Notes under the pieces: model-generated | The model's database searches: none | The model's input: the letters and a program-made list of their open reading frames with translations, nothing else | What the model was told of the DNA's origin: nothing | Position numbers and translations under genes: made by a program | Shown: one piece after another, positions 1 through 64,000 of the stretch | Numbering within the stretch: position 1 is the stretch's first letter | Layout of the letters: every line of letters begins with the position of its first letter | Origin: Yuukianura sp. NJ FZ-2021 | Lineage: Eukaryota | Assembly (NCBI GenBank): GCA_046563655.1 | Contig: CM102286.1 | Span: 2,542,001-2,606,000 of the forward strand | Length of the DNA: 64,000 nucleotides | Reading direction: 5' to 3'

Positions 1-1809
1 GTCGCTCAAATGGAACCGATGTGGTGACGAAACATAGCAATGGCGGATACCACACTTGGTCGTACACGTTACGTGAAAATATGACGCAATTCTTATGTTC
101 CGACAATATTTGGCAAACTAACGACCGAGTCTGGAGTGACCCTATCAACATCACCGTCACTCCACGAAGTAAGAATAAAAGTAGAATTTCGTACCTATAT
201 GATCAGCAAATTTTGTATAAGAGTAACTTTAATATTAATTTTCCACTAACATTTATTCGTAATTTAGTTATAGTTTGTGGTATTCTGGAACTGAAGTGCG
301 CCAGTGGACAATGCGTGAGGTATCAAAAACTTCCTAAGTACATTCAAATTGCAACAAACTCTTCTTAAAAACTATAACATCTATGATATTTTTTGTATAT
401 AGATCCAGTTACAGATGTGACGGCGACCGGTAAGCCAATCCCACTTAACATTTACCACATTTATCTGAGTTAAAACATTAACTTTTCCATTGGCTTTTTT
501 CTTTAAAAATAATTTGTGTTGTTCGTACTTACAGTGACTGTTTAGATGGTACTGACGAGCTCAATTGTCCAAGCACGACTACGACTACAGCTGCACCTGA
601 AACTACCGTTTCCTGTACATACCTTCAATTTACTTGTCACAGACATCGCTATGTCAACGAGTCTAGCGAAGCTTGTATCCCAGGTACGTATATTGAATCA
701 TTCCTTTACTACGTAATTAGCTGAAGAGGAATGAGGAATAACTTTACCATAATCTAGGTACATTTACCACAGTTTTTTTCACTCATTTTTTTTTAATTTC
801 AGTGGCGTATCGATGCGACGGAGACAAGTAAGTTGACCAAACACAAAATAACAACAAAATTTCCGAAGTTTGTCATAACTTTAGTGTACTATTTAAAAAA
901 TTGCTGACTTTAATCATTGTAATTGTTTCAGAGATTGCGCAGATGGCGAAGATGAAGAGAATTGCCCATCAACAACCACAACCACTACTACAGAAGTTCC
1001 CATTGGTAGCTACAAATTTACAAAAGGCGCCAAATTCCAATACATTAATCGACTTAACCATGTGTAGTATAACATTTCAACTGTTTAGGTTGTGGACCAA
1101 GCATGTTCGAGTGCAACAATGGCGACTGTATCAGGTAAGGTAGCTTTTACCGACATAGTAACTTGGAACATGTTCTTTACTGACGTATGTGGCATGGGTA
1201 TATTAGAATACACTTTTTGGTATACATTGTGGGGGTATATTATGGTAATATTTTAGTATACATTATGTATTAGTATAAATGTATAATATTTGGATATATT
1301 TTAGGGCCTCATACAAATGTGACTTGATGAAAGACTGTAAAGACGGTTCGGATGAACACCCAATACAAGACTGTGGAAACATGACAACTGCTGCCCCACC
1401 GGCTCCACGAACTTTACCACCAGTACCGGAACCCGTTCCAGAACCGGTTCCAGAAAACAAGACCGATTCTTGGTTTAACTTTGACTCTAAATTTACGGCT
1501 GAACCTGAACCAGAATCGTCTTCAGCTGGAGCTACAGCTGGTATTATCATTGGAGGTAATTTCAAAAATTCAACTTCTACCACAATCATCGTAAGTTAAA
1601 AGTCACAGTCTCGATAGTGCAGCTTACAATTAAAGTTTTATTGTTTTGCAGTAATACTGGTCATTGCACTCATCTGTCTGGCAGGATATGTTGTGTATAC
1701 TCGATATTACCCGCACGTCACACTTCCGCGGAGAGGCGTGGCAACTACTGCTTCGAATATCAAGTATACGAATCCGACATGTGACCAGGAAGAAGTTCTT
1801 ATAGGTTAA
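1..1809 (+). CDS. Single-pass membrane protein with three LDL-receptor class A repeats (5' end outside window)
   Basis: Spliced exons give LDLa motifs [52 protein letters not shown] and CNNGDCIRASYKCDLMKDCKDGSDEHPIQDC, with Thr/Pro-rich linkers. TM segment GIIIGVILVIALICLAGYVVY; short tail ...IKYTNPTCDQEEVLIG, stop TAA 1807-1809. GT-AG introns keep the frame. Confidence 0.85.
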
Positions 1810-1941
1810 CTAAAATCGAAAATGTCGGGGAGAAAAACGGCGGGAATTTAAGAAAATAAAATTATCCATTAATCGATTACTCACGCAGCAGAAAAAAATC
1901 CAATTAAATTCCATTTATTTTTTTGTTGGCGGTTTCAAATG

Positions 1942-3976
1942 CTAACAAATATCGGCAAAGTTTAACGTTGCCAAACTTCTGCCTGCAACTTGGCTGGGAC
2001 CACGACATTGTGGTGGACCTCCGACAATCAGCGAAAGATGGTCTCGCACCCAGCTACAAAACAATTAGACGAAAAATTTGGAATGATTGAATTTAAAAAT
2101 CAAAAACAAAATTTTGAAAATCCTGGTTTTCTTACTACGCAAAGTTCAAAATATTGCAGTCACATTTCCAGAAGTTGTCTTCAATATTAATCCTCGTAAA
2201 ATTCGACACATCTTCAAAAACGTCATCTTCCACCGATTCCAAATGGTTGTTGTCCAAATTCCTAGTGAAAAAGTTATACATAAATTAGGTTATGCCACTT
2301 ATGATAAAAAAAAATATGCTGTTATCATAAACTTGTTGCTGTGTAGTGTAGTACAATTGTGTAAGGTTGTGCAGTGAATCGACGGTTCCTCTGCGCAGAA
2401 TCTTGAGAATGTTGTTCGTGAGAGCCAGGGATTGGAGGTTATGCAGTCCTGCAAAAGCTCCGGGGTCAACAACTTCTATGTTATTTCCAGCCAGAAAAAG
2501 ACGCTTGAGCGATACAAGGGGTGCAAAGGCTCCATTTTCCAGATTCTCCAGAAAATTTCGACGTAGGTTCAATTCCCGAAGTGCCTTTAGATCCTTCCAG
2601 TAATAGGGAGTAATCTAATTGAAAAATTTTGATATCTATATTTCCAAAAATGTTAAGAGTATGAGTTCCAAGCCAAATTTTTTTTACCTCCGTGAACAAA
2701 TTCTCTGAAAGGTCAAGCGTCACCAAACCCTTTAGTCCATGAAATACAGATGCTGGAAGTTTTTCCAATTTATTTTGATGTAAATCCAGGTTTTGTAGTT
2801 CTTTGAGTTCATGGAATGTTCCGGGGTCAATGAAGGTCAACTTGTTTCCGTTCAATTTTATCGTTGTAAGTTCTTTCTGGGAAATCCTCTCTAAATTTTG
2901 AATCTGGTTGTTTGAAATGTCCAAAATTTTGAGTTTTGGCAGACTTTCCGGAAGATTTTTCCATTCAAGAATACGATTGGTCGAGAGTTGTAGGAATGTC
3001 AAGGCGTCAAGGCCTTGCCACTGATTGGAGTCAAATGAAGTCAGCAGATTTTCGGACAAATCCCTGCAAAACGAATTATAAGTCATATTATTTAAAAAAA
3101 AATCATGAATTCCAAAATATCAGCCATCATTCATCAACTTACAATGTTTCCAATCTGTTCAATTTTTTGAAAAGCTTGTTAGACACAAACTCCAGCTCGT
3201 TTCTTTGCAAAAGTCTACAACCACAATAATTTTTTTTTTCAATTTTTTTTAAATCGTTATGCAAAATTTCTCGTTTCAGCAAGCAAGATTTTCCTTACAA
3301 AATTTTTAAGTTTTCAACTGTATCAAAAATAGTTTCCGGAAGATAATTCAAACCGTTGTTGGACATATCTCTGAAAACATAAGCGTAAGCGTTTCAGTAA
3401 AAATGTTTATTGTATGAACGAATGACTTTACAAATCTTACATTTGACTAAGCCTGTTAAGTCGTTTGAAAACGTTTTGGTTTATAGAACGGATTTCATTG
3501 GACCCAACATCTCTGTAAAAAACGACGTATTAGCTAGTATACTTTGTTAAAAACTTTGTTAACAACTAAAATTAGAAATAAGCAATAACTTTACAATGTG
3601 AGTACGTCTTTTGGAATTGTTTGATCTTCCGGAATTCGGTTCAATGAAAGTCTGTAGCAGCTCACGGCGAAAGATGGTGCCACACATGCACAAGGTCCTT
3701 GGTTACATTGTATCCAGCGCTCGTTATGGTCAGATATCCGCCATACTGGAATTTTCAACCATGATTGTTCAAATTGATTGCAATTATTTGTATTGTTACT
3801 TTACCTGGCTGTTCTAAGGACTGAATCCGTTTTTCCAGGTTTTTAATACTTCTATAGAGGTCTCGATGGTCGTCGTCATCGCTAAGTTGTTCTTCGTTAG
3901 CATTTTCTGAAATGATAATTTCGATTAGCGTTAAACACAGTGTACCCAAAAATAAGTATGAAATTCGAGTTTCCAT
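1942..3976 (-). CDS. Secreted leucine-rich repeat protein (LRRNT - many typical LRRs - LRRCT)
   Basis: Signal peptide METRISYLFLGTLCLTLIEIIIS; LRRNT WIQCNQGPCAC; many LxxLxLxxNxL repeats in ORFs 2481-3086 and 2285-2572; LRRCT NFWKCDCNILNFAYW...PQCRGP, stop TAG 1942-1944; no TM segment. Multi-exon. Confidence 0.85.
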
Positions 3977-4305
3977 TTCGATAACCAATTAATTCGAAAT
4001 TTATTTTGAACGATTTTACAGTAAATGTAAGGATTTATGTTCTACTCCGACTTCAAATCATGAACAACATGCTATGAAGGTCTGGAATAATTTTCGGTGA
4101 GAATTCTGTCAGTTTTTCATATCGTGATCAATTGAATGTAATTAGAATGACCTTTACAATATTACTTGGAATCTTCCCTTGAAAAAATAAAGGATGCTAA
4201 CGTCTCTTGTCAATCAACCGACGCGACGTCCTAGGGGTATGAAACCTAAAAATAAATTGTAACACAATACTTGGATACCAATTGCTTAAATATCCTATTC
4301 AAAAA

Positions 4306-5112
4306 TTATGTTGAGCAACTATCAGGGTAAATACTCTGTAGCTTGTCTATGACATCCCGGAATGCAGGTCCCTCGTAGCGAAGTTCGTCAGTCCAGTAAG
4401 AAGAAGAGGCGTTGCATCTGCGCAGTACGACGTTTGAATGGTCGCCATGCTCAAATGTTGCTGACATTTTTTCGTAGTAGTGACAAACTTCCTGGTCATC
4501 TCCTTCTCTAGGTGTTGTTCCATATGGTGGACATAGGAAATCAATAAATGCTGCATATGGACGCTCGAGAGGTGATCGATCTTCAGATGTTGATGTATCT
4601 GCGAAGTATTCGATTTGATGGATATTCTTTTCTTCTGGTTCGAGTATTTCCGGACGATGTGATGAACTGAGTATATTGGAAGTTCCGCCTCTCGCTGTAA
4701 AGTAAGGTCCATCACGACCAAGGATTGTGAAGCTACTAATCTTGAGTTTGCCAGCGATTACTTTAAGGGCTCCTTCCATTCCAGGATGATCGTGTAATGG
4801 AAGTTGACCTCCTTTGAATACAACGAATATCCCGAGACTAAACCATTTGTTTTGGTGAAGTTCCATGTAACCTACTGGAGCCGGAGCGTTGTGGCTTTTC
4901 ATTTGCTGAATGCTCTGTTTCAAATTGAAATCTTCCTCGGTGGTACAGTGTAGAGCATCCAACAATTCGTCATGGGTATCCAAGTATCCTTTGGGCAATG
5001 AACTGCGCGACGTCGATGATAGAGATCCATGCCCAAGACTGTTTCCAGGGGCATTCATAATAGCACCATAAGCGTAGGCTGCTTTCAGTATCCGCTCGAT
5101 TTTCGATTTCAT
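4306..5112 (-). CDS. ADO: 2-aminoethanethiol (cysteamine) dioxygenase, PCO/ADO cupin family
   Basis: 268-aa intronless ORF with LPLHDHPGMEGALKV, NIHQI and AAFIDFLCPPY motifs plus C-terminal YEGP, all characteristic of ADO/plant cysteine oxidases. Confidence 0.92.
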   Translation of the reverse strand: MKSKIERILKAAYAYGAIMNAPGNSLGHGSLSSTSRSSLPKGYLDTHDELLDALHCTTEEDFNLKQSIQQMKSHNAPAPVGYMELHQNKWFSLGIFVVFKGGQLPLHDHPGMEGALKVIAGKLKISSFTILGRDGPYFTARGGTSNILSSSHRPEILEPEEKNIHQIEYFADTSTSEDRSPLERPYAAFIDFLCPPYGTTPREGDDQEVCHYYEKMSATFEHGDHSNVVLRRCNASSSYWTDELRYEGPAFRDVIDKLQSIYPDSCST

Positions 5113-5841
5113 TTCGTTCTCTTCAGCAATCTAACGCATTACAAACAGTTTGATTAGGTTACATCGTGTAAGTGGTAAAATAACAAATATTAGAATAAGA
5201 AATTAAGGCAAGTAATTACCTGTTAAATTTATAAATATATCATGTATAAATCAAGCCCCAATTTCCAGAGACAGACTTCGTAATCGTAACAGCTGTGCTG
5301 TTGATATCCAGGAATCCAGGCTCACTGTATGAAGCAAATCCTTCGAATAATAGAGCTGAATTAATTAGCTGAATTAGCGGTAACTTAACTGCAAGCTAAT
5401 TGATAATTAAAGTTAGACTTTCGTCGGCTACGTTGTTTAGAATACACCATTTTTTAAGAAAGAAGCGCAGTAGGGTTTATTTGAACAAGCGAAAGATAAA
5501 CTAAACTCTACAAGAAAAATAAGAGAAGGGTGACAGGGAGTGAGAGAAGAAACCGCTAGAATGACTTGCAAAATTAAATCAAAGTTAAATTTTTAAAGTT
5601 TCGCGCCATGTCCACAGCCCTCGTTACTGCCATTTCGACGTATTGAAAACGTATTAGCACCTAAACCTTATAACCCGTATATAAGCAACCATTTAAAATA
5701 ATTAAATAATTAAAATAAAATGAAATAATTAAAAAATAAATAAATCAAAAGCGATTAAAATGTTATCTACTACGACTATTCAATGGGATACCGGCGAAGC
5801 TGAGAAATAAGCTGCGAAATGGTTGGATTTTTCAAAGCAAA

Positions 5842-7154
5842 TTACGGAAGGCTATCGAAATTGATTTGAGGACGACGATTGACCTCTTTCCGGATGAAAT
5901 CTACACCAGTTTGGACCATTTCGTCAAAGAACCCGCAATTTTTCAAAAAGAAGTGTCCATCTTCCGATACACCACCAGCGTAGTCATGTCGTCCATTTCT
6001 TGACGTCTCATCCCCAGTATATCTTGCCTTCACAACTTCCTTCATAGTACCGTCAATCATTCTTACCCATTGGTTCTGGAACAAAACCTGTCTGGGAAGA
6101 TGACCTGTTTCTGGTAAGAAATTTTCTGAAAACGAATACAAGCCTTTCAGATACGTTGACTTTTTTGGTTTCTGGAAACTTGCAATCAGTTGCCAATCGG
6201 CTTCCGGGGGACGAAACCACGCAGTGCACTTTGTATTGTCAGCATCCAATGGAACAGCAGTGAGTAAAAACTTGTATGTTTTGTCCGTTGTCCAATAGTG
6301 TTTTAGGAAGGACTGCTTTCCAGAACCTTCACCGCCAAAGTCATAGACTTCCACGTTGGGACCTTTCTCCAGCAATATGACTCTGTACTCTTCTGGAATA
6401 TGCTCGGGATTGTCAGTGTCAAAGTCCGACCAAACTGAAAACAGAATACGTCTCTCCGTGAAACCGTTCACTTGCATGCCGAAGTATCCCTCGGAAAATC
6501 CATTGGCCATAAAGTAGGCTCCGATTACGTCCTGTCCAGGTTCAACTCTGATTTCGTTGTAAAAGTATTCAATGTTTCCTGTTATTTGCGGATCGTAGTT
6601 AAAGTGGATCGATGGACCTCGTCGTCCGAAGTAGAAAAAATCAGGATCCGAAACATAAATAACGTCGCCGACGATGTTTGATAGGATGACTTCCGCGACG
6701 TCACCGAAGTAAGGTCCAGCCTTGGATATTCCTTGGATGTCAAGCTGGACATATCCAGCGGCATCGGTTGAAAATTCACCAATTGGTTGAATATATGATT
6801 CGACTCCTTCAATTACGACATCGTAGGTCTCTCGACCTGCAATCGACACACGAATCAGGCTACTTCCTTCGGGTACTTTTAACCTCAGCGAGACCGGGAA
6901 ATTTTCGGCTCCAGCCAATTTAAAAAACACGCTGCATATTGACTCTGGATCCATCCAGTTTCCTAATCCGGCGTCCGTGATGATTTCAGGCGATTGGTAG
7001 CTGCCATATTTCGTAATAAATGCATTACCCCCAAGGTGAATATTGACATCTCTCTCCAACTGAAAGTATACAAATTATTTCACAAATTATGAAGTTTGAA
7101 AAATGAATTTCAAAAGAAGTTAGGCTAAGCTGAATTTACCTTAGAAGCTGCCAT
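5842..7154 (-). CDS. Bacterial-type DUF5077 + DUF3472 domain protein (candidate horizontally acquired gene)
   Basis: Motifs FYFGRRGPSIHFNY, EYFYNEIRV, YFMANGFSEGYFGMQVN, ERRILFSVWS, DFGGEGSGKQSFL, YSFSENF and FFLKNCGFF match my recollection of Bacteroidetes DUF3472 proteins. Micro first exon ATGGCAGCTTCTAAG (MAASK, 7154-7140) is joined in frame to exon 7059-5842 across an 80-nt GT-AG intron (7139-7060). Confidence 0.8.
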
Positions 7155-8204
7155 TTCTTCTTCAAATCCAAAACGAATTTGTACCTATAAATTTAGTAGG
7201 ATGAATTTACGCCAGTATTAAACTGCAACAACTCCGGAACAACGCAAAAGATGGAATATTTTGTTAACCTTATAATAAATTTAAGTATGTCACTCACCTA
7301 GTTACGTATTCATGACGCATGACGCTGGAAGTCAATTAGCAAGTTTATCCGGGACGACTCAAAAACGACGCAGTGGGGTGACACAATTGCATTATTAATT
7401 GTTGACTAAATGATTAATTTTAAGTGAGGAATTAGGTCATCCTTGTCAGCTTCTAGAATTTAGTTGATTTGAACTAAATTTCAAATTTACGACGCCATAA
7501 CACATTTTTTGCGGGTTCTTGCGCAGGGTGGGGCGATATGAGATGAAAGTACTTTTTAAATTAAAATTCGCGGCAACAGAAAACCTAACTCAAGTTTTCG
7601 GTTTTTTTTTAAACGAAAATATTTGCATTACTAAAAATTGTTTCACTCGTCAATTGTTAATTGACGATTACGAATTTACATACAGTGTGTATTTTAAACG
7701 TTCCTACATAGTATCAACTACGGTAAAAACGGTGTCGACGAATCCGCGTTACGGTAACTCAATATTAAAATAATTCGAATATGCGTTTGTATTTTTGAAA
7801 GTCGGACTAAGGGATTCCTAAAGTCACTACCTGGCACCATTCATTCCATCGAACTTCTATCACTGACGAAACAACGAAATCTCTAAGAATTTAACTATTT
7901 TTATAGTTATTTACTGAGTGATTAATTTACTTCTTTTATTTTTGTTTGCAGAGACAAAGAGGAAGGTCAATCAGGAACTGAGTATAAGGCAGGCAGGCGC
8001 GTAGCGAGTAATTGGAATCTCATCGCGGAACAACGGTACAAATTGAAAAATAGAACAAGAAGCGAATTTACATTTAAGAATTTAAATTATTCCATGTTCT
8101 GTTTTACGACTTGCTGATTGCGATTCTGATATAAATTTTAGACGATTTATAAGGCAAGGCACGCACACTCAGGCTTACTGTGATTGGCATCCGCTTAAAA
8201 CAGA

Positions 8205-9793
8205 ATGAGAAGAATAGAACGAGCATTCAAAGCATCATACGTTTATGGCGGTGTTATCAATGGCCGTGGCAGCATGTACCATGGATCGCTATTGTCGGCA
8301 TCAGCAGCACAGAACTCACTTCCGATGGAATCAGCGTATTCAGATACACAATGTGAACTTGCAACAGGTGTCAAACGCTATTCTCGTGAAGATTTTAACT
8401 TCAAACAGAGCATTCACACGATGAGAAACCTTCACGCCCCCTCCGCTTATGTGAGCCCTTACGAAAGAAAATATTCAAGTCCCCCTAATCCGCCAGAAGC
8501 ATTGGGGCCTACAGTACCTTCTATTGTACCAACTTCGACTGTAAAAAAGAGGATCAAGCGGAAAGGGGGAACATTACAACAGGAAATGGAAGAAACGGAA
8601 TCTGAAGCTCGCTCTAGAACGTATCCGGTTGTAGCTTACGCAACATGCGATGAAATCAATTTGGAAAAGCTGAGGAGAGGCCTTTCCGTGCAGGGCCTGT
8701 ACGTTGTGACTGCATGGCCGAAAGATTGCGGTAAACGAAATTTTAATTGACTTCAGCCCGTATTAACTTTTCATGATCAACTTGAACCGCTGTGGGCTAT
8801 TAATTATTAGATGCAGCTCTTCATGATGTCATTCATGTGCTGGCCAAGTATCCTACAAGCGATGAGCCTAGGGAAATTTTTTTCTTTCGCGAAGGAACTG
8901 TCGTCTTTTGGAACGTCCCAGAACTGGAGCGAAACAATGTGCTACTGTAAGTCTTGACTTAATCTCATGCAATGTAGATTGGCATTATATAATCTTAACC
9001 AAACTTATTACTGTTTTTGTGTAGATTCCTTTCAGAATTCCAGGAAGAAAGTTATGGAGCCGCCGAAGTTTTGCAAGAGAGTGAGTACATGCTGTACACT
9101 CACAGTTCAAATGAGCAGCAAAGGTGAATCTCAGATTCCAAAACAATCGTTTCAGTATTTCTTTTCCTAGATATTTAAAGAGGAGGTCAAATTTTTTGTC
9201 TTTTTTAGACAAACCAAGTTAGTTCGAGGTCAAATTCAGCTAAGCCCGACTTCAGACAATCTGACCCTGGAGAAATATACTGTTGCCAATTCAATGGCAC
9301 TGTCAGTGAAACTTGGAATATTGGAGTCAACGCTGGATAAATTTGTGGAGGGTATTGATCAAATGACCGAGGTAACCTCTCCAAAGCATGAAATCGCTGA
9401 AAATCAAATGGCTTCACAGTGTTTCAATGTTTGTTTACCTTTTAGGAACTCAAAGCCGGAACAAAACTGAAAGCAACTCGTGCTGAAGTGCTTCGGAAAA
9501 CGGGCGAATTATTCTCGCTTCGAAATGAACTGAATTTGAATTCAGATTTACTGGATACTCCAGACTTTTATTGGGAACATGAAGACCTTGAAAGCTTGTA
9601 TCACAAAATGTGCAACTATTTAAGTATCGGGCGTCGTACAGGAGTTATGAACGAGAAATTGTCACAGTGTTGTGAACTATTAGAACTCATAACGGGATAC
9701 TTGAATGACAAGCACCATGTTCGGCTGGAATGGATGATTATTGCCTTAATTACAATTGAGGTTGTCCTCGGCCTAAGTCACTTTGTCAAGTAA
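8205..9793 (+). CDS. RMND1: Required for meiotic nuclear division 1 homolog (DUF155 / RMD1-Sif2 family, mitochondrial translation factor)
   Basis: Exons ~8205-8730, 8811-8946, 9025-9080, 9171-9371, 9446-9793. Motifs VVAYATCDEINL, EIFFFREGTVVFWN, LEKYTVANSMALSVKLGILE, LNLNSDLLDTPDFYWE and HHVRLEWMIIALITIEV (C-terminal TM). Confidence 0.92.
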
Positions 9794-11178
9794 TTTGACA
9801 AATTGCCTTACATTTTTACTAAAATACTTAATTGATGACGACAAATACTTATTTTCGGTAGTAAAAATTTGTGTAATACCTAGTATTTGCGTTATAATTT
9901 GGAGATCTTTGCAAAAGCGGAAGCATCCCTTCATTTCTAAAAATTTTTGATCCTGCATCTAAAAGTTTTATTTTTTGATTTTTCAGTTGACTTGCTTCCG
10001 GACTTTAGACATTCAATTTTCTGTCATCAATCAACAACCTCAGCCCAGCGTCCATCGTGTGACTGTCGTCTCGTCCGTGGTCAGTGACGACGGACAAGTC
10101 GTTTCTTGACGTCGTATGTGGTGATACGTCTAGTATTAAAGTTTCCTGCAATTGTGGGTTTAGGTACTTGGAGGAGGATGGAAGTTGCAACATCTTACAT
10201 CAGCAGTTGTGGCGACTATAACAAAAAAGTGAAGATTATTTGGAAAGTGTAATACAGTTACAGTTTTACACTGCATCAGCATTAGGTTTAAATTTAATTT
10301 TTATGATTATGCTCCCATGCTTCCTTGCGTTTTTGAGCGTTGAGTCATCCTCTCACACTATGATTTTTTATGTTTTTGCACATAAAATATAGCAGAGGAG
10401 GAAAGTGGTTTAGGTTTGGTGGTTGAAAAGGAAAAGGGAGTTCCTGTTTGGTGCTGTATCTCTCTTCGCTTCACTGACTACTGACATCATGTTAAGTCAC
10501 CAGCTGATTTATAATTAAACAAATTAACAGGAAAGTGGACAAAAACTATATCATAAACACTTCAGTCCAATTCAACCCGTATCCACTTTGGGAACACTTC
10601 AGCGCCGTTATCTTTACGTTACTGGTGAAGCGGTTTTAGCAGTTTCGTGACATTGACCTAAATTGACACATTTCATCTTCGTTTACGTCCGACGACGAGG
10701 TGTGGTGTAATAGTAGGCGTGGCTCGCAGTAAAAGAAGTACTGAGAGGTAATTCGTTATCTTTGCAATTAAAGGTAAAAACCTTTTGTACTAAAATGTAA
10801 GATTTTAGATCTAAAGAAAGATTTACATTACGATTGCACAATTACACTGTTTGTTTTATTCAAGGTTTGACTGCGAACGGGCAATAATCGGGTTTACGAC
10901 GTACGTTCATCTCCACATCCAAATGTTGATAAGGTCGTTCCCGATTCCTGGACTTCCTGCGACAGGTCACTAAATTGTGCCGTATACGCAGTACATTGGG
11001 TTCTACCACTTTGGTCTTGGTTGAATACGAAATTGAATCGAACTATCGAGGACACCGACGTCTACCCGGCAACCCAGCCTATACGTTACCTCTCGAATGC
11101 AAGAGGAATTCCAAGTCTTCCTACTTCGTCGCAACGATTTTGCTTACCGACGTTTTTATACTTACGACATTTGATACA

Positions 11179-14100
11179 ATGAAGCAGTTTAGTAAATTCA
11201 AGCAATTTGCCGACAAGGCCTTCGTTCGGTAAGGAAAAATACTTTGGTAATTCCTATTGTTTTAACAAAGTATTTTATTGATGTATTCATTGTCATTTCG
11301 CAGTCCGGATCGTACTGAGGTGATGTCAGAAGACCTGCTTTATGCGGAAAAGCACATAGAGTTAATGAAGCTCACCTGTGAAACTACAGTAAAGAAACTG
11401 GGTGCTTTTATACAAGTTTCTGGACAAGCCAAAGAGGGTGCCACCATTGCCAGAAGAATAGTAAGTTCCGCTTTTACGATAGTTTCCGGTCAATTCTATT
11501 ACAGTACTTATTTTGGATTTTGTGTTTAGAAAAAAGTGCCAGAATGGGTGCTGGGATCAAGTTTAGACGAGCTAGGGAAAAAGTACGACGAGGGTTCCGT
11601 CCTCGGGTAATTCATTTTTTATTTTATTTCAAATCGCAGTAGTCACAGTATTAGTATTATTATTCTTCAATTGTTTCTCCAGCACAATTTTGACTGAAGC
11701 TGGAAAAATAGAAATGACAATTGGGTCTCAGATGACTGCTTTAGAAGGGAAAGTGGAGCCGATTATTGCAGACATTCAAAAGTTGGTGGATAATGATTTC
11801 CCTAGCATTTACAAGCAAAGACGAAACTTAGCAAAACTATCTGAAAATATGGATACGGCGAAGAACAAATTACAGCAAGCGAATCGTCATTCAGTGTCTA
11901 CTGCGGCTGGCGGTGGAAGGATTGACAACTTCAAGGACGAATTGGACGAGTCTCAAGTGAAGGTGGAGCAGTGCAGGGTGAGTACTGAAGTTGAAGTGAA
12001 TTTAGTTAATTACTGATCGTAAGTCATCTTCTTCTCATTTTTTAGGACAATCTAGCGTCAGAAATGTATCAACTACTATCGAAGCAGACGGATATTGCAC
12101 AATCAATAGTCCAATTTCTCAAATATCAGCAAGAGTACCATCAATACATATCCAATACATTGAGCGATCTACTACCGGAAGTTGAAGCTGCCTTGGCCAC
12201 TTCTACTCATAAGCCTGTTTATGGCACTGACCTCAACGAGCATTTAGTTACAAGTGGAAGAACCATTGCCTACCCGCTGGAATTTTGTGTGTGCTGCCTC
12301 CTCGAAACTGGACTTAAGGAAGAAGGCCTATTTCGTATCGCTGGAAGTGAGCTTGTTATCGCTAAATTGTTTTCGAATTGCATTTTGAGTTCATATTTTT
12401 TTCTTAGGTGCTTCTAAAGTGAAAAAGTTAAAGTCGGCCTTCAATGCCTGGGTCCTTGATTCTGATCTGAAGGGACTCATGGCCGAGTTCAATGATCCCC
12501 ATGTCATTGCAAACGCACTTAAGTGTTACCTTCGAGAGTTACCGAATCCTTTGCTAACGACAGAGCTGTACAACGATTGGATTAATGCCATCCGAGTACA
12601 AGACAATCCAGAGAAGTTACAGGCCCTGTGGAACGTTGTCCAGAAACTACCGGAAGGTAATCGAGAGAACCTGCGATATCTCATTAAATTCTTGCGAAAA
12701 CTATCGGATCATCAGGACGTGAATAAGATGAGTGCGGCAAATATTGCAATCGTGCTGGGTCCTAATCTTCTGAGCAGTCCACAAGCCTCGGATGAAATAT
12801 CAGCTGATTCGACACCAATGGGACTCAACATGGCAATGACTCACTGGTTCAGTTCTATTGTTGAACAACTTGTCACGTATGCTGACTGGTTCTTTCCTGG
12901 AGGTATCACATTACTTTACTTGCAACTTTTCGAAAAATTGTATAGTACAAGCGATGATGTGCTCGTGATTTTTAGATTTCGAATTCTACGTCACCTGCGA
13001 AAAACCGGAACCGGAGTGGGTGTCGGTGAATCTAAGACATTTGACCGGTCATCAATCTGGATCAACACAAGGTCCTCTTCCCAATGGAAGCAGTACCGAA
13101 GACATTTTAGATGACAATCAAGCATTGAAACGATCACAATCAAGTAGTAGCCTGGATGAAAACTCAGGTCAAAACGGAAGTCCAAAACCCGTAATTCGAC
13201 GTAAAGTGAAGCATGCACCGCTGCCTCCAACCAATCCATTACCGAAAACAACCGAAACGAAACCCAGTGATACACCAAAACCCGAAACAAAGTCAATTCC
13301 ACGAGACACGCCTAAACAGACTCAACAGTCACAACAACATCCTCAACGTCCACCGCCAATTGATCCTAACAAACCATTCGCTGTCACGAAGAGAGAAGGC
13401 ATGTGGATCCCGCCCAGCCCAAGTCAGATGAACAACAATCGCTTGTCAAGTGTACCCCAACAAGGTCACATTTTCACGGCGCCTCAGCCAGTTGCAAATC
13501 CAGTGGCTCCTAAAGCTGTTCCGCCTAAACCGCCACAACCGAGTTTCATAAAAGAAAAAACCGGAAGTACGGAACCAAGTTTCCTCAAAGATAAAACCGG
13601 AAGTACGGAACCGAATTTCCTCAAAGATAAAACCGGAAGTACGGAAGTTTCGAATACTGTGAGCTCCACACTCCGCCACAAGTCGTCATTTCGTACTCCA
13701 AGTAAGTTGGACTCAAAGGAGGAAACTGGAGCCAGTGCTACTTCGTACGCAAGTTTACCAAGGCGGTTCCATTCTGAAAATTCTTACCGGAACTCGTCAA
13801 CACCAAAAGTAATGGATATTTTCCCGATCAAGGCTGAAGGTGTGACAGACGCTCCGAAAATGACGGAACCTCCGAAGTTGCCGGAACCAGTGAAGGAAAT
13901 TAAAAGCGATTCACCACCAGGAAAAGACTCTAGAAAAAGTTCAGCCCAACAAGTTCCAGAAGCAGTCACTACGCCTGTTACCAAATCGCTTGAGCAGGTC
14001 AAGGAAATCGCTGGAGCTACTTTGCATATTGGGTTTGAGAAGATCGCTTCTGAAGTAGTGAGCGAATCAAAAGTGGAAACAATAAAACCGGATACTGTAC

Positions 14101-14751
14101 TAGGAGGGGCTGGAAAAGGAGATGCTGCCACTGAATCTGCAACTGCCAGCAGTCCAGTTGAGTCCAAATCACCAATACCAAGCAGAGTTCCGTCGGCAGA
14201 TTCTTCCAGACCCGTTCCAGCACCAAGGTCAAGTTTACATAAGGACGGAATGGAACCTGTTAGCCCAGTAGCCAAATCTGTGCCTGGCATGCCCAAAGAA
14301 CGACCTTCTGTGAAAGCAAAACCGCGGGATTTGGGCAAAAGAACTCACGGAGAACACTCATTTCCTACGCATTGTCGTAATAGTAGTGGAAGCGGACAGG
14401 AGTCGGAAAGTGACGTCCTTGGTGACGGAAAAGCTTCCACTCCGACATCTCAACCAACAAGTAGAACACATTCGAGAATTGGTTCTGCCGGGGAGGACGT
14501 GAAGGTCAGTGATGTGATTTTAAACGAACAAGAACGAGGCTCTATTCCTGCTGGAGAAGACGACCTTCGGGATACTCATGGTAATGGCAAGCTTTTAGAA
14601 ACCACAATTAAGAAAATTTAACTACAATTAATCAAAATTTTTGAACTTTTAAGGTTCTAACACGGGAAGAATGCCACTTCGTCCACCACGTCCTAACCCA
14701 CCAGCTCCACCTAAAGGAAAATCACCAAGAGACAGCAGTACTGACTTTTGA
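11179..14751 (+). CDS. BAR-domain RhoGAP of the RICH/Nadrin family (ARHGAP17/44; RhoGAP92B-like)
   Basis: N-terminus MKQFSKFKQFADKAFVR...TEVMSEDL; helical BAR region; RhoGAP motifs PVYGTDLNEHL, GLKEEGLFRIAG, ALKCYLRELPNPL, NKMSAANIAIVLGPNLL; long Pro/Ser-rich tail. Last exon 14654-14751 ends ...PRDSSTDF*. Confidence 0.9.
13539..13646 (+). repeat. 36-bp coding tandem repeat x3 (P[S/N]F[I/L]K[E/D]KTGSTE)
   Basis: Three consecutive copies of cc(g/a)a(g/a)tttc(a/c)t(a/c)aaaga(a/t)aaaaccggaagtacggaa inside the RhoGAP tail. Confidence 0.9.
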
Positions 14752-15659
14752 AAACTCCTAGGCGTTCCGCTGATATTGAAAATCAATCGACTAAATCTTC
14801 CACTTTTCCAGATGGACTTTGGAGACTGTGATTTTAATAAGGAGTTGGAACAGTTTTTTAAATATCCCAGGAGCAGTTGAATCTAGTTGAGCATTTATTC
14901 CTGGATTTGAAGTGATTGATTAGTACTACGTAAAAATCAGACGTTATTAGCATTTTTCCGGTAACTGCATTTGCTTCCAGGTCTTTGGGTTTCTTTTTCC
15001 GTTGTAGTAATCAAAATAACGTTATTCCAAAGCTTTAGGCTTCATATGCTCCTTCTGTAAGTTCTATTGCGTCCTTTTAGTATTTTGCCAGACTGATCAT
15101 GATCTAGCTACTAACTAATTTGTGAGGAGTCACCAATTAATGCTGCTCTCCTTCCTAAGTACACGATTTGCCTTAATACTAAATTGGTTCTTGCAAAAGA
15201 TAGGGTTTTAGGTATGAAAAATTTCAATTTCGTCAAACCAAGTACCAAAAAGCAACCTAATGAAACTATTTTTAATGTTTATAAGGGAGATTAATAAATT
15301 AAGACAATTATGAACTAAATTTACTGAATCGGATAAGAAATGTCGGAAACGGCAAAACTTTTGGTGAATTCGTTAAGAATTACCCATCGTATTTAACTTT
15401 CCGGAAGTTTAAAATTTGGAACTTCAAGCAGTACCATCGCGTTACCACCAATTTGCCAGAATAATACGCTTTAATTTGTATTTTTAGATATGCTCCGCCC
15501 CTGATGCCGAGAATGACAAGCTTTTGTGATAACTTTGCAGTTTGTTCCAAGAATAAAATTAACCGTTAGCTTTTTACAGTTTCAAATTGGAACTTTCAAT
15601 GTCGGATTGCTTTGGTTTACCGTGGATTCCAAAAATTTTAAAACAACAAAATTTCGAAA

Positions 15660-16830
15660 ATGAAGTGCACTTTGGCTGGATTTTTGTTGTTGAATTTCAT
15701 CAGAATTTATTTCGCCGGTACGTAAAAAAACAAGTTTTTTTTTATTTCGGACTGAATTGATGTATTTTTTTCCTGTTTTAGGAACAATTCGAGAAGGCAA
15801 AATAATCGGAGGTCAAAGTGCAGGACCGTCACAGTTCCCATGGGTGGTTGAAATTCGTACAGTGAGATCCTTATTGGACTTGAACAGTCGGAAGTGGTGC
15901 GCAGGCTCCATTGTAAGCGTCAATTGGATAATAACTGCTGCCCATTGTGCATCGCTGCAGCCAAGTCGCTACCTAGTTCTGGGTGGATCCAACGACGCTT
16001 TACTACCGCTGTTGAGTACGCTCCAGCATCGAACAGTGACAACAGTTAAAATTCATCCCAATTACAATGCGTAAGAATATAAAACAAACGTTTATCACAA
16101 ACTTTTTCAAAAAAAAAATGAAAATTTGAATTGTGGTTCTTTATTTTTGACAATAGAAGGACCAGAGAGAACGACATTGCGTTGATGCGTGTAATTCCGC
16201 CGTTTGTGTTTGACAATTCGACGGTCCGAAGTATACCGTATGCACACTTTAACTTTTTACTCAACGGTGAGAATGTGAATTTTTTATTTTTGAAATTTTT
16301 TGATGGCGATTTTTTTTATAAATTAGGAACAGCTACTATTGCTGGATGGGGTGCTCGAGATGATGCTGACGAGAGGGGTCCACGATACCTTCAGTACGGT
16401 AGCGTCAAGCTGCTCCAAAATTCGGTTTGTCAAGCAGCGCGTAACGACACGACAATTTTGCCTAGTCAAATTTGTGGAACTGGAACAAGCAGTATGCCGG
16501 TAAACTCAAACTAAAAGAAATTCCAGAAACTTAACTTTTCAGTACTCAAAATGAAAAAAAAAATGTGTGTTTAGTGCAACGGAGATGACGGTGGTCCAGT
16601 GATGAGCAATCGAAACGGTATACAAATCTTGGTGGGTATAATCTCCGAAACTGGTGGAGGATGTGCCCGTGGATTGCCACCTAAAATATGTAGGTTTACG
16701 AATTTTAGTTCTTCCCATCTGTCAAATGCATGCGGTTTACGTACAGATAGTATCTAAAAATATTTGTTTTGTAACAGTTACAAGAACAACAATTTTCTAC
16801 GACTGGATCCAAGTGGTTACAACGATCTAA
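15660..16830 (+). CDS. Trypsin-family serine protease homolog (catalytic Ser replaced by Asp)
   Basis: Signal-peptide exon MKCTLAGFLLLNFIRIYFA (15660-15717); activation site GK|IIGG; TAAHC; ENDIALM; IAGWG; CNGDDGGP in place of GDSGGP; last exon FTRTTIFYDWIQVVTTI* (stop 16828-16830). Confidence 0.88.
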
Positions 16831-17175
16831 CTCAAACAGGGGTTACGGGAATTGGGTGATTTTAAGCCCACTATGTGCATTAACGCCTACATTTTTGAAA
16901 TTCAGCAACTCACGACACGTTGGGAATGTTCCCTGGTCAGTCCATACTTTTTTTTTACTACTGCCGACATATTTCAATACCCTTATACCGACTATGCATA
17001 AGAAGTTTTATACATAAGCTTATTGCATGCTATTTTGCATTTACTAATCTAACAGAGAGACAATGGCGAAAAAAGTCTAAATTCGAGCGGGAGATTAAAG
17101 AATACTTTGTACTATACAGTACAAAGTACTAGTAAAAGTAGTACTAGTACAAATACAATTTTTCCCAATTTACGT

Positions 17176-18584
17176 TTATCTAAAAGTAAGGAGAAGGTTG
17201 ATGACGGTTTCTAACACAATTTTTCCAAAAATGGTTAAAATGTATTCGTTGGAATCAAACATAAAATGTTCTCCCACATGCATACTTATCGGTTTCGTAG
17301 ACGTCCAAAACCTGTAGTTGTATTTCCCGCACTGAAGACATTTTCCAACCCTAACAGTATCAATTGAGTTAAGATGGCAGCGGACAGACAAAATGATAAA
17401 TTTTTCCAAAACGTAGCTAATAAATGAGCATATAACAATAAAGAATAATATGAACAAAAGGAGCCCTTGAGTTGCAAATTTGAGAGTAGCGTAGGTGTAG
17501 AACACGAGTACACAAATAGCCATGTAGATCGCAAATTCGAGCATTCCGCTAAAAATGCTATTGACAAAGGCATTTATACCTTGGTGACATCTATACACGA
17601 ATTGCAGTTTTTCCAAGTTTTGTCCAGACGTACCCAGTGAATACCTAGCGTTTCAAAAAATAAATTATGGTAAGTGTATAGCATTTGCTAGATAGATCCA
17701 ATCCAATACACAGTGTTGTGCTCAGTAAAGTGGACATTTCATGACTTACAGCATTTTTTGAAGCCATTGTCGTGTAGAATTTGCGTACATGAGGAGACAG
17801 TTCGTGAAAGATATAATAACAAAAGCACTGTGCATTCCGGCTGTAGATCCTTCAATTGCACCGACCAACATAATAGATCTTATTAAAATTGCGTTTGGGT
17901 TTTTGACTTGGAAATTTAGGAAAGCAGATTCAAGAACAAAGTAGGAGAATTGGCTTATTGGATTGTCTGTTAGGATAAATGCAAGTATGACAATGGGGCA
18001 AATACATAGTATAACGGCTTTAGCAACTACGTTTGTGAATTTTATAACAGTCTCATAGCCATCATGAATTGGTGCTTTGATGTCGACGACGTAAACAGTA
18101 TCTGCAGAATACAAATCATCGCAAAGTGAAAATTATATCGCAAAATATTATTAGATTTTTTTTCTAAACGAGATGAGATTCCCCTATTTTTGGTTAAAAA
18201 ACAAATTTCGACTTTGTTTAACTTACATAACTGTCTCCTGAAGTTTAGCAATGCTGAAAGAACGCCACATATTTCCCGCATGTACAGAAGATACCAAAGT
18301 TGAAAACTTAAAAAGAGAATGCCCATGAACAATGCTCCAACCGCAATTAGAAATAGGGCACTCCCATGCTTTTTTGTTTCGACACACCCCCATGCGTAAC
18401 ACAAAATCACAATGAAGTTGAATATTGCGCATACGACAGTGATGCCTTTTTGTAAAGTAAGTGATTTGGCCATTTTGACTTCATAGTAGCCTTTTACACT
18501 CAACATTTGGAAAGGGTAGACATGCCACTTCCAACCAAACTCAAATGTTTGTTGAATACATTCCCAACTAGATTTCGACAACAT
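17176..18584 (-). CDS. Divergent 7-TM chemoreceptor-like protein (GR/OR superfamily-like)
   Basis: Exons 18584-18227, 18101-17750 and 17644-17176 join in frame to 392 aa with multiple hydrophobic helices. C-terminus KPISMHVGEHFMF...ILTIFGKIVLETVINLLLTFR resembles the final loop/TM7 of insect chemoreceptors. Confidence 0.6.
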
Positions 18585-19096
18585 TCTCTTTATGGATCTG
18601 TATCGTATGGCCAGGTCAAAGTGCTGCGAAGAACAGAAGAAACCACAATAAGCTTAAGTTTCAACAAATTCTACCAATTTTAGTCCACTTACATTTTTAA
18701 AATGCTTTTCCGGTTGTTTTCAAAATCAATCCTATAACTTATTAACTTCTTTCTTCGTTAAACCGTGCAACCCCTCGCGACAGGCCAATCTAAATGTGGT
18801 ATTCAAAACTCAAAATACTTTTTATTATTAACAGTAACTACGCCTAGGGGTTTTTTAGTTGCATCATATAATCAATGATACTTTAAATTTCTTTCCTTTG
18901 TTCTAATTATTTATTATTACCAGTTTTGGGAAAAATTTGTGCTAAAAACGCCACAAATTTTGACCACAAAAAAGATGTTTTTTTTTTTAAATCGCCCAAA
19001 CATTTTACTTATTTAACATTAAGGGCATGGACAAATAAATATTTTGTAATAAAAGACCTGCAAATATTTTTTTCATTAACATTACTGGGATTGGGA

Positions 19097-20461
19097 CTAA
19101 ATATTTTTGACATCCCTGATTATTATTACCCATACAAGTTGAGCCCATTTTAAAATTCTCAGGTTGCCCCATTCCAAAACGAAAAAGAAAAGCGACACAA
19201 GTGACAAGGTCATATAAAGGACAAACGTTCCCCGGAAATGGCCCATGGACAAGACAACAATTTCAGTCTGAATTAACCTTGGCCTTCTCCCTACCGTTTT
19301 CAAAGTTTCTTGGCGCTCTTGCAAATAAAAATTTTCAATCCACTTTGAAATTAAGCCCGACTCAAAGTATGAATCCGATATGAAATTAAACGGTTCAACG
19401 AGGTCTGAACCTGGCTTAAACGCAAAAGCCATGATTCCCCAGTGGAGTGGCTGCGGCAACTGATAGTAACCGACTCCCGGGTACCGAACCGAAAAATTGC
19501 TTCTGAGGAACGAATCTGCTGCAATGTCGGATGTGAGACAGGCCACTTTTGGCTCCAAGATGGCTTCCGTAACGCACTTTGAAATTGTCGAATCTTGTAG
19601 CCTGTCTCGGATAGACCGAACTGCTGGAGATGAATTGTTGCCCTTAAAAAAATGAAGAATAGCTCCACCGCGGTGATTCAAGTTCAGACGGTAGTCGGTT
19701 GCAGCAAGGTCATTCAATGACCTTGGAATGTACCCCTCTTGTCCAGGACCCGTAAGGGATGCCATTAAATGACTTTTGTAGCCAGCCGAAATTACCAGCA
19801 CAAAAAGTAGCCAACCTGTCACCAACAGTCGAATTTTGACTAAATTCGGTACCGTAATTGATTGGTCCATAAGTACAGCAAAGACGTGTAAAGCCGAGGT
19901 CACACCAGTTTGTCTGTGAGCATATACAAAGTAGAACGTCAAAATTGTTGAAACAAATGACAATAACGTTAAGATCCAAACGTCCATTGCGTATGAGGCC
20001 AAGATAGAACTGGATTTGACGATGGGACGTGACGTCCAGAAGAAAATTTGCGCGTAGGATAGCAAGCGTGAAAATTCTACTGCCTTGTTTCTTTCGTAAG
20101 TTCGCGCCACGAGACACATTTCGGCGTCACCGTGAACAACATTACCGATAGTTCCAATCCAAGTTCCATTTGGCAGTTGATTTCCCGCTCCTACCGGATT
20201 TACCAAAATCGAGTACGAGAAATTCATTACTCTGGAAGAGTGGTCCAAGATTTCTATTGCAGGACCGTGAAACTTTTGAGTTTGAGCTCCAGTTTTTAAA
20301 GTGTCGTACAATGGAGTAAGTAACGGCAAAATGGAAAGTCGTATAGCTCGAGAATTTAAAATTTCTCGAGCAGTTTTTGAAAAATTTTCGTCGACTTTTT
20401 TACTTTCACAATAAGAAATGAAAATAAATAAAGTAAAAAACTTCTTATTGAAACTCATCAT
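19097..20461 (-). CDS. Divergent ionotropic receptor (IR, iGluR superfamily), intronless
   Basis: Signal peptide; S1 region NGTWIGTIGNVVHGDAEM...ERNKAVEFS; M1; M3-like IRLLVTGWLLFVLVISAGYKSHLMASLT; S2 FESGLISKW; M4 VLSMGHFRGTFVLY. Confidence 0.88.
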   Translation of the reverse strand: MMSFNKKFFTLFIFISYCESKKVDENFSKTAREILNSRAIRLSILPLLTPLYDTLKTGAQTQKFHGPAIEILDHSSRVMNFSYSILVNPVGAGNQLPNGTWIGTIGNVVHGDAEMCLVARTYERNKAVEFSRLLSYAQIFFWTSRPIVKSSSILASYAMDVWILTLLSFVSTILTFYFVYAHRQTGVTSALHVFAVLMDQSITVPNLVKIRLLVTGWLLFVLVISAGYKSHLMASLTGPGQEGYIPRSLNDLAATDYRLNLNHRGGAILHFFKGNNSSPAVRSIRDRLQDSTISKCVTEAILEPKVACLTSDIAADSFLRSNFSVRYPGVGYYQLPQPLHWGIMAFAFKPGSDLVEPFNFISDSYFESGLISKWIENFYLQERQETLKTVGRRPRLIQTEIVVLSMGHFRGTFVLYMTLSLVSLFFFVLEWGNLRILKWAQLVWVIIIRDVKNI

Positions 20462-21268
20462 TTCGAATCAGTATTAACGTTACCTCGAAAATCGTATTCT
20501 TAAGTATACTAAGCTAAAGAATCCAGTTCAATAAAATAAGTTTTCGTGCACTTCAATGTCAAGGAAGGGTGGAGTGAGTGACATTTGACAGTGACTTATT
20601 AGCGTACAAATGGTAGCAGCGTTGTCCCCAGTCCGCCCCTCATTAGTTTTCCAAGTTCGACAATATATTTCAGTTACAACTAAACAGATACCCGTGTCTG
20701 ATATTGACACATCGACATCACGCTACAATTAATTACAACCATAGGTCATTCATGAGTAAATCGAAGAAGCTAGGAGATTTTTGACAACTTGTTAAAAATC
20801 TATAGCGTCTTCGATTGGCTCAAAATGTGGTTGAACCTAATTAATTGTATCGTGATGTATCAGCATCACGTGTATCTTTCTAGTACGTAGTAAAATCAAA
20901 ATTTTACATAATACACACATAATTAGAGGACGGCACACGATACCATGGAATTTTTCAACAACTTACTATCTACATTTAAGCTACGCTGATTATTACTGTT
21001 TGAAAATGAAATTTGTAAGTATTTCCAACAATGGAAGTTTTTGTACTAAACAAATTACCACTTTTAACCTTCAAATTTTAATTTCCAGCACCTTGCATCG
21101 CATTGTAGTTATAATTTGTATAGTTGGAAAAGTGAAATCAGAAGTTTAGAAATGGGAAAACTGGTGACACAGCAATTATTTATGGCCGTATTTTAAACTG
21201 CTGCTGGTGTTCGTAATAATAACTGTGAGTTACGAGCTTTGCGCATAAGCAGTGCCTGGTTTGAAGTG

Positions 21269-21779
21269 ATGGTAGCTGTAAAACGATCTTTTGACGGTAT
21301 TGGGCCAATCCTGGTTCTGCTTTTCATGTCGACGATGCATTCCGGTGCAATACCTCCGCCGGTTGCTGAAACTAACGCAACTGCAACGGTTGCTGAAACT
21401 AACGCAACTGCAACGTCGGCAACAAAGTCAGAACGTCGTATCATCAATTGCTCCGAAGCACGAGAGTGCAAAGCTGCCTGCGGTGCGTCTGCGTCTGACA
21501 CAAGGTGTGACCCTTCCGGAGCATGCGTTTGCCTTAACGAATACGTAAGTGTGGTCTTTAGATGTAGCTACGTTGAATAGGATTTAAAAAATACGTTTAC
21601 AAAACGCACATCGAATGTTCGATTTACAACAGGGCCCCTCCAGAAGATGTCGCAATCTCCAACAAGACGAGGATTACGACACCACTGAGCAAGACTGTAC
21701 TACATACTGTAAACGAAAAATTGCACAGGCCTGTTTCACAGATTTTGGGCTATTTTGCTCATGTTTCGTTCGTAATTAA
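21269..21779 (+). CDS. Secreted precursor with two cysteine-stabilised αβ (defensin/short-toxin-like) domains
   Basis: Exons 21269-21544 and 21633-21779. Hydrophobic leader, VAETNATAT x2 propiece, then RR-IINCSEARECKAACGASASDTRCDPSGACVC and RR-CRNLQQDEDYDTTEQDCTTYCKRKIAQACFTDFGLFCSCFVRN*, each with C..CxxxC..C..CxC. Confidence 0.7.
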
Positions 21780-22317
21780 CCAATTTGGAACTAAACTTAA
21801 CTAACCTACATCTAATTCCTGTTTGTTCTATTTCTTAATAATAATTTCAATTGGAATTAATGGAAAGTGGTGGTGACTGCCCAATGCTAAGTGTGGTGAA
21901 GGTGGTAGATTGATACCGTAAAGAGGAATCAACAAATACCGTGAATAATAACCCCAGGTCAACTCAAGCCAATTGCTAATGGCTCATGTTATCTCACTTC
22001 AATGAGGTTAACTTACTTTAGTTGACATAATTTATGTGATGTCAGTTTAGATGACCTTTCGCACAAACCAATTTTAGTTGCTATTTATTTTCGAACAATG
22101 TTCGATATAAGCCCGCTAGCAGTTTGAGAAATTTTACGGTAATCTTATTACAAAGGAGGAATTTTATACGGCGTGGTATGGTCCTGTCACTTGTCATCGG
22201 TGCATCTTCCACAACAACATACTTTACATTACAGCTGATGCTTAAGAATTGGTGCACTTCGTCAACTTAGGGTGTCCGATTAATTGACAATTGGTTCGGT
22301 GATTCTGGAATCTTAGA

Positions 22318-24492
22318 ATGAGAAATCGAGAACCGCCGGCCAATGTCAAGGTTGCCATAGGAGGAGGTGACACGTTCTTTGGCCTCCCAGGAGCAACGAC
22401 CGGAGACAACTTGAGAGGTGTCATGGGTAAGCATACTAATTTATTAACTTATTGTTTTAACAGTATTTTGTAATGTTAGTTCTTTAACCTCTTTAGATAA
22501 CCAGGGACATGAACCAACTGGAAAAATTGCCAATAATTTAGTGTTTTCCAACATGAATTGAATGATTGTTTAGTTTTGTTTTAAAATGTTTTCAGGAGAC
22601 ATAAATCTGGACCGTGTGGACGTCGAGAAGGACTTCATGATGGACAACGACCATTTCCTTTCATCACATATGCCGGAGGTTAGTCCTTACAAAACTAATT
22701 GAAACAAACTATAACTACTTAGGAAATCACCGTGAACTTCTGTTCTGTTTGATTATAGATGGACTTTGACCTGTTTCAAGATCTCCAGCTCCCTTCCGAT
22801 TCCATTTTCCAAGATTTCCTTGGAAATGGCGGAATGGATGATTCGGATGGTTCTCAAACCTCTTCTGATCCTGGCTTCGTCGAGCCATATTCGACATCGG
22901 AAGCATCTCTTAGTCCGTCGAGCTCCAACGGAGTACGATCTCCCACGTCTGTTTCATCTCTACCAGATACTCCCAGTCCGAACCCAAATTACATTCCATT
23001 CAGCATCCCTATCGGCATTTCTTCAGCATCCCTTCTTACAACTGGCACAAATATCAACCAAGGCTTTTGTTTCCCTAGCGTAGCTTCACCAAATACTGCT
23101 TCTAATGCTGCCACGTTGGAACAAATTCGAAAGCCAGGTCGTCGTCGATCTGGTTCCAACGAATCCCCTGACGTGCAAGCCATGAAGCGACAGATTCGTA
23201 TGATCAGAAACCGTGAATCGGCATGTCTGTCACGGCAGAAGAAGAAGGATTACGTGGCAAAGTTAGAAACGGAGATCAAGGAATTGGAGGCTGACAACTT
23301 GCGACTACGACAGGAGAATACGTTTCTAAGGAGCCGGCTCGGAGAGTTCACGAATGTCATGCTGCCCAAATCCACTGCTACCGATTTACCGTTGTTGTCA
23401 ACTGCTACTGCTGTACAGAAGGAGCGGAAGATGAAAAATGGAACAAAGAACGTCATTGGAAAAGTCGTCCTGTTTACTGTCTTCACATCGCTGTTCCTGT
23501 TCTTGAGAGCTCCAATCAATTCGGATATACAGCACTCAAGATTAACTTCCAACGATTCAGCATCTCTCCCGAGGCTAAGCAGAACACTGGATTCTCCATT
23601 TCGGTCACGATCAACTCCTCCCGCTGGCAGGCTCAAGAAAGAACCTGTACGTCCAGAACTCAACAGTACGTCTTCCACAAACATCAGACCGGAATGGTTT
23701 CCACTGGTCAACATCTCGGGAAGTCCGGCTAACAGCTCGCTGGATCGATGTCCTCTTCTGTTCAATCAAACTGAAGCTTTAAGGTAAGGAAATGAAATAC
23801 TAAGCTGTAATTTTTCATTAAGGTTGTTCTTAGTAGATCCTGTCACGATTTACCTCTATTTTTCAGGGTCCAGAATGATCTGGAGGGCTTATTCAAAGTG
23901 AAGCCAAAGAAGCCCCGATTGAAGAAACCGATTGTCTACCACCTTTCTCAGTTGGACTTTCGTCAGGAAGATGATGACAACAAGGTGAGAAAGTGCTAAC
24001 GCTACGAAACCGTTGTTTTGAATTAATGCGTTAGTTAGCGTAATTGTTAATTCCTTTACTTTCTCAGGGCCTTACCCTGTACGACGAGAAGCAAGGAAAG
24101 TTTTCAGGGTTGTTGGAGAAGTTGGAAATGCGACAGGATACTTTCTATGTTCTTTCCTTGGCAGTTGAAAATCAAGTGCTGCTTTCGGCCAAGGCTCACA
24201 ACGAGTCTTCCAGACCAAAAATGTCCTTCTTGATGCCTTGGAGGAATGGTAAGTAAGGAATGCAAATGCAACTGATCATGATCAGCTGATTGATCAGAAT
24301 ATGATCAGCTGATTGATCGGACTTTGATCCGAGTTTGATCAGTATACCGTGATTTTCGGTAGGAATAATTTGCTATGTATTTGATTCACAGATACTCTTG
24401 ACGGAAAAGAGGAGCTGATGCAGATTGACTGCGAGGTTACTCGTGTTCTGAACTTGGACAAACGAAACCGGAAGGAGCGCAAACGGAAGTAG
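22318..24492 (+). CDS. ATF6: Cyclic AMP-dependent transcription factor ATF-6 (membrane-bound bZIP)
   Basis: bZIP KRQIRMIRNRESACLSRQKKKDYVAKLE; TM VVLFTVFTSLFLFL; luminal RxxL-type site; conserved luminal motifs FNQTEALR, RQDTFYVLSL, HNESSRPKMSFLMP and LMQIDCEV; stop TAG 24490-24492. The 5' exons (22318-22426, 22596-22678) are less certain. Confidence 0.9.
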
Positions 24493-25303
24493 AATGTTAC
24501 AAATCTCGACTCCAGTCGACCTTTAACGTCCTTCCTTAATGCTTATACTTTAGGTCTTATTCAATTTCATACTTAACGTATAGCGTTTTCTTATGTAGTA
24601 CTTGGGTTTGGTTTTGGTGCACGAGAGTTGGATTTTGTTACAGATATACCGTTTCCAGGAACACATTTAATCACACTTCATGCTCTCCTCTGTTCAGCCC
24701 AACTTCCTACATACATGTTCAGTTTGTAGTCACATGATAGTCACTTAACGATGTGCTTTATGGTTCTAATTGTTTTGATTTAGTGTCAATGAAACAAAAC
24801 AGAAACTTTTATGTCCTAGATTTAATGGCATTCAGTTCAGTTGTAATTCTGGAGGGGTTAATTAGTTTATAGATTATTTATTGAATTTGAAAATATTGCA
24901 TGTTAATACCGGCAACTGGGTCAGTAAAAAAAACTCCTGGGTCAAAGGTGGTTTAAAACCGATTGCTTGAAGTGACACTTTATTTTGACAGACTGACACC
25001 GCTTGATAAAAGGTGACAACGGAGGACAAAATACCTAGAAATGATAGATTCTGTATACCTTATGATGACACTGCATGATCTGATATCCCCGAAAGCAAAC
25101 TTTATATAATCTATAAAACTACCAATAAATAAGAACAAGAGGCTCATAAAACATAATTAAATACTTATAAATCAAACGGAATTTCAACAACTCACAATTC
25201 GTTAATCCAATTCAGAATTCAGATAAAAAAAAATCTATAAAGTTCTGAATACTCTGTCTGATTTTGTAGTTGCAATTCAGTAGGTTCAAAGTGAATGTTT
25301 TGT

Positions 25304-28298
25304 TTAGTATTTTTGTGGGTGACGGGACGACATGTGTTCTTCCCTGGATAGGTTGACACTGAAGTACTTCTGACAGACACGACACTTCCATACCTACGTC
25401 AAGTGAAGTTTAGTGATTTAGTTAGTCAAAAGTGACACATTAAGTAAGTAACGCATTAAAGTAAGTGTAGCTAGTGTTAATTTAACCATTACATACCTTA
25501 ATTGTCTCAGATTCTTGCGGAGTGGAAGATCCAGAACTTATTCTCAGTGTGCTCCGACGCATCGTTCCAACCCGAGCAATCGGAACTTTCGTATCCGGCT
25601 CATCAACTTCCATAATGACGATGGCATTCCCCTCTTCCTCGTCGTCGCCAGTGATCGATGCAATCCCTTCACCGTGCTTTCGGGCCAAATGTTGATTGAA
25701 AACATAACGTCGCTTGAAGATCATACCGCAGTGCTCACAGGTCAACTCAGGGTCCCCGTCGCTGTGACTTATCTGCAAAAATAAGTAAAATCAGCGTACT
25801 ATTACATATTCTTTCACCTTATCATTCAGTAGTATCAAATTACCTTATGTCGGTCCAGGGACTTTTTAGCTCCAAAAGTCTTGTCACAAGAATCGCATTT
25901 CCAGCGATTCCGTTCCTCTTCTGGAAGGGTGTCAGGATGCTTGGAACTGATGTGTGCTTCCAAGTTACTCCGATTGGCCACCATTGCTCCACATCCTTCT
26001 ACTGGACAAGCTACTTTCTTGTTAATCGCAATTCCTTTGCTCTCCCGTTCACGTGGATCCATGTGAATCAGGGTGTGTTTTCGCAAATGCTCTCGGGAGA
26101 TACAGAATTTCCCACAAGTTTCACATTGCCATCGATGCTGCTCCTCTTCTGGAATTGTTTCTGGATGCTTAAGTCGAAGATGTGCTTCCAGTTTTGAACG
26201 TCCACGTACTTTATGTTCGCATCCTTCAACAGGACAGAACACATTTCGGTATTCTCCAGTATGTGTCTTGTAGTGGTTGGCTAAATGGGTCCGAGTCTTG
26301 TAGTTCTTCATACAGAGACTGCACTCATATTTTCGTTCCGGGTCGGTTTCCGCCTTCAGTTTAAAAAAAAAAAGTAATCAGCTGATTGAATTCGGTAACT
26401 AACTAAAAATTCAGAGAAATACTTGTGTTACAGTCTAACCCTGGATTCCACTTCTCCAGTAGTCGTTTCAGAGACGCTAACGCTGGCAGTATCTGCTTCC
26501 TCAGCATCTTCTTCGCCCAAGTCCACGACAGATGTGGATGTCCCAGTTTCGCCTTCTGCTTGTTCCGTCGTAATAGATTTGATAGAGTCCTGGAGCATCC
26601 GTACTGTTTCTCTCTCCGTTGGATGAGCAAAATCAATGTGTTCCAACAAATAGGCTTTCAGTTTGTAAACTTTGCCACAAAAGTCACACGGATAAACGCC
26701 TTGTGGCAAACTTATACCCTGAGACAATGGCCATTCCAGCGGCGCCTTGCCACTGTGTGACCTGCAATCAACAACAGAGTTACAGTGAAAAATTCCATAA
26801 CGAAGTTAACTTTTGCTTCTGATATTGCTTACTTCACGTGGCGCTCAAACTTTAGTTGTGAAAAGTGTGGCTTGTCACAAATTGGGCACTTGAACTGTGG
26901 CGGTGGAGGACGATGTTTGTATCGCTGATGAGAAAGCAAGAGTCCTTTCCTTGGAAAAACTTTCTTACAAACAGCACAAGTCAGCATTCTCTCACACGGC
27001 AAGTGATCTGTCAGCCCCTGTTTCTGTTCAAATTCTTCACCGCAACCGCAAAGGTACGTTCTCACCCGAGAATGTGCTGAAAAACGAACAATCGATGTTT
27101 AAATTCAAATTACTCAAATTGAACCAACTTTGTGTTGGTTCAATCCAACAAGAATGAAATACCCCGCTCGATATGACGATGAAGGGTGTGTCGGGTAGCA
27201 GTGTTTGTATTGCACTGGTGACACTTGTACCGAACGTTTTCCTGGGCATGGACCTGTTCCATGTGGTACATCATAAGCCGATCCCCTGTTTTATGATACA
27301 GTTGATTTATAGTAAGTTTAGTCTTAAATTCTAAAATATAAGTCCATTACCTCCGTAGCGAACACCACACACTTCACAAATGAGTGGTTGTTCTACGTCA
27401 TGGACCAATTGCTGTTCGGTCAGGCACTTGTGGGTCTCGAACTTGATGAGGTCAGGATAGTACTGAAAACCGCATCGGTGACACTGGCATTGAGGCTTCT
27501 GCTCGTGAACAGCGTAGATGTGTTCATGGAGACGAAGGTTCATAAGGAATTTCTCAGGACAAAAACTACATTTGATGAGACGTCGTTCTTTGATGCTTCC
27601 AAATCCAAACGGTTTCTTCACTTTCGGAACCATCATCTTCATTCTCCGCCTCGCGACGCCTTTCTTTGGTTCCTTCGGAGTAAATGGTCTCGTTCTAGGC
27701 CTTCCCACCTTCCGTTTTGTAGTCACGACTTCTTCCATGACGGCTGAAACAAATGAAAATTATAATGGTTGAAGTTAAAGTTAACAATTTAAGTTTTACA
27801 TCAAGCCAATTTACCAGGATCAGCATAGACAGCTTGCTCCTCTTCAGTGGTTTCAGTTTCAATTGTGGCGAAGTCACAGTTTCCTTCATCATCTACACTC
27901 GTTGCAAAGCCAACGAATTCAGTTTCAATCTGACCAACTGGTTGTTGGTATTCGAGTCTACTTTCTGCAAGTTCTTGTTGCTGGAGATGCCATGCCTCAA
28001 TTTGCGATATTAGCTTGCCGATGTATGCATTTGATAACGAAAGTTGGAGCAGATTATTGTAGTACTGGTACATGTAACTGATGGCTTCAGCACATTTGGA
28101 GCACATGAAAACGGTGATCTTGGCTTCTTGTGCTACGATGAGATTGCTCGACGTAAATATTTCTCCCAAAGCATCCAGAATTGTCAAGCTTCTTTCAAAT
28201 TCATTGTCAGCTGAGTAAATATGAATCTCTCCCACGGCACCCGGTTCTGAACAGTTGATGCACACGTAATCCACTGGAGCAGGCAATGTGGATGCCAT
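25304..28298 (-). CDS. ZAD-like domain + multiple C2H2 zinc-finger protein
   Basis: N-terminal CINC...CSKC (ZAD-like), AT-hook-like KVGRPR, many CxxC..HxxxH fingers in ORFs 27331-27738, 26829-27065, 26428-26727, 25835-26311 and 25482-25778. Last exon VWKCRVCQKYF...EHMSSRHPQKY*. Confidence 0.85.
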
Positions 28299-28593
28299 CT
28301 TTACCGTTCCTGTTATCAACAAATGTGTCAATTAAAACCGTTGTTAACTAACATGGGGTACCGAATAAGATTACTACCAACTTTGCACAAAACTAAACTT
28401 ACTCTTCTTGATTCATAAATATCATGATACTTTATTGACTGTGTTACCTCTGTGATCGTTGTACGGCAGTTCTTGATGATAAACAATTAGTTAATTACAG
28501 CTGGATTATTATTTTAAGTTGTTTTTGTACAAGTTTGACCGTTGCTGTTACTCTTGTTGTTGACAAGAATCTTCCCTATATGGTATACTATAG

Positions 28594-29428
28594 TAGTCTG
28601 CCCACAGCATACACTGAGTTTTAAAACTGTGTTTTATTTTAAGTCTCACCCCCGCAAATTGTTACATTATATGAGATAAAAAATCGGTGAAATTTTCAAA
28701 TTTTTTTCTCAAGGCTAAGGGGTCCCGCACGGGGAACAAGGATTTACATAGGCATTATACACGTGTGGGGATCCATAACCCCATGCTTGCTTGGGTCAAG
28801 TTCCACTGTTTTTATATGACTTCCTGTGCACTACCCTGACATAAACGGCAATGCGGAAGGTCAAGTGACGTGTCACAGTCCTATCTTTTATTTCCCTAAA
28901 CAGGAATGAGCGACTGGAAGGATTTGGAATTCGGGTGTCCTGATTTGAGCAAGTTCACCCCATCCTGCCCACTATATGGGTACTTAAACATTATAAATCG
29001 ACCATTTTTTCTGTAGAATTTAGTATGTAACGCTTTGACATGCAATTTGACTTTCTGCGTTGTTTCTACGTCTTAGAAAGTCCAAGCGGAAGAGGTTAAA
29101 CTGACAACTCGGCACGACCTCCTGGGGAAGAGCACTGCCAAGGGGACAGGGCACTAATTCGAACAGGGTTACTTTTCGTACACATATGTGTAATTCCTGA
29201 GGTAGCGTCAATTTTTCGGGCGACGCATACCAATTAAATAGGCATAACGCGGTTTAGGTATCTCGTTTGGAGTAGGGAACTCCACGTTAATCTATAGGGT
29301 GCCTGCGGGACCCCTTAGAGTCAACCGATCTGGTTGATATTTTGCAGTGATTATTTGCTCATATAATGCAACCCTTTGAGGGGGTGAGACCCCCTCAAAT
29401 CGTATCCCATGGAATTGCGGGCAGGCTA
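28594..29428. mobile_element. Non-autonomous DNA transposon (835 bp) with imperfect TIRs and 9-bp target-site duplication
   Basis: Ends TAGTCTGCCC...GGGCAGGCTA; inverted sub-terminal blocks gtctcaccccc..cattatatgag / ctcatataatg..gggggtgagac and ctaaggggtcccgca / tgcgggaccccttag; identical ATACTATAG at 28585-28593 and 29429-29437. Confidence 0.8.
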
Positions 29429-30897
29429 ATACTATAGTCTCTCCTCCACTTTACAAATGGCAACACCCGATGCGGTGGCTCTCACTGACGCTACAAACAC
29501 GCAGTTTCCAATTATCTGCGATGGGCATCAACCAGAGGTCAGGCTTCGCATGCACTCTTACCGTTATGAAAAATTGTCGTAATTAGTTAATTTGAATCGT
29601 TTCTCAATGCACACGAAAATAACTTTACTTTTATTAATTTGAGTATCGATTTCTCATGCAATCCAACAAAGGTTAATATTTAAAAAAAATTATTTAATGA
29701 AAATTATACGTTATGGAATTCAAGGTATCTTTCTGGAAAAAATACATAATTTTAGAAAAAGTTGTCAGAAATTTTAGTTAAGCTAGAAGTTTCGCATCAT
29801 TTTAGGTTGAATTGAACTAGGTTAACTGAACTAACGTTTAATAATGCTAAACACTCTTGTCAGAGCTTAAAACAATTTTTCAAAAAAATATGTTCCTAAT
29901 TACTGCAACATACAAGCGATCAATCTCAGCGATTATTTATTATTAGTTTAGTTTAATTGACGCTTAACTACGTAAAGCAGCTCCAAGCTATTGTATTTAC
30001 TATTTGGCTAAGCTTGACTATAGCTCAATCAGGAAAACTTGCGTCCTAACCTATTTCGTAATTGGTTCGATCGGAATAGGATAGTCCATGATTGTCTCCC
30101 AAAACAATTGAATTGAAATTGAAGCTTACATTGCCTTAGTGTTACTTGTTGTACTGTACTCGAATTCAGAGAAAGATGCTGACGTCGTAAATAATTTCTC
30201 TCCAATTGACTAATTTATAGGCCTGTCATTGTGACAGCCTACGTAGATGAATATTTTTTATTGTTTATCCTTGACCTCGGAAAAGTATCTGGAAAAGTGT
30301 TTCAGGATCCTTCTTTGTTGCGACGAAATGTTAATGGCATATTTCGCAATTAAACCGCAATAATTATTACAGATGTTGAAAAAATTAAATTATTTTGTGA
30401 AAATTTAGGACATAATTTATCATCTATTAACTTAAGATCTATTTTCATCATTGTAATATTCAGATGAAATAATTTCTTTAAAGAAAATAGCGTGTTGAAA
30501 CAATCCCGACTTCCATAGACATAGACTTCCCCTGCCGCATCAGTTTGACCTCGAACTACATAGTCCAGCTTGCGGTAAAAACATTGTAAATTCAGTTCCG
30601 AAAATTTGATGAACTGCCTCCTTATGTTACTGAATTTAATTCTAATTTATGTTACATTATAAGTTATGTAATTTATGTTTATATTAATAATTTATGTCAC
30701 CGAATAGTTTTAATTTATTGCTCTTCCAACTTAGGTGACAATCAATAAAACACAATAAGTAACACATTGTACTTAATTTGGAAATTCTGGGTGATCGATC
30801 AATCAACATTTATTGTTTTTTTTTTCATATAAAGATAAAAAAATATTGGACTAAAAATTCATTAGAAGGTTTACGCAAGTACCCAAATTTTGAAAAG

Positions 30898-31311
30898 ATG
30901 GCGTCGAAAACTTTGGCATTGATTGTAGTATTGACGCTTATCGTAGCCGTAAGCTCTCAATTCATGTGGGAGCGTGATCATTGCCCTGACAAGAGAAGGT
31001 CTGAAGAGCAATACCAAGGTTAGCTAGAACATATTATTTTAAATTAAATTAATAAATTCAATAATTATTAATATTAGTTGTCTAAATTCATTAATTCCGC
31101 AGTCAAAAACGCTACTTGTGCCAGTGAAAGCACTCCGCGTTTCTACTACAACGACAAAGGAGAAGACTGCAAATGCATGGTGGGATACTTTCATAGAAGG
31201 ATTGATCAAGCGTGTTGCTGTAAAGGTGGTTCGACTACGACGGCTTCCACGGGGACTACTCAGACTACGACGGCCTCCACGGGGACTAGTGAGACTACTG
31301 ACGATTACTAG
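30898..31311 (+). CDS. Small secreted cysteine-rich peptide with Thr-rich tail
   Basis: Exon 30898-31018 (signal peptide MASKTLALIVVLTLIVAVSS) spliced in phase 1 to 31103-31311; Cys pattern C..C..CKC..CCC, then duplicated TTTASTGT. Confidence 0.75.
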
Positions 31312-31734
31312 GAATTGATGAAATTACTCATCTGTTTAAGAAATTTCGGTTGAATATAATTTTGCATTGAGTTTCAATGTTCTAAAATATCAAACAGTAA
31401 AATTGGTTTTAAAAAAAGGTGGTTATTAAATTGAATGTCAAAAAATTGTTTTGTTAAATTATGTTTCTAATTACTCCGACATTCAAGAGATCAATTTTTG
31501 CGATTATCTCTGACGACACAAATACTTGGGTTAATAAGACTATGTTCATGCAAGTTTTAATTTAGTGCCACAAATATTTGCATCATTTATTTTTTTTAGT
31601 ATCGAAAGTGTTAGTGATCTCTGATAAAAATGTACTCAAGAGGACAAGGCCAAGGCTATCAATTTCAAATAAATTTCCAAATTCTCTTAAAAAAAATTTA
31701 GTTTAATCGAATTTTAACTACGTACTTACACAGA

Positions 31735-32494
31735 ATGGAGCTTCAAACTATTGCTTTTATTGCGTTTTGCCTAAGCTTTGATGTGGCTCAATCCGGAAAA
31801 CTCGTGTTTAACGAAGGCTATTTTATAGTAGAATGGACTTTATCTGAAGACAAAGAATCAATTCACTTCAAAGCGTCTGCAACAGACGTAATTGGTTGGA
31901 TCGGAATTGGTTGGTCTATGATTGACAGAACGAGTGGAGATCTCGTCATAGCGGAAGTAGATGCTTACAACAAAAGTAAGCTCAATGTTGGGGTAAATTT
32001 TAAATTTCCATTCAGTTCAAATGATTTGCAATTTGGAAAATTTCAAAATCTATTGTGTTTGCGCAGGACTTTTGGGGGTATCGACAAGGTCTACCGGATA
32101 AAGATTTACAGCAAAATTTGGACAATGCATTTGGATCCAGAAATGCTGCTGAAAGAACAGCCACTTTTGAATTCGATCGACAACTAAACTCACCAGATAA
32201 AGAGCAAGACTTCGACATTCCTTTGGTATGAACAAAAAACGCATTCAATTTATGATTTGAATTATTATGTTATATTAATGTCAATTGTTTTTGTAGGATG
32301 GAATTTATATTATGTGGGCATATTCGGATGGCGAAACTGCTGCTGTAAGTCACCATCATAGAGACTACTCCCGTCAAAAAGTCGTTTTCGGTGATAGCGT
32401 GATAGGTGATAGCAGCAACAGAATACAAGGAACGCTGCTAGTTTTCACTGGACTGCTCTCATTATTGGTCGTTAAAGCTTTTCTAATCATATAA
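31735..32494 (+). CDS. DOMON-domain protein, secreted with hydrophobic C-terminus (TM or GPI signal)
   Basis: Signal peptide; GWIGIGWS...GDLVIA; QDFWG-like exon with FEFDRQL; IMWAYSD...HHH; hydrophobic tail. Exons ~31735-31992, 32067-32225, 32298-32494. Confidence 0.8.
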
Positions 32495-33012
32495 ATAACA
32501 TTCGTATTTGAAACTTCAAATTTTTTTTTTACTAAATCCTGTCTATGTTATGTTGTCTACTTTTTTTTGTGTTAAAAAATGTTGCTTTAGTGTTTGAGAA
32601 AAGTCAAATGTTTTATCAATGAATCTATAGTTAACAGGAAAATTATAACAAGACAAACGTTTAGACAGTTGAAGGCAATAAATCAAATGCTAATTAATTC
32701 CTTCAGCAGTTGGTTGGCTGTTTAACTGACTGCGCAATTATTATTAGCATATATATACAATTTAATAAACTTGTAAACCGTATATAATAAAGTAGCGCAA
32801 GCGATGAGGTGAATTTTTAAATGTAGATAATGAAACTGCCTAACCTAACCATTTGCTTTGTATATCAGTAATTCTTTCTAGTTGAACGAATAGGACTGAT
32901 AATTCAAATGCTCACTGTTCAAATTTTGAGTGCTAAAACATGAAAATGCTAAATCTCCAAGAAAATAATTTCCTTAACCTTACTTTTCGATTTTATTTTA
33001 TTTTGCCAATTT

Positions 33013-34188
33013 ATTAAGTATCGTCAGATACTTATAGGGATCGTAATGTCCGTCCGTCCGTCTGTCCGTCTGTCCGTCTGTCTGTCCGTCTGTCTGTCCG
33101 TCCGTCCGTCTTTATACTAGCCACAATATCTCCGGAACCGCTGGACCGATTTTCAATCTGTCTTCACAGATGAACTACACATGGTCCAGGGATGAACAAG
33201 TCGTTTTCGGTTTGACCGGAAGTGGCCAACTTCCGGGTCAAAGGTCAAGGTCAAGTACATTTTCGACGGAATTTGGACAAATGGCCTCTACAAAAGTTGT
33301 TCATTTCAATGAGAGGACCAACTTTGCTGTAGGTGACCTTGACCTTTGACCAACGGTTCTGGAGATATAGACGCTGAAAGTTGCAAAATGGCGTCGCTCA
33401 TACTACGCGCGTCTATAACTTTGGAACCACTAAACCGATTTTCAACATGTCTTCGCAGATGACCTTCACATGGTACAGGGGTGACTAATCGGTTTCTGGT
33501 TTGATCGGAAGTTAGGTCAAATTCCGGGTAAATGTTCAAGGTCAAGTACATTTTTAAGTATCGTCAGATACTTATAGGGATCGTCTTGTCCGTCCGACCG
33601 TCCGTCTGTCCGTCCGTCAGTCTGTCCGTCCGTCAGTCTGTAATGCTTATAACTCGACACTGATTTCTAAGCAGCTTTTTTAATGGGTAACTACAAACCA
33701 GATGACTAAAAATGAGTTTTTGGATTCACCTTAAGTGACCTCTATTGGTGTCATAGGTCAAGGTTATGCTCCATACCGAAACGGATGGGCAGACTCGGAA
33801 GGGGTATGCGGGGATCCAATTTTGATGAGCTTGAGTGACCTCTAACAGGGTCAAAGGTCAAGGTCATCTTTTTTTCCACAATTCAGAAATTCGGGGAGGA
33901 TGTTTGACGAGGCGAGGATTACTAATATTAATATTAATTAATATAATATTAATGTTAATATTAATAATATTAATTAATATAATATTAACATTAATATTAA
34001 TTAATATAATATTAACATTAATATTAATTAATATAATATTAACATTCATATTAATATAATGCCGAATGCTGTTTGACCTCAAATAACCTCTAACAATATC
34101 AGAGGTCTAGGTCAACAATATCCTGGAGCGGGAATTCTCTATAATTGATCTGACGATACTTATTTACATCGTCTTTGCAAGAAGTTTA
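33013..34188 (+). mobile_element. DINE-1/HINE-like (Helentron-associated) non-autonomous element, tandem/nested pair
   Basis: 5' hairpin AAGTATC-GTCA-GATACTT followed by a (GTCY)n microsatellite occurs twice (33016, 33556); inverted subterminal copy ATCTGACGATACTTA at 34148-34162, then a short stem-loop and T-run; internal GGTCAAGGTCA/TGACCTTGACC motifs. Confidence 0.7.
33921..34059. repeat. AT-rich quasi-palindromic minisatellite (~27-bp unit TTAATATTAATTAATATAATATTAACA)
   Basis: Directly visible tandem copies inside the HINE-like element. Confidence 0.85.
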
Positions 34189-34247
34189 TTGATTTTCAAC
34201 TTCTTTGAAAAGTGGGGAATCCCACTAAAAATTAGTTCAGAATTGAT

Positions 34248-34724
34248 TTAATGTTGACCGTGTTTGGCGAGCCAGGCTGTAAATTCGGCAATGTCAACTT
34301 TTCCGCTTTTGTCCGTATCTGCTTCACGAACAAACTTGTGAAACGACTCTTTAGGAGAAATATTGTTCCACTCGATTGACATTAGAGCATGAACGGCTTC
34401 AAACTCTTCTTTGGAGATGTAGCCATCCTTGTCCACGTCGAATTTCCTGGCGTACCAGCCAGCATGGGCACTCGCCGACGTGTGGTTGTCTAGAAGGTCT
34501 TCGAGTTCTGCAATTCCAATTTTTCCATCGTAGTACTTGTTGTAATATTCTTCGTATGCGAGGATTTGTTCGGGTGTTCGCTTGTACTTCATTGCGGCTT
34601 TTACGGCCGCAAAATCCTTGCTGTAAATGTATTCCCCATCAAATGTCGGCAACTTTCGAACTTTCTGCAAAATATCTTGGATCTCCTCCCTCGTGTACCG
34701 AACTGACATGTCACGACCTTCCAT
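34248..34724 (-). CDS. EF-hand calcium-binding protein, intronless
   Basis: 158-aa ORF with canonical loops DVDKDGYISKEE and DTDKSGKVDIAE plus a degenerate NKYYDGKIGIAE loop. Confidence 0.85.
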   Translation of the reverse strand: MEGRDMSVRYTREEIQDILQKVRKLPTFDGEYIYSKDFAAVKAAMKYKRTPEQILAYEEYYNKYYDGKIGIAELEDLLDNHTSASAHAGWYARKFDVDKDGYISKEEFEAVHALMSIEWNNISPKESFHKFVREADTDKSGKVDIAEFTAWLAKHGQH

Positions 34725-37700
34725 TTTGTTGTTCTTTGAAACTTCTATCTCTCGGGTTTTATTGTATACTCAATACGGGTTTTAAAACAAAAGTGCTGAT
34801 CTTTGAAAAATATGTCTAATTTATAATAAAAAATTCACGGAAGTGACGCTTGACTTTTATGGTCTCGGTGGTTTGGGTTTTCCCGTTACATATCAGTCAA
34901 CCATAATTTTTAATTTTTAATTGAATGCTATTAGTCAAACGTAAATTGTTAATTAATTATCATTTATGGCCGGCGGTCCAAGGATGTCTTACAATCCTAA
35001 AAAGCCACTGATAAATTGACATACATTTTGAAAAATTGGCAGTTATTTGCGACATAATTGTCGACTCCGGACGGTTATAGAGGCAGACAGACAGACAAAG
35101 TCAAACCAATAAGCTTACGCTATTTAATAAATATAAAACTCATAAAAGTCTTTATATTTCATACATTTTTGTGTAATTTTTTTATTTGCTTGCCAAAAGC
35201 GTCTTTTCTTCTTCAAATACTGTAAATACTGTATTCTTCAATTATTGTTTTTAAATTATTGACCATTAATCAGTTTTTTCAGAAAACTTTAAAAACTGTT
35301 TATGGTTTGGGAGTGGTACTTTCTTGCCATCCATATTCGCTTTTTCCAAAATTTGAATTTATTTCTAACAATTTAAGAGAAAAAGTATAGCTTTTCATAA
35401 ATTCAATTTGTTCATATTCATAGGCTTAAATTTGAAAAACTTGTATCTCATAATTTTTATTCTGGTTTTAATTGCTTTACTTGACGAAACTGGATAAGTG
35501 CTACATAATCCGTGCTGTATTCAAAATCAAAGAAAAAAATTTTAAGTTGCAGGAATCCTACTAATTTAAACTTCAAAATGATGAAATTTGGGCTAATTTT
35601 TTAAACTTCACACCATTTTCCTCATGAAAACGTCAAGTTTTTCGTGTGAGAGCAAATGTAAAATTTGTTTGCCTTGATTTTACTTGTGTTACAAACTTGA
35701 TCACCGTGCTACAAAGCAAATCATAAACTGATATCTAAAATAAACTAATTGAACATTAAAAAAGAAAGCCTGAAGCTGCTTTAACTAGTTCATTAAATTC
35801 TACACCATTGAAATGCAAATTAAATGTAATCAAGACATCAAGCGACATGGAAGATGTGGGTTACACTAAGCAAACTAAAGTAACTAAAGAGGAACCTGCT
35901 TTGAATTCAATTCAGTAAGTGAATAGTGTCAACACTTTTTACAAACAATGCAAATCGTGCAAAGTGTGAATAACAAAAACCTTGAAATTCGAGTCAGTTC
36001 TAATTGGCCACTTAATTATCCCACTCAAAGTAGTTGTAAAAGGAAGTGTTGAAGAGATCAATTTCATAGCACTCAATTTCAACTACTATGTTGAGAGTTC
36101 GTAGTCGATTGATTGTAAACAATTGCTTAATATAGACAGAATATTGCTTATAAATTACCGTGATCAAGACTTGATCAATTTATTTTTTCAAAATAATTTT
36201 GATTGCTATCAAGTATGGTGTGGCCAGTGGGCATACAACTAATTTGCTTTGTGCAAATTGTAATTGCTAATTTATGCCCCAACTAAACCAACTTCTGTTG
36301 AAGTTCTCAACCTTCTCTGTCATGCGCAATTTGGAGCGAGGAGATTCAGGAATGTACGAGAGCGTAATTATAATTTTATGAACTGTCAGAAACTTGAATC
36401 TTTCATCATTTTTATTATGTGCCTAACAGTAGGCTACTCAATCTCAATAGCGTTGGTTAACCTACGCCAAAGACGCATTGCTTTTAATTGTTCATTCTTA
36501 AATCTTCAGGTTTTTTAGCAGAAAGTATGAATATGGACAAGAAAATTTATGACATCATAAATTTAGAACGAATTGGACGTTGAATGTCCATTGGGTCAAG
36601 TGACTTAATATACTGGAAGGCTGGAGGTCATGCACATTGCAATACAACAACACTCAAATTTTGTTTTGGACATTTTACCATTACTCTTTGCTACATTAGC
36701 ATCACAATGGTGACTTTTATACTTTTTCTTACAGTCAAAATCCGTGGGTGGTAAAGTTCGAACATAAATGTTAATTTCTGCATTTCAAGATTTACGTTAC
36801 ATAAATGTAATGCTAAAAATGTAATAAGTTGAGCAATATTTTATGCATTTCATTGTGGTAAAAGCAACATTCCATATTTATAACTTACGGTACAAAACAC
36901 ATTAGATACTCTTATTACAAATTACACTACACAGTAGATTTAGCATTTGAAACAACAGTGGTTTAATCTATTATAAATTTCTATTACAAAAAATTATGTA
37001 AATTTGAGCTTGAATTTCAATGACTTAATTAAGTACGTGTAGGATTGAACACCATGTTTGAATGTGTTGGTAAAAATATCGATCAATCCACCCATCGGAA
37101 CTGGAATTGATAAATGACTCTATTGACTTTTTGACTTTATGATTTAGTGTTTGGAATTCAATTTTTAATATATCAAAGTTAATATTCATTCTAAAGGTCA
37201 ATTACAGGAAATTTGTTAAGGGTGGATACACTATACTTTGGTGGATTTCAATATTTTACCATACGGCGGAGCTTAAATACAACAACAATGTTTAACCTAA
37301 CACTTAAGCTCCGCCCACTTTTGCTAAAGGTAATCCGTTAACGGTATAGTTAAATTTAAAAGTCATGGGAATTTAGTTAATTCAAATGTAATGGAAAAAG
37401 GTGTGTGTTTAATAAGATCTTCACCTTCACTGGTTCAGCAGTGCTCTCGTAGGGAATTGGGCTTAGTCAATTGTTGTCTAAGTCCACTTAATATTAGACG
37501 ATGATGATTGAGTAGTTGGGATTGGATATGGGCGTAAATGGGAACTTGTGTATACTTAACCTTGATTAATTGTAAATGGCAACTCCTTTATTCATTAATT
37601 GCGTCTTGAGATGTAAGGATTCCATTGTAGTTAACCAAAGCGTGGGTAGATTTAACAATATAATCCAAATTCAAAAACGGAATTTAACAATGGTCATCCG

Positions 37701-40700
37701 CTGTGCTAAGTGCTACAAGTTTTCTTGTCTGTCATCATTACAAGTGCGTACTTGAAACTTTGACAGCACGACATACACAAAAGGAATGGCGGAAATCAGA
37801 GCACTACAAAGTGTCAAACTACAAAAGATTTTTAAATTTAATTTTAACTTTTGCGAACCTTGAAATGTAGTAAAAATTTAAGCAGCTAAAATATCTCAAC
37901 TCAGCAATTTTAGTAAAAAACAAAAACAAAAATGTTAAATTTTCTGGTAAAGCTGATTTATGTTTTGGTTTGTTAAGCAAATTTTTCAAACATTTTAAAC
38001 AGTTTGTGCGTCAGCTACAGTTAAGTCTTAGGTGTGAGAAAATCTACGACATATTGGCACGATACCTGTTATGCTCGTAGTGTAATGGCGAAGAAACAGT
38101 TAGCAAAATGCTAATTAAATCCAAAGTTCAGCAAACTTTTTAGCTTTTTGTAGGTATAAAAGTGCTTGAACAATTTAAACGTCTTTCCTCCTTCCTTTTT
38201 GCCTCACGCCTCCACTCCTTCCCCCATTCATTCTTTAATTCAAAACTACAATTGACAAGTCTTCTGTGTTGCTAATAAGTTTGAATTAGTGGAAATGGAA
38301 ACCGGTTGTGTGCCTGGTTGCATTGTAGTTAACAGCTTCAGGCTGCGTTCGAATTGAAAAAGTCGTAAATATACCCAAACTCGCGCGTGCAATGCAAATT
38401 TCAAATCTAAATTTCACAACAGTCAACAATTTTAAGCGATTTTCTTTAGAATTCTCAAACTATACCAAAATCCGTAGGACAAAATTTGTGCAAATTTAAC
38501 AATTTTGCGAGAACAAATTTGAGTCAAAATTTGATCTAAAGTTGGCTTTATTTTTAAAACCCTCGGAATACTGCACGACTTGGGCATAAAGTTAATGTTG
38601 AACAATTAAAATGTTTCAACATCCGTATTCCAATCAAAATTTGTGACACGTACGAGCAAGTACATATGTCTACTACACAAAATAGGAGATCGGTTGTGAT
38701 ATTTGCGTTTCGTTGTCAAATAGGTGGAGCTGAGAAATCAATCAAGTGTCACGGTAGAGGCGGTTTGGTTCAAATTATTCCACCAGCGAGGAGGGAAATG
38801 TTAAGCTGGTTTGATGTGAAAAGGTGAACATTCAGATGGGACATTAATTGAGCCAGAGGTCAAGCCAATCAGTCAAACGCATCTCAGTGTGGACGTGTCA
38901 AGCGACTCAAATCAACCTGTTTTTCTTCAATTCATTCCACCTACCTACAACCTCCATTGTTCTCTAATCTTCTCTGCTTTTTGGCAACTCAGGTTCCTGC
39001 TGAAAGTCATTTCCATGTATATAAAAACAAGCAACATTTTCATTCGGCTGGAAATTTTAAAGTAAACTAAAATCAAGAAAATTTATCCTGGAGGTGAAAT
39101 TTAATACTCCAGAAGCGAAAAGATCAAAAGCATGGCATACACGAATAACAAGTTTTGAGTATATACTAAATTTAACGCAGATTTTGATATCATATAACAA
39201 AAATATAACAAAATAACATATAAAAAAGTTAATGTATAATGCATAATGTTAATATTTAACTACTCGCGTTAGTTATACGTGACTCTGTGGCCTTTTGCTC
39301 TACATTGCCGAAGAAAGTCCCACGCGACTCGTAATTAACGGAAATGTTATCAACACTTTTCAAAAGTTTTTTCTTCTGAGACTTTTCCCGCCGTTCCGTT
39401 GTGATTAATGGCAACTATAACCTTGTTCGAATTAATTTCAAAACCGTTTTGATTCTCCGATAAGTCATTTGCTTTAAAAGTCATAAAAATGTAGTAGAGT
39501 TCATGGTAAAATAACACTGTTTTCAACTAAAACTAAACCAAAACTTTTTGAATGTTGAAAAACGCTCTACTTTGAATTTTTTTTTGTTGAAACTGCAGTT
39601 TTAAGGACTTTGTAACTAAAACTGTTGTTATTTTTAGCGCGTCTAGTGACGGCAATGAAAGATGAAACGGAGCCAGACAGTCTCAAGAACCAAAAAATTT
39701 TGGCATGGGATTGAATAACACTAAATTTTGTTAAGTTGAGAGAAATTTAAAACAAAACTTCAAAAAACCAGTTGCGAAACGACAGTGTGCTGATAGTAAT
39801 GAAAAAGAAACATAAAAAAAAGTGACAATTCCCCAATGAACCATTACTTTATCCCTCCACGTTTGGAAGGCGGTAACCAACAAAATTTAAAACGTAATCG
39901 ACATTGGACGAGGCGTAGTTCTATGTACGCAAAAGACAATTAAATTTTGGCAATAGAAATTAATGTGTCTACTTTTTTGTCAGAAGTTCTTTTGAATTAT
40001 TCAGTTGCAGCAATCTTTTGACGTCCACAATTGCTTTCTTTACCTCTCAATGAATATGTTTTTGCACCTTTCTCTCTGGGTGGTTTTTGAATTTTAGTAT
40101 TTGCGTAATTATTACATCCTCATCCTCTACTTCAAAATTTCTGTACCCGCCCTTCCATTTTTTTTGAAATTTTTTTGAAAAGAAACAAGGGCCGTACTGG
40201 TAGTTAAAATTATCTAATTGCACTCATCTTTAACCGTTAGGCATCCGGGCTTTACAATTTTATGAATTTTTGCGCAGGATCTGCATAAGGGAAAGAACCA
40301 AAAGTTCAATTCAAAAGAGATTTCCATTTATTATTGCTCAGAAAAATTTTAATCTTAAACATAACGGAATGTTATAGGCAGTGGGCAGAGTTCGTAATTG
40401 CAAAAAAAACTCGATTTTAAGCTTGTCTATTCGAAGCAGATTTTTTAAAGAGATTTTTTATGTTAAAAGAACGGAAGGGTGTAATTTTCAGTGTGAAACT
40501 AATTGGAATTAGGAAAAGCAATTGAAGCACGTCTGTGCATGGTGGTGGGTGGGGTGTTAGGATGTAATTGGGGCGGTGGTTATAGTAAAGTTAAGGGTGG
40601 AACAATATAATTCTAACTGAACTTTAGCTTTTTTGAAAGAAAAAACTGTTAATTGGGTGAGATACTAAAGATTTTAATCTGTGTGAGAGAGTGCGAAAAT

Positions 40701-43700
40701 GTAATTTTTAAAAACAACCCCCACCCCCAATTCATCCCCGTCATTCTGCTGCTGCATGCTTATACTAAATGTAAATTTTGACGTTAAGTTCAAATTTTCG
40801 CAAAAAAGAGTTTTTTTTTTAAGTTTTGTTTAATTTTAGAATTTCTTTGAAATAGAAAGTTTGTATACGGCTGGAGTTTTTGGCTTTAAAAAGTATGCGG
40901 GCGGATTGACGTCTTTGGTGGCAAGAATTTAAGGATTTTGGCACAAAATTTGAGCGTCCTCCGAGAAAGATTATTTTCTAGATTACGTCAAAGGTTTTTG
41001 CAATTTTTTTTTGAAATTTGCAACATGTAACGTGTCTGTTCCACTTTCATAACACAACGGTTCGAGCCAAATATTTCTGCTTTTTTAATGTATGTAAGAT
41101 GCTACAATGTTTGAAATTTTTTAAACAAGCCCAAAAGTTCAAAATGACTACATTAAAGAGTGCTGTATCATATGAATACAGGATTCGCACACTACATAAA
41201 TCAGGCTTGAAAATTCTACAACATGTGCTGCATTACTTTTACTCAACTTCAAAGTTTCCAAAACAAATTTTCGAAAATTAGTTACGTGCGTAGCTTTAAA
41301 CAGTGAAATCGGGATACCATTCTGTTTGTCAAGAATTACGTGGGCTTATATTACCAAAAACTTATCAAATTCACCTTGTCCATTAATCAATTTACTCCAC
41401 TTCCCATAAACACTTAAGTGTAGTAAAGTCAAACATAAATTTGATAAGGCTTATTCAAGAAGTAATTCAATTTCAATTGGTAATTTTGTTCCAATTATTG
41501 CTTCTTGTGTAGAGTATAATACACTTTAGTTCCAACGTTAAAGTAAAAGTGCTTTTAACAAATTGTGACACTACTCTAATTGTAAATTGCAACTAACAAA
41601 ACAAATTGCTGTGATGTAGTAAAGTTGACGCAGAAGACTAATAATCGTAAGCTGTCCTCTGCGTCACCACCACTTTGCTAAAAGTAGTAAGTGTATTCGT
41701 ATTCACAACTTTTGGCAAATGAATGAATCAGTGGTGCTTTCCAATCCGCCTAAGATTAGAAGGGAGAGAAATGAAAGAGTCCAGCATGGATTCAAATGAC
41801 TTTCCGTTGATTCACCAGTGCTAAAATCTCTTTTCGCAATAAATTTTGCACGGTTGTATTTGGACAAGATGCGGTCGATAGGGTCAGGGTGGGTACAAAA
41901 GTACATAAAAAAATGTCTTTTATACTTTTAAGTTGTAGAACATAATCTGAAGAAGATGAGGGTTGAATATGCTTTTGAATTCGATGTTGACTCAACCACT
42001 TGTTCCTTATTAAGGTTCTACCACCGCTAAAACTCCCTTTATGACCCGGGCAAATAAAGTGGGCTTTTGGGATACACGCATTCAATCTAACTCGATTTTA
42101 GGATTTTTTGTATGCCTTTTTGAAATGAACAACACAAAAAACAGACAAAACAGATCTTCTGGCTGGTACCAGTTTCCCCCTGGCTATTAAAACTGGTAAC
42201 ATCGTTCGTTAGTACCGTAAAACCTCGCTTACACGCCGCCTAACAGGTTCATTACAGAGAAAACTCAAAATTTGAGTAAGAAATTTTAGTAGTGGAAAAC
42301 ATACAGGAAAAACATTTTCATCACAGCGAAAAAATTTCGGCAGAAATTTTTCCTGATAACGACTTTTTTCGATGTAATAATTTCTGTGCGTTGTGGATTT
42401 TCGAAATCCGGTTTCACATTTGTTAGATTTTTTCAAGCTCAAAATTTTTGTTCGAAATGATAAAATTTACAATATCTGAACTTAGAAATTTCTATGAAAC
42501 AGTTCTTACTTTCTATGTTTCGATTCAAATTACTGAAAACCACAGAGAAAATTTTGGTTTTCTTTTGAGGTAAAAATGCATCCACTACTGAAAATGTATT
42601 TCGTGACCTTTGTTTGTCTTTGGCTGCATTCATTGACCTACTGTAGTAAAGACGTAGTTCGAATGTCACAAATTCAAAAAAAAAAAGATTTTTCTGTGGT
42701 TAATTAGAAACTTTACGGTAAACGTTTTTTTCTTGGCTTTGAATATTACTATGGTTTGACTCCTGAAAGCCTGCAGACACGCTGACTTCAGCTTGAGCGT
42801 GTAGAGCTCTTACTAAAACTTCCACTCCCAGACTAACTTTTACGAAGGATTGGAGTGGATAAGCACACAAAACATACAATAGGTTGGGCACAACTAAAAG
42901 TTTGTAAAAGTGCCCAATGTGTGTGGATTATGTGCAAAGAACTCTTCAGTTGTAAAAGTGACGCACGTGGAGAGAGACCTATTGTTAAGTCTATAAGTAA
43001 AGGCTATAACAACTTTAGCATTTTTAATTAAATTCAAGGAGGAGTGTAATTGTAATCTGAGAAGAACTGGAATACGACCCTGCAAATTTGAATTTTAAAA
43101 ATTGCGCTCTTCCGTTCCCACCATAATACTCTTACTGCATCAGCAGAGGATTGTAATCAGTGAATCATAATTTGTCAACTTAAGATCTTTTCAGCTCTAC
43201 AGTTCATCTTTTGAACTCTGGAACTGAGTCGACCAATTTGCAAAGTGACGCTGCTAATTTCACAAAGTTGAGAAAGTTTCTCATACAGATCATCACTTTC
43301 AATTCATTTGGCCTCTGCTAACTTGAGAAGAATTAAGGACAAGTCAATTAAAAGTGCAAAGACAATTGAATTTAAACAATTGACTATGAAAGGAATGAGA
43401 AGTGGTTGAGCGTTGGCGAATTCCTAATGTCCTGAAATTGTCAAGTGAAAGCAAATTGCAAACTGAAATTTCGAATTCTGCTAACGATGCTGAAGCTAAA
43501 CTGCCAGAAGCCAAGTAGCGTTGTGACGACAATAGATAATTAAATTCGAAGCAATTAATTTTACCATTGCAAATTTAAATACTTTGAACGCTGTACGGTT
43601 TGGAGAAAAACTTTTCGCAAAAATTACTTTGGACGCTGTGTGCCTTACAGGCGAAACTTTTTACAAAATGGAACTTGGAAAACGGTAAGAGCTAAAATTG

Positions 43701-46700
43701 TCATAATTTTCAAAAGTTATTGATAACGAATAGAAATTTTGAAAAAATTCTTTTTCGCGCCTTTATATTTTATATAAGAAATGACTTGCAGTAGTTTTAG
43801 TTGCATGCAATTTGCAATTATTTTTTTTATACTTTATGTATATGCGTGATTCACACAACGTAAGTAGTGATGATCGATAAGTGTTTTGCAACGCGGGAAT
43901 TTAATTATTTGGTCTTTAAATGATCGTAAATGATACTTCTGCGAAAGTGCCACTTTTCAAATTTCCTTCAACTTACCTCGCAATTTATGGTAGTTTTTTC
44001 ATTAAGTCGAATTGCATAAATTGCTATTATGTAAAAAAAAACAATTAGTGTTGAAAAAGATATTTTACGAGAGAAAGTTGACACTTCATAAGGAAAAATT
44101 TAAGAATATCGTTACGCTTGAAATAGGAAAAAATTGGGCTCGGTTCCATCCATCCGTACGAAATGAAGACAAGCGTCAAAGACAAAAGCATCAATCAAAA
44201 TACGGCGCCTTTTTTTCTCGTATGCAATATACACGTATTGGTCAGTTTATTGGTTTTTAAATTTACCACTGTCAGAAAGTGTCAATGGCCACTTAGAATT
44301 TAAATCAGCCTTTCCCTAGTTGAGAACTTTCGCTTTTAGTTTTTAGCATAGTGATGGACATGCATACGCATAAGTTGTGCGTTGTGTATATCGTGTCTGC
44401 GTGTATTGAACCTACGACGTATGATAGATGACTACGACATGTTGCAGAGTACTTATTTTTAAGTGCCTTGCCTCACGTCCTGGACAAGTAAAATGGAGTC
44501 TTAAGGAGGATGAAGGGAGAGGGGGATGCAATTTCAACTGATTTGAAAAAAGGCTCTCTGGGATCCTGTTTCCATTTGATGAAGTAACACACATGAAACA
44601 TAAAACAGATTTCCAACCCCTTCAACTTCTCTACCTTGGCTCCATGTCTTTGGAAGTGTACTAAATTGAAGGGAGGCTAAACAATATCTATTTTTAAAAT
44701 AGGCTTAATGCATAGGGCATGTCTCAATTTTTAGATTTTTCAAATTGACCTGTAAAGTGTTTTACAAAAGTGCTAGGGAAGCTCTTACCTAATTTTAGAA
44801 CAGCGTAAAAATTTTTACCTTAACTTCGTAACCTGGCTTACCGCAGAATGTGATGCATACAATGTCATATACAATGTAATATTTATTTATATATTACTTT
44901 GTTGTTATAATATTTCATTGAAAATCAGACGTTGAAACTGGAAAAACTGTCATCAAATTTGCAAACTACAGCGGTTTCTTGTACATACAAAGAATTTGCT
45001 CGTTAGCGGACGCTGATATAATGCAGGCTCAAATTACAAATTCGTGATTTTATTGTGAAAGTTAAACTTTTGCTTTCTTTTGGTTTGTTTGTAAGATATA
45101 TCAGTGTAGTTGATTGCATTAGCTCCACTGTACTAAACAACAAGGTAAAGTGACATACGAAAAAAAGGAAGAAATTTGTCCCACAAATTTTTGAGTTTTA
45201 GCTTATATCACCAAACTTTGGAAATTGGTTACGCATTGTCGAGAAGCAGCAATGCGAATGATTCTGAAGGCTGCTTTCAACTGTCGGTGTTGTTTAATTT
45301 GTGCGAGGGTTAATGGCTTTAAGGCGTGAAGGATGGGTCTTTAACAGTGCAAACATTGTTAAAGTTAGTTGCAAAAAGAGTTGCCAAAGTGCATCAAATC
45401 CTATTAAGTCATTTCGTCTCACTTTCAACCTCATCTTTTTGTTCTGCTCAAAGGACAATTCTTCATTGTGACTTATCAGCTTCAGAATTGGGGCAAGGTA
45501 CTTCAGTTAGACTTTCATTTAATAAGCCGTGAATCTACCACTGTCATTCTCTTTTCTAAATCTGACAGAACAGAGGCAATACCGTACAATTTTTTGAAAT
45601 GGAAGACAGTTACCGTAAATTTTGAAAAAAAAAATCCGCTTTTGATCAAGTCTTATGAAAAATTTGTTAGCCCTGCTGAGTTGTACAGGAATGGAATAGG
45701 GCATGTACAAGTTGGGAATTATTTGGAGTTTTACGGTAACTTGCATGTTTCAAGTTCCAAATGATTTCGTTAGGCACATTGACTCATGAATACCAGTGGA
45801 ACAATTGTGATTGATCAATGAGGCATAGCGTTATAGTTGTAACGCAAGGCTTTATGAATTATGAATTTTGTAATTGAGTGTAACTATGTGAATTTTGAGA
45901 CAAGAAGGAAGTTTCAGCAGTTGGTTTCTGTCAAGGATTTTTTCTTACAAAGTTTCCTATTTAGTGTGTATTGATTTAACAAATGGAAACAATAAATTTA
46001 TTCTTCTGTTTGCAATTCATTCACATTTTCTTGTTTTCTGCCAATTTCAAATGAGTCATCAATTGTTTTCTGATTTAAAAGTAAGGATAACAGTCATTCA
46101 ATAACAATGAATCAACTATTGTAAATGATTTAAGTAGATCAGCATATCCTGCTCACTCAACTTTGTTTTTACATAGTCATTTCCCATTGGACTGGAAAAA
46201 AGAATGCCAAAAAAGAAGAAAATCGTGATTTTTAATTTTTCCGGTACATTCAAACTCGAAATTTTCCAGTTCCGCTGCTAATCTTTAGCAAAAATACAAA
46301 ATTCGTGTATTTTTTTTTGTTTGTTTTTGATGAGTTAGCGGTTTTGGAGTCGTAAAATTGTTAGCCCTTTTTGGTAAAACTGAAAACCAGAATTTACTAA
46401 ACATTTTAATTGTATTTCCTCGTGCAAATTTCTTCAACACTTTTACTATTCAAGTTGCAAGATTTGGTAACGTCTCCGTCTGGTAAAGAAGTTACAGCCG
46501 AATTGGTCGTAACTCCAAAACCAAAACCTATAACGCTATCATCGTTGCGCTTCTGTGAACTTTCAGCTTTTTTCTTCCTGTTGCTTCCCTGTGTTGAGCA
46601 AGGCCTTGCATTAGACATTAAGAACTTTGTAGCCCATAACTTTTGTATTTTCTGCTTCCAGAAAAGCTTCACAGCTTTGGTTTAAGGAAAATTTTCAAAC

Positions 46701-49700
46701 AGACGCTCGTTTGAGCCTTAACTGTTGTTACTTTGAAAAGTGAAGTTTTTGAGCACAGTTGGAAATGACAGGACCTTCTAAATCCGAAAGATGATGAGAT
46801 TTTCAGGCCATTGTGGTAGCCCGGGGAAAATTAACCTTTGGAAACGGGCCTTAAGGGTCGCTGGAGGCCATCCTCCCTCAATTTTTCAAAATTTCATCTG
46901 TTGCTTCTGGGCAGAGAGCTGACAGGAAGAAAACAAAGGAAGAGGGGACTTAAGGGATCGTTTTTGAAAAAAAATGAAAAAGAGCCCTGAAACTTGCTAC
47001 ACGGTCCTGGAACGGGACATGAAACTTGTTTTGAATTTCCCCTCCATTTTCCAGATGGAGGGAAAAAGTGAGCGTCCAAATTTAAACTTTCCATCTGCTC
47101 TTTTTAAACTTTTTTAAACACAAATTATCCCGCGCATCTCCTGTTCCTAATTAGTACATCGGCTAAATTTAGCTTAACTTTGTAAATAAGAAAAAAAACT
47201 GGAAAACTTTGAAATTTATTTCTGGGCACAATCAAATTTAGACGTTTCCTACCTCCTGATATGCTAATGTTACATGAAATTTGTAAAAAAGGAATTAAAA
47301 AAGTGACAAATAGAATAGTTTAGAAGCAGGAAGTTTGTGCGCATGAGCCTTGAAGGTCTTGTCTTCATCTCATCACTTTTTACACGGAAAAATGATTAAT
47401 TGAATTATTACATTAAAAGAAGACGAGCACTGGACAAGGTTTGTCCATGATTCGTGTATGCCCTGGAGGCAAAACATTTCAAAAAATTCAAATCTTCCCT
47501 CCGTCACATGAAAGTTGACAGACAAGACAAGGTGGTGGCAACTGGTTTTTGTTGTTGATGATCTTGCTCATGAAAACTTAATGTTCTCGTATCTTCATTT
47601 TGCTTTTAAGCTGACTTGTCCTTTTCAAATTTTTGGAATGGGGTAATTTCCTGTTTTTTCAAAAATCTTGTTTAAAAAAAAGACAAAAGATTGGAACAGG
47701 AACTGAAAATTGAAAGTAAAATTTTCTAGTTACCGTTAATTTTACTTCCCATTTTTGTTAGTTTTTTGATGAGTTCGTGACATGGTCCTAACTCTTACCT
47801 GGTCCACGTTTCAATTTCAATTCAGTTCATGACTTTTGTGCACAAAAGTGCAAAGAACTAGGCACTAACCAATCAGGAATCAGTAAAGAATTACAATATG
47901 CTAGTTTAAAAAGGGGCGTTTTGGACACAGGGGCGTTGAATCCCGATTTTGCCAAAACAGTAAAACTAGGAAGTGCCAAACCTCATTAAAGCTTTAAAAC
48001 TAATGGATTCCTGTAGATTTTGATGCAGTTTTAGTAGCAAAGAAGGCAAAATTTCACAATTTGCAAAAACTTGAATGAACTTTGCACCTCAACTTTTGTT
48101 TTTGCAAAAAGTGGATCTATAACAGTTAATTGACTTGTAATAATTCACTGTTTCGATCAAATGGAAAACACTCCTAAAAGGCTTTTAAAAGTGATTAATC
48201 TGTAGTTTGCAATTAATCTCATTGGATATGTGTGTATCAAGGTAAATTTCAAGGTAGGCTAAACATAATTTACAAAATCAAAAGTACATTTTGTGGTTTA
48301 TTTAATGGATGCATGTTTTTGCACTTTTTGTACAACGCCAAAAATGTTATCATAAAAAGTGACCGTATTAAATAAATTTGAATGTAATTGAACTTTCAGA
48401 TCAGATTTGACACTGCGCAGAAGCATATTGCGAAACAACTAATTTTGTCACTTCTGCGCATACAAAATGCCTAATTATACATTATTAATAAATACTATAT
48501 ATGCTAATAACAATAATATTATAATAACTGCTAGCAAAATTTAGTATAATAATGGTAAATGCTATTGTATGAATACCTTAAGCATACCGTAGTTTTCCAC
48601 ATAGTGCACTATAGTTTGGCAGGTATTAAAGATGATTATTTGGAATTCCACGGTAATGTTTAAAGTGACTCCAAATGTATTATGGGAAGAGGAAGTACTT
48701 TTTAGTAAGTAAGAAAAAGTAAACAGAATATTTGTGATTGTTCAATGTTTTATCAAACCTATTTATTGCAAACAATGCGTTTTGACGCTAACAATTTCGA
48801 AGCGTCGTTCCATGTTATTTTTTGAAAATACTATCTTATCCGAAAAAGACTTTGGTTTCTGTTGAAAAGTCCACTTTTTATTGTGTGTATGATCGTGATC
48901 CACAGAGCTACTACACAGTTACTCCATTTTCGTGTTCCTCCTCTTCCAAGTACATTTTTTATTACAAGTACATTTCATTTTGATGTGTCAAGTTCTGAAG
49001 TGTAAACACTTTGTAAGATGCTCAAGAAGTCGCCGTTCCGTCTGGTCTTCCATCCCCACGTCCTTCACACGTCTTTTTCTTCTTCTTCTTTCCAAGTGCT
49101 CTTATGTTGACCTTCTTCCTTGGTCAGAAGTCACTCAACCGAGAGTTCATCTTTTTTATGACGCAGAGTTGAGCAGCAGAAGTTTTAGTGATTTATATAG
49201 AAAGCATCTGAACAGATTCTGTGGAGGTTTTGTAAGAGGTCACTGCGTTTTTTAGATGAAAGAATCAAGGAAACTGAAGAGAAAGATCAAAATGTCAAAG
49301 ACATTTTTCTGTGCGGCAAGGCAACTGGCACATTCAGCTCGTCTTCAACTTGGAGGAAATTGTTCAAAAAAGTACAACTTTTAAAAGAATTCCAACTTTA
49401 TAAAAAAAATATTTCGTAGCTAATGACAACATTACGGCGGTGGCGCCAGAAGTAAAAGAATTTCTGAAGAATTCCGATGACGCTAGAATTCCTAAAACTG
49501 AAATGGCAAAAACGAACAACACCTAAAAAGTTGTTTGAATTTCTGGTTTTGGCTTTAAGAGGAAAAACATGCTTGTTATATTTGCACAAACACATTAGAA
49601 GTTTTTGTACTTTTTCGCCGGACTTTTTAGGTTGTGTTGGTACGTTTTTCGAGCTTATTTGAAAATTCTGAGTCATTTGACGTAAAATTTCCTTTTCCAA

Positions 49701-50016
49701 ATTGTGTACACAACAATGTGTGTTATGACAAGGTCACTTCTGTCTGTCCTCTAAGGTTTATTCTTGGTCATACCAGAAATAACAATTCGGACCTTAATTA
49801 CGCCACCAATTTAGTAATTGTTGGACTTGTATATGTATATGCTCCTGTTGACCATGAATTTGTTCCCTCCAATTTTCAAAAAATCATTTGCTTATGTGTA
49901 CATAATGAGTTGAAGCGTGACGGGTTTCGTTCAATGTAGCTGACGGTTACGACGCAGAAAAATTTAGTTTTGCCTTGGAAAAAAGTCGTTGAGAAAACAG
50001 AGTTCGGCACTTTTGC

Positions 50017-50345
50017 TCCGCTCCCATGCACCCGCTCCCCGCTCTTTTGCCTCTACCCTCCGCTCCCATGCACCCGCTCCCCGCTCTTTTGCCTCTATCC
50101 TCCGCTCCCATGCACCCGCTCCCCGCTCTTTTGCCTCTACCCTCCGCTCCCATGCACCCGCTCCCCGCTCTTTTGCCTCTATCCTCCGCTCCCATGCACC
50201 CGCTCCCCGCTCTTTTGCCTCTACCCTCCGCTCCCATGCACCCGCTCCCCGCTCTTTTGCCCATACTCTCCGCTCCCATGCACCCGCTCCCCGCTCTTTT
50301 GCCCCTACTCCCCGCTCTCAAGCGATCTTTTCCCGCTCCCCGATC
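50017..50345 (+). repeat. 42-bp tandem repeat (~7 copies) ccgctcccatgcacccgctccccgctcttttgcctcta(c/t)cct
   Basis: Directly visible; explains the repetitive ORFs in several frames. Confidence 0.95.
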
Positions 50346-50933
50346 CCAACCACGTAATTATAGCTGAATATGCCGCTGTTACAGCTGGCGTAACCGTCAG
50401 TTGATTATGTTGTATGCAGCGTTGCTGGATATCAACTTTTTCGACATTTCATCCACGACTGGATATCCAGTGGAAGATATGGGCGAAATGGATGAATACA
50501 GATGGGCGGAGCTTTGCCCGCCGGCTTTGAATTAAATAAATACAAGAAGCTTAAACAATTCAAAATACCGTACGAAAACATAGAAAATATCGTTTTTGTA
50601 TGAATTTTAAATAAATAATTTTAAGATGAAAGAAACACTTTCTGATATTATTTTCTGTAATTTCACATTTGATTTTTTTAAGTTTTCGCTGAATTCTTAA
50701 TTTCTTGCCTCCACTAAAAGTTTCATCCATTTCAGGTGCATTTCTTCCAGTGGCTATACAGTGGAAATGGCAATTAATCCACTGGATGTTTAAACGTCCA
50801 GCAACACTGATTGTGTGCGATAGGAACACGTTAAGAACAAAGTAAACTTAAGTAGTGGTAACTATGCGTAATACAAGCGCCTTAATTTCCCTCTGATTTT
50901 ACAATTCTAATAACCTCACCTCGGCACTTTTGT

Positions 50934-51130
50934 TCCGCTCCCATGCTCCCGCTCCCCGATCTTTTGCACGTACCCTCCGCTCCCATGCACCCGCTCCCCG
51001 ATCTTTTGCTCGTACCCTCCGCTCCCATGCACCCGCTCCCCGATCTTTTCCCCCAACCCTCCGCTCCCTACCACCCGCTCCCCGATCTTTTGCCCTTACC
51101 CTCCGCTCTCGATTTTTCCGCTCTCCGCTC
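50934..51130 (+). repeat. Diverged 42-bp tandem repeat (~4 copies) of the same family
   Basis: ccgctcccatgcacccgctccccgatcttttg... units. Confidence 0.9.
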
Positions 51131-51842
51131 GGGATCGGAGAGCGGGGAATGCAGGAGCGGAGAGCGGGGAGCGCAGAAGTGCCGAGCTATGTGAGAAAAT
51201 AAGCTCAAATCTTCTCAGATTTTAGTTAATTGGATTTTGAAATATTCCGCGCGCACCCAATGAGGAATCAACGTGCTTTTAAAATGGAAAGAAAATTGGA
51301 AGCACGACATGGAGCAAATAGACGCAAAAACAACATAAACATTATCAAAGTCAAGCACGACCATCATCTTTCTACTGGTCAAGTTGCATTTTTCAACTCC
51401 AAATCCTTGAATTTCAAATTCAGAAAAACAGTTTAGGTTAGGGTGGTAAACAGTTAATTATAAAAATAACTTTAATCAATTTTGCGTGATAATTAGAATT
51501 AAGGGAAACAAGTTACCAGCTTCCTCTTCTGCTAAAAAACTACTTTTGGCGGTAAACATTTTTTGGTGTTTAAATCAATTCAACCTTCGACTGTAATTTT
51601 GACTTTGGTTTTCAACCACCATGATGATGCAAAGCGTTGCAAATTTTTGGCAAAGTAAAGTGAATTAAAAATGCAGAGGAAGGACAAAAAGTTGACAATT
51701 TTTGTTTCGTTTTTTTTTCAGAAATTTTGTTGGATCAGTCGCTTGAAGTTCAGAAAAAAGCAATGGCTCGTCTCAAAGTGATTCCAGGAATTCCAGAATA
51801 AATTTTTGTCCAGCGGTGTTTAAATTTTGGTGTTCCTGGAGC

Positions 51843-54800
51843 ATGGAGAAATTCCGATTGGTGGTTCCTGTTCTACTGATTCTGTTAGGTCTCAATTCGG
51901 GTATCTTTGGAGCATGGCAAGATGGACTTCCTATTAACTCATATTTATCGACAGGTAAAGTTGATCTTTTAATTTAATTGACATTTAAGTCCTCTTTTAC
52001 CACAAAAATTAACTACGTTGTTAAATTAAATTATTTTCAAAAAGTGAAGAAGTCCAAGAGATCAAATTTTATTACCTCAATTCTCTGCGTCTTTAAACTT
52101 TCAAAAGTGCTCAAACCAGTTGAAAGTTAAAAGCTCAAGCTCAATTTCTACTTTTTTAAAACTTGTTAAAAAAACCGAGAATTTTTTGGAAAGTAGAGGA
52201 CGCTTCCATCGAACTTGTTTTTTGAATCGCTCAAGCGCAAATTTATACAGCGAAAGTCTTCTGCGTAGTTTTCAATCTCTGACAACACTCGGCCTGTCAA
52301 AATTTCCAAGGTCAACGAGATCATGGACTTTTTGCTTTAGGCGAAAACAGAGATTCGATTCAAAAGTGCTTTGAGATCACACTGACACGTAGCATCTTCA
52401 TGCAAAAGAGGAGCAAAAAATATTAAAATGGCGCGAGATTTGAATAGAAATCTTTTAGCCTAAGGCGTTGCTTTGGAGTTGAAATCAAGAGTGTGAAGGA
52501 GTCAATGGATCCAGCTTATCCAAAGACGTCATTCTGCTCAACCGAATCAAATTCTGGTCGTCATAGAAGACGTAAACGAAACAAGGCTTAACTTTTTAAG
52601 TGCTGGTTAAGATTAACTTTGACACAATTCGTGTCAAAATTTTCAAAAACTATGACGTTTGACCTTTTCTCAACGAAAAAATTTACTTATTCTAACTTGA
52701 TAACTGAAATTTTGAAAAGCTGAGTTAAGCTTGTGTGAGTCTAGCGTAATTACAGTTTCCACTTTTCAAAAAAATGTAAAAATGAGTTTATGGGTTTCGG
52801 GAACCGCAATTAGGGTGACATACATCGCACGGCTTAAATTCTCAGTTTTAAATTTTGGTTTTTATTTTTTACAACTCTTTTTTAGTTTGAGTTGTAACAC
52901 AAAATTTTATGATTATGACGAGGCATTGTCTATGTCAAGTACAAATTAGACAAGGAGCTTGTCTTTTTTCTCAGACAATTGAAGCCAATTTTGGTGTAAT
53001 CTCAGTAGCAACTTTTGAAAAATCCAATTATAGTTCTAGACTTACAAAATTCAATTTGCAGTGAACTACTACGCAACAGTTGTAACTTGTACAAAAACAT
53101 AACGTGTTTGGCTTATGAAGTGTTTGAAATTGACCCCCAGAGGTCACCACGCACATCTCCTAAATTTTATTGCTCTCAGTCGACCCCGTTTTCCCACTCA
53201 AACTGATTTCAGTTTCTTTTGTATCCACAGTTTTCTTTTCAAAAAAGTTTAAATGGTGACAGTAAAATCATAATTTTGAAAATTTACAACAATGGAGGCT
53301 TCAGTTCCATTGTATCGTTCGTAAAGCTTTAAAATTCCCGCTTTTCGTGCACTACCCTACAGAAACTGGATTAAATTTTGAAATTTTCTTTTTTTCAAAA
53401 ACGACTCTGTGAGTTATGGGTCAAAGGTTGGGTGGTCGCTTTGAATCTCCAAGTGAGAAAAATATGCGCGGTAAAATTCAAAAATAAATTAGTTCCTTTA
53501 AGTCCAAAACGGACATAAAAGTCCATTGTACTATCTGAAAAATGTTATTACTATTCACGCCAAGTACATGAGAAAGTTAAAAATCAGTTTCAAATCTATG
53601 CGTAACTTTTTAAAAAGTGCCTCAAGGTTTAAACTCAGGGATTATTTGAGGTTTCAAAATGGCCGCCATTTTTTGTGACTCTGATCCTGGACACTTTTGG
53701 TTCAGGTAATGCTTGTACCTTGTGTAAAAAGTGTCATCTTTATAACATTTCGTGCCTTGCGGTTTAAAAATTTGAGCAAAAAACAACTGCTGCTGTGATT
53801 TTGATTTCATGGTGAGCCATGAAAGGACATGATTTTGTTCTATTCTCAGACTATAGCATTAAGATTTGCAAAGTCATTGACTATCGGAGAAGACTATTTT
53901 GGTTTTAGCATGGGAAGGAGTCAATGACAGGAGGCGGAAGTTTTAAAAGTTTTCGGATGGGCCATGATGGCTCCATTTGGTTATAATTTTAAATTTCAAG
54001 GACCGCCAAATTTATAACTGCACTTCAAAATTTCCGTTTGGCGGTATTTAAAATTTAATATGCGACACGGCCCTGTGGTGTTAAAATTAGAGACTCAAGA
54101 AAAAATTTCTTTCAAATTTTTTTCAAAGTAACGCTGCACATGTATAACAGAAAACATAAAATGATTATTTTTTTTGAAAATCTGTTTGAACATTCGTTGT
54201 TTTGAAAATTTCGTCCCACGCATAAACTATGGATATTTATAACTTAAAAGTAGGGCGAGGTAGTGATTAGAGTGACAGGTAATAATTAGTTGTAACCTCA
54301 AGTACGAGTTACGAAATGGCTGGAACTATGCTACAGGCAATGCACTTTTTAAGTACAAATTTTCTGTAATTGCAAGTTGTAGTGCACTTTTTGAATTCAG
54401 TTTTTAAGAAAATTTTGGTATGGGAAAATTCAAATTTGGTTTCCCAAAGTCATTTGTGCCAACGATTATCCTCTAGCATTTTACCAAAAACATAAATTTA
54501 AAAAAAAATGTTACTGCGATAGTAACTTTTTCTGTATTATAACAATTCTTCATGATAAGAATATTTTTGGAAATTCAATTTTTGTTAAACTTTTTTCGAA
54601 ATTTTGAAAGCCGTTTTGAAATTGGATTGCGTCAGTAGGTGAATCAATGGGTTTTGAAGAGTAACGTTTGTCAATGGTTCATTTGAAAGTCAATTGCGTC
54701 CTTTTCCTTGTCGTACTTTACAAGTGTGTTAATTGCTGTTCAAAAATTATGGTAGGCGTGTGGCGCATTGTTTTGAATTTGGACTTCAAACACTTCACTT

Positions 54801-57800
54801 CACATTTAAATATTCCCTCGCTCTCCCTTTCGTGTTTAAAATTTTTAGCCACCTCTGCAATTTCCACATGCTGTCCATTATTATTCGTACTCATTTTTTA
54901 TTGTTTTGAACTGTACTAAACGCTTTTCAAAAAAACAATTACGTTTTTTAAATTATCTTCGCAAGAAATTATAATAAATGGGCTAATAATGGAAGCTACT
55001 CACGTAAGACCTCCAAAGGCATGCGTGAATCCAAATGGTCTTGGAGTTGTAAAAAATTGAAATTGAATCTCGACTTGACCAATTGCTTTTGTAAAAAACT
55101 GATTTGAATTTAAGAGAAAGTAAAAACACTTTTCAGTTTTGAATTGGCGTGAATCATTTGGAAATTGGAAGAAAACGTTAAGCCGAAAACAGGAAACTGT
55201 GGGTGTGATGAATCAGGAAGATTCGTAGGTGTATGATATTGAATATAATAATTTAATTATAATAAAAACTAATCTTATTATAATTATGGATAGTACTAAG
55301 AATAAGTTATGTAACATTTTGAAGATTTAGGTTGGATTTTCCACCACAGTGAGCCTAAAATCGTCCGACGTGATCCGATTAGCGTGACGATGCGTTTAGG
55401 ATACTAAATCCTTGTAGACTTTTGAAGATGCTACGCATGCGTCAGCAGGTGTAAAGTGGCGTTCAATTAGTCTTCGCTGTTAGTTGAGTGTAAATTAGTC
55501 ATCAGAAAGAGGCGAGGCCTACTGATGCAGATGACTAGGAAGTGTGAACTCTGTTACTCATTTTTCTACTGGCGAAAACACGATTTTCAAGAGAAACGGA
55601 GAGGATACCGGTATTATTCGAATCTTCTTCGCATTTCTACTACATAAATTTAACGTTAATTTTAAAGATGGAGGACAGATAAATATTTATTGTGGATTCA
55701 TTTGGAAGTGATTCACGAAAAGTGTTGAAGAATCAGAGAAAAATAACGGTGTAAATTTAAATGAATTGGCATTCAATTCCGTATGTTTTGATTCCATGTG
55801 CTTCGGGGAATAAGTGAGATTGGTTCATGCACGACCATGCGGGTAAAAAATGGAGTTTTTCGAAAAGTTGTAAATGTCTCAGAGAAAAATGAGATAAACT
55901 TGAGAAAAAATTTTTTAGATGACGGGTAGGGTAAAATAAATGATGCGATGTCATTTAGAATTAAATTTTTCTGAAACTGTTTTGCAAAAGTGTCATTCCT
56001 GGCACTGAGCTTTCCAAATGCTAAATCTGTTAAGACAGGTGAAAGATGTCAATCGGTAAAATACTGCCGAAACAATTGAATTGAGCTCTTTTGATCCGTG
56101 GGATCATCCATCATGCAATGTACAGTTTCAATCAATTGTCAAATCAAGTGATCAAGGGGCAACGGTGTTCCTATTGTCCTGCAAAGGTCAATGACAACTA
56201 CCATCAGTTAAACTGACTAAAAAATTGAAAAAATTTAACAATTTAACATTTAAAACAAAAATTTACCTTAATTTTGGCTCGTATAAAATTTTAAAAGTGA
56301 GAGAAACCGTGAAATAGATTTTGGACGTTGAACTCTGATCCAACAGGAACTCTGATCCCATAAATCAATTTTTTTTAGTTTGGGATTGATTGAGTGCGTC
56401 TAAATTTAGCTTACTTTGTTCACTTTGGTTCAAACAAAAAGCAGGAGCAGCTTCTGCAATTAAAGTGTAAACAAATGGGAAAAATGTTCTGATCGCTTAC
56501 TCGTGCCTTTTACTAAAAGTTTAAGTCAGAAACGTAAACAGACAAAGGAGATCATCTTCTACTTCCGCAGATCTGAGCCGTTGTTTTAGTGTCCTGATGA
56601 AAGATGCAACGCTTTTACTTTACTTTACAGCTTGAGGTTTTCGGTCTGGCAAAAAATAAATTTTCGCATTGTTGGCACGCTTCAGCAAAATTCCGCCAAA
56701 TCCAGCAGCTAAATTTAGCAAACTCTGAATTTTTCCAAAACCGGAAACTTCTTGAGCGAATCTTTCAATTGTCTCAAAAAAAAGTGTCGATCGACCACAT
56801 CTTTTTTCAATTCAAACACAAAGTGTGAAGAAAACGCGAAAAAAAATTCTTATGTAAAGGATGCGGTATGCACAGCATTTCTTACAGAATGTAGTATACT
56901 GTTCAAGTCTTTATACAAATGTCGACGAATTTTCAATTTAGTAGAGATTCAGAAACAAAATTTTTGGTAGAATTTTTGAGTAAATTTTTCGAAAAATTTC
57001 ACGGTGCATTAGCCCTTAACAGTGTGAGAGATCACTCCAAAGCCTAACCGAAAATGGGATTACTTTGCATTATCTTATGTTTACTGAAAAGGCAACAAGC
57101 CAAAACACATTTAGTGCCTCGTTAATTGCTGTTTCCGTCTATACAAAATCTCCTCTACAAAGAAACGCACTCCCAAGGAATAGTAACACGCAAATGTCAG
57201 AGGTCACTGGGCTGAAGACGTAAATTTTCACTTGGGACAGAAGAAGTGTGTCGCCTTACGACTAAGAAGTATAGAATAACAGGACAGTTGTGTTTAATTG
57301 TGTTCCCATAATGTTAAACTTGGTCAGATGACTTGTTTTTCATTGCCGATGGCTGCGTTGTGCCCTCTTCACCCCGCCAAATCCAAAAGACACAAATTCA
57401 GGTCAACTGTCACAAAATGGGAAAAGAGCGGACTTAATCCTGGGGTCACGTCAGCGTCTTCTCAGCAAACGGTTGACCTATTTGAAAACAGTTGTGAATC
57501 TGTACAAGAATTGCCAATCACACCAAATTGCAATTCGATTCAAAGCGGCAAATTACAAATTTGCAATTTTGTGAGTCGTTTGTTGCTTACAAAGAATTTT
57601 GGCATGCGAGCTTTGATTTTCAAATACATTTTGAAATTGGATTCAAAATTACAAGTTCAACTGCGTACAAAACATAAAACTTCGATTGTTTCGACCTATT
57701 TTTTTTCTTGTCTTTAAAATTTCGACTGTTCTACATTTTTCTCGTTTTTTCAAAATTCCGCAACTTTGGCCTAAATTTTCTCGTTTTTTCGTAGTTCGAC

Positions 57801-60800
57801 AGTTTCGGAATAATTCTTTCTTGACTTTTCAAACTTCGGCAGTTTTGGTTCTACGGACTTCCAAATTTTTTGTGGACTTGTTTTTTACTTGGTTCGATTG
57901 ATTTTGAGTTACGTAAGAAAGTTCACCACTGGTTACCTGAGGTTACTGGTGGTTACTTAACCTTAAACTCTAATGAAAAGAAAAGCAACTGGTATGAACT
58001 TGGTTTTACTCTATAGTGCTCAGCCACTTGAGCATCTTTGCTAAGTGGATGAGGAGGGCGGGGTGAATGACCTCCTTCAAAAACTTGTGTTTAGTTAGAG
58101 GTGGTTCATCCAGTCAATAGAGGAAGAAGAAAATGGACATCTCCCACTCTCTGTATACCAACAGACTCGTTTTTTTAAGCTTCCGTGTCACTGTCAAGTC
58201 AATAAGTTAAAAGTCGGGCGTGAACGGCATTTTACAACGGAGAATCAGATATGACAGGGAATCTAATGGAATTAAAGTTTTTGAAATATATTTCCGACTT
58301 CTGCTCTCCTTGCTAGTAAAAAAGTTCAAAAAGTTTGCTTTTGGCAGCAATTTTTATGAAAAAGAAAAAAAAAAGGAAAAAATGACAACGTCAAATGACG
58401 GCTTTTTGGCTCAGCGATTTGTTTTCAAAGGTTCCGCCAATTGACGAAACCAAAAAAAGTTGAAATGTCAACTTTTTTTTTGAGAAAACGAAACCAAAAC
58501 TTTTTTGCTTAAAAAAATTCTGTTTCTCAATTTTGATTTTCCATTTTTCAAACCCTTTCTTGGAACTTTTTAGTATGTTTGAAAAACTTTGGCTTAAAAA
58601 TGCGCTCCCGGTGAGACACGATTGGAAAGTCAGGCTTATGAAACCGTTTAAATTTTGACGCGTTAATTTATTGGGTATACAAGTCAGCATCTCAAAATCA
58701 AAATTTCGTGAACATCTTTCCGTATGTTGCTTCATAGTAAATGAACTTGAAGATTTGAAGGGTTGATATAGTGAAGTGGGAACTTTTAAAAAGGCGAATG
58801 ATCCCTCAAGTGCAAGGCAAAAAACGCATCTGCCTGAAAAGAATAGATGTTCGTTTGTATTCATTTGCAGAGATGAAGTCAAAGATGACTGTTTTGTTCC
58901 ACCTCACGATGCGCATGCGCTCAAATTCTGGCAGATTCGAATCTATTGTTCTCCGCAACTCAGCAGCTAAGCAAACCATTGTTTTCAGCAATCAAGCTCT
59001 AAACTATAGGCAACTGAAACTATGGCTTCGAACAACAGCCACGCCCTTCTCCATTTACTTGTAAAAAGTCTCAACAAGCCCTTAAGGGAGCGTCGCTTTT
59101 AATTCCAATCATTTCGAAATGGGTGGCTATTTATGGTCTTTTGTTTTCATTTACACGAGAGCTTCTGTGCTGCTTCCAAATTAAAACTGGGAGAAACACC
59201 CAACTAACTGTTCAGTAAAAATCGGCTTGAAATCTTGTCAATATGAGTCAGTCAGTCATGATCTTTGTTTACTTTACGCATGCGTTGGCGTTTTCCCGTT
59301 TCTCCATTGTTATTCTTAAAACGTGAAAGGAGTTGAACAAAAGTGATGCACAAGTACAGAAAATATTAGCATTTTTTGGAGGTGGCAAAAAGCGTGGGTA
59401 GCTTTTTTGAAACTTGTTAACCGGCCACTGCCGTTCCTGTTTTCTTTTTGAATTTTGAATGACAATAAATTGTCGCCTTTTTTGTACCCGCCCTGCCACT
59501 TTTTCTTTGTTTCAAAATTTAATGACCAAATTTTGAAATTTGATGAAAAAACAACATGGTTGGGAAAATTTGGAGTTTGACTTTAGCAGGAAATTTTTGA
59601 ATTGAAGAGAAGCGTGTTGCACGTTGATTGGATTCTGTCGTGTTGATTCAAATTTTTTTTATACAAAAAAGTTTCCAATTTCCACGAATTTTGGTTTTTC
59701 AAATTAAGTGTACCATAATTTGCTGTTTTTGTTAAAAAGCAGTAAATTTTTTGGCACAGTTTGACGTGAAAAAAATTTCACGTTAGCCACAAAAGTGTGA
59801 ACTCTTCACACCTCGTAATTTTCAGCAAAAACCACCTTTTATTATAATCTTCACCACAAAACCTTAACCTTGGTGCTCGTTAATTAAATTAACTCAGCGT
59901 TTTACAAACTAGGTTAACCAACACTTCTTTTTCATATAAAACCATAAACGTGTCAAATTTTTTGGTTTGAGAAAAAAAAGATTTACCTTCACACTCAACG
60001 TCAAAAATTAAAAAATTGAGAACACAAAAAAGCTAGTTTGACGATTTTCACAACTTCACAACTTTTTTTTAACTTCAAATTTTTTTAAGGTTTGAATTAT
60101 AATTTATAAGTTTTTAAATTAAGTTGTAATTTTTTTTCTGATTTCTTGTTTAATCCAACTTTGTAGTTTTCATCTCATGCTGCGACTGCCATATTTGGAG
60201 CGTTGTTGTTGCAAAATTGGTTGCAGGAAATTGTAGCCTCTTGGCACGACTTGACTTCAATTGAATCTGAACTTGTGTTTCTCCTATCTCGTTCATCTTG
60301 TTTGCAACTTCAATTACGCTAATTGAATTCAATGTGCCCACAAATTTTGAAAATTGCACAATGACACTGCCCATCCTGGGTCATGTGACTGCAGACAGTA
60401 CGATGACACGCTGGAGGTCATTGCTACACTCAACTTTTGTCCAAATTACGAAATTGTTATAATTCTAAGGCGTAGTCTTCATTTTGTGACTGACAGTGTC
60501 AAATGCCCATTGTCAAACTCTTACAAAAAGTTAAAAAAAAATGTCTTTTTTCACTTTCCGTTTCCGCCCAATTGAATTCACTCTTTTTCACTTTCGTGTC
60601 TTTTTTCTCAAAATTTGAAAAGTGTTGTTACACGCTTCTCGTCCAAGATTGAGTTGCATTTTGCATGTTGGAGACCTCTTAAGTCTCTCACCTTCTAAAA
60701 AAATGAAATTGAGAAGTTCGGGCGGGGTCACGGACGAAACGATGCACTTTGTCTTCTATGCGGTGGGTCTATTATAAAGAGGACTTACATGTTCAAATTG

Positions 60801-63752
60801 AATTTTTTCAAGCGCTGCTCATTTTTTTAAATGTGAAACTTGCTTTACAACAGTCGGATATCTTGGTGTGTGGTTAATGTGGTTTTTCATTTTCTCGTTT
60901 TTCAGAAATCCTAAATGGCCGCATTAGAGGAAAGTTTGAAAATTATGACGAAGATCATCTGTCGCTTTTGGCATGGGATGAAGAAAACCTTTTGATTGGA
61001 GCACGAGATGCTCTTTTCAATCTCACGTCAACGCATCTCAAGATCAATTCGGTAATTGCATACTTCAGAAAAAAAAATTCAAAAGAAAATTCAAACTTTT
61101 AAATTTGAATTGACAGGTACTGAACTGGACAGCATCTCAGTATGACAAAGAGAATTGTCAGGTCAAAGGTCAAAAGGAATCCGATTGTCACAATTTCATT
61201 CGTCTTGTTCATGGACCAATCCAGTTTAATGATTCGTCAAAACCTGCAACATCCGAAACGACGACAAATGAAACAACAGAAGCGACGTCGTCAAATGTGA
61301 CGGCGACTGCTGATTGGATGATTTGCGGTACAAATGCATTTAGACCGCGTTGTCGCCTTTATGACGAGGAACTGCAGACTTACCGACACGAAATTTCTGG
61401 AATTGCGTATAGTCCATTTGACCCTACGCATATGTCAACTTCATTACTGCACCACGGTGCAATTTATACTGCCACGGTGGCGGATTTCGGTGGATCGGAT
61501 GCACTCATTTACAAATATCCACTTCGCACGGAACAATATGAATCGAGGCAATTGAGCAGTAAGTAACTTTTTGAAAAAATAAACTTGATTCAGGGAAACT
61601 TTTTGTTTTGAAAACGTGATTTTTTTGTGTGTTTTAGGTCCTTCGTTTGTTTCGTCTATGAGTCACGGAGACTTGGCATTGTTTTTCTTCCGTGAACTGG
61701 CAGTGGAGCATACGAACTGTGGGAAAGTGATGTACAGTCGCGTTGCACGAATTTGCCGCCACGACATTGGAAGCCGGAAGCACAAAGATCGATTTACGAC
61801 ATTTCTCAAGGCACGGCTCAACTGCTCCGTCCCTGGAGAATTCCCATTTTACTTTGATCATATTCGTAAGTTCACAATTTTTGAACCAAAAAAAAATTTC
61901 CCAGAAATTTCAAAATTTTGATTTTGGATTTGCAGAAGGAACTACCTCAATTTTTGTCGATGGTGAACGCAATACAGAAATGATTTACGCCGTTTTCACA
62001 ACTCCAGAAAACTCCATTGGTGCGTCAGCCGTTTGTGCCTTCAGAATAGACGACATTGTGAAAGTGTTTGACGGGCCCTTCAAGGGCCAATCCACGTACG
62101 ACTCCAATTGGCTCCCTGTTCCAGCCAGTGACGTTCCTTCTCAGCGTCCCGGTGCCTGTCCAACTGAAAACTCTCCTCCCCCTGAAGCCCATACAGAAGC
62201 CTTTTACAAGGAGCATCTCCTGATGGACGAAACTGTCCAAGGTTCCTTGACACTCGTCCATGCTTCCAATACAGACAGGTTTAAAGTAGTGGAAGTTGAC
62301 ATCATGGGGGAGTATCACATTTTGTACATTGGTACTGAAACGGGTAAAGTGCTCAAAGTGATCGTAGACAATGATCAAAATAGTTCCCGCCACAGGCGTC
62401 ATGATACTGACTCCTCCCACTCAGACTCTAGCCACTCCCCCTCAGATGCTGACTCCTCCCTCCTAGGGTTTAGTTTAAATACAAGTCTGATCTCAGCCTC
62501 TTGGCAAGTAAGTGACAAACCAATCAGAACGCTGCGTCTGATCAATCCGGCGACAATTCTCGTCGGAACTGAAACGAGCGTCGTACTGCTTCCGACGTCA
62601 CACTGCGACGAATACAAAACGTGTCATGCGTGTATCCAGCTCCGTGATCCGCACTGCTTCTGGGACATGGACAACGGCACATGCGTGTCATCAGTTCAAA
62701 GTCAGATGGAAACTTCCGCAGAGTTCAACTTGCGACAAGATATTGCCTCAGGCGATGCCCAGTTTTGTCCACAAGGTGAGTTTTAAAAATTTCAACTTGT
62801 AAAAAGTTTGTCTTTTTGGATTTTCCTTGGCTAAAATGGTGGCGGGATTTTCACGTGGTAATAGAAAATTTGGTGACGCTGGAAGAAGTGTCGTCGGTTG
62901 AACCGCCGGAAAATGTTGTCGAAGAGGCTCAAATGGACAGCAGCTCAAAGGCAGCAGCAGAGTGTTGTGCATGCTCAGGCGTGACACTATCTTCACATGA
63001 AACTTCTGGAAACAACAGGATTCCAGAACTGGATGGCTACTTTAGATATGCACCGACACAGAATGATGACGATTGGACACGAAATGAAATTTCAACTCCC
63101 GAACTTGTTGACACTTCTTCAAAATTTCCACTTCCAAGGAGAGGTAAGCCCAGTCATCCTCCATCAATGTTTTTTCGAAAAAAAAGTTCATGATGATTTT
63201 TTGAACCAATCATGGCGGCACTTACAAATTTTGATTTTGATTTTCCCTCTGCCTTTTGGTTGATTTTAATGCATGACCTTAGACTGGGCTTACACTCCTT
63301 TTATTTGCTTAATAACTTTACTAAAATTGGGTTTAACTAAAAGTATACCTTTGAGTAATTGTTTTCAAAATTTGAAATTTCCGTTTTTTATTCAAATTCC
63401 AGAATACGAGTCTTCTTCGTCAAAATCCGGAGAGGAATCGATCAGCCGAGGCTCTATTGCTGTGGCCACCGTAGGTTCAGCCTTCATCGCTCTTCTGATT
63501 GGCTGTGCCATTGGATTTCTAGGCAGCCGGTGGTTGGCCAACAAGAAAAATTTGAGCAAGACTGCGGCAACTAATGCCCAATTTGCAGCGTCACTCAGTG
63601 AGCAGTCGCAGAGACTAACGCCACCAAAGCCGCTGGACTTTGTTGTAAACAACGTCAACAACTGGAGTGGTGCAGTCAAAAATCCATCCCCGCCCAAAAG
63701 TAACTTAGCGACCGACACTCTAGAGAAGACTGTGAAAAAAATTTACCTTTGA
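51843..63752 (+). CDS. Sema1a: Transmembrane semaphorin, class 1 (Sema-1a-like)
   Basis: Signal-peptide exon 51843-51954 (MEKFRLVVPVLLILLGLNSGIFGAWQD...) joins in phase 1 across a ~9-kb intron to 60906. Sema motifs LLIGARD, DCHNFIR, ICGTNAFRPRC, SPFDP, FFFRELAVEHTNCGK...SRVARIC, FTTFLKARLNCSVPGEFPFYFD, SAVCAF; PSI CIQLRDPHCFWD; TM; tail ends VKKIYL*. Family is certain; 1a versus 1b is less so. Confidence 0.88.
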
Positions 63753-64000
63753 AATTATAGCGTGCCTTTGAAAAAAACAAAAATTTGAAAGTGCCTCCAC
63801 ACACGAAAGTGATACGTGACCCACCGAACTCTACACGCCATTTTCTCCCGCCAAAAAATTTGACCCCCTGTGACCCCTTCACCTCAGAAAGCCATTTTTA
63901 GCCTTATTGTTATGCTTTTTGTAACTGTGACAATTAAAAGTGAATTTTTGAAAAAAAAAAACAACAACTATGGGATAAAAATACTTACTACACTATTTTT

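What the first reader, a model, noticed from the sequence alone, without database searches (positions are those of the whole stretch)
4850..8460. RMND1 carries a copy of the neighbouring ADO N-terminus: chimeric gene from a local inverted duplication
Seen: ADO (- strand, ATG 5112) begins MKSKIERILKAAYAYGAIMNAPGNSLGHGSLSSTSRSSLPKGYLDTHDELLDALHCTTEEDFNLKQSIQQMKSHNAPAPVGY. RMND1 (+ strand, ATG 8205) begins MRRIERAFKASYVYGGVINGRGSMYHGSLLSASAAQNSLPMESAYSDTQCELATGVKRYSREDFNFKQSIHTMRNLHAPSAY. A hand alignment gives ~38 identities over ~86 columns in collinear blocks (IER, KA.Y.YG, HGSL.S.S, SLP, Y.DT..EL, EDFN.KQSI, M....AP..Y), while many third codon positions differ, which suggests protein-level constraint. 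Established: these families are unrelated; the I.RI..A, ED.N and P.(V).Y elements belong to the ADO N-terminal region; RMND1 is mitochondrial and normally has a poorly conserved presequence. Inference: the ADO 5' region was duplicated and co-opted as RMND1's first exon and targeting leader, or an ancestral locus sharing one 5' exon was split by duplication. A shared localisation or interaction module for a thiol dioxygenase and a mitochondrial translation factor is possible.
Basis: partly seen in the sequence, partly recalled or inferred. Interest (0 to 1): 0.9.

Follow-up and report, generated by a model that had tools for sequence, protein, structure and literature searches.

The report
ADO-derived leader on springtail RMND1
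In this springtail-like genome the first 92 codons of the mitochondrial gene RMND1 are an old, inverted copy of the start of the neighbouring thiol-dioxygenase gene ADO, a real but fairly ordinary kind of chimeric gene that probably supplies RMND1's import leader.

Summary
ADO residues 1-92 (window 5112..4837, minus strand) and the first 92 residues of the RMND1 exon-1 ORF (8205..8480, plus strand) share 39 of 93 aligned positions (E 7e-17). The score lies 27 SD above 2000 shuffles.

ADO is the donor. Five ADO orthologues carry the same N-terminal elements, and none of 120 RMND1 homologues does. RMND1 homology to springtail orthologues begins at 8478-8532, where the ADO likeness ends.

The copy is old: synonymous sites are near saturation and the flanking DNA shows no likeness. 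It is not decaying neutrally. The 92 codons stay open with the ATG kept, which happened in 2.2% or fewer of neutral simulations. Pairwise dN/dS is about 0.3, with a 95% interval reaching 0.58.

Only Met1 gives a presequence-like N-terminus, so use as the mitochondrial leader is the best inference. It is untested: no RNA run was listed and no relative's genome could be searched.

This is a new member of a known kind, a chimeric gene whose presequence was acquired by partial duplication. Interest is moderate.

The parts
4306..5112 (-). ADO (2-aminoethanethiol/cysteamine dioxygenase) gene. Single exon, 268 aa plus stop. This is the donor gene.
   Evidence: ORF. Pfam PF07847 PCO_ADO at 1.5e-26. 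Matches human and mouse ADO structures at E 7e-17. AF2 model has pTM 0.81.
4837..5112 (-). ADO codons 1-92, the segment that has a paralogue in RMND1. It comprises helix 4-19, a low-confidence loop at 20-40, helix 41-55, short helices at 59-71 and the first beta strand at 80-87.
   Evidence: Alignments. Secondary structure of the AF2 model. The metal-binding H-D-H motif lies downstream at residues 107-109, outside the copied part (sequence).
8205..8480 (+). ADO-derived leader, the first 92 codons of the RMND1 exon-1 ORF.
   Evidence: BLASTP E 7e-17. Shuffle z = 27. tblastn match at 8211-8480. No Pfam hit on its own. Net charge +4 in the first 40 aa and the highest hydrophobic moment at residue 1.
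8481..8730 (+). RMND1-proper part of exon 1: linker, K-K-R-x-K-R-K-G-G block and the conserved region upstream of DUF155. A GT donor follows at 8731.
   Evidence: tblastn of springtail RMND1 proteins starts at 8478 (P0011), 8517 (P0014), 8526 (P0017) and 8532 (P0008, P0009). Donor GT checked.
8811..9793 (+). RMND1 exons 2-5 (8811-8946, 9025-9123, 9209-9371, 9446-9793 including the stop). The whole model is 423 aa.
   Evidence: Exons 2, 4 and 5 match DUF155 at profile positions 1-23, 56-105 and 106-174. Best-scoring GT-AG model; the core is 66% identical to P0008. tblastn colinearity.
5842..7154 (-). Intervening gene between the two paralogous segments. It encodes a DUF5077 + DUF3472 protein in two exons (7154-7140 and 7059-5842) with an 80-nt intron. 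It is not part of the chimera but lies inside the inverted pair.
   Evidence: Pfam PF11958 at 8e-91 and PF16871 at 3.3e-29. Exon and intron boundaries were read by eye.
8130..8204 (+). Putative core promoter and short 5' UTR of RMND1. TATAAA is at 8130-8135 and a C-A step lies about 31 nt downstream. No ATG occurs between there and 8205, and the ATG has A at -3.
   Evidence: Read by eye. This is inference only, with no transcript data.

Best explanation
A DNA-level, local, inverted partial duplication copied the start of the intronless ADO gene: the start codon plus about 92 codons. The copy became joined in frame to RMND1 exon 1, just upstream of the first block that RMND1 shares with other springtails. 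It replaced the ancestral, poorly conserved presequence region.

The fusion is old. Synonymous sites are near saturation and no flanking likeness is left. It arose after this lineage split from the lineage of its nearest RMND1 relatives in the database.

The chimeric ORF is translated from the inherited ATG at 8205. The copied piece carries no catalytic residues. It most likely acts as the mitochondrial import leader plus spacer of RMND1, because ADO's basic amphipathic first helix and the acid-poor, Ser/Ala/Gly-rich loop after it already have presequence character.

Shown: the homology, its direction, the in-frame junction and non-neutral retention.
Inferred: the mechanism of duplication, translation from Met1 and the targeting function.
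For: Homology:
- BLASTP E 7e-17 and z = 27 against shuffles.
- There are only two ADO-like places in the 64 kb window.

Direction:
- 5 of 5 ADO orthologues share the N-terminal helix, the (A/E)-E-D-x-N/G-L element and P-V-x-Y, as does human ADO.
- 0 of the 120 RMND1 homologues listed (of 144 hits) match the 90-aa leader at E < 1.
- The nearest relative, P0008, starts with an unrelated N-terminus.

Lineage-specific origin:
- The leader is 45% identical to this genome's ADO. The ADO N-terminus is only 26% identical to its nearest orthologue, P0003.
- In 25 of 79 columns ADO equals the leader but differs from P0003.

Junction:
- The ADO likeness ends at 8480, and RMND1 orthologue likeness starts at 8478-8532 in the same frame.

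Age:
- pS is 0.64, dS about 1.4-1.8 and dN about 0.42-0.45.
- The 400 nt upstream and 300 nt downstream are no more alike than shuffles, while the coding part scores 45 against a shuffle mean of 17.5 +/- 2.2.

Retention:
- Under neutral substitution, 92 codons stay open in 0.5-5% of 5000 runs per distance.
- Open frame, ATG kept and at least 42% identity together occur in 2.2% of runs at d = 0.3, 0.66% at d = 0.41, 0.06% at d = 0.55 and 0% at d >= 0.7.
- All 5 gaps in the alignment are whole codons.

Leader function:
- From Met1 the first 40 aa have 5 K/R, 1 D/E and a peak hydrophobic moment of 0.82 at residue 1. The medians for 90 full-length RMND1 homologues are 5, 1 and 0.62.
- The downstream Mets at 24, 41, 73 and 128 give net charges of -2, 0, +1 and -2.

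Placement:
- The RMND1 core sits in a 100/100 clade with Orchesella and Allacma, sister to P0008 and P0009.
Against: - There is no transcript or protein evidence, so the start codon, the first-exon boundary and the splice are model-based.
- dN/dS alone is not decisive. The bootstrap 95% interval is 0-0.58, and 8% of replicates give omega >= 0.5.
- The RMND1 copy evolved faster than the ADO copy (13 against 4 polarised changes), so its branch omega may be near 0.5.
- In the most generous neutral scenario (d = 0.41), identity of at least 42% alone is reached in 58% of runs. There the rejection rests on the open frame and the kept ATG.
- Likeness is spread evenly over all 92 residues, with dN of 0.35 in codons 1-44 and 0.54 in codons 45-92. 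That is longer than a typical presequence needs.
- The targeting heuristics are crude and are no substitute for TargetP or MitoFates. ADO N-termini of other species score similarly although ADO is described as cytosolic (from memory).
- No second species with the chimera was found, so conservation across species is untested.
Confidence: 0.6

Rival explanations
1. The ADO-like stretch is a relic that is not part of the main RMND1 protein. Transcription or translation would start further downstream, or an unseen upstream exon would splice in past 8480, leaving the stretch as 5' UTR, intron or a minor alternative first exon.
For: - No RNA evidence could be obtained.
- A strong acceptor-like site (pyrimidine tract plus AG) at about 7950 and an AG at 8202-8203 show that other 5' structures are conceivable (read by eye).
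- dN/dS by itself does not exclude relaxed evolution.
- The RMND1 copy is the faster-evolving one.
Against: - An untranslated relic this old should carry stops. 92 codons stay open in only 0.5-5% of neutral simulations, and 2.2% or fewer also keep the ATG and 42% identity.
- All 5 alignment gaps are whole codons.
- Divergence is specific to codon position, at 0.68, 0.68 and 0.42 identity.
- The segment is in the same frame as the RMND1 core, with no stop between them.
- The downstream Mets give acidic or neutral N-termini unlike those of RMND1 homologues.
- tblastn with five springtail-clade RMND1 proteins found no other N-terminal exon in the window, although presequences are too variable for that to count for much.
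Confidence: 0.15
2. The leader is translated and kept for an ADO-specific property beyond import. Possibilities are a shared binding partner, a shared regulatory or degradation signal, or co-localisation of ADO and RMND1.
For: - Likeness extends over the whole 92 residues. It includes lineage-specific loop residues (H-G-S-L, S-L-P) that other ADOs lack.
- Codons 45-92 are still 40% or more identical, further than a presequence normally reaches.
Against: - In the ADO model the copied piece is two helices, a loop with pLDDT below 60 and one edge strand of the barrel. These pack on the cupin core, which the copy lacks.
- The RMND1 copy shows relaxed evolution relative to ADO.
- No partner of the ADO N-terminus is known to me (from memory), and no paper holds both names.
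Confidence: 0.15
3. ADO and RMND1 descend from an ancestral locus that shared one 5' exon, later split by duplication.
For: Only the head-to-head neighbourhood of the two genes.
Against: - ADO is a single uninterrupted ORF here.
- ADO orthologues from distant taxa carry the N-terminal elements as an integral part of the protein.
- None of the 120 listed RMND1 homologues, including the other six members of the springtail clade, carries them.
Confidence: 0.02
4. The likeness arises by chance, from composition or by convergence.
For: None.
Against: z = 27 against shuffles, E 7e-17, and the blocks are collinear from the start codon onward.
Confidence: 0.01

Closest known systems
Plant cytochrome c1 precursor, whose mitochondrial targeting part was derived from GAPDH exons by exon shuffling (Long et al. 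1996). I saw it only as cited in passages of PMC2031878; the details are recalled from memory.
   Same: A mitochondrial protein's N-terminal leader is recognisably copied from the coding sequence of an unrelated, non-mitochondrial enzyme gene.
   Different: The case here is in an animal. The donor is the immediate neighbour, in inverted orientation, and the copied part is the donor's own N-terminus including its start codon. The copy is fused within an exon rather than added as separate shuffled exons. The recipient already had a presequence, so this is a replacement and not a first acquisition. Function is untested here.
[quoted passage not shown] 1996). I saw it only as cited in passages of PMC2031878.
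   Same: A leader is obtained by duplicating the 5' part of another nuclear gene.
   Different: There the donors were genes of mitochondrial proteins with proven presequences, and the recipients were genes newly transferred from the organelle. Here the donor is ADO, which is not known to be mitochondrial.
Chimeric genes formed by partial local duplication in Drosophila (for example Sdic and jingwei). Recalled from memory, with no call made.
   Same: A partial duplicate of one gene supplies the promoter and 5' coding part of a neighbouring gene, creating a fusion ORF.
   Different: The Drosophila cases are mostly young tandem (direct) duplications in which the parent recipient gene is retained. 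Here the pair is inverted and old (dS >= 1). The chimeric copy is the only RMND1 seen in the window, and whether another copy exists elsewhere in the genome could not be checked.
Par17 prepeptide in hominids (PMC2031878; abstract and passages seen).
   Same: An N-terminal extension that gives or renews mitochondrial targeting arose recently in one lineage.
   Different: The Par17 prepeptide evolved stepwise from non-coding sequence. Here the leader is copied from another gene.

Membership tests
ADO/PCO thiol dioxygenases (Pfam PF07847): donor gene 4306-5112 | Match to the PCO_ADO profile above the gathering score | tested here: met
   93.5 bits against a cut-off of 27; residues 59-250 cover profile positions 7-200 of 201. 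E 7e-17 to human ADO 7rei.
ADO/PCO thiol dioxygenases (Pfam PF07847): donor gene 4306-5112 | Cupin barrel with a His metal site (H-x-H plus a distal His) | tested here: met
   H-D-H at residues 107-109 aligns with human L-H-D-H-P. The AF2 model has a beta barrel from residue 80 and pTM 0.81. The definition of the third His (in N-I-H-Q-I-E) is recalled from memory.
ADO/PCO thiol dioxygenases: the RMND1 leader 8205-8480 | Cupin barrel and His metal site | tested here: not met
   The likeness stops at ADO residue 92, before strand 2 and the H-D-H motif. There is no Pfam hit. The leader is a fragment derived from ADO, not an ADO enzyme.
RMND1 / DUF155 family (Pfam PF02582): gene 8205-9793 | DUF155 domain | tested here: met
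   Exons 2, 4 and 5 match profile positions 1-23, 56-105 and 106-174. Exon 5 alone scores 84.4 bits against a cut-off of 27. The core is 66% identical to P0008, which matches DUF155 at 1.1e-50. The gene sits inside the springtail RMND1 clade.
RMND1 / DUF155 family (Pfam PF02582): gene 8205-9793 | C-terminal transmembrane segment (architecture MLS-DUF155-CC-TM, from the figure legend in PMC7564844) | tested here: inconclusive
   A hydrophobic stretch sits at the C-terminus of exon 5 (W-M-I-I-A-L-I-T-I-E-V-V-L-G-L). It was seen by eye and no TM predictor was run.
RMND1 / DUF155 family (Pfam PF02582): gene 8205-9793 | N-terminal mitochondrial localisation sequence | tested here: inconclusive
   Charge, acidity and amphipathicity from Met1 equal or exceed the medians of 90 homologues. 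No dedicated predictor or experiment was available.
Chimeric gene by partial duplication of a neighbour | Donor paralogue present, with the segment absent from orthologues of the recipient | tested here: met
   None of the 120 RMND1 homologues has the segment.
Chimeric gene by partial duplication of a neighbour | In-frame junction inside one ORF | tested here: met
   A single ORF runs 8199-8750. The two homologies abut at 8478-8480.
Chimeric gene by partial duplication of a neighbour | The fusion transcript exists | not testable with these tools
   No RNA run could be listed and no genome is held.

The most novel reading that the evidence does not exclude
In this springtail lineage the ADO N-terminus, with its lineage-specific acid-poor Ser/Gly-rich loop, may itself be a working mitochondrial or dual-targeting and docking module. 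ADO and the mitoribosome-associated factor RMND1 would then be delivered to, or held at, the same site by homologous leaders. This would link an oxygen-sensing thiol dioxygenase to mitochondrial translation. The retention of residues 45-92 in RMND1 would reflect that shared docking function rather than mere spacer tolerance.
Probability: 0.12. Interest if true: 0.65.

Novelty: new member of a known kind. Interest (0 to 1): 0.4.

Why it matters
This is a clean, datable example in an animal of an essential mitochondrial protein having its N-terminal leader replaced by the coding start of an unrelated neighbouring enzyme gene. It shows that a basic amphipathic first helix of a non-mitochondrial protein can be pre-adapted for use as a presequence.

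It offers a simple experiment: test by fusion to GFP whether each of the two leaders imports. It also cautions annotators, because homology-based pipelines may mislabel or truncate this RMND1.

It does not open a long-standing question. Presequence swapping and chimeric genes made by partial duplication are both established phenomena.

Tried and rejected
Searches that returned nothing usable:
- Whole-genome search for further ADO-like copies: no genome is held for this window.
- RNA evidence: no RNA holder was listed for 4300-9800, so read laying could not be used.
- The search for homologous proteins with exon 1, longer proteins only: none of 682 candidates scored.
- Exhaustive HMMER of the 90-aa leader against 1.84 billion representatives: 2 hits, both long repetitive proteins unrelated to ADO or RMND1. 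This species and its close relatives are evidently not in that library.
- Two scans of metagenome contigs, one with exon 1 and one with the two-leader alignment: pattern matches were found but none was confirmed by tblastn.
- DNA likeness outside the coding segment: upstream score 24 against shuffles of 20.4 +/- 2.6, downstream score 20 against 18.2 +/- 2.3. Neither exceeds the shuffle maximum.
- The inverted-repeat finder recovers only the coding likeness (53 nt at 75% identity, and 23 nt) among many short AT-rich chance pairs.
- Literature: no paper holds both 'RMND1' and '2-aminoethanethiol dioxygenase'. In the Sci Adv 2024 ADO paper (PMC11446280), the passages I searched gave no statement that ADO is located in mitochondria.

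Readings considered and rejected:
- A partial retrocopy as the mechanism. Retrocopies tend to lose the 5' end, not the 3' end, and this copy sits 3 kb from its parent. This is inference only.
- R-10 and TOM20-type motifs, seen by eye in the leader (R-A-F-K-A-S-Y-V-Y-G, I-E-R-A-F, Y-G-G-V-I). They are low in information and the motif definitions are recalled from memory, so I give them no weight.

Full report
**1. What is in the sequence**

The minus strand carries an uninterrupted 268-codon ORF with its ATG at 5112 and its stop at 4306-4308.
- It matches Pfam PCO_ADO at 1.5e-26.
- It matches solved human and mouse ADO structures at E about 7e-17.

The plus strand carries an ORF that opens right after a TAA at 8196-8198. 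Its ATG is at 8205 and it runs to a GT donor at 8731.

Four further GT-AG exons follow: 8811-8946, 9025-9123, 9209-9371 and 9446-9793. Together with exon 1 they give a 423-aa model.
- Exons 2, 4 and 5 match Pfam DUF155 at profile positions 1-23, 56-105 and 106-174.
- The core of the model is 66% identical to the nearest database protein, P0008.

In a maximum-likelihood tree of 30 RMND1 rows, the window's protein lies in a 100/100 clade with Orchesella (two species) and Allacma. It is sister to two unnamed transcript-derived proteins, P0008 and P0009. The window is therefore most likely from a springtail with no close relative in the databases.

**2.

- BLASTP of the ADO protein against the translated RMND1 exon 1 gives 39/93 identities and E 7e-17.
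- The local score of 153 compares with 26.2 +/- 4.7 (maximum 48) for 2000 shuffles.
- MAFFT gives 40 identical columns out of 96, with five gaps, each a whole number of codons.
- tblastn of ADO against the whole window finds only the gene itself and 8211-8480.

**3. Direction of the copy**

Five ADO orthologues, the only hits at E <= 0.001 among 430 candidates, were aligned.
- All have the N-terminal helix (M-x-x-L-I-E-R/K), the acidic D-V/F-N/G-L element and P-V-x-Y.
- Human ADO aligns through the last two of these elements.

Of the 144 RMND1 homologues found with the last exon, 120 were listed.
- None matches the 90-aa leader at E < 1 in a local BLASTP.
- The springtail relatives have unrelated N-termini.

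The ADO family is therefore the donor.

The leader is closer to this genome's own ADO (45%) than that ADO's N-terminus is to its nearest orthologue, P0003 (26% over 90 aa). In 25 of 79 comparable columns ADO and the leader agree against P0003. The copy was therefore made within this lineage.

**4. The junction**

Homology of the window to springtail RMND1 proteins begins at 8478 (P0011), 8517 (P0014), 8526 (P0017) and 8532 (P0008, P0009). This is in the same frame, and it starts exactly where the ADO likeness ends at 8480.

The relatives have 42-153 residues before that point and the window has 92. The ADO piece therefore occupies the position of the usual variable presequence region.

**5. 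Age and selection**

Divergence:
- Nei-Gojobori estimates give pS 0.64-0.69 (dS about 1.4-1.8, near saturation) and dN 0.42-0.45.
- Identity by codon position is 0.68, 0.68 and 0.42.
- DNA flanking the coding segment is no more alike than shuffles. The breakpoints are therefore erased, except for the one inside the coding sequence.

Constraint from dN/dS:
- The bootstrap median omega is 0.31, with a 95% interval of 0-0.58. In 8% of replicates omega is >= 0.5.
- dN/dS alone therefore suggests constraint but does not prove it.
- Polarising changes with P0003 gives 13 on the RMND1 copy against 4 on ADO (one-sided binomial about 0.025, calculated by hand). The RMND1 copy evolves faster, with a branch omega that may be near 0.5.

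Constraint from the open frame (5000 neutral simulations per distance):
- The 92 codons stay open in 5.0% of runs at d = 0.3, 2.2% at d = 0.41, 1.4% at d = 0.55, 1.2% at d = 0.7 and 0.5% at d = 0.9.
- Open frame, ATG kept and at least 42% identity together occur in 2.2%, 0.66%, 0.06%, 0% and 0% of runs at those distances.
- Third-position divergence implies d of about 0.55 or more per branch.

Neutral decay of an untranslated relic is therefore unlikely. The stretch has been kept as coding sequence under relaxed but real constraint.

**6. What the copied piece is**

The AF2 model of the window's ADO (7-row alignment, pLDDT 78, pTM 0.81) places these elements in the first 92 residues:
- helix 4-19
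- a low-confidence loop at 20-40
- helix 41-55
- short helices at 59-71
- strand 80-87

The second strand and the H-D-H metal site at residues 107-109 lie beyond the copy. The leader alone has no Pfam match. It cannot be a dioxygenase.

**7. Likely function**

RMND1 is described as MLS-DUF155-CC-TM (figure legend of PMC7564844).

| N-terminus (first 40 aa) | K/R | D/E | Net charge | Peak hydrophobic moment |
|---|---|---|---|---|
| Window RMND1 from Met1 | 5 | 1 | +4 | 0.82, at residue 1 |
| Median of 90 full-length homologues | 5 | 1 | +4 | 0.62 |

Starts at Met24, Met41, Met73 or Met128 would give net charges of -2, 0, +1 and -2.

A TATAAA at 8130-8135, the absence of any ATG before 8205, and an A at -3 fit translation from Met1 (read by eye).

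I therefore infer that the ADO-derived segment now serves as RMND1's import leader plus spacer. This is a heuristic inference, because ADO N-termini of other species score similarly.

**8. Mechanism of origin (inferred)**

The copies are head to head, 3,092 bp apart. A complete two-exon DUF5077/DUF3472 gene lies between them.

A local inverted DNA duplication of the ADO 5' part is the simplest reading. It could have been a whole-gene copy followed by a deletion, or a copy made by template switching.

Retroposition is less likely, because the copy keeps the 5' end and lies beside its parent. Because ADO has no introns, this cannot be tested from the sequence.

**9. Comparison with the known, and verdict**

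Copying a leader from another gene is described for plant cytochrome c1 and rice rps11. I saw these only as cited in passages of PMC2031878. Chimeric genes formed by partial duplication are well known in Drosophila (recalled from memory).

No paper in the library holds both gene names.

The case is a new member of a known kind. Its features are:
- it occurs in an animal
- the pair is inverted
- the donor is a neighbouring gene
- the donor is not known to be mitochondrial
- an existing presequence was replaced rather than a first one acquired

It is real and neat. Expression and function are untested, and no second species is available for comparison. Interest is 0.4.

**10. What remains open**

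- Transcript structure and the start codon, because no RNA run could be listed.
- Whether other copies exist in the genome, because no genome is held.
- How widely the chimera is distributed among springtails.
- Whether residues 45-92 are kept for more than spacing.

Noticed in passing
window 5842-7154 (- strand): A DUF5077 + DUF3472 protein gene (Pfam 3.3e-29 and 8e-91) sits between ADO and RMND1. It has an apparent 5-codon first exon, an 80-nt GT-AG intron and no obvious signal peptide. As I recall, these domains are mainly bacterial and fungal, so this may be one of the horizontally acquired genes reported for springtails.
   Followed up: partly
window 49940-50404: A tandem repeat is open in several frames on both strands. 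One frame reads as repeated P-L-P-C-T-R-S-P-L-F-C-L-Y-P units. It looks like a minisatellite rather than a gene.
   Followed up: no
window 7925-7951 (+ strand): A long pyrimidine tract ends in AG, resembling a strong splice acceptor, about 250 nt upstream of the RMND1 ATG. A 7-codon ATG-started mini-ORF lies at 8094-8117. These could mark an upstream non-coding exon or a uORF of RMND1, or could be chance in AT-rich DNA.
   Followed up: no
P0003 and window ADO residues 20-40: The window's ADO and its nearest orthologue, P0003, share an extra acid-poor, Ser/Thr-rich loop between the first two helices. Four other ADO orthologues lack it, and it is modelled with low confidence. It is also the part that gives the leader its presequence-like composition.
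   Followed up: partly
window 11576-14621, 15694-16514, 19097-20467, 22759-23787, 25835-28331, 61114-63752: Other long ORFs in the window, judged by eye from their translations, look like ordinary animal genes: RhoGAP-like, trypsin-like protease, ionotropic receptor-like, bZIP, C2H2 zinc fingers and semaphorin-like. None was checked.
   Followed up: no

What the first reader, a model, noticed from the sequence alone, without database searches (positions are those of the whole stretch)
5842..7300. Domesticated bacterial-type DUF5077/DUF3472 gene between ADO and RMND1
Seen: a 1.2-kb uninterrupted exon in an otherwise intron-rich neighbourhood, plus a 5-codon first exon (MAASK) with an 80-nt GT-AG intron and a probable further 5'UTR intron (~7185-7297). 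There is no signal peptide. From memory of the family, DUF3472 proteins are mainly Bacteroidetes, usually exported and of unknown function, with scattered eukaryotic copies. Inference: a horizontally acquired gene integrated in the animal chromosome, given spliceosomal introns and retargeted to the cytosol. It sits inside the interval of the ADO/RMND1 rearrangement.
Basis: partly seen in the sequence, partly recalled or inferred. Interest (0 to 1): 0.7.

Follow-up and report, generated by a model that had tools for sequence, protein, structure and literature searches.

The report
Bacterial-type glycopeptidase-like gene in springtail genome
A soil arthropod (probably a springtail) carries an intact gene of bacterial origin whose protein looks like a recently described class of enzymes that cut sugar-coated (mucin-like) proteins; gene transfers of this family into animals are already in print, so this is a further, well-documented example, not a new kind of thing.

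Summary
Window 5842-7154 (-) carries a two-exon gene: MAASK, an 80-nt GT-AG intron, then a 405-codon exon. It encodes DUF5077+DUF3472 (Pfam E 3e-29 and 8e-91).

It is chromosomal. Animal genes flank it, a 10.6-kb public contig spans it and both neighbours, and a 67%-identical orthologue in another animal contig has the same micro-exon and the same downstream LRR gene.

In a careful ML tree it falls in a 24-row clade, split 100/99 from 40 bacterial rows. The named members of that clade are springtails and sciarid fungus gnats. The transfer is therefore old and shared, not private to this genome.

The family's function is no longer unknown. The solved DUF3472 protein HC7 is a di-glutamate mucinase. 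The model matches it at Z 27-29, and HC7's Glu200 aligns with invariant E312.

No signal peptide is encoded, and all 6 named arthropod relatives also lack one.

Bacterial transfer of DUF3472 into animals is published (PMC7864903). This is a new member of a known kind. No RNA data were available. Earlier scan notes on other genomes made the same DUF3472-HC7 link.

The parts
7140..7154 (-). Coding part of exon 1 (ATG GCA GCT TCT AAG = MAASK). The start context is gaagaaATGg.
   Evidence: Read directly. An in-frame stop lies directly upstream. The L001 orthologue has an equivalent micro-exon, MMEDKQ.
7060..7139 (-). 80-nt phase-0 spliceosomal intron (GTAAAT...TTTCAG).
   Evidence: Read directly. 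An intron at the equivalent place occurs in L001 at 463-720. There is no RNA evidence.
5842..7059 (-). Exon 2: 405 codons plus the TAA stop (5842-5844). This is P0001.
   Evidence: It is the only copy in the window (tblastn). Against the L001 orthologue, pN is 0.206 and pS 0.77 over 405 codons.
6679..7041 (-). DUF5077 domain (residues 7-127), a beta-sandwich like CBM35/CBM6 carbohydrate-binding modules.
   Evidence: Pfam E 3.3e-29. VIA-align gives 3zm8 CBM35 at Z 15.0 and 2cdp CBM6 at Z 14.1 over model residues 1-130.
5857..6645 (-). DUF3472 domain (residues 139-401), a jelly-roll like the catalytic domain of the di-glutamate mucinase HC7.
   Evidence: Pfam E 7.7e-91. Foldseek matches HC7 (8pn5/8pn3/8pmu) at E about 1e-13. 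VIA-align gives Z 27.4-28.7 over model residues 143-405.
6124..6126 (-). Codon of E312 (motif YSFSENF), the counterpart of HC7 Glu200.
   Evidence: In the HMM alignment, the wild-type chain has E at chain position 200 and the E200A mutant chain has A there. The residue is E in 81 of 83 rows of A2 and in 18 of 18 rows of A3.
6328..6330 (-). Codon of E244 (motif FGGEGSG), the candidate second catalytic glutamate.
   Evidence: It aligns with E131 in HC7's FGGEGTG motif. It is E in 79 of 83 rows of A2 and in 18 of 18 rows of A3. Its catalytic role is inferred.
7185..7297 (-). Possible 113-nt 5'UTR intron (GTGAGT...TTATAG). Unverified.
   Evidence: Only the splice-like ends were read. There are no RNA data.
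4306..5130 (-). Downstream neighbour: ADO (cysteamine dioxygenase), a single open frame.
   Evidence: Pfam PCO_ADO E 1.6e-26.
8199..9793 (+). Upstream, divergent neighbour: an RMND1-like gene. Its first exon begins with a copy of the ADO N-terminus.
   Evidence: DUF155 E 1.3e-23 on 9446-9793. ADO residues 5-98 match this exon at 42% identity, E 4e-17.
2285..3119 (-). Two exons of an LRR gene on the same strand, downstream. They are syntenic with the LRR gene downstream of the orthologue in L001.
   Evidence: 53% identity over 129 aa (E 5e-43) and 59% over 87 aa (E 2e-34) to L001 6783-7214 and 7229-7537.

Best explanation
This is an intact, chromosomally integrated gene of bacterial (Bacteroidota-like) ancestry in a soil arthropod, probably a springtail.

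Origin. It belongs to an old arthropod clade of DUF5077-DUF3472 genes shared by springtails of at least two orders and by sciarid fungus gnats. After acquisition the gene lost the bacterial export signal, gained a start-codon micro-exon plus a spliceosomal intron, drifted to host-like base composition, and has stayed under purifying selection.

Protein. It has two beta-sandwich domains. The N-terminal domain resembles CBM6/CBM35 modules and would hold a glycan. The C-terminal DUF3472 jelly-roll keeps the glutamate that matches catalytic Glu200 of the Bacillus cereus di-glutamate mucinase HC7 (E312 here). It also keeps a second invariant glutamate (E244).

Most likely mechanism (inferred, about 40%). 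It is a glutamate-dependent endo-acting hydrolase that cleaves the peptide backbone next to O-glycosylated Ser/Thr in mucin-like glycoproteins, acting inside cells or after holocrine release from gut cells.

What is shown and what is inferred. Shown: the gene structure at sequence level, family membership, fold, residue conservation, physical linkage, synteny and the tree. Inferred: catalysis, substrate, cellular location and expression.
For: Family and fold:
- Pfam matches at E 3e-29 and 8e-91.
- AlphaFold model with pLDDT 97.8.
- 4qhw, a 'putative two-domain sugar hydrolase', matches at TM 0.95 and Z 55.7.
- HC7 entries 8pmu/8pn3/8pn5 are deposited as 'DUF3472 domain-containing protein'. They match at profile E 4.5e-13 and Z 27-29.
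- HC7 is described as a di-glutamate mucinase that cleaves mucins carrying Tn and T O-glycans (PMC13003899, passages).

Catalytic residues:
- Glu200 of HC7 aligns with E312, and HC7's FGGEGTG aligns with FGGEGSG at E244.
- Both are E in 18 of 18 arthropod-clade rows. In the 83-row alignment they are E in 81 and 79 rows.

Bacterial gene context:
- In 15 of 28 bacterial loci examined, an immediate neighbour is glycan-related.
- These include SusD directly upstream in 5 loci, GH109 in 3, GHMP kinase in 3, and GH2, GH3, GH123, a sulfatase and a BNR-repeat protein.

Integration:
- Animal genes lie on both sides.
- One 10,654-bp contig of a public run covers 2000-5281 and 5364-10000.
- The orthologue in L001 has the same micro-exon and intron and the same downstream LRR gene.

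Phylogeny:
- In the careful IQ-TREE run (64 rows, 442 columns), 24 arthropod-type rows are split from 40 bacterial rows at 100/99.
- The named members are Allacma fusca, Orchesella cincta (2 proteins), Bradysia (2) and Pseudolycoriella.

Selection and amelioration:
- pN is 0.206 against pS 0.77.
- GC3 is 44.7%, against 36-39% in neighbouring genes and 44-68% in five Cytophagales homologues.
Against: - No RNA evidence for expression or for the splice junction.
- The protein is only 18-20% identical to HC7. The two-domain 4qhw subfamily has no assay in the searched literature.
- Known mucinases act outside the cell, whereas this protein has no export signal.
- The identity of HC7's second catalytic glutamate could not be read, because the primary paper is not held.
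- With an unrooted tree, nesting of the arthropod clade inside bacteria rests only on weak branches (SH-aLRT 82-87) of the quick 104-row tree.
The ADO search gave 5 unnamed hits.
- 18 of the 24 clade rows are unnamed.
Confidence: 0.8

Rival explanations
1. The origin and integration are as above, but the protein is a glycoside hydrolase or lyase acting on a polysaccharide, or a non-catalytic lectin, and not a glycopeptidase.
For: - The 4qhw depositors called it a 'putative two-domain sugar hydrolase'.
- The C-terminal domain also resembles GH16-type 1,3-1,4-beta-glucanases (Z about 14) and alginate lyases (Z about 9-10).
- The bacterial neighbours are mostly glycosidases and SusD.
- Identity to HC7 is only 18-20%.
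Against: - HC7 is by far the best match after 4qhw (Z 27-29, against about 14 for GH16 folds).
- No GH16-type ExDxxE or ExDxE motif occurs in P0001.
- The glutamate matching HC7 Glu200 is nearly invariant.
- A lectin-only role does not explain the invariant E169, E244, E312 and D359.
Confidence: 0.4
2. The lineage of the window did not receive the gene directly from bacteria. It received it from another soil arthropod (intraphylum transfer), or sciarid flies received theirs from springtails.
For: - In the best tree the sciarid clade is nested among springtail rows: Orchesella is sister to P0083 plus the sciarids at 99/92.
- There is a published precedent. Canonical terpene synthase genes are shared by Sciaridae, Collembola and Acariformes and are interpreted as intraphylum transfer (PMC11665903, abstract).
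Against: - The AU test does not reject springtail rows forming one clade without the sciarids (p 0.185).
- Old paralogy with losses would give the same picture.
Confidence: 0.25
3. This is an ancient eukaryotic gene inherited vertically and lost in most animals, with no horizontal transfer.
For: - Copies exist in a ciliate (Tetrahymena) and a basidiomycete (Pterulicium).
- The springtail and fly copies form one clade.
Against: - In the quick 104-row tree the fungal copy groups with an unnamed row inside the bacterial part (SH-aLRT 89). The ciliate copy is an unresolved long branch. Neither joins the arthropod clade.
- Metazoan monophyly is rejected in PMC7864903.
- Among insects only Sciaridae appear in the two lists of 120 best hits.
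- At least 593 bacterial species genomes carry the gene.
Confidence: 0.05
4. This is bacterial contamination or a chimeric assembly.
For: Outside the arthropod clade, the best named hits are bacterial.
Against: - The gene needs a spliceosomal intron to obtain its start codon.
- The flanks are AT-rich and host-like, and the coding GC is host-like.
- A separately assembled 10.6-kb contig spans the gene and both neighbours. A run of another study and organism label covers all 30 bins.
- A syntenic orthologue exists in a second species.
- The closest bacterium is only 48-49% identical.
Confidence: 0.02

Closest known systems
Horizontally acquired DUF3472 (often DUF5077+DUF3472) genes of centipedes and other animals (Undheim & Jenner 2021, Nat Commun, PMC7864903)
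   Same: - Same Pfam family and the same two-domain layout.
- Bacterial donors are inferred.
- The genes carry introns in the host genome.
- Transfers into animals were multiple, and metazoan monophyly is rejected (section 10).
- The legend of their Fig. 4 credits a Collembola and a copepod image, so springtail sequences are apparently already in their tree.
   Different: - The centipede proteins are venom or venom-gland components. The fragment printed from their alignment has a hydrophobic leader.
- The springtail and sciarid clade has no export signal.
- Their full tree (a PDF) and the full alignment (cut when stored) could not be read. I could not check whether their Collembola sequences are the clade found here.
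HC7, the Bacillus cereus K8 di-glutamate mucinase (PDB 8PMU, 8PN3, 8PN5; Narimatsu et al. 2024 Nat Catal, seen only as a citation, plus the description in PMC13003899)
   Same: - DUF3472 catalytic jelly-roll (Z 27-29 over residues 143-405).
- The Glu200 counterpart (E312) and the FGxEGxG glutamate (E244) are conserved.
   Different: - 18-20% identity.
- HC7 is a secreted bacterial protein of about 630-660 residues that uses a CBM5.
- The window protein has 410 residues, an N-terminal DUF5077 (CBM6/35-like) domain and no signal peptide.
- No activity has been shown for this subfamily.
BACCAC_02064 of Bacteroides caccae (PDB 4QHW/4QHX), an uncharacterised 'putative two-domain sugar hydrolase'
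   Same: The same two domains from end to end: 42% identity, TM 0.95, Z 55.7, rmsd 1.2 A over 396 residues.
   Different: It is a bacterial, exported protein of a gut Bacteroides. Its function has not been tested in any paper found.
Foreign genes shared by Sciaridae, Collembola and Acariformes (canonical terpene synthases; Chen et al. 2024 PNAS, PMC11665903)
   Same: The same unusual taxon pair (springtails and fungus gnats) shares a gene family otherwise foreign to insects (abstract).
   Different: It is a different protein family. There the donor proposed for the Sciaridae was mites. Here the internal order of the clade is unresolved.

Membership tests
Pfam DUF5077 (PF16871) + DUF3472 (PF11958) two-domain proteins (4QHW type) | Both HMMs matched above their gathering scores, in N-to-C order. 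| tested here: met
   DUF5077 scores 101.9 bits against a cut-off of 24.6. DUF3472 scores 304.9 bits against a cut-off of 24.8.
Pfam DUF5077 (PF16871) + DUF3472 (PF11958) two-domain proteins (4QHW type) | The same fold as the solved member over the whole length. | tested here: met
   Model pLDDT is 97.8. 4qhw matches at TM 0.95/0.96 and Z 55.7, with 396 of 405 residues aligned.
Di-glutamate mucinases (HC7 type) | DUF3472 catalytic-domain fold. | tested here: met
   Foldseek E 1.8e-13 to 5.1e-12. VIA-align Z 27.4-28.7 with 237-239 residues aligned. Profile E 4.5e-13.
Di-glutamate mucinases (HC7 type) | The glutamate equivalent to HC7 Glu200, the residue mutated in 8PN3 and 8PN5. | tested here: met
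   It aligns with E312 in YSFSENF. The position is E in 81 of 83 and in 18 of 18 aligned rows.
Di-glutamate mucinases (HC7 type) | The second catalytic glutamate. | tested here: inconclusive
   The candidate E244 aligns with HC7 E131 and is E in 79 of 83 rows. Which HC7 residue is the second catalytic glutamate could not be read, because the primary paper is not held.
Di-glutamate mucinases (HC7 type) | A secreted enzyme with an accessory carbohydrate-binding module. | tested here: not met
   No signal peptide. The accessory domain is DUF5077, which is CBM6/35-like, not the CBM5 described for HC7.
Di-glutamate mucinases (HC7 type) | Cleavage of mucin domains that carry Tn/T O-glycans. | not testable with these tools
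   This needs a recombinant-protein assay.
Horizontally acquired animal DUF3472 genes | The animal sequences are separated from other eukaryotes and embedded among bacterial sequences. | tested here: inconclusive
   The arthropod clade is split from 40 bacterial rows at 100/99. Nesting inside the bacteria has only SH-aLRT 82-87 in the quick 104-row tree, where the fungal and ciliate copies sit elsewhere. The published AU test rejects metazoan monophyly.
Horizontally acquired animal DUF3472 genes | The gene lies in the host chromosome, with host-type gene structure and host neighbours. | tested here: met
   Intron and micro-exon. Flanking ADO, RMND1 and LRR genes. Bridging contig. Synteny.
Horizontally acquired animal DUF3472 genes | The gene is transcribed and spliced. 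| not testable with these tools
   No RNA holder was listed for the stretch.
GH16-type beta-glucanases (considered because the jelly-roll is similar) | The catalytic ExDxxE / ExDxE strand motif. | tested here: not met
   The motif does not occur in P0001. Structural similarity is only Z about 14 at 7-8% identity.

The most novel reading that the evidence does not exclude
Springtails and fungus gnats share, through an old bacterial acquisition followed by arthropod-to-arthropod spread, a clade of di-glutamate glycopeptidase-like enzymes that has lost its export signal. These enzymes would work inside the cell, or be released by holocrine gut secretion, as the first animal-encoded mucinase-type O-glycoprotein-cleaving enzymes. 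By extension, the DUF3472 proteins of centipede venom would be mucin-cutting spreading factors.
Probability: 0.15. Interest if true: 0.65.

Novelty: new member of a known kind. Interest (0 to 1): 0.35.

Why it matters
The finding adds a well-documented case to the list of bacterial genes fixed in soil arthropods. The documentation covers the intron, the synteny, an independent contig, purifying selection and the tree.

Two points go beyond the papers I could read:
- The animal DUF3472 genes, including the centipede venom components, can now be given a testable biochemical hypothesis: a di-glutamate, mucinase-like glycopeptidase with both glutamates conserved. The 2015-2021 papers that mention DUF3472 predate that enzyme's description.
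- The springtail and sciarid copies form one clade without export signals. This echoes the Collembola/Sciaridae/mite sharing reported for terpene synthases and hints at gene flow among soil arthropods.

Neither point overturns current views.

Tried and rejected
- Whole-genome search of the window's assembly: none is held. Paralogues elsewhere in the genome are therefore unknown. The window holds one copy only.
- RNA evidence: no RNA holder is listed. Nothing can be said on expression, the 7140/7059 junction or the 5'UTR intron.
- Naming the host through the ADO protein: 5 hits, all unnamed. 'Springtail' rests on unchecked earlier scan notes and on the named members of the gene's clade.
- Naming the unnamed clade members: three cluster look-ups gave names only for the Bradysia, Tetrahymena and Pterulicium clusters.
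- Undheim & Jenner supplements: 'Folsomia', 'Orchesella' and 'Collembola' were not found in the 7 files held, but the alignment archive is cut and the full tree is a PDF. Their Collembola rows could not be identified.
- Primary HC7 paper (Nat Catal 2024): not held. Three citing papers only list it in their references.
- NCBIfam: no family matched.
- Literature on the function of the two-domain subfamily: searches for DUF5077, 4QHW, BACCAC_02064, PF11958 and PF16871 found no assay. 'Nematoblast specific protein' found 0 papers.
- Alien index: ln(E of the best metazoan hit outside springtails, Bradysia 1.9e-111) minus ln(E of the best bacterial hit 8.8e-118) is +14.6. It is positive but modest, because the fly copy belongs to the same foreign clade, so it is not decisive.
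- Sciarids nested within springtails: not statistically secure (AU p 0.185).
- Donor lineage: not resolved beyond 'Bacteroidota-like'. 29 of the 34 rows with a phylum label are Bacteroidota, but those rows were chosen by similarity.
- ESM Atlas: it only returned the same family.
Full report
**Observation.** A stop-to-stop open frame of 410 codons lies at 5842..7074 on the minus strand. Reading that strand gives ATG GCA GCT TCT AAG at 7154..7140, a GTAAAT donor from 7139, a TTTCAG acceptor ending at 7060, and exon 2 from 7059 in the same frame.

The upstream exon is needed, not optional:
- The long exon has no ATG before residue 36. The strand with the invariant G11/N12 (IPLGGNAF in relatives) lies before that.
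- An in-frame stop sits directly upstream of ATG 7154, with or without the proposed 5'UTR intron.

That 113-nt UTR intron (GTGAGT at 7297, TTATAG ending at 7185) has splice-like ends but cannot be tested, because no RNA run was listed.

Pfam places DUF5077 at residues 7-127 (E 3.3e-29) and DUF3472 at 139-401 (E 7.7e-91).

The N-terminus has no hydrophobic leader. None of the 4 ATG-started frames of 18 aa or more in the 1 kb upstream looks like one.

**Integration in an animal chromosome.** The neighbours are animal genes:
- ADO at 4306-5130 (PCO_ADO, E 1.6e-26).
- An RMND1-like gene (DUF155, E 1.3e-23 on 9446-9793).
- LRR exons at 2285-3119.
- RhoGAP, trypsin and a weak LDL-receptor class A match.

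Coding GC is 44.5% (GC3 44.7%). Four neighbouring coding stretches have GC3 of 36-39%, the adjacent non-coding DNA has 33-35% GC, and five Cytophagales homologues have GC3 of 44-68%.

Public-run evidence:
- One Logan contig of 10,654 bases covers window 2000-5281 and 5364-10000, that is LRR, ADO, the DUF3472 gene and RMND1. It carries 125 other letters, so it is not a copy of this assembly, although it may come from the same sample.
- A run of another study and organism label has depth in all 30 bins. Its pieces are too short (442-797 bases) to bridge genes.

A metagenome contig (L001, 8074 bases) encodes a 67%-identical protein. It has the same architecture: ATG ATG GAA GAT AAA CAG, GTAAAT, a 258-nt intron ending TTGCAG, then the long exon. 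Downstream on the same strand it carries an LRR gene whose two exons match the window's LRR exons at 53% (129 aa, E 5e-43) and 59% (87 aa, E 2e-34). Between the two genes L001 has a nanos-type gene (zf-nanos, E 1.1e-12) where the window has ADO.

Between the two orthologues pN is 0.206 and pS 0.77 (saturated) over 405 codons. This fits purifying selection.

**Relatives and phylogeny.** Of 7344 significant hits, the best four (52-67% identity) are unnamed. Bacteria follow (Larkinella, Spirosoma, Runella and others, 45-49%), along with Bradysia coprophila at 47%. At least 593 bacterial species genomes encode a relative; the best 80 are mostly Bacteroidota.

A profile of the nearest rows brought up named arthropods:
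- Allacma fusca and two Orchesella cincta proteins (springtails).
- Pseudolycoriella hygida and Bradysia (Sciaridae).

In a careful IQ-TREE analysis (64 rows, 442 columns, LG+C20+F+G4), 24 rows are separated from 40 bacterial rows by a branch with support 100/99. The 24 rows are the window, 6 named arthropod proteins and 17 unnamed rows. For that tree I left out the Tetrahymena and Pterulicium proteins and the long-branch unnamed rows.

Those rows were present in the quick 104-row tree. There the fungal copy sat with an unnamed row in the bacterial part (SH-aLRT 89). The ciliate copy was an unresolved long branch. The arthropod clade was nested among Bacteroidota on weak branches (82-87).

Inside the clade the sciarids fall next to Orchesella (99/92). 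The AU test does not reject a tree with the springtail rows as one clade without the sciarids (p 0.185).

The 6 named arthropod models all start without a hydrophobic leader, whereas bacterial members have one. N-termini of the unnamed rows come from automatic gene calls and are unreliable. Two of them (P0021, P0042) diverge after 'LFGN', as if read into an intron.

**Function.** The AlphaFold model is very confident (pLDDT 97.8). It superposes on 4QHW, an uncharacterised Bacteroides caccae protein titled 'putative two-domain sugar hydrolase' (TM 0.95, Z 55.7).

The next matches are the three entries of HC7:
- Foldseek E about 1e-13, Z 27.4-28.7 over model residues 143-405.
- The chains are deposited as 'DUF3472 domain-containing protein' and match the family profile at E 4.5e-13.

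[quoted passage not shown] The primary paper (Narimatsu et al. 2024, Nat Catal 7:386) was seen only in reference lists and is not held.

In the HMM alignment the wild-type chain has E, and the E200A chain has A, at the position aligned with the E of the family's SFxENF motif. That is E312 of the window protein. HC7's FGGEGTG aligns with FGGEGSG at E244. E312 is E in 81 of 83 rows and E244 in 79 of 83. Both are E in 18 of 18 arthropod-clade rows.

The N-terminal domain resembles CBM35/CBM6 modules (Z 14-15). GH16-type glucanases, neprosin and scytalidoglutamic peptidase follow at Z about 13-14. No GH16 ExDxxE motif is present.

In 28 bacterial loci I scanned the two immediate neighbours. 15 loci have a glycan-related neighbour: SusD directly upstream in 5, GH109 in 3, GHMP kinase in 3, and GH2, GH3, GH123, a sulfatase, a BNR-repeat protein and others. 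This fits a role in glycan or glycoprotein breakdown.

I therefore rate 'glutamate-dependent O-glycopeptidase, HC7-like' at about 40% and 'glycan hydrolase, lyase or lectin' at about 40%. Neither has been shown. The missing export signal is the main misfit with a mucinase role.

**Comparison with what is known.** Undheim & Jenner 2021 (PMC7864903; passages and section 10 read) report one or two bacterial transfers of DUF3472 proteins, many with DUF5077, into centipedes. They map the genes to intron-bearing loci of Strigamia. They reject metazoan monophyly and conclude that the family moved from bacteria to animals several times. Their Fig. 4 legend credits Collembola and copepod images.

I could not read their full tree (a PDF) or the whole alignment (cut when stored). 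The five papers that mention DUF3472 predate or do not mention the HC7 work. I found no paper linking the animal genes to the mucinase family.

Sharing of foreign genes among Sciaridae, Collembola and mites has a precedent in terpene synthases (PMC11665903, abstract).

Earlier notes of this scan on other genomes had already linked DUF3472 to HC7. I reached the link independently.

**Verdict.** The gene is an old, shared arthropod acquisition of a family whose transfer to animals is in print, so it is a new member of a known kind.

Two parts go beyond print: the HC7-based functional hypothesis for the animal copies, and the springtail-sciarid clade without export signals.

Still open: expression and splicing, cellular location, activity, the donor lineage, the identity of the unnamed clade members, and the name of the host. 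'Springtail' comes from unchecked earlier notes and from the clade's named members.

Noticed in passing
window 4850-5120 (-) and 8199-8480 (+): The first exon of the RMND1-like gene begins with an inverted copy of the ADO N-terminus (42% identity over 98 aa, E 4e-17). The DUF3472 gene lies between the two copies. An earlier scan note covers this stretch.
   Followed up: partly
L001 3577-5212 (+): In the related species a nanos-type zinc-finger gene (zf-nanos, E 1.1e-12) lies between the DUF3472 orthologue and the LRR gene, where the window has ADO. The neighbourhood has therefore been rearranged since the two lineages split.
   Followed up: partly
window 7084-7119 (inside the 80-nt intron): Contigs of three runs (X1, X2, X5) match only this stretch of about 35 bases and run on unlike the window on both sides (tables 7 and 8). 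This suggests a short dispersed repeat inside the intron.
   Followed up: no
window 5281-5364 (ADO-DUF3472 intergenic): In contigs of two runs from different studies (X1, X5), 82 bases are replaced by 71 other letters (table 5). This is an indel or replacement polymorphism just beyond the gene's 3' end.
   Followed up: no
L017, L022, L031 (bacterial loci, around 1300-5760): Three Cytophagales loci share the order SusD-like gene, DUF5077-DUF3472 gene, GHMP-kinase gene. GH109 genes adjoin the family in three other loci (L041, L073, L087). This is a recurrent context suggestive of galactose/GalNAc metabolism.
   Followed up: partly
The window gene has no intron at that site.
   Followed up: no
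P0217 (Tetrahymena thermophila) and P0281 (Pterulicium gracile): A ciliate and a basidiomycete also carry full-length DUF5077-DUF3472 proteins without N-terminal extensions. They do not join the arthropod clade in the quick tree. They look like further independent eukaryotic acquisitions.
   Followed up: partly
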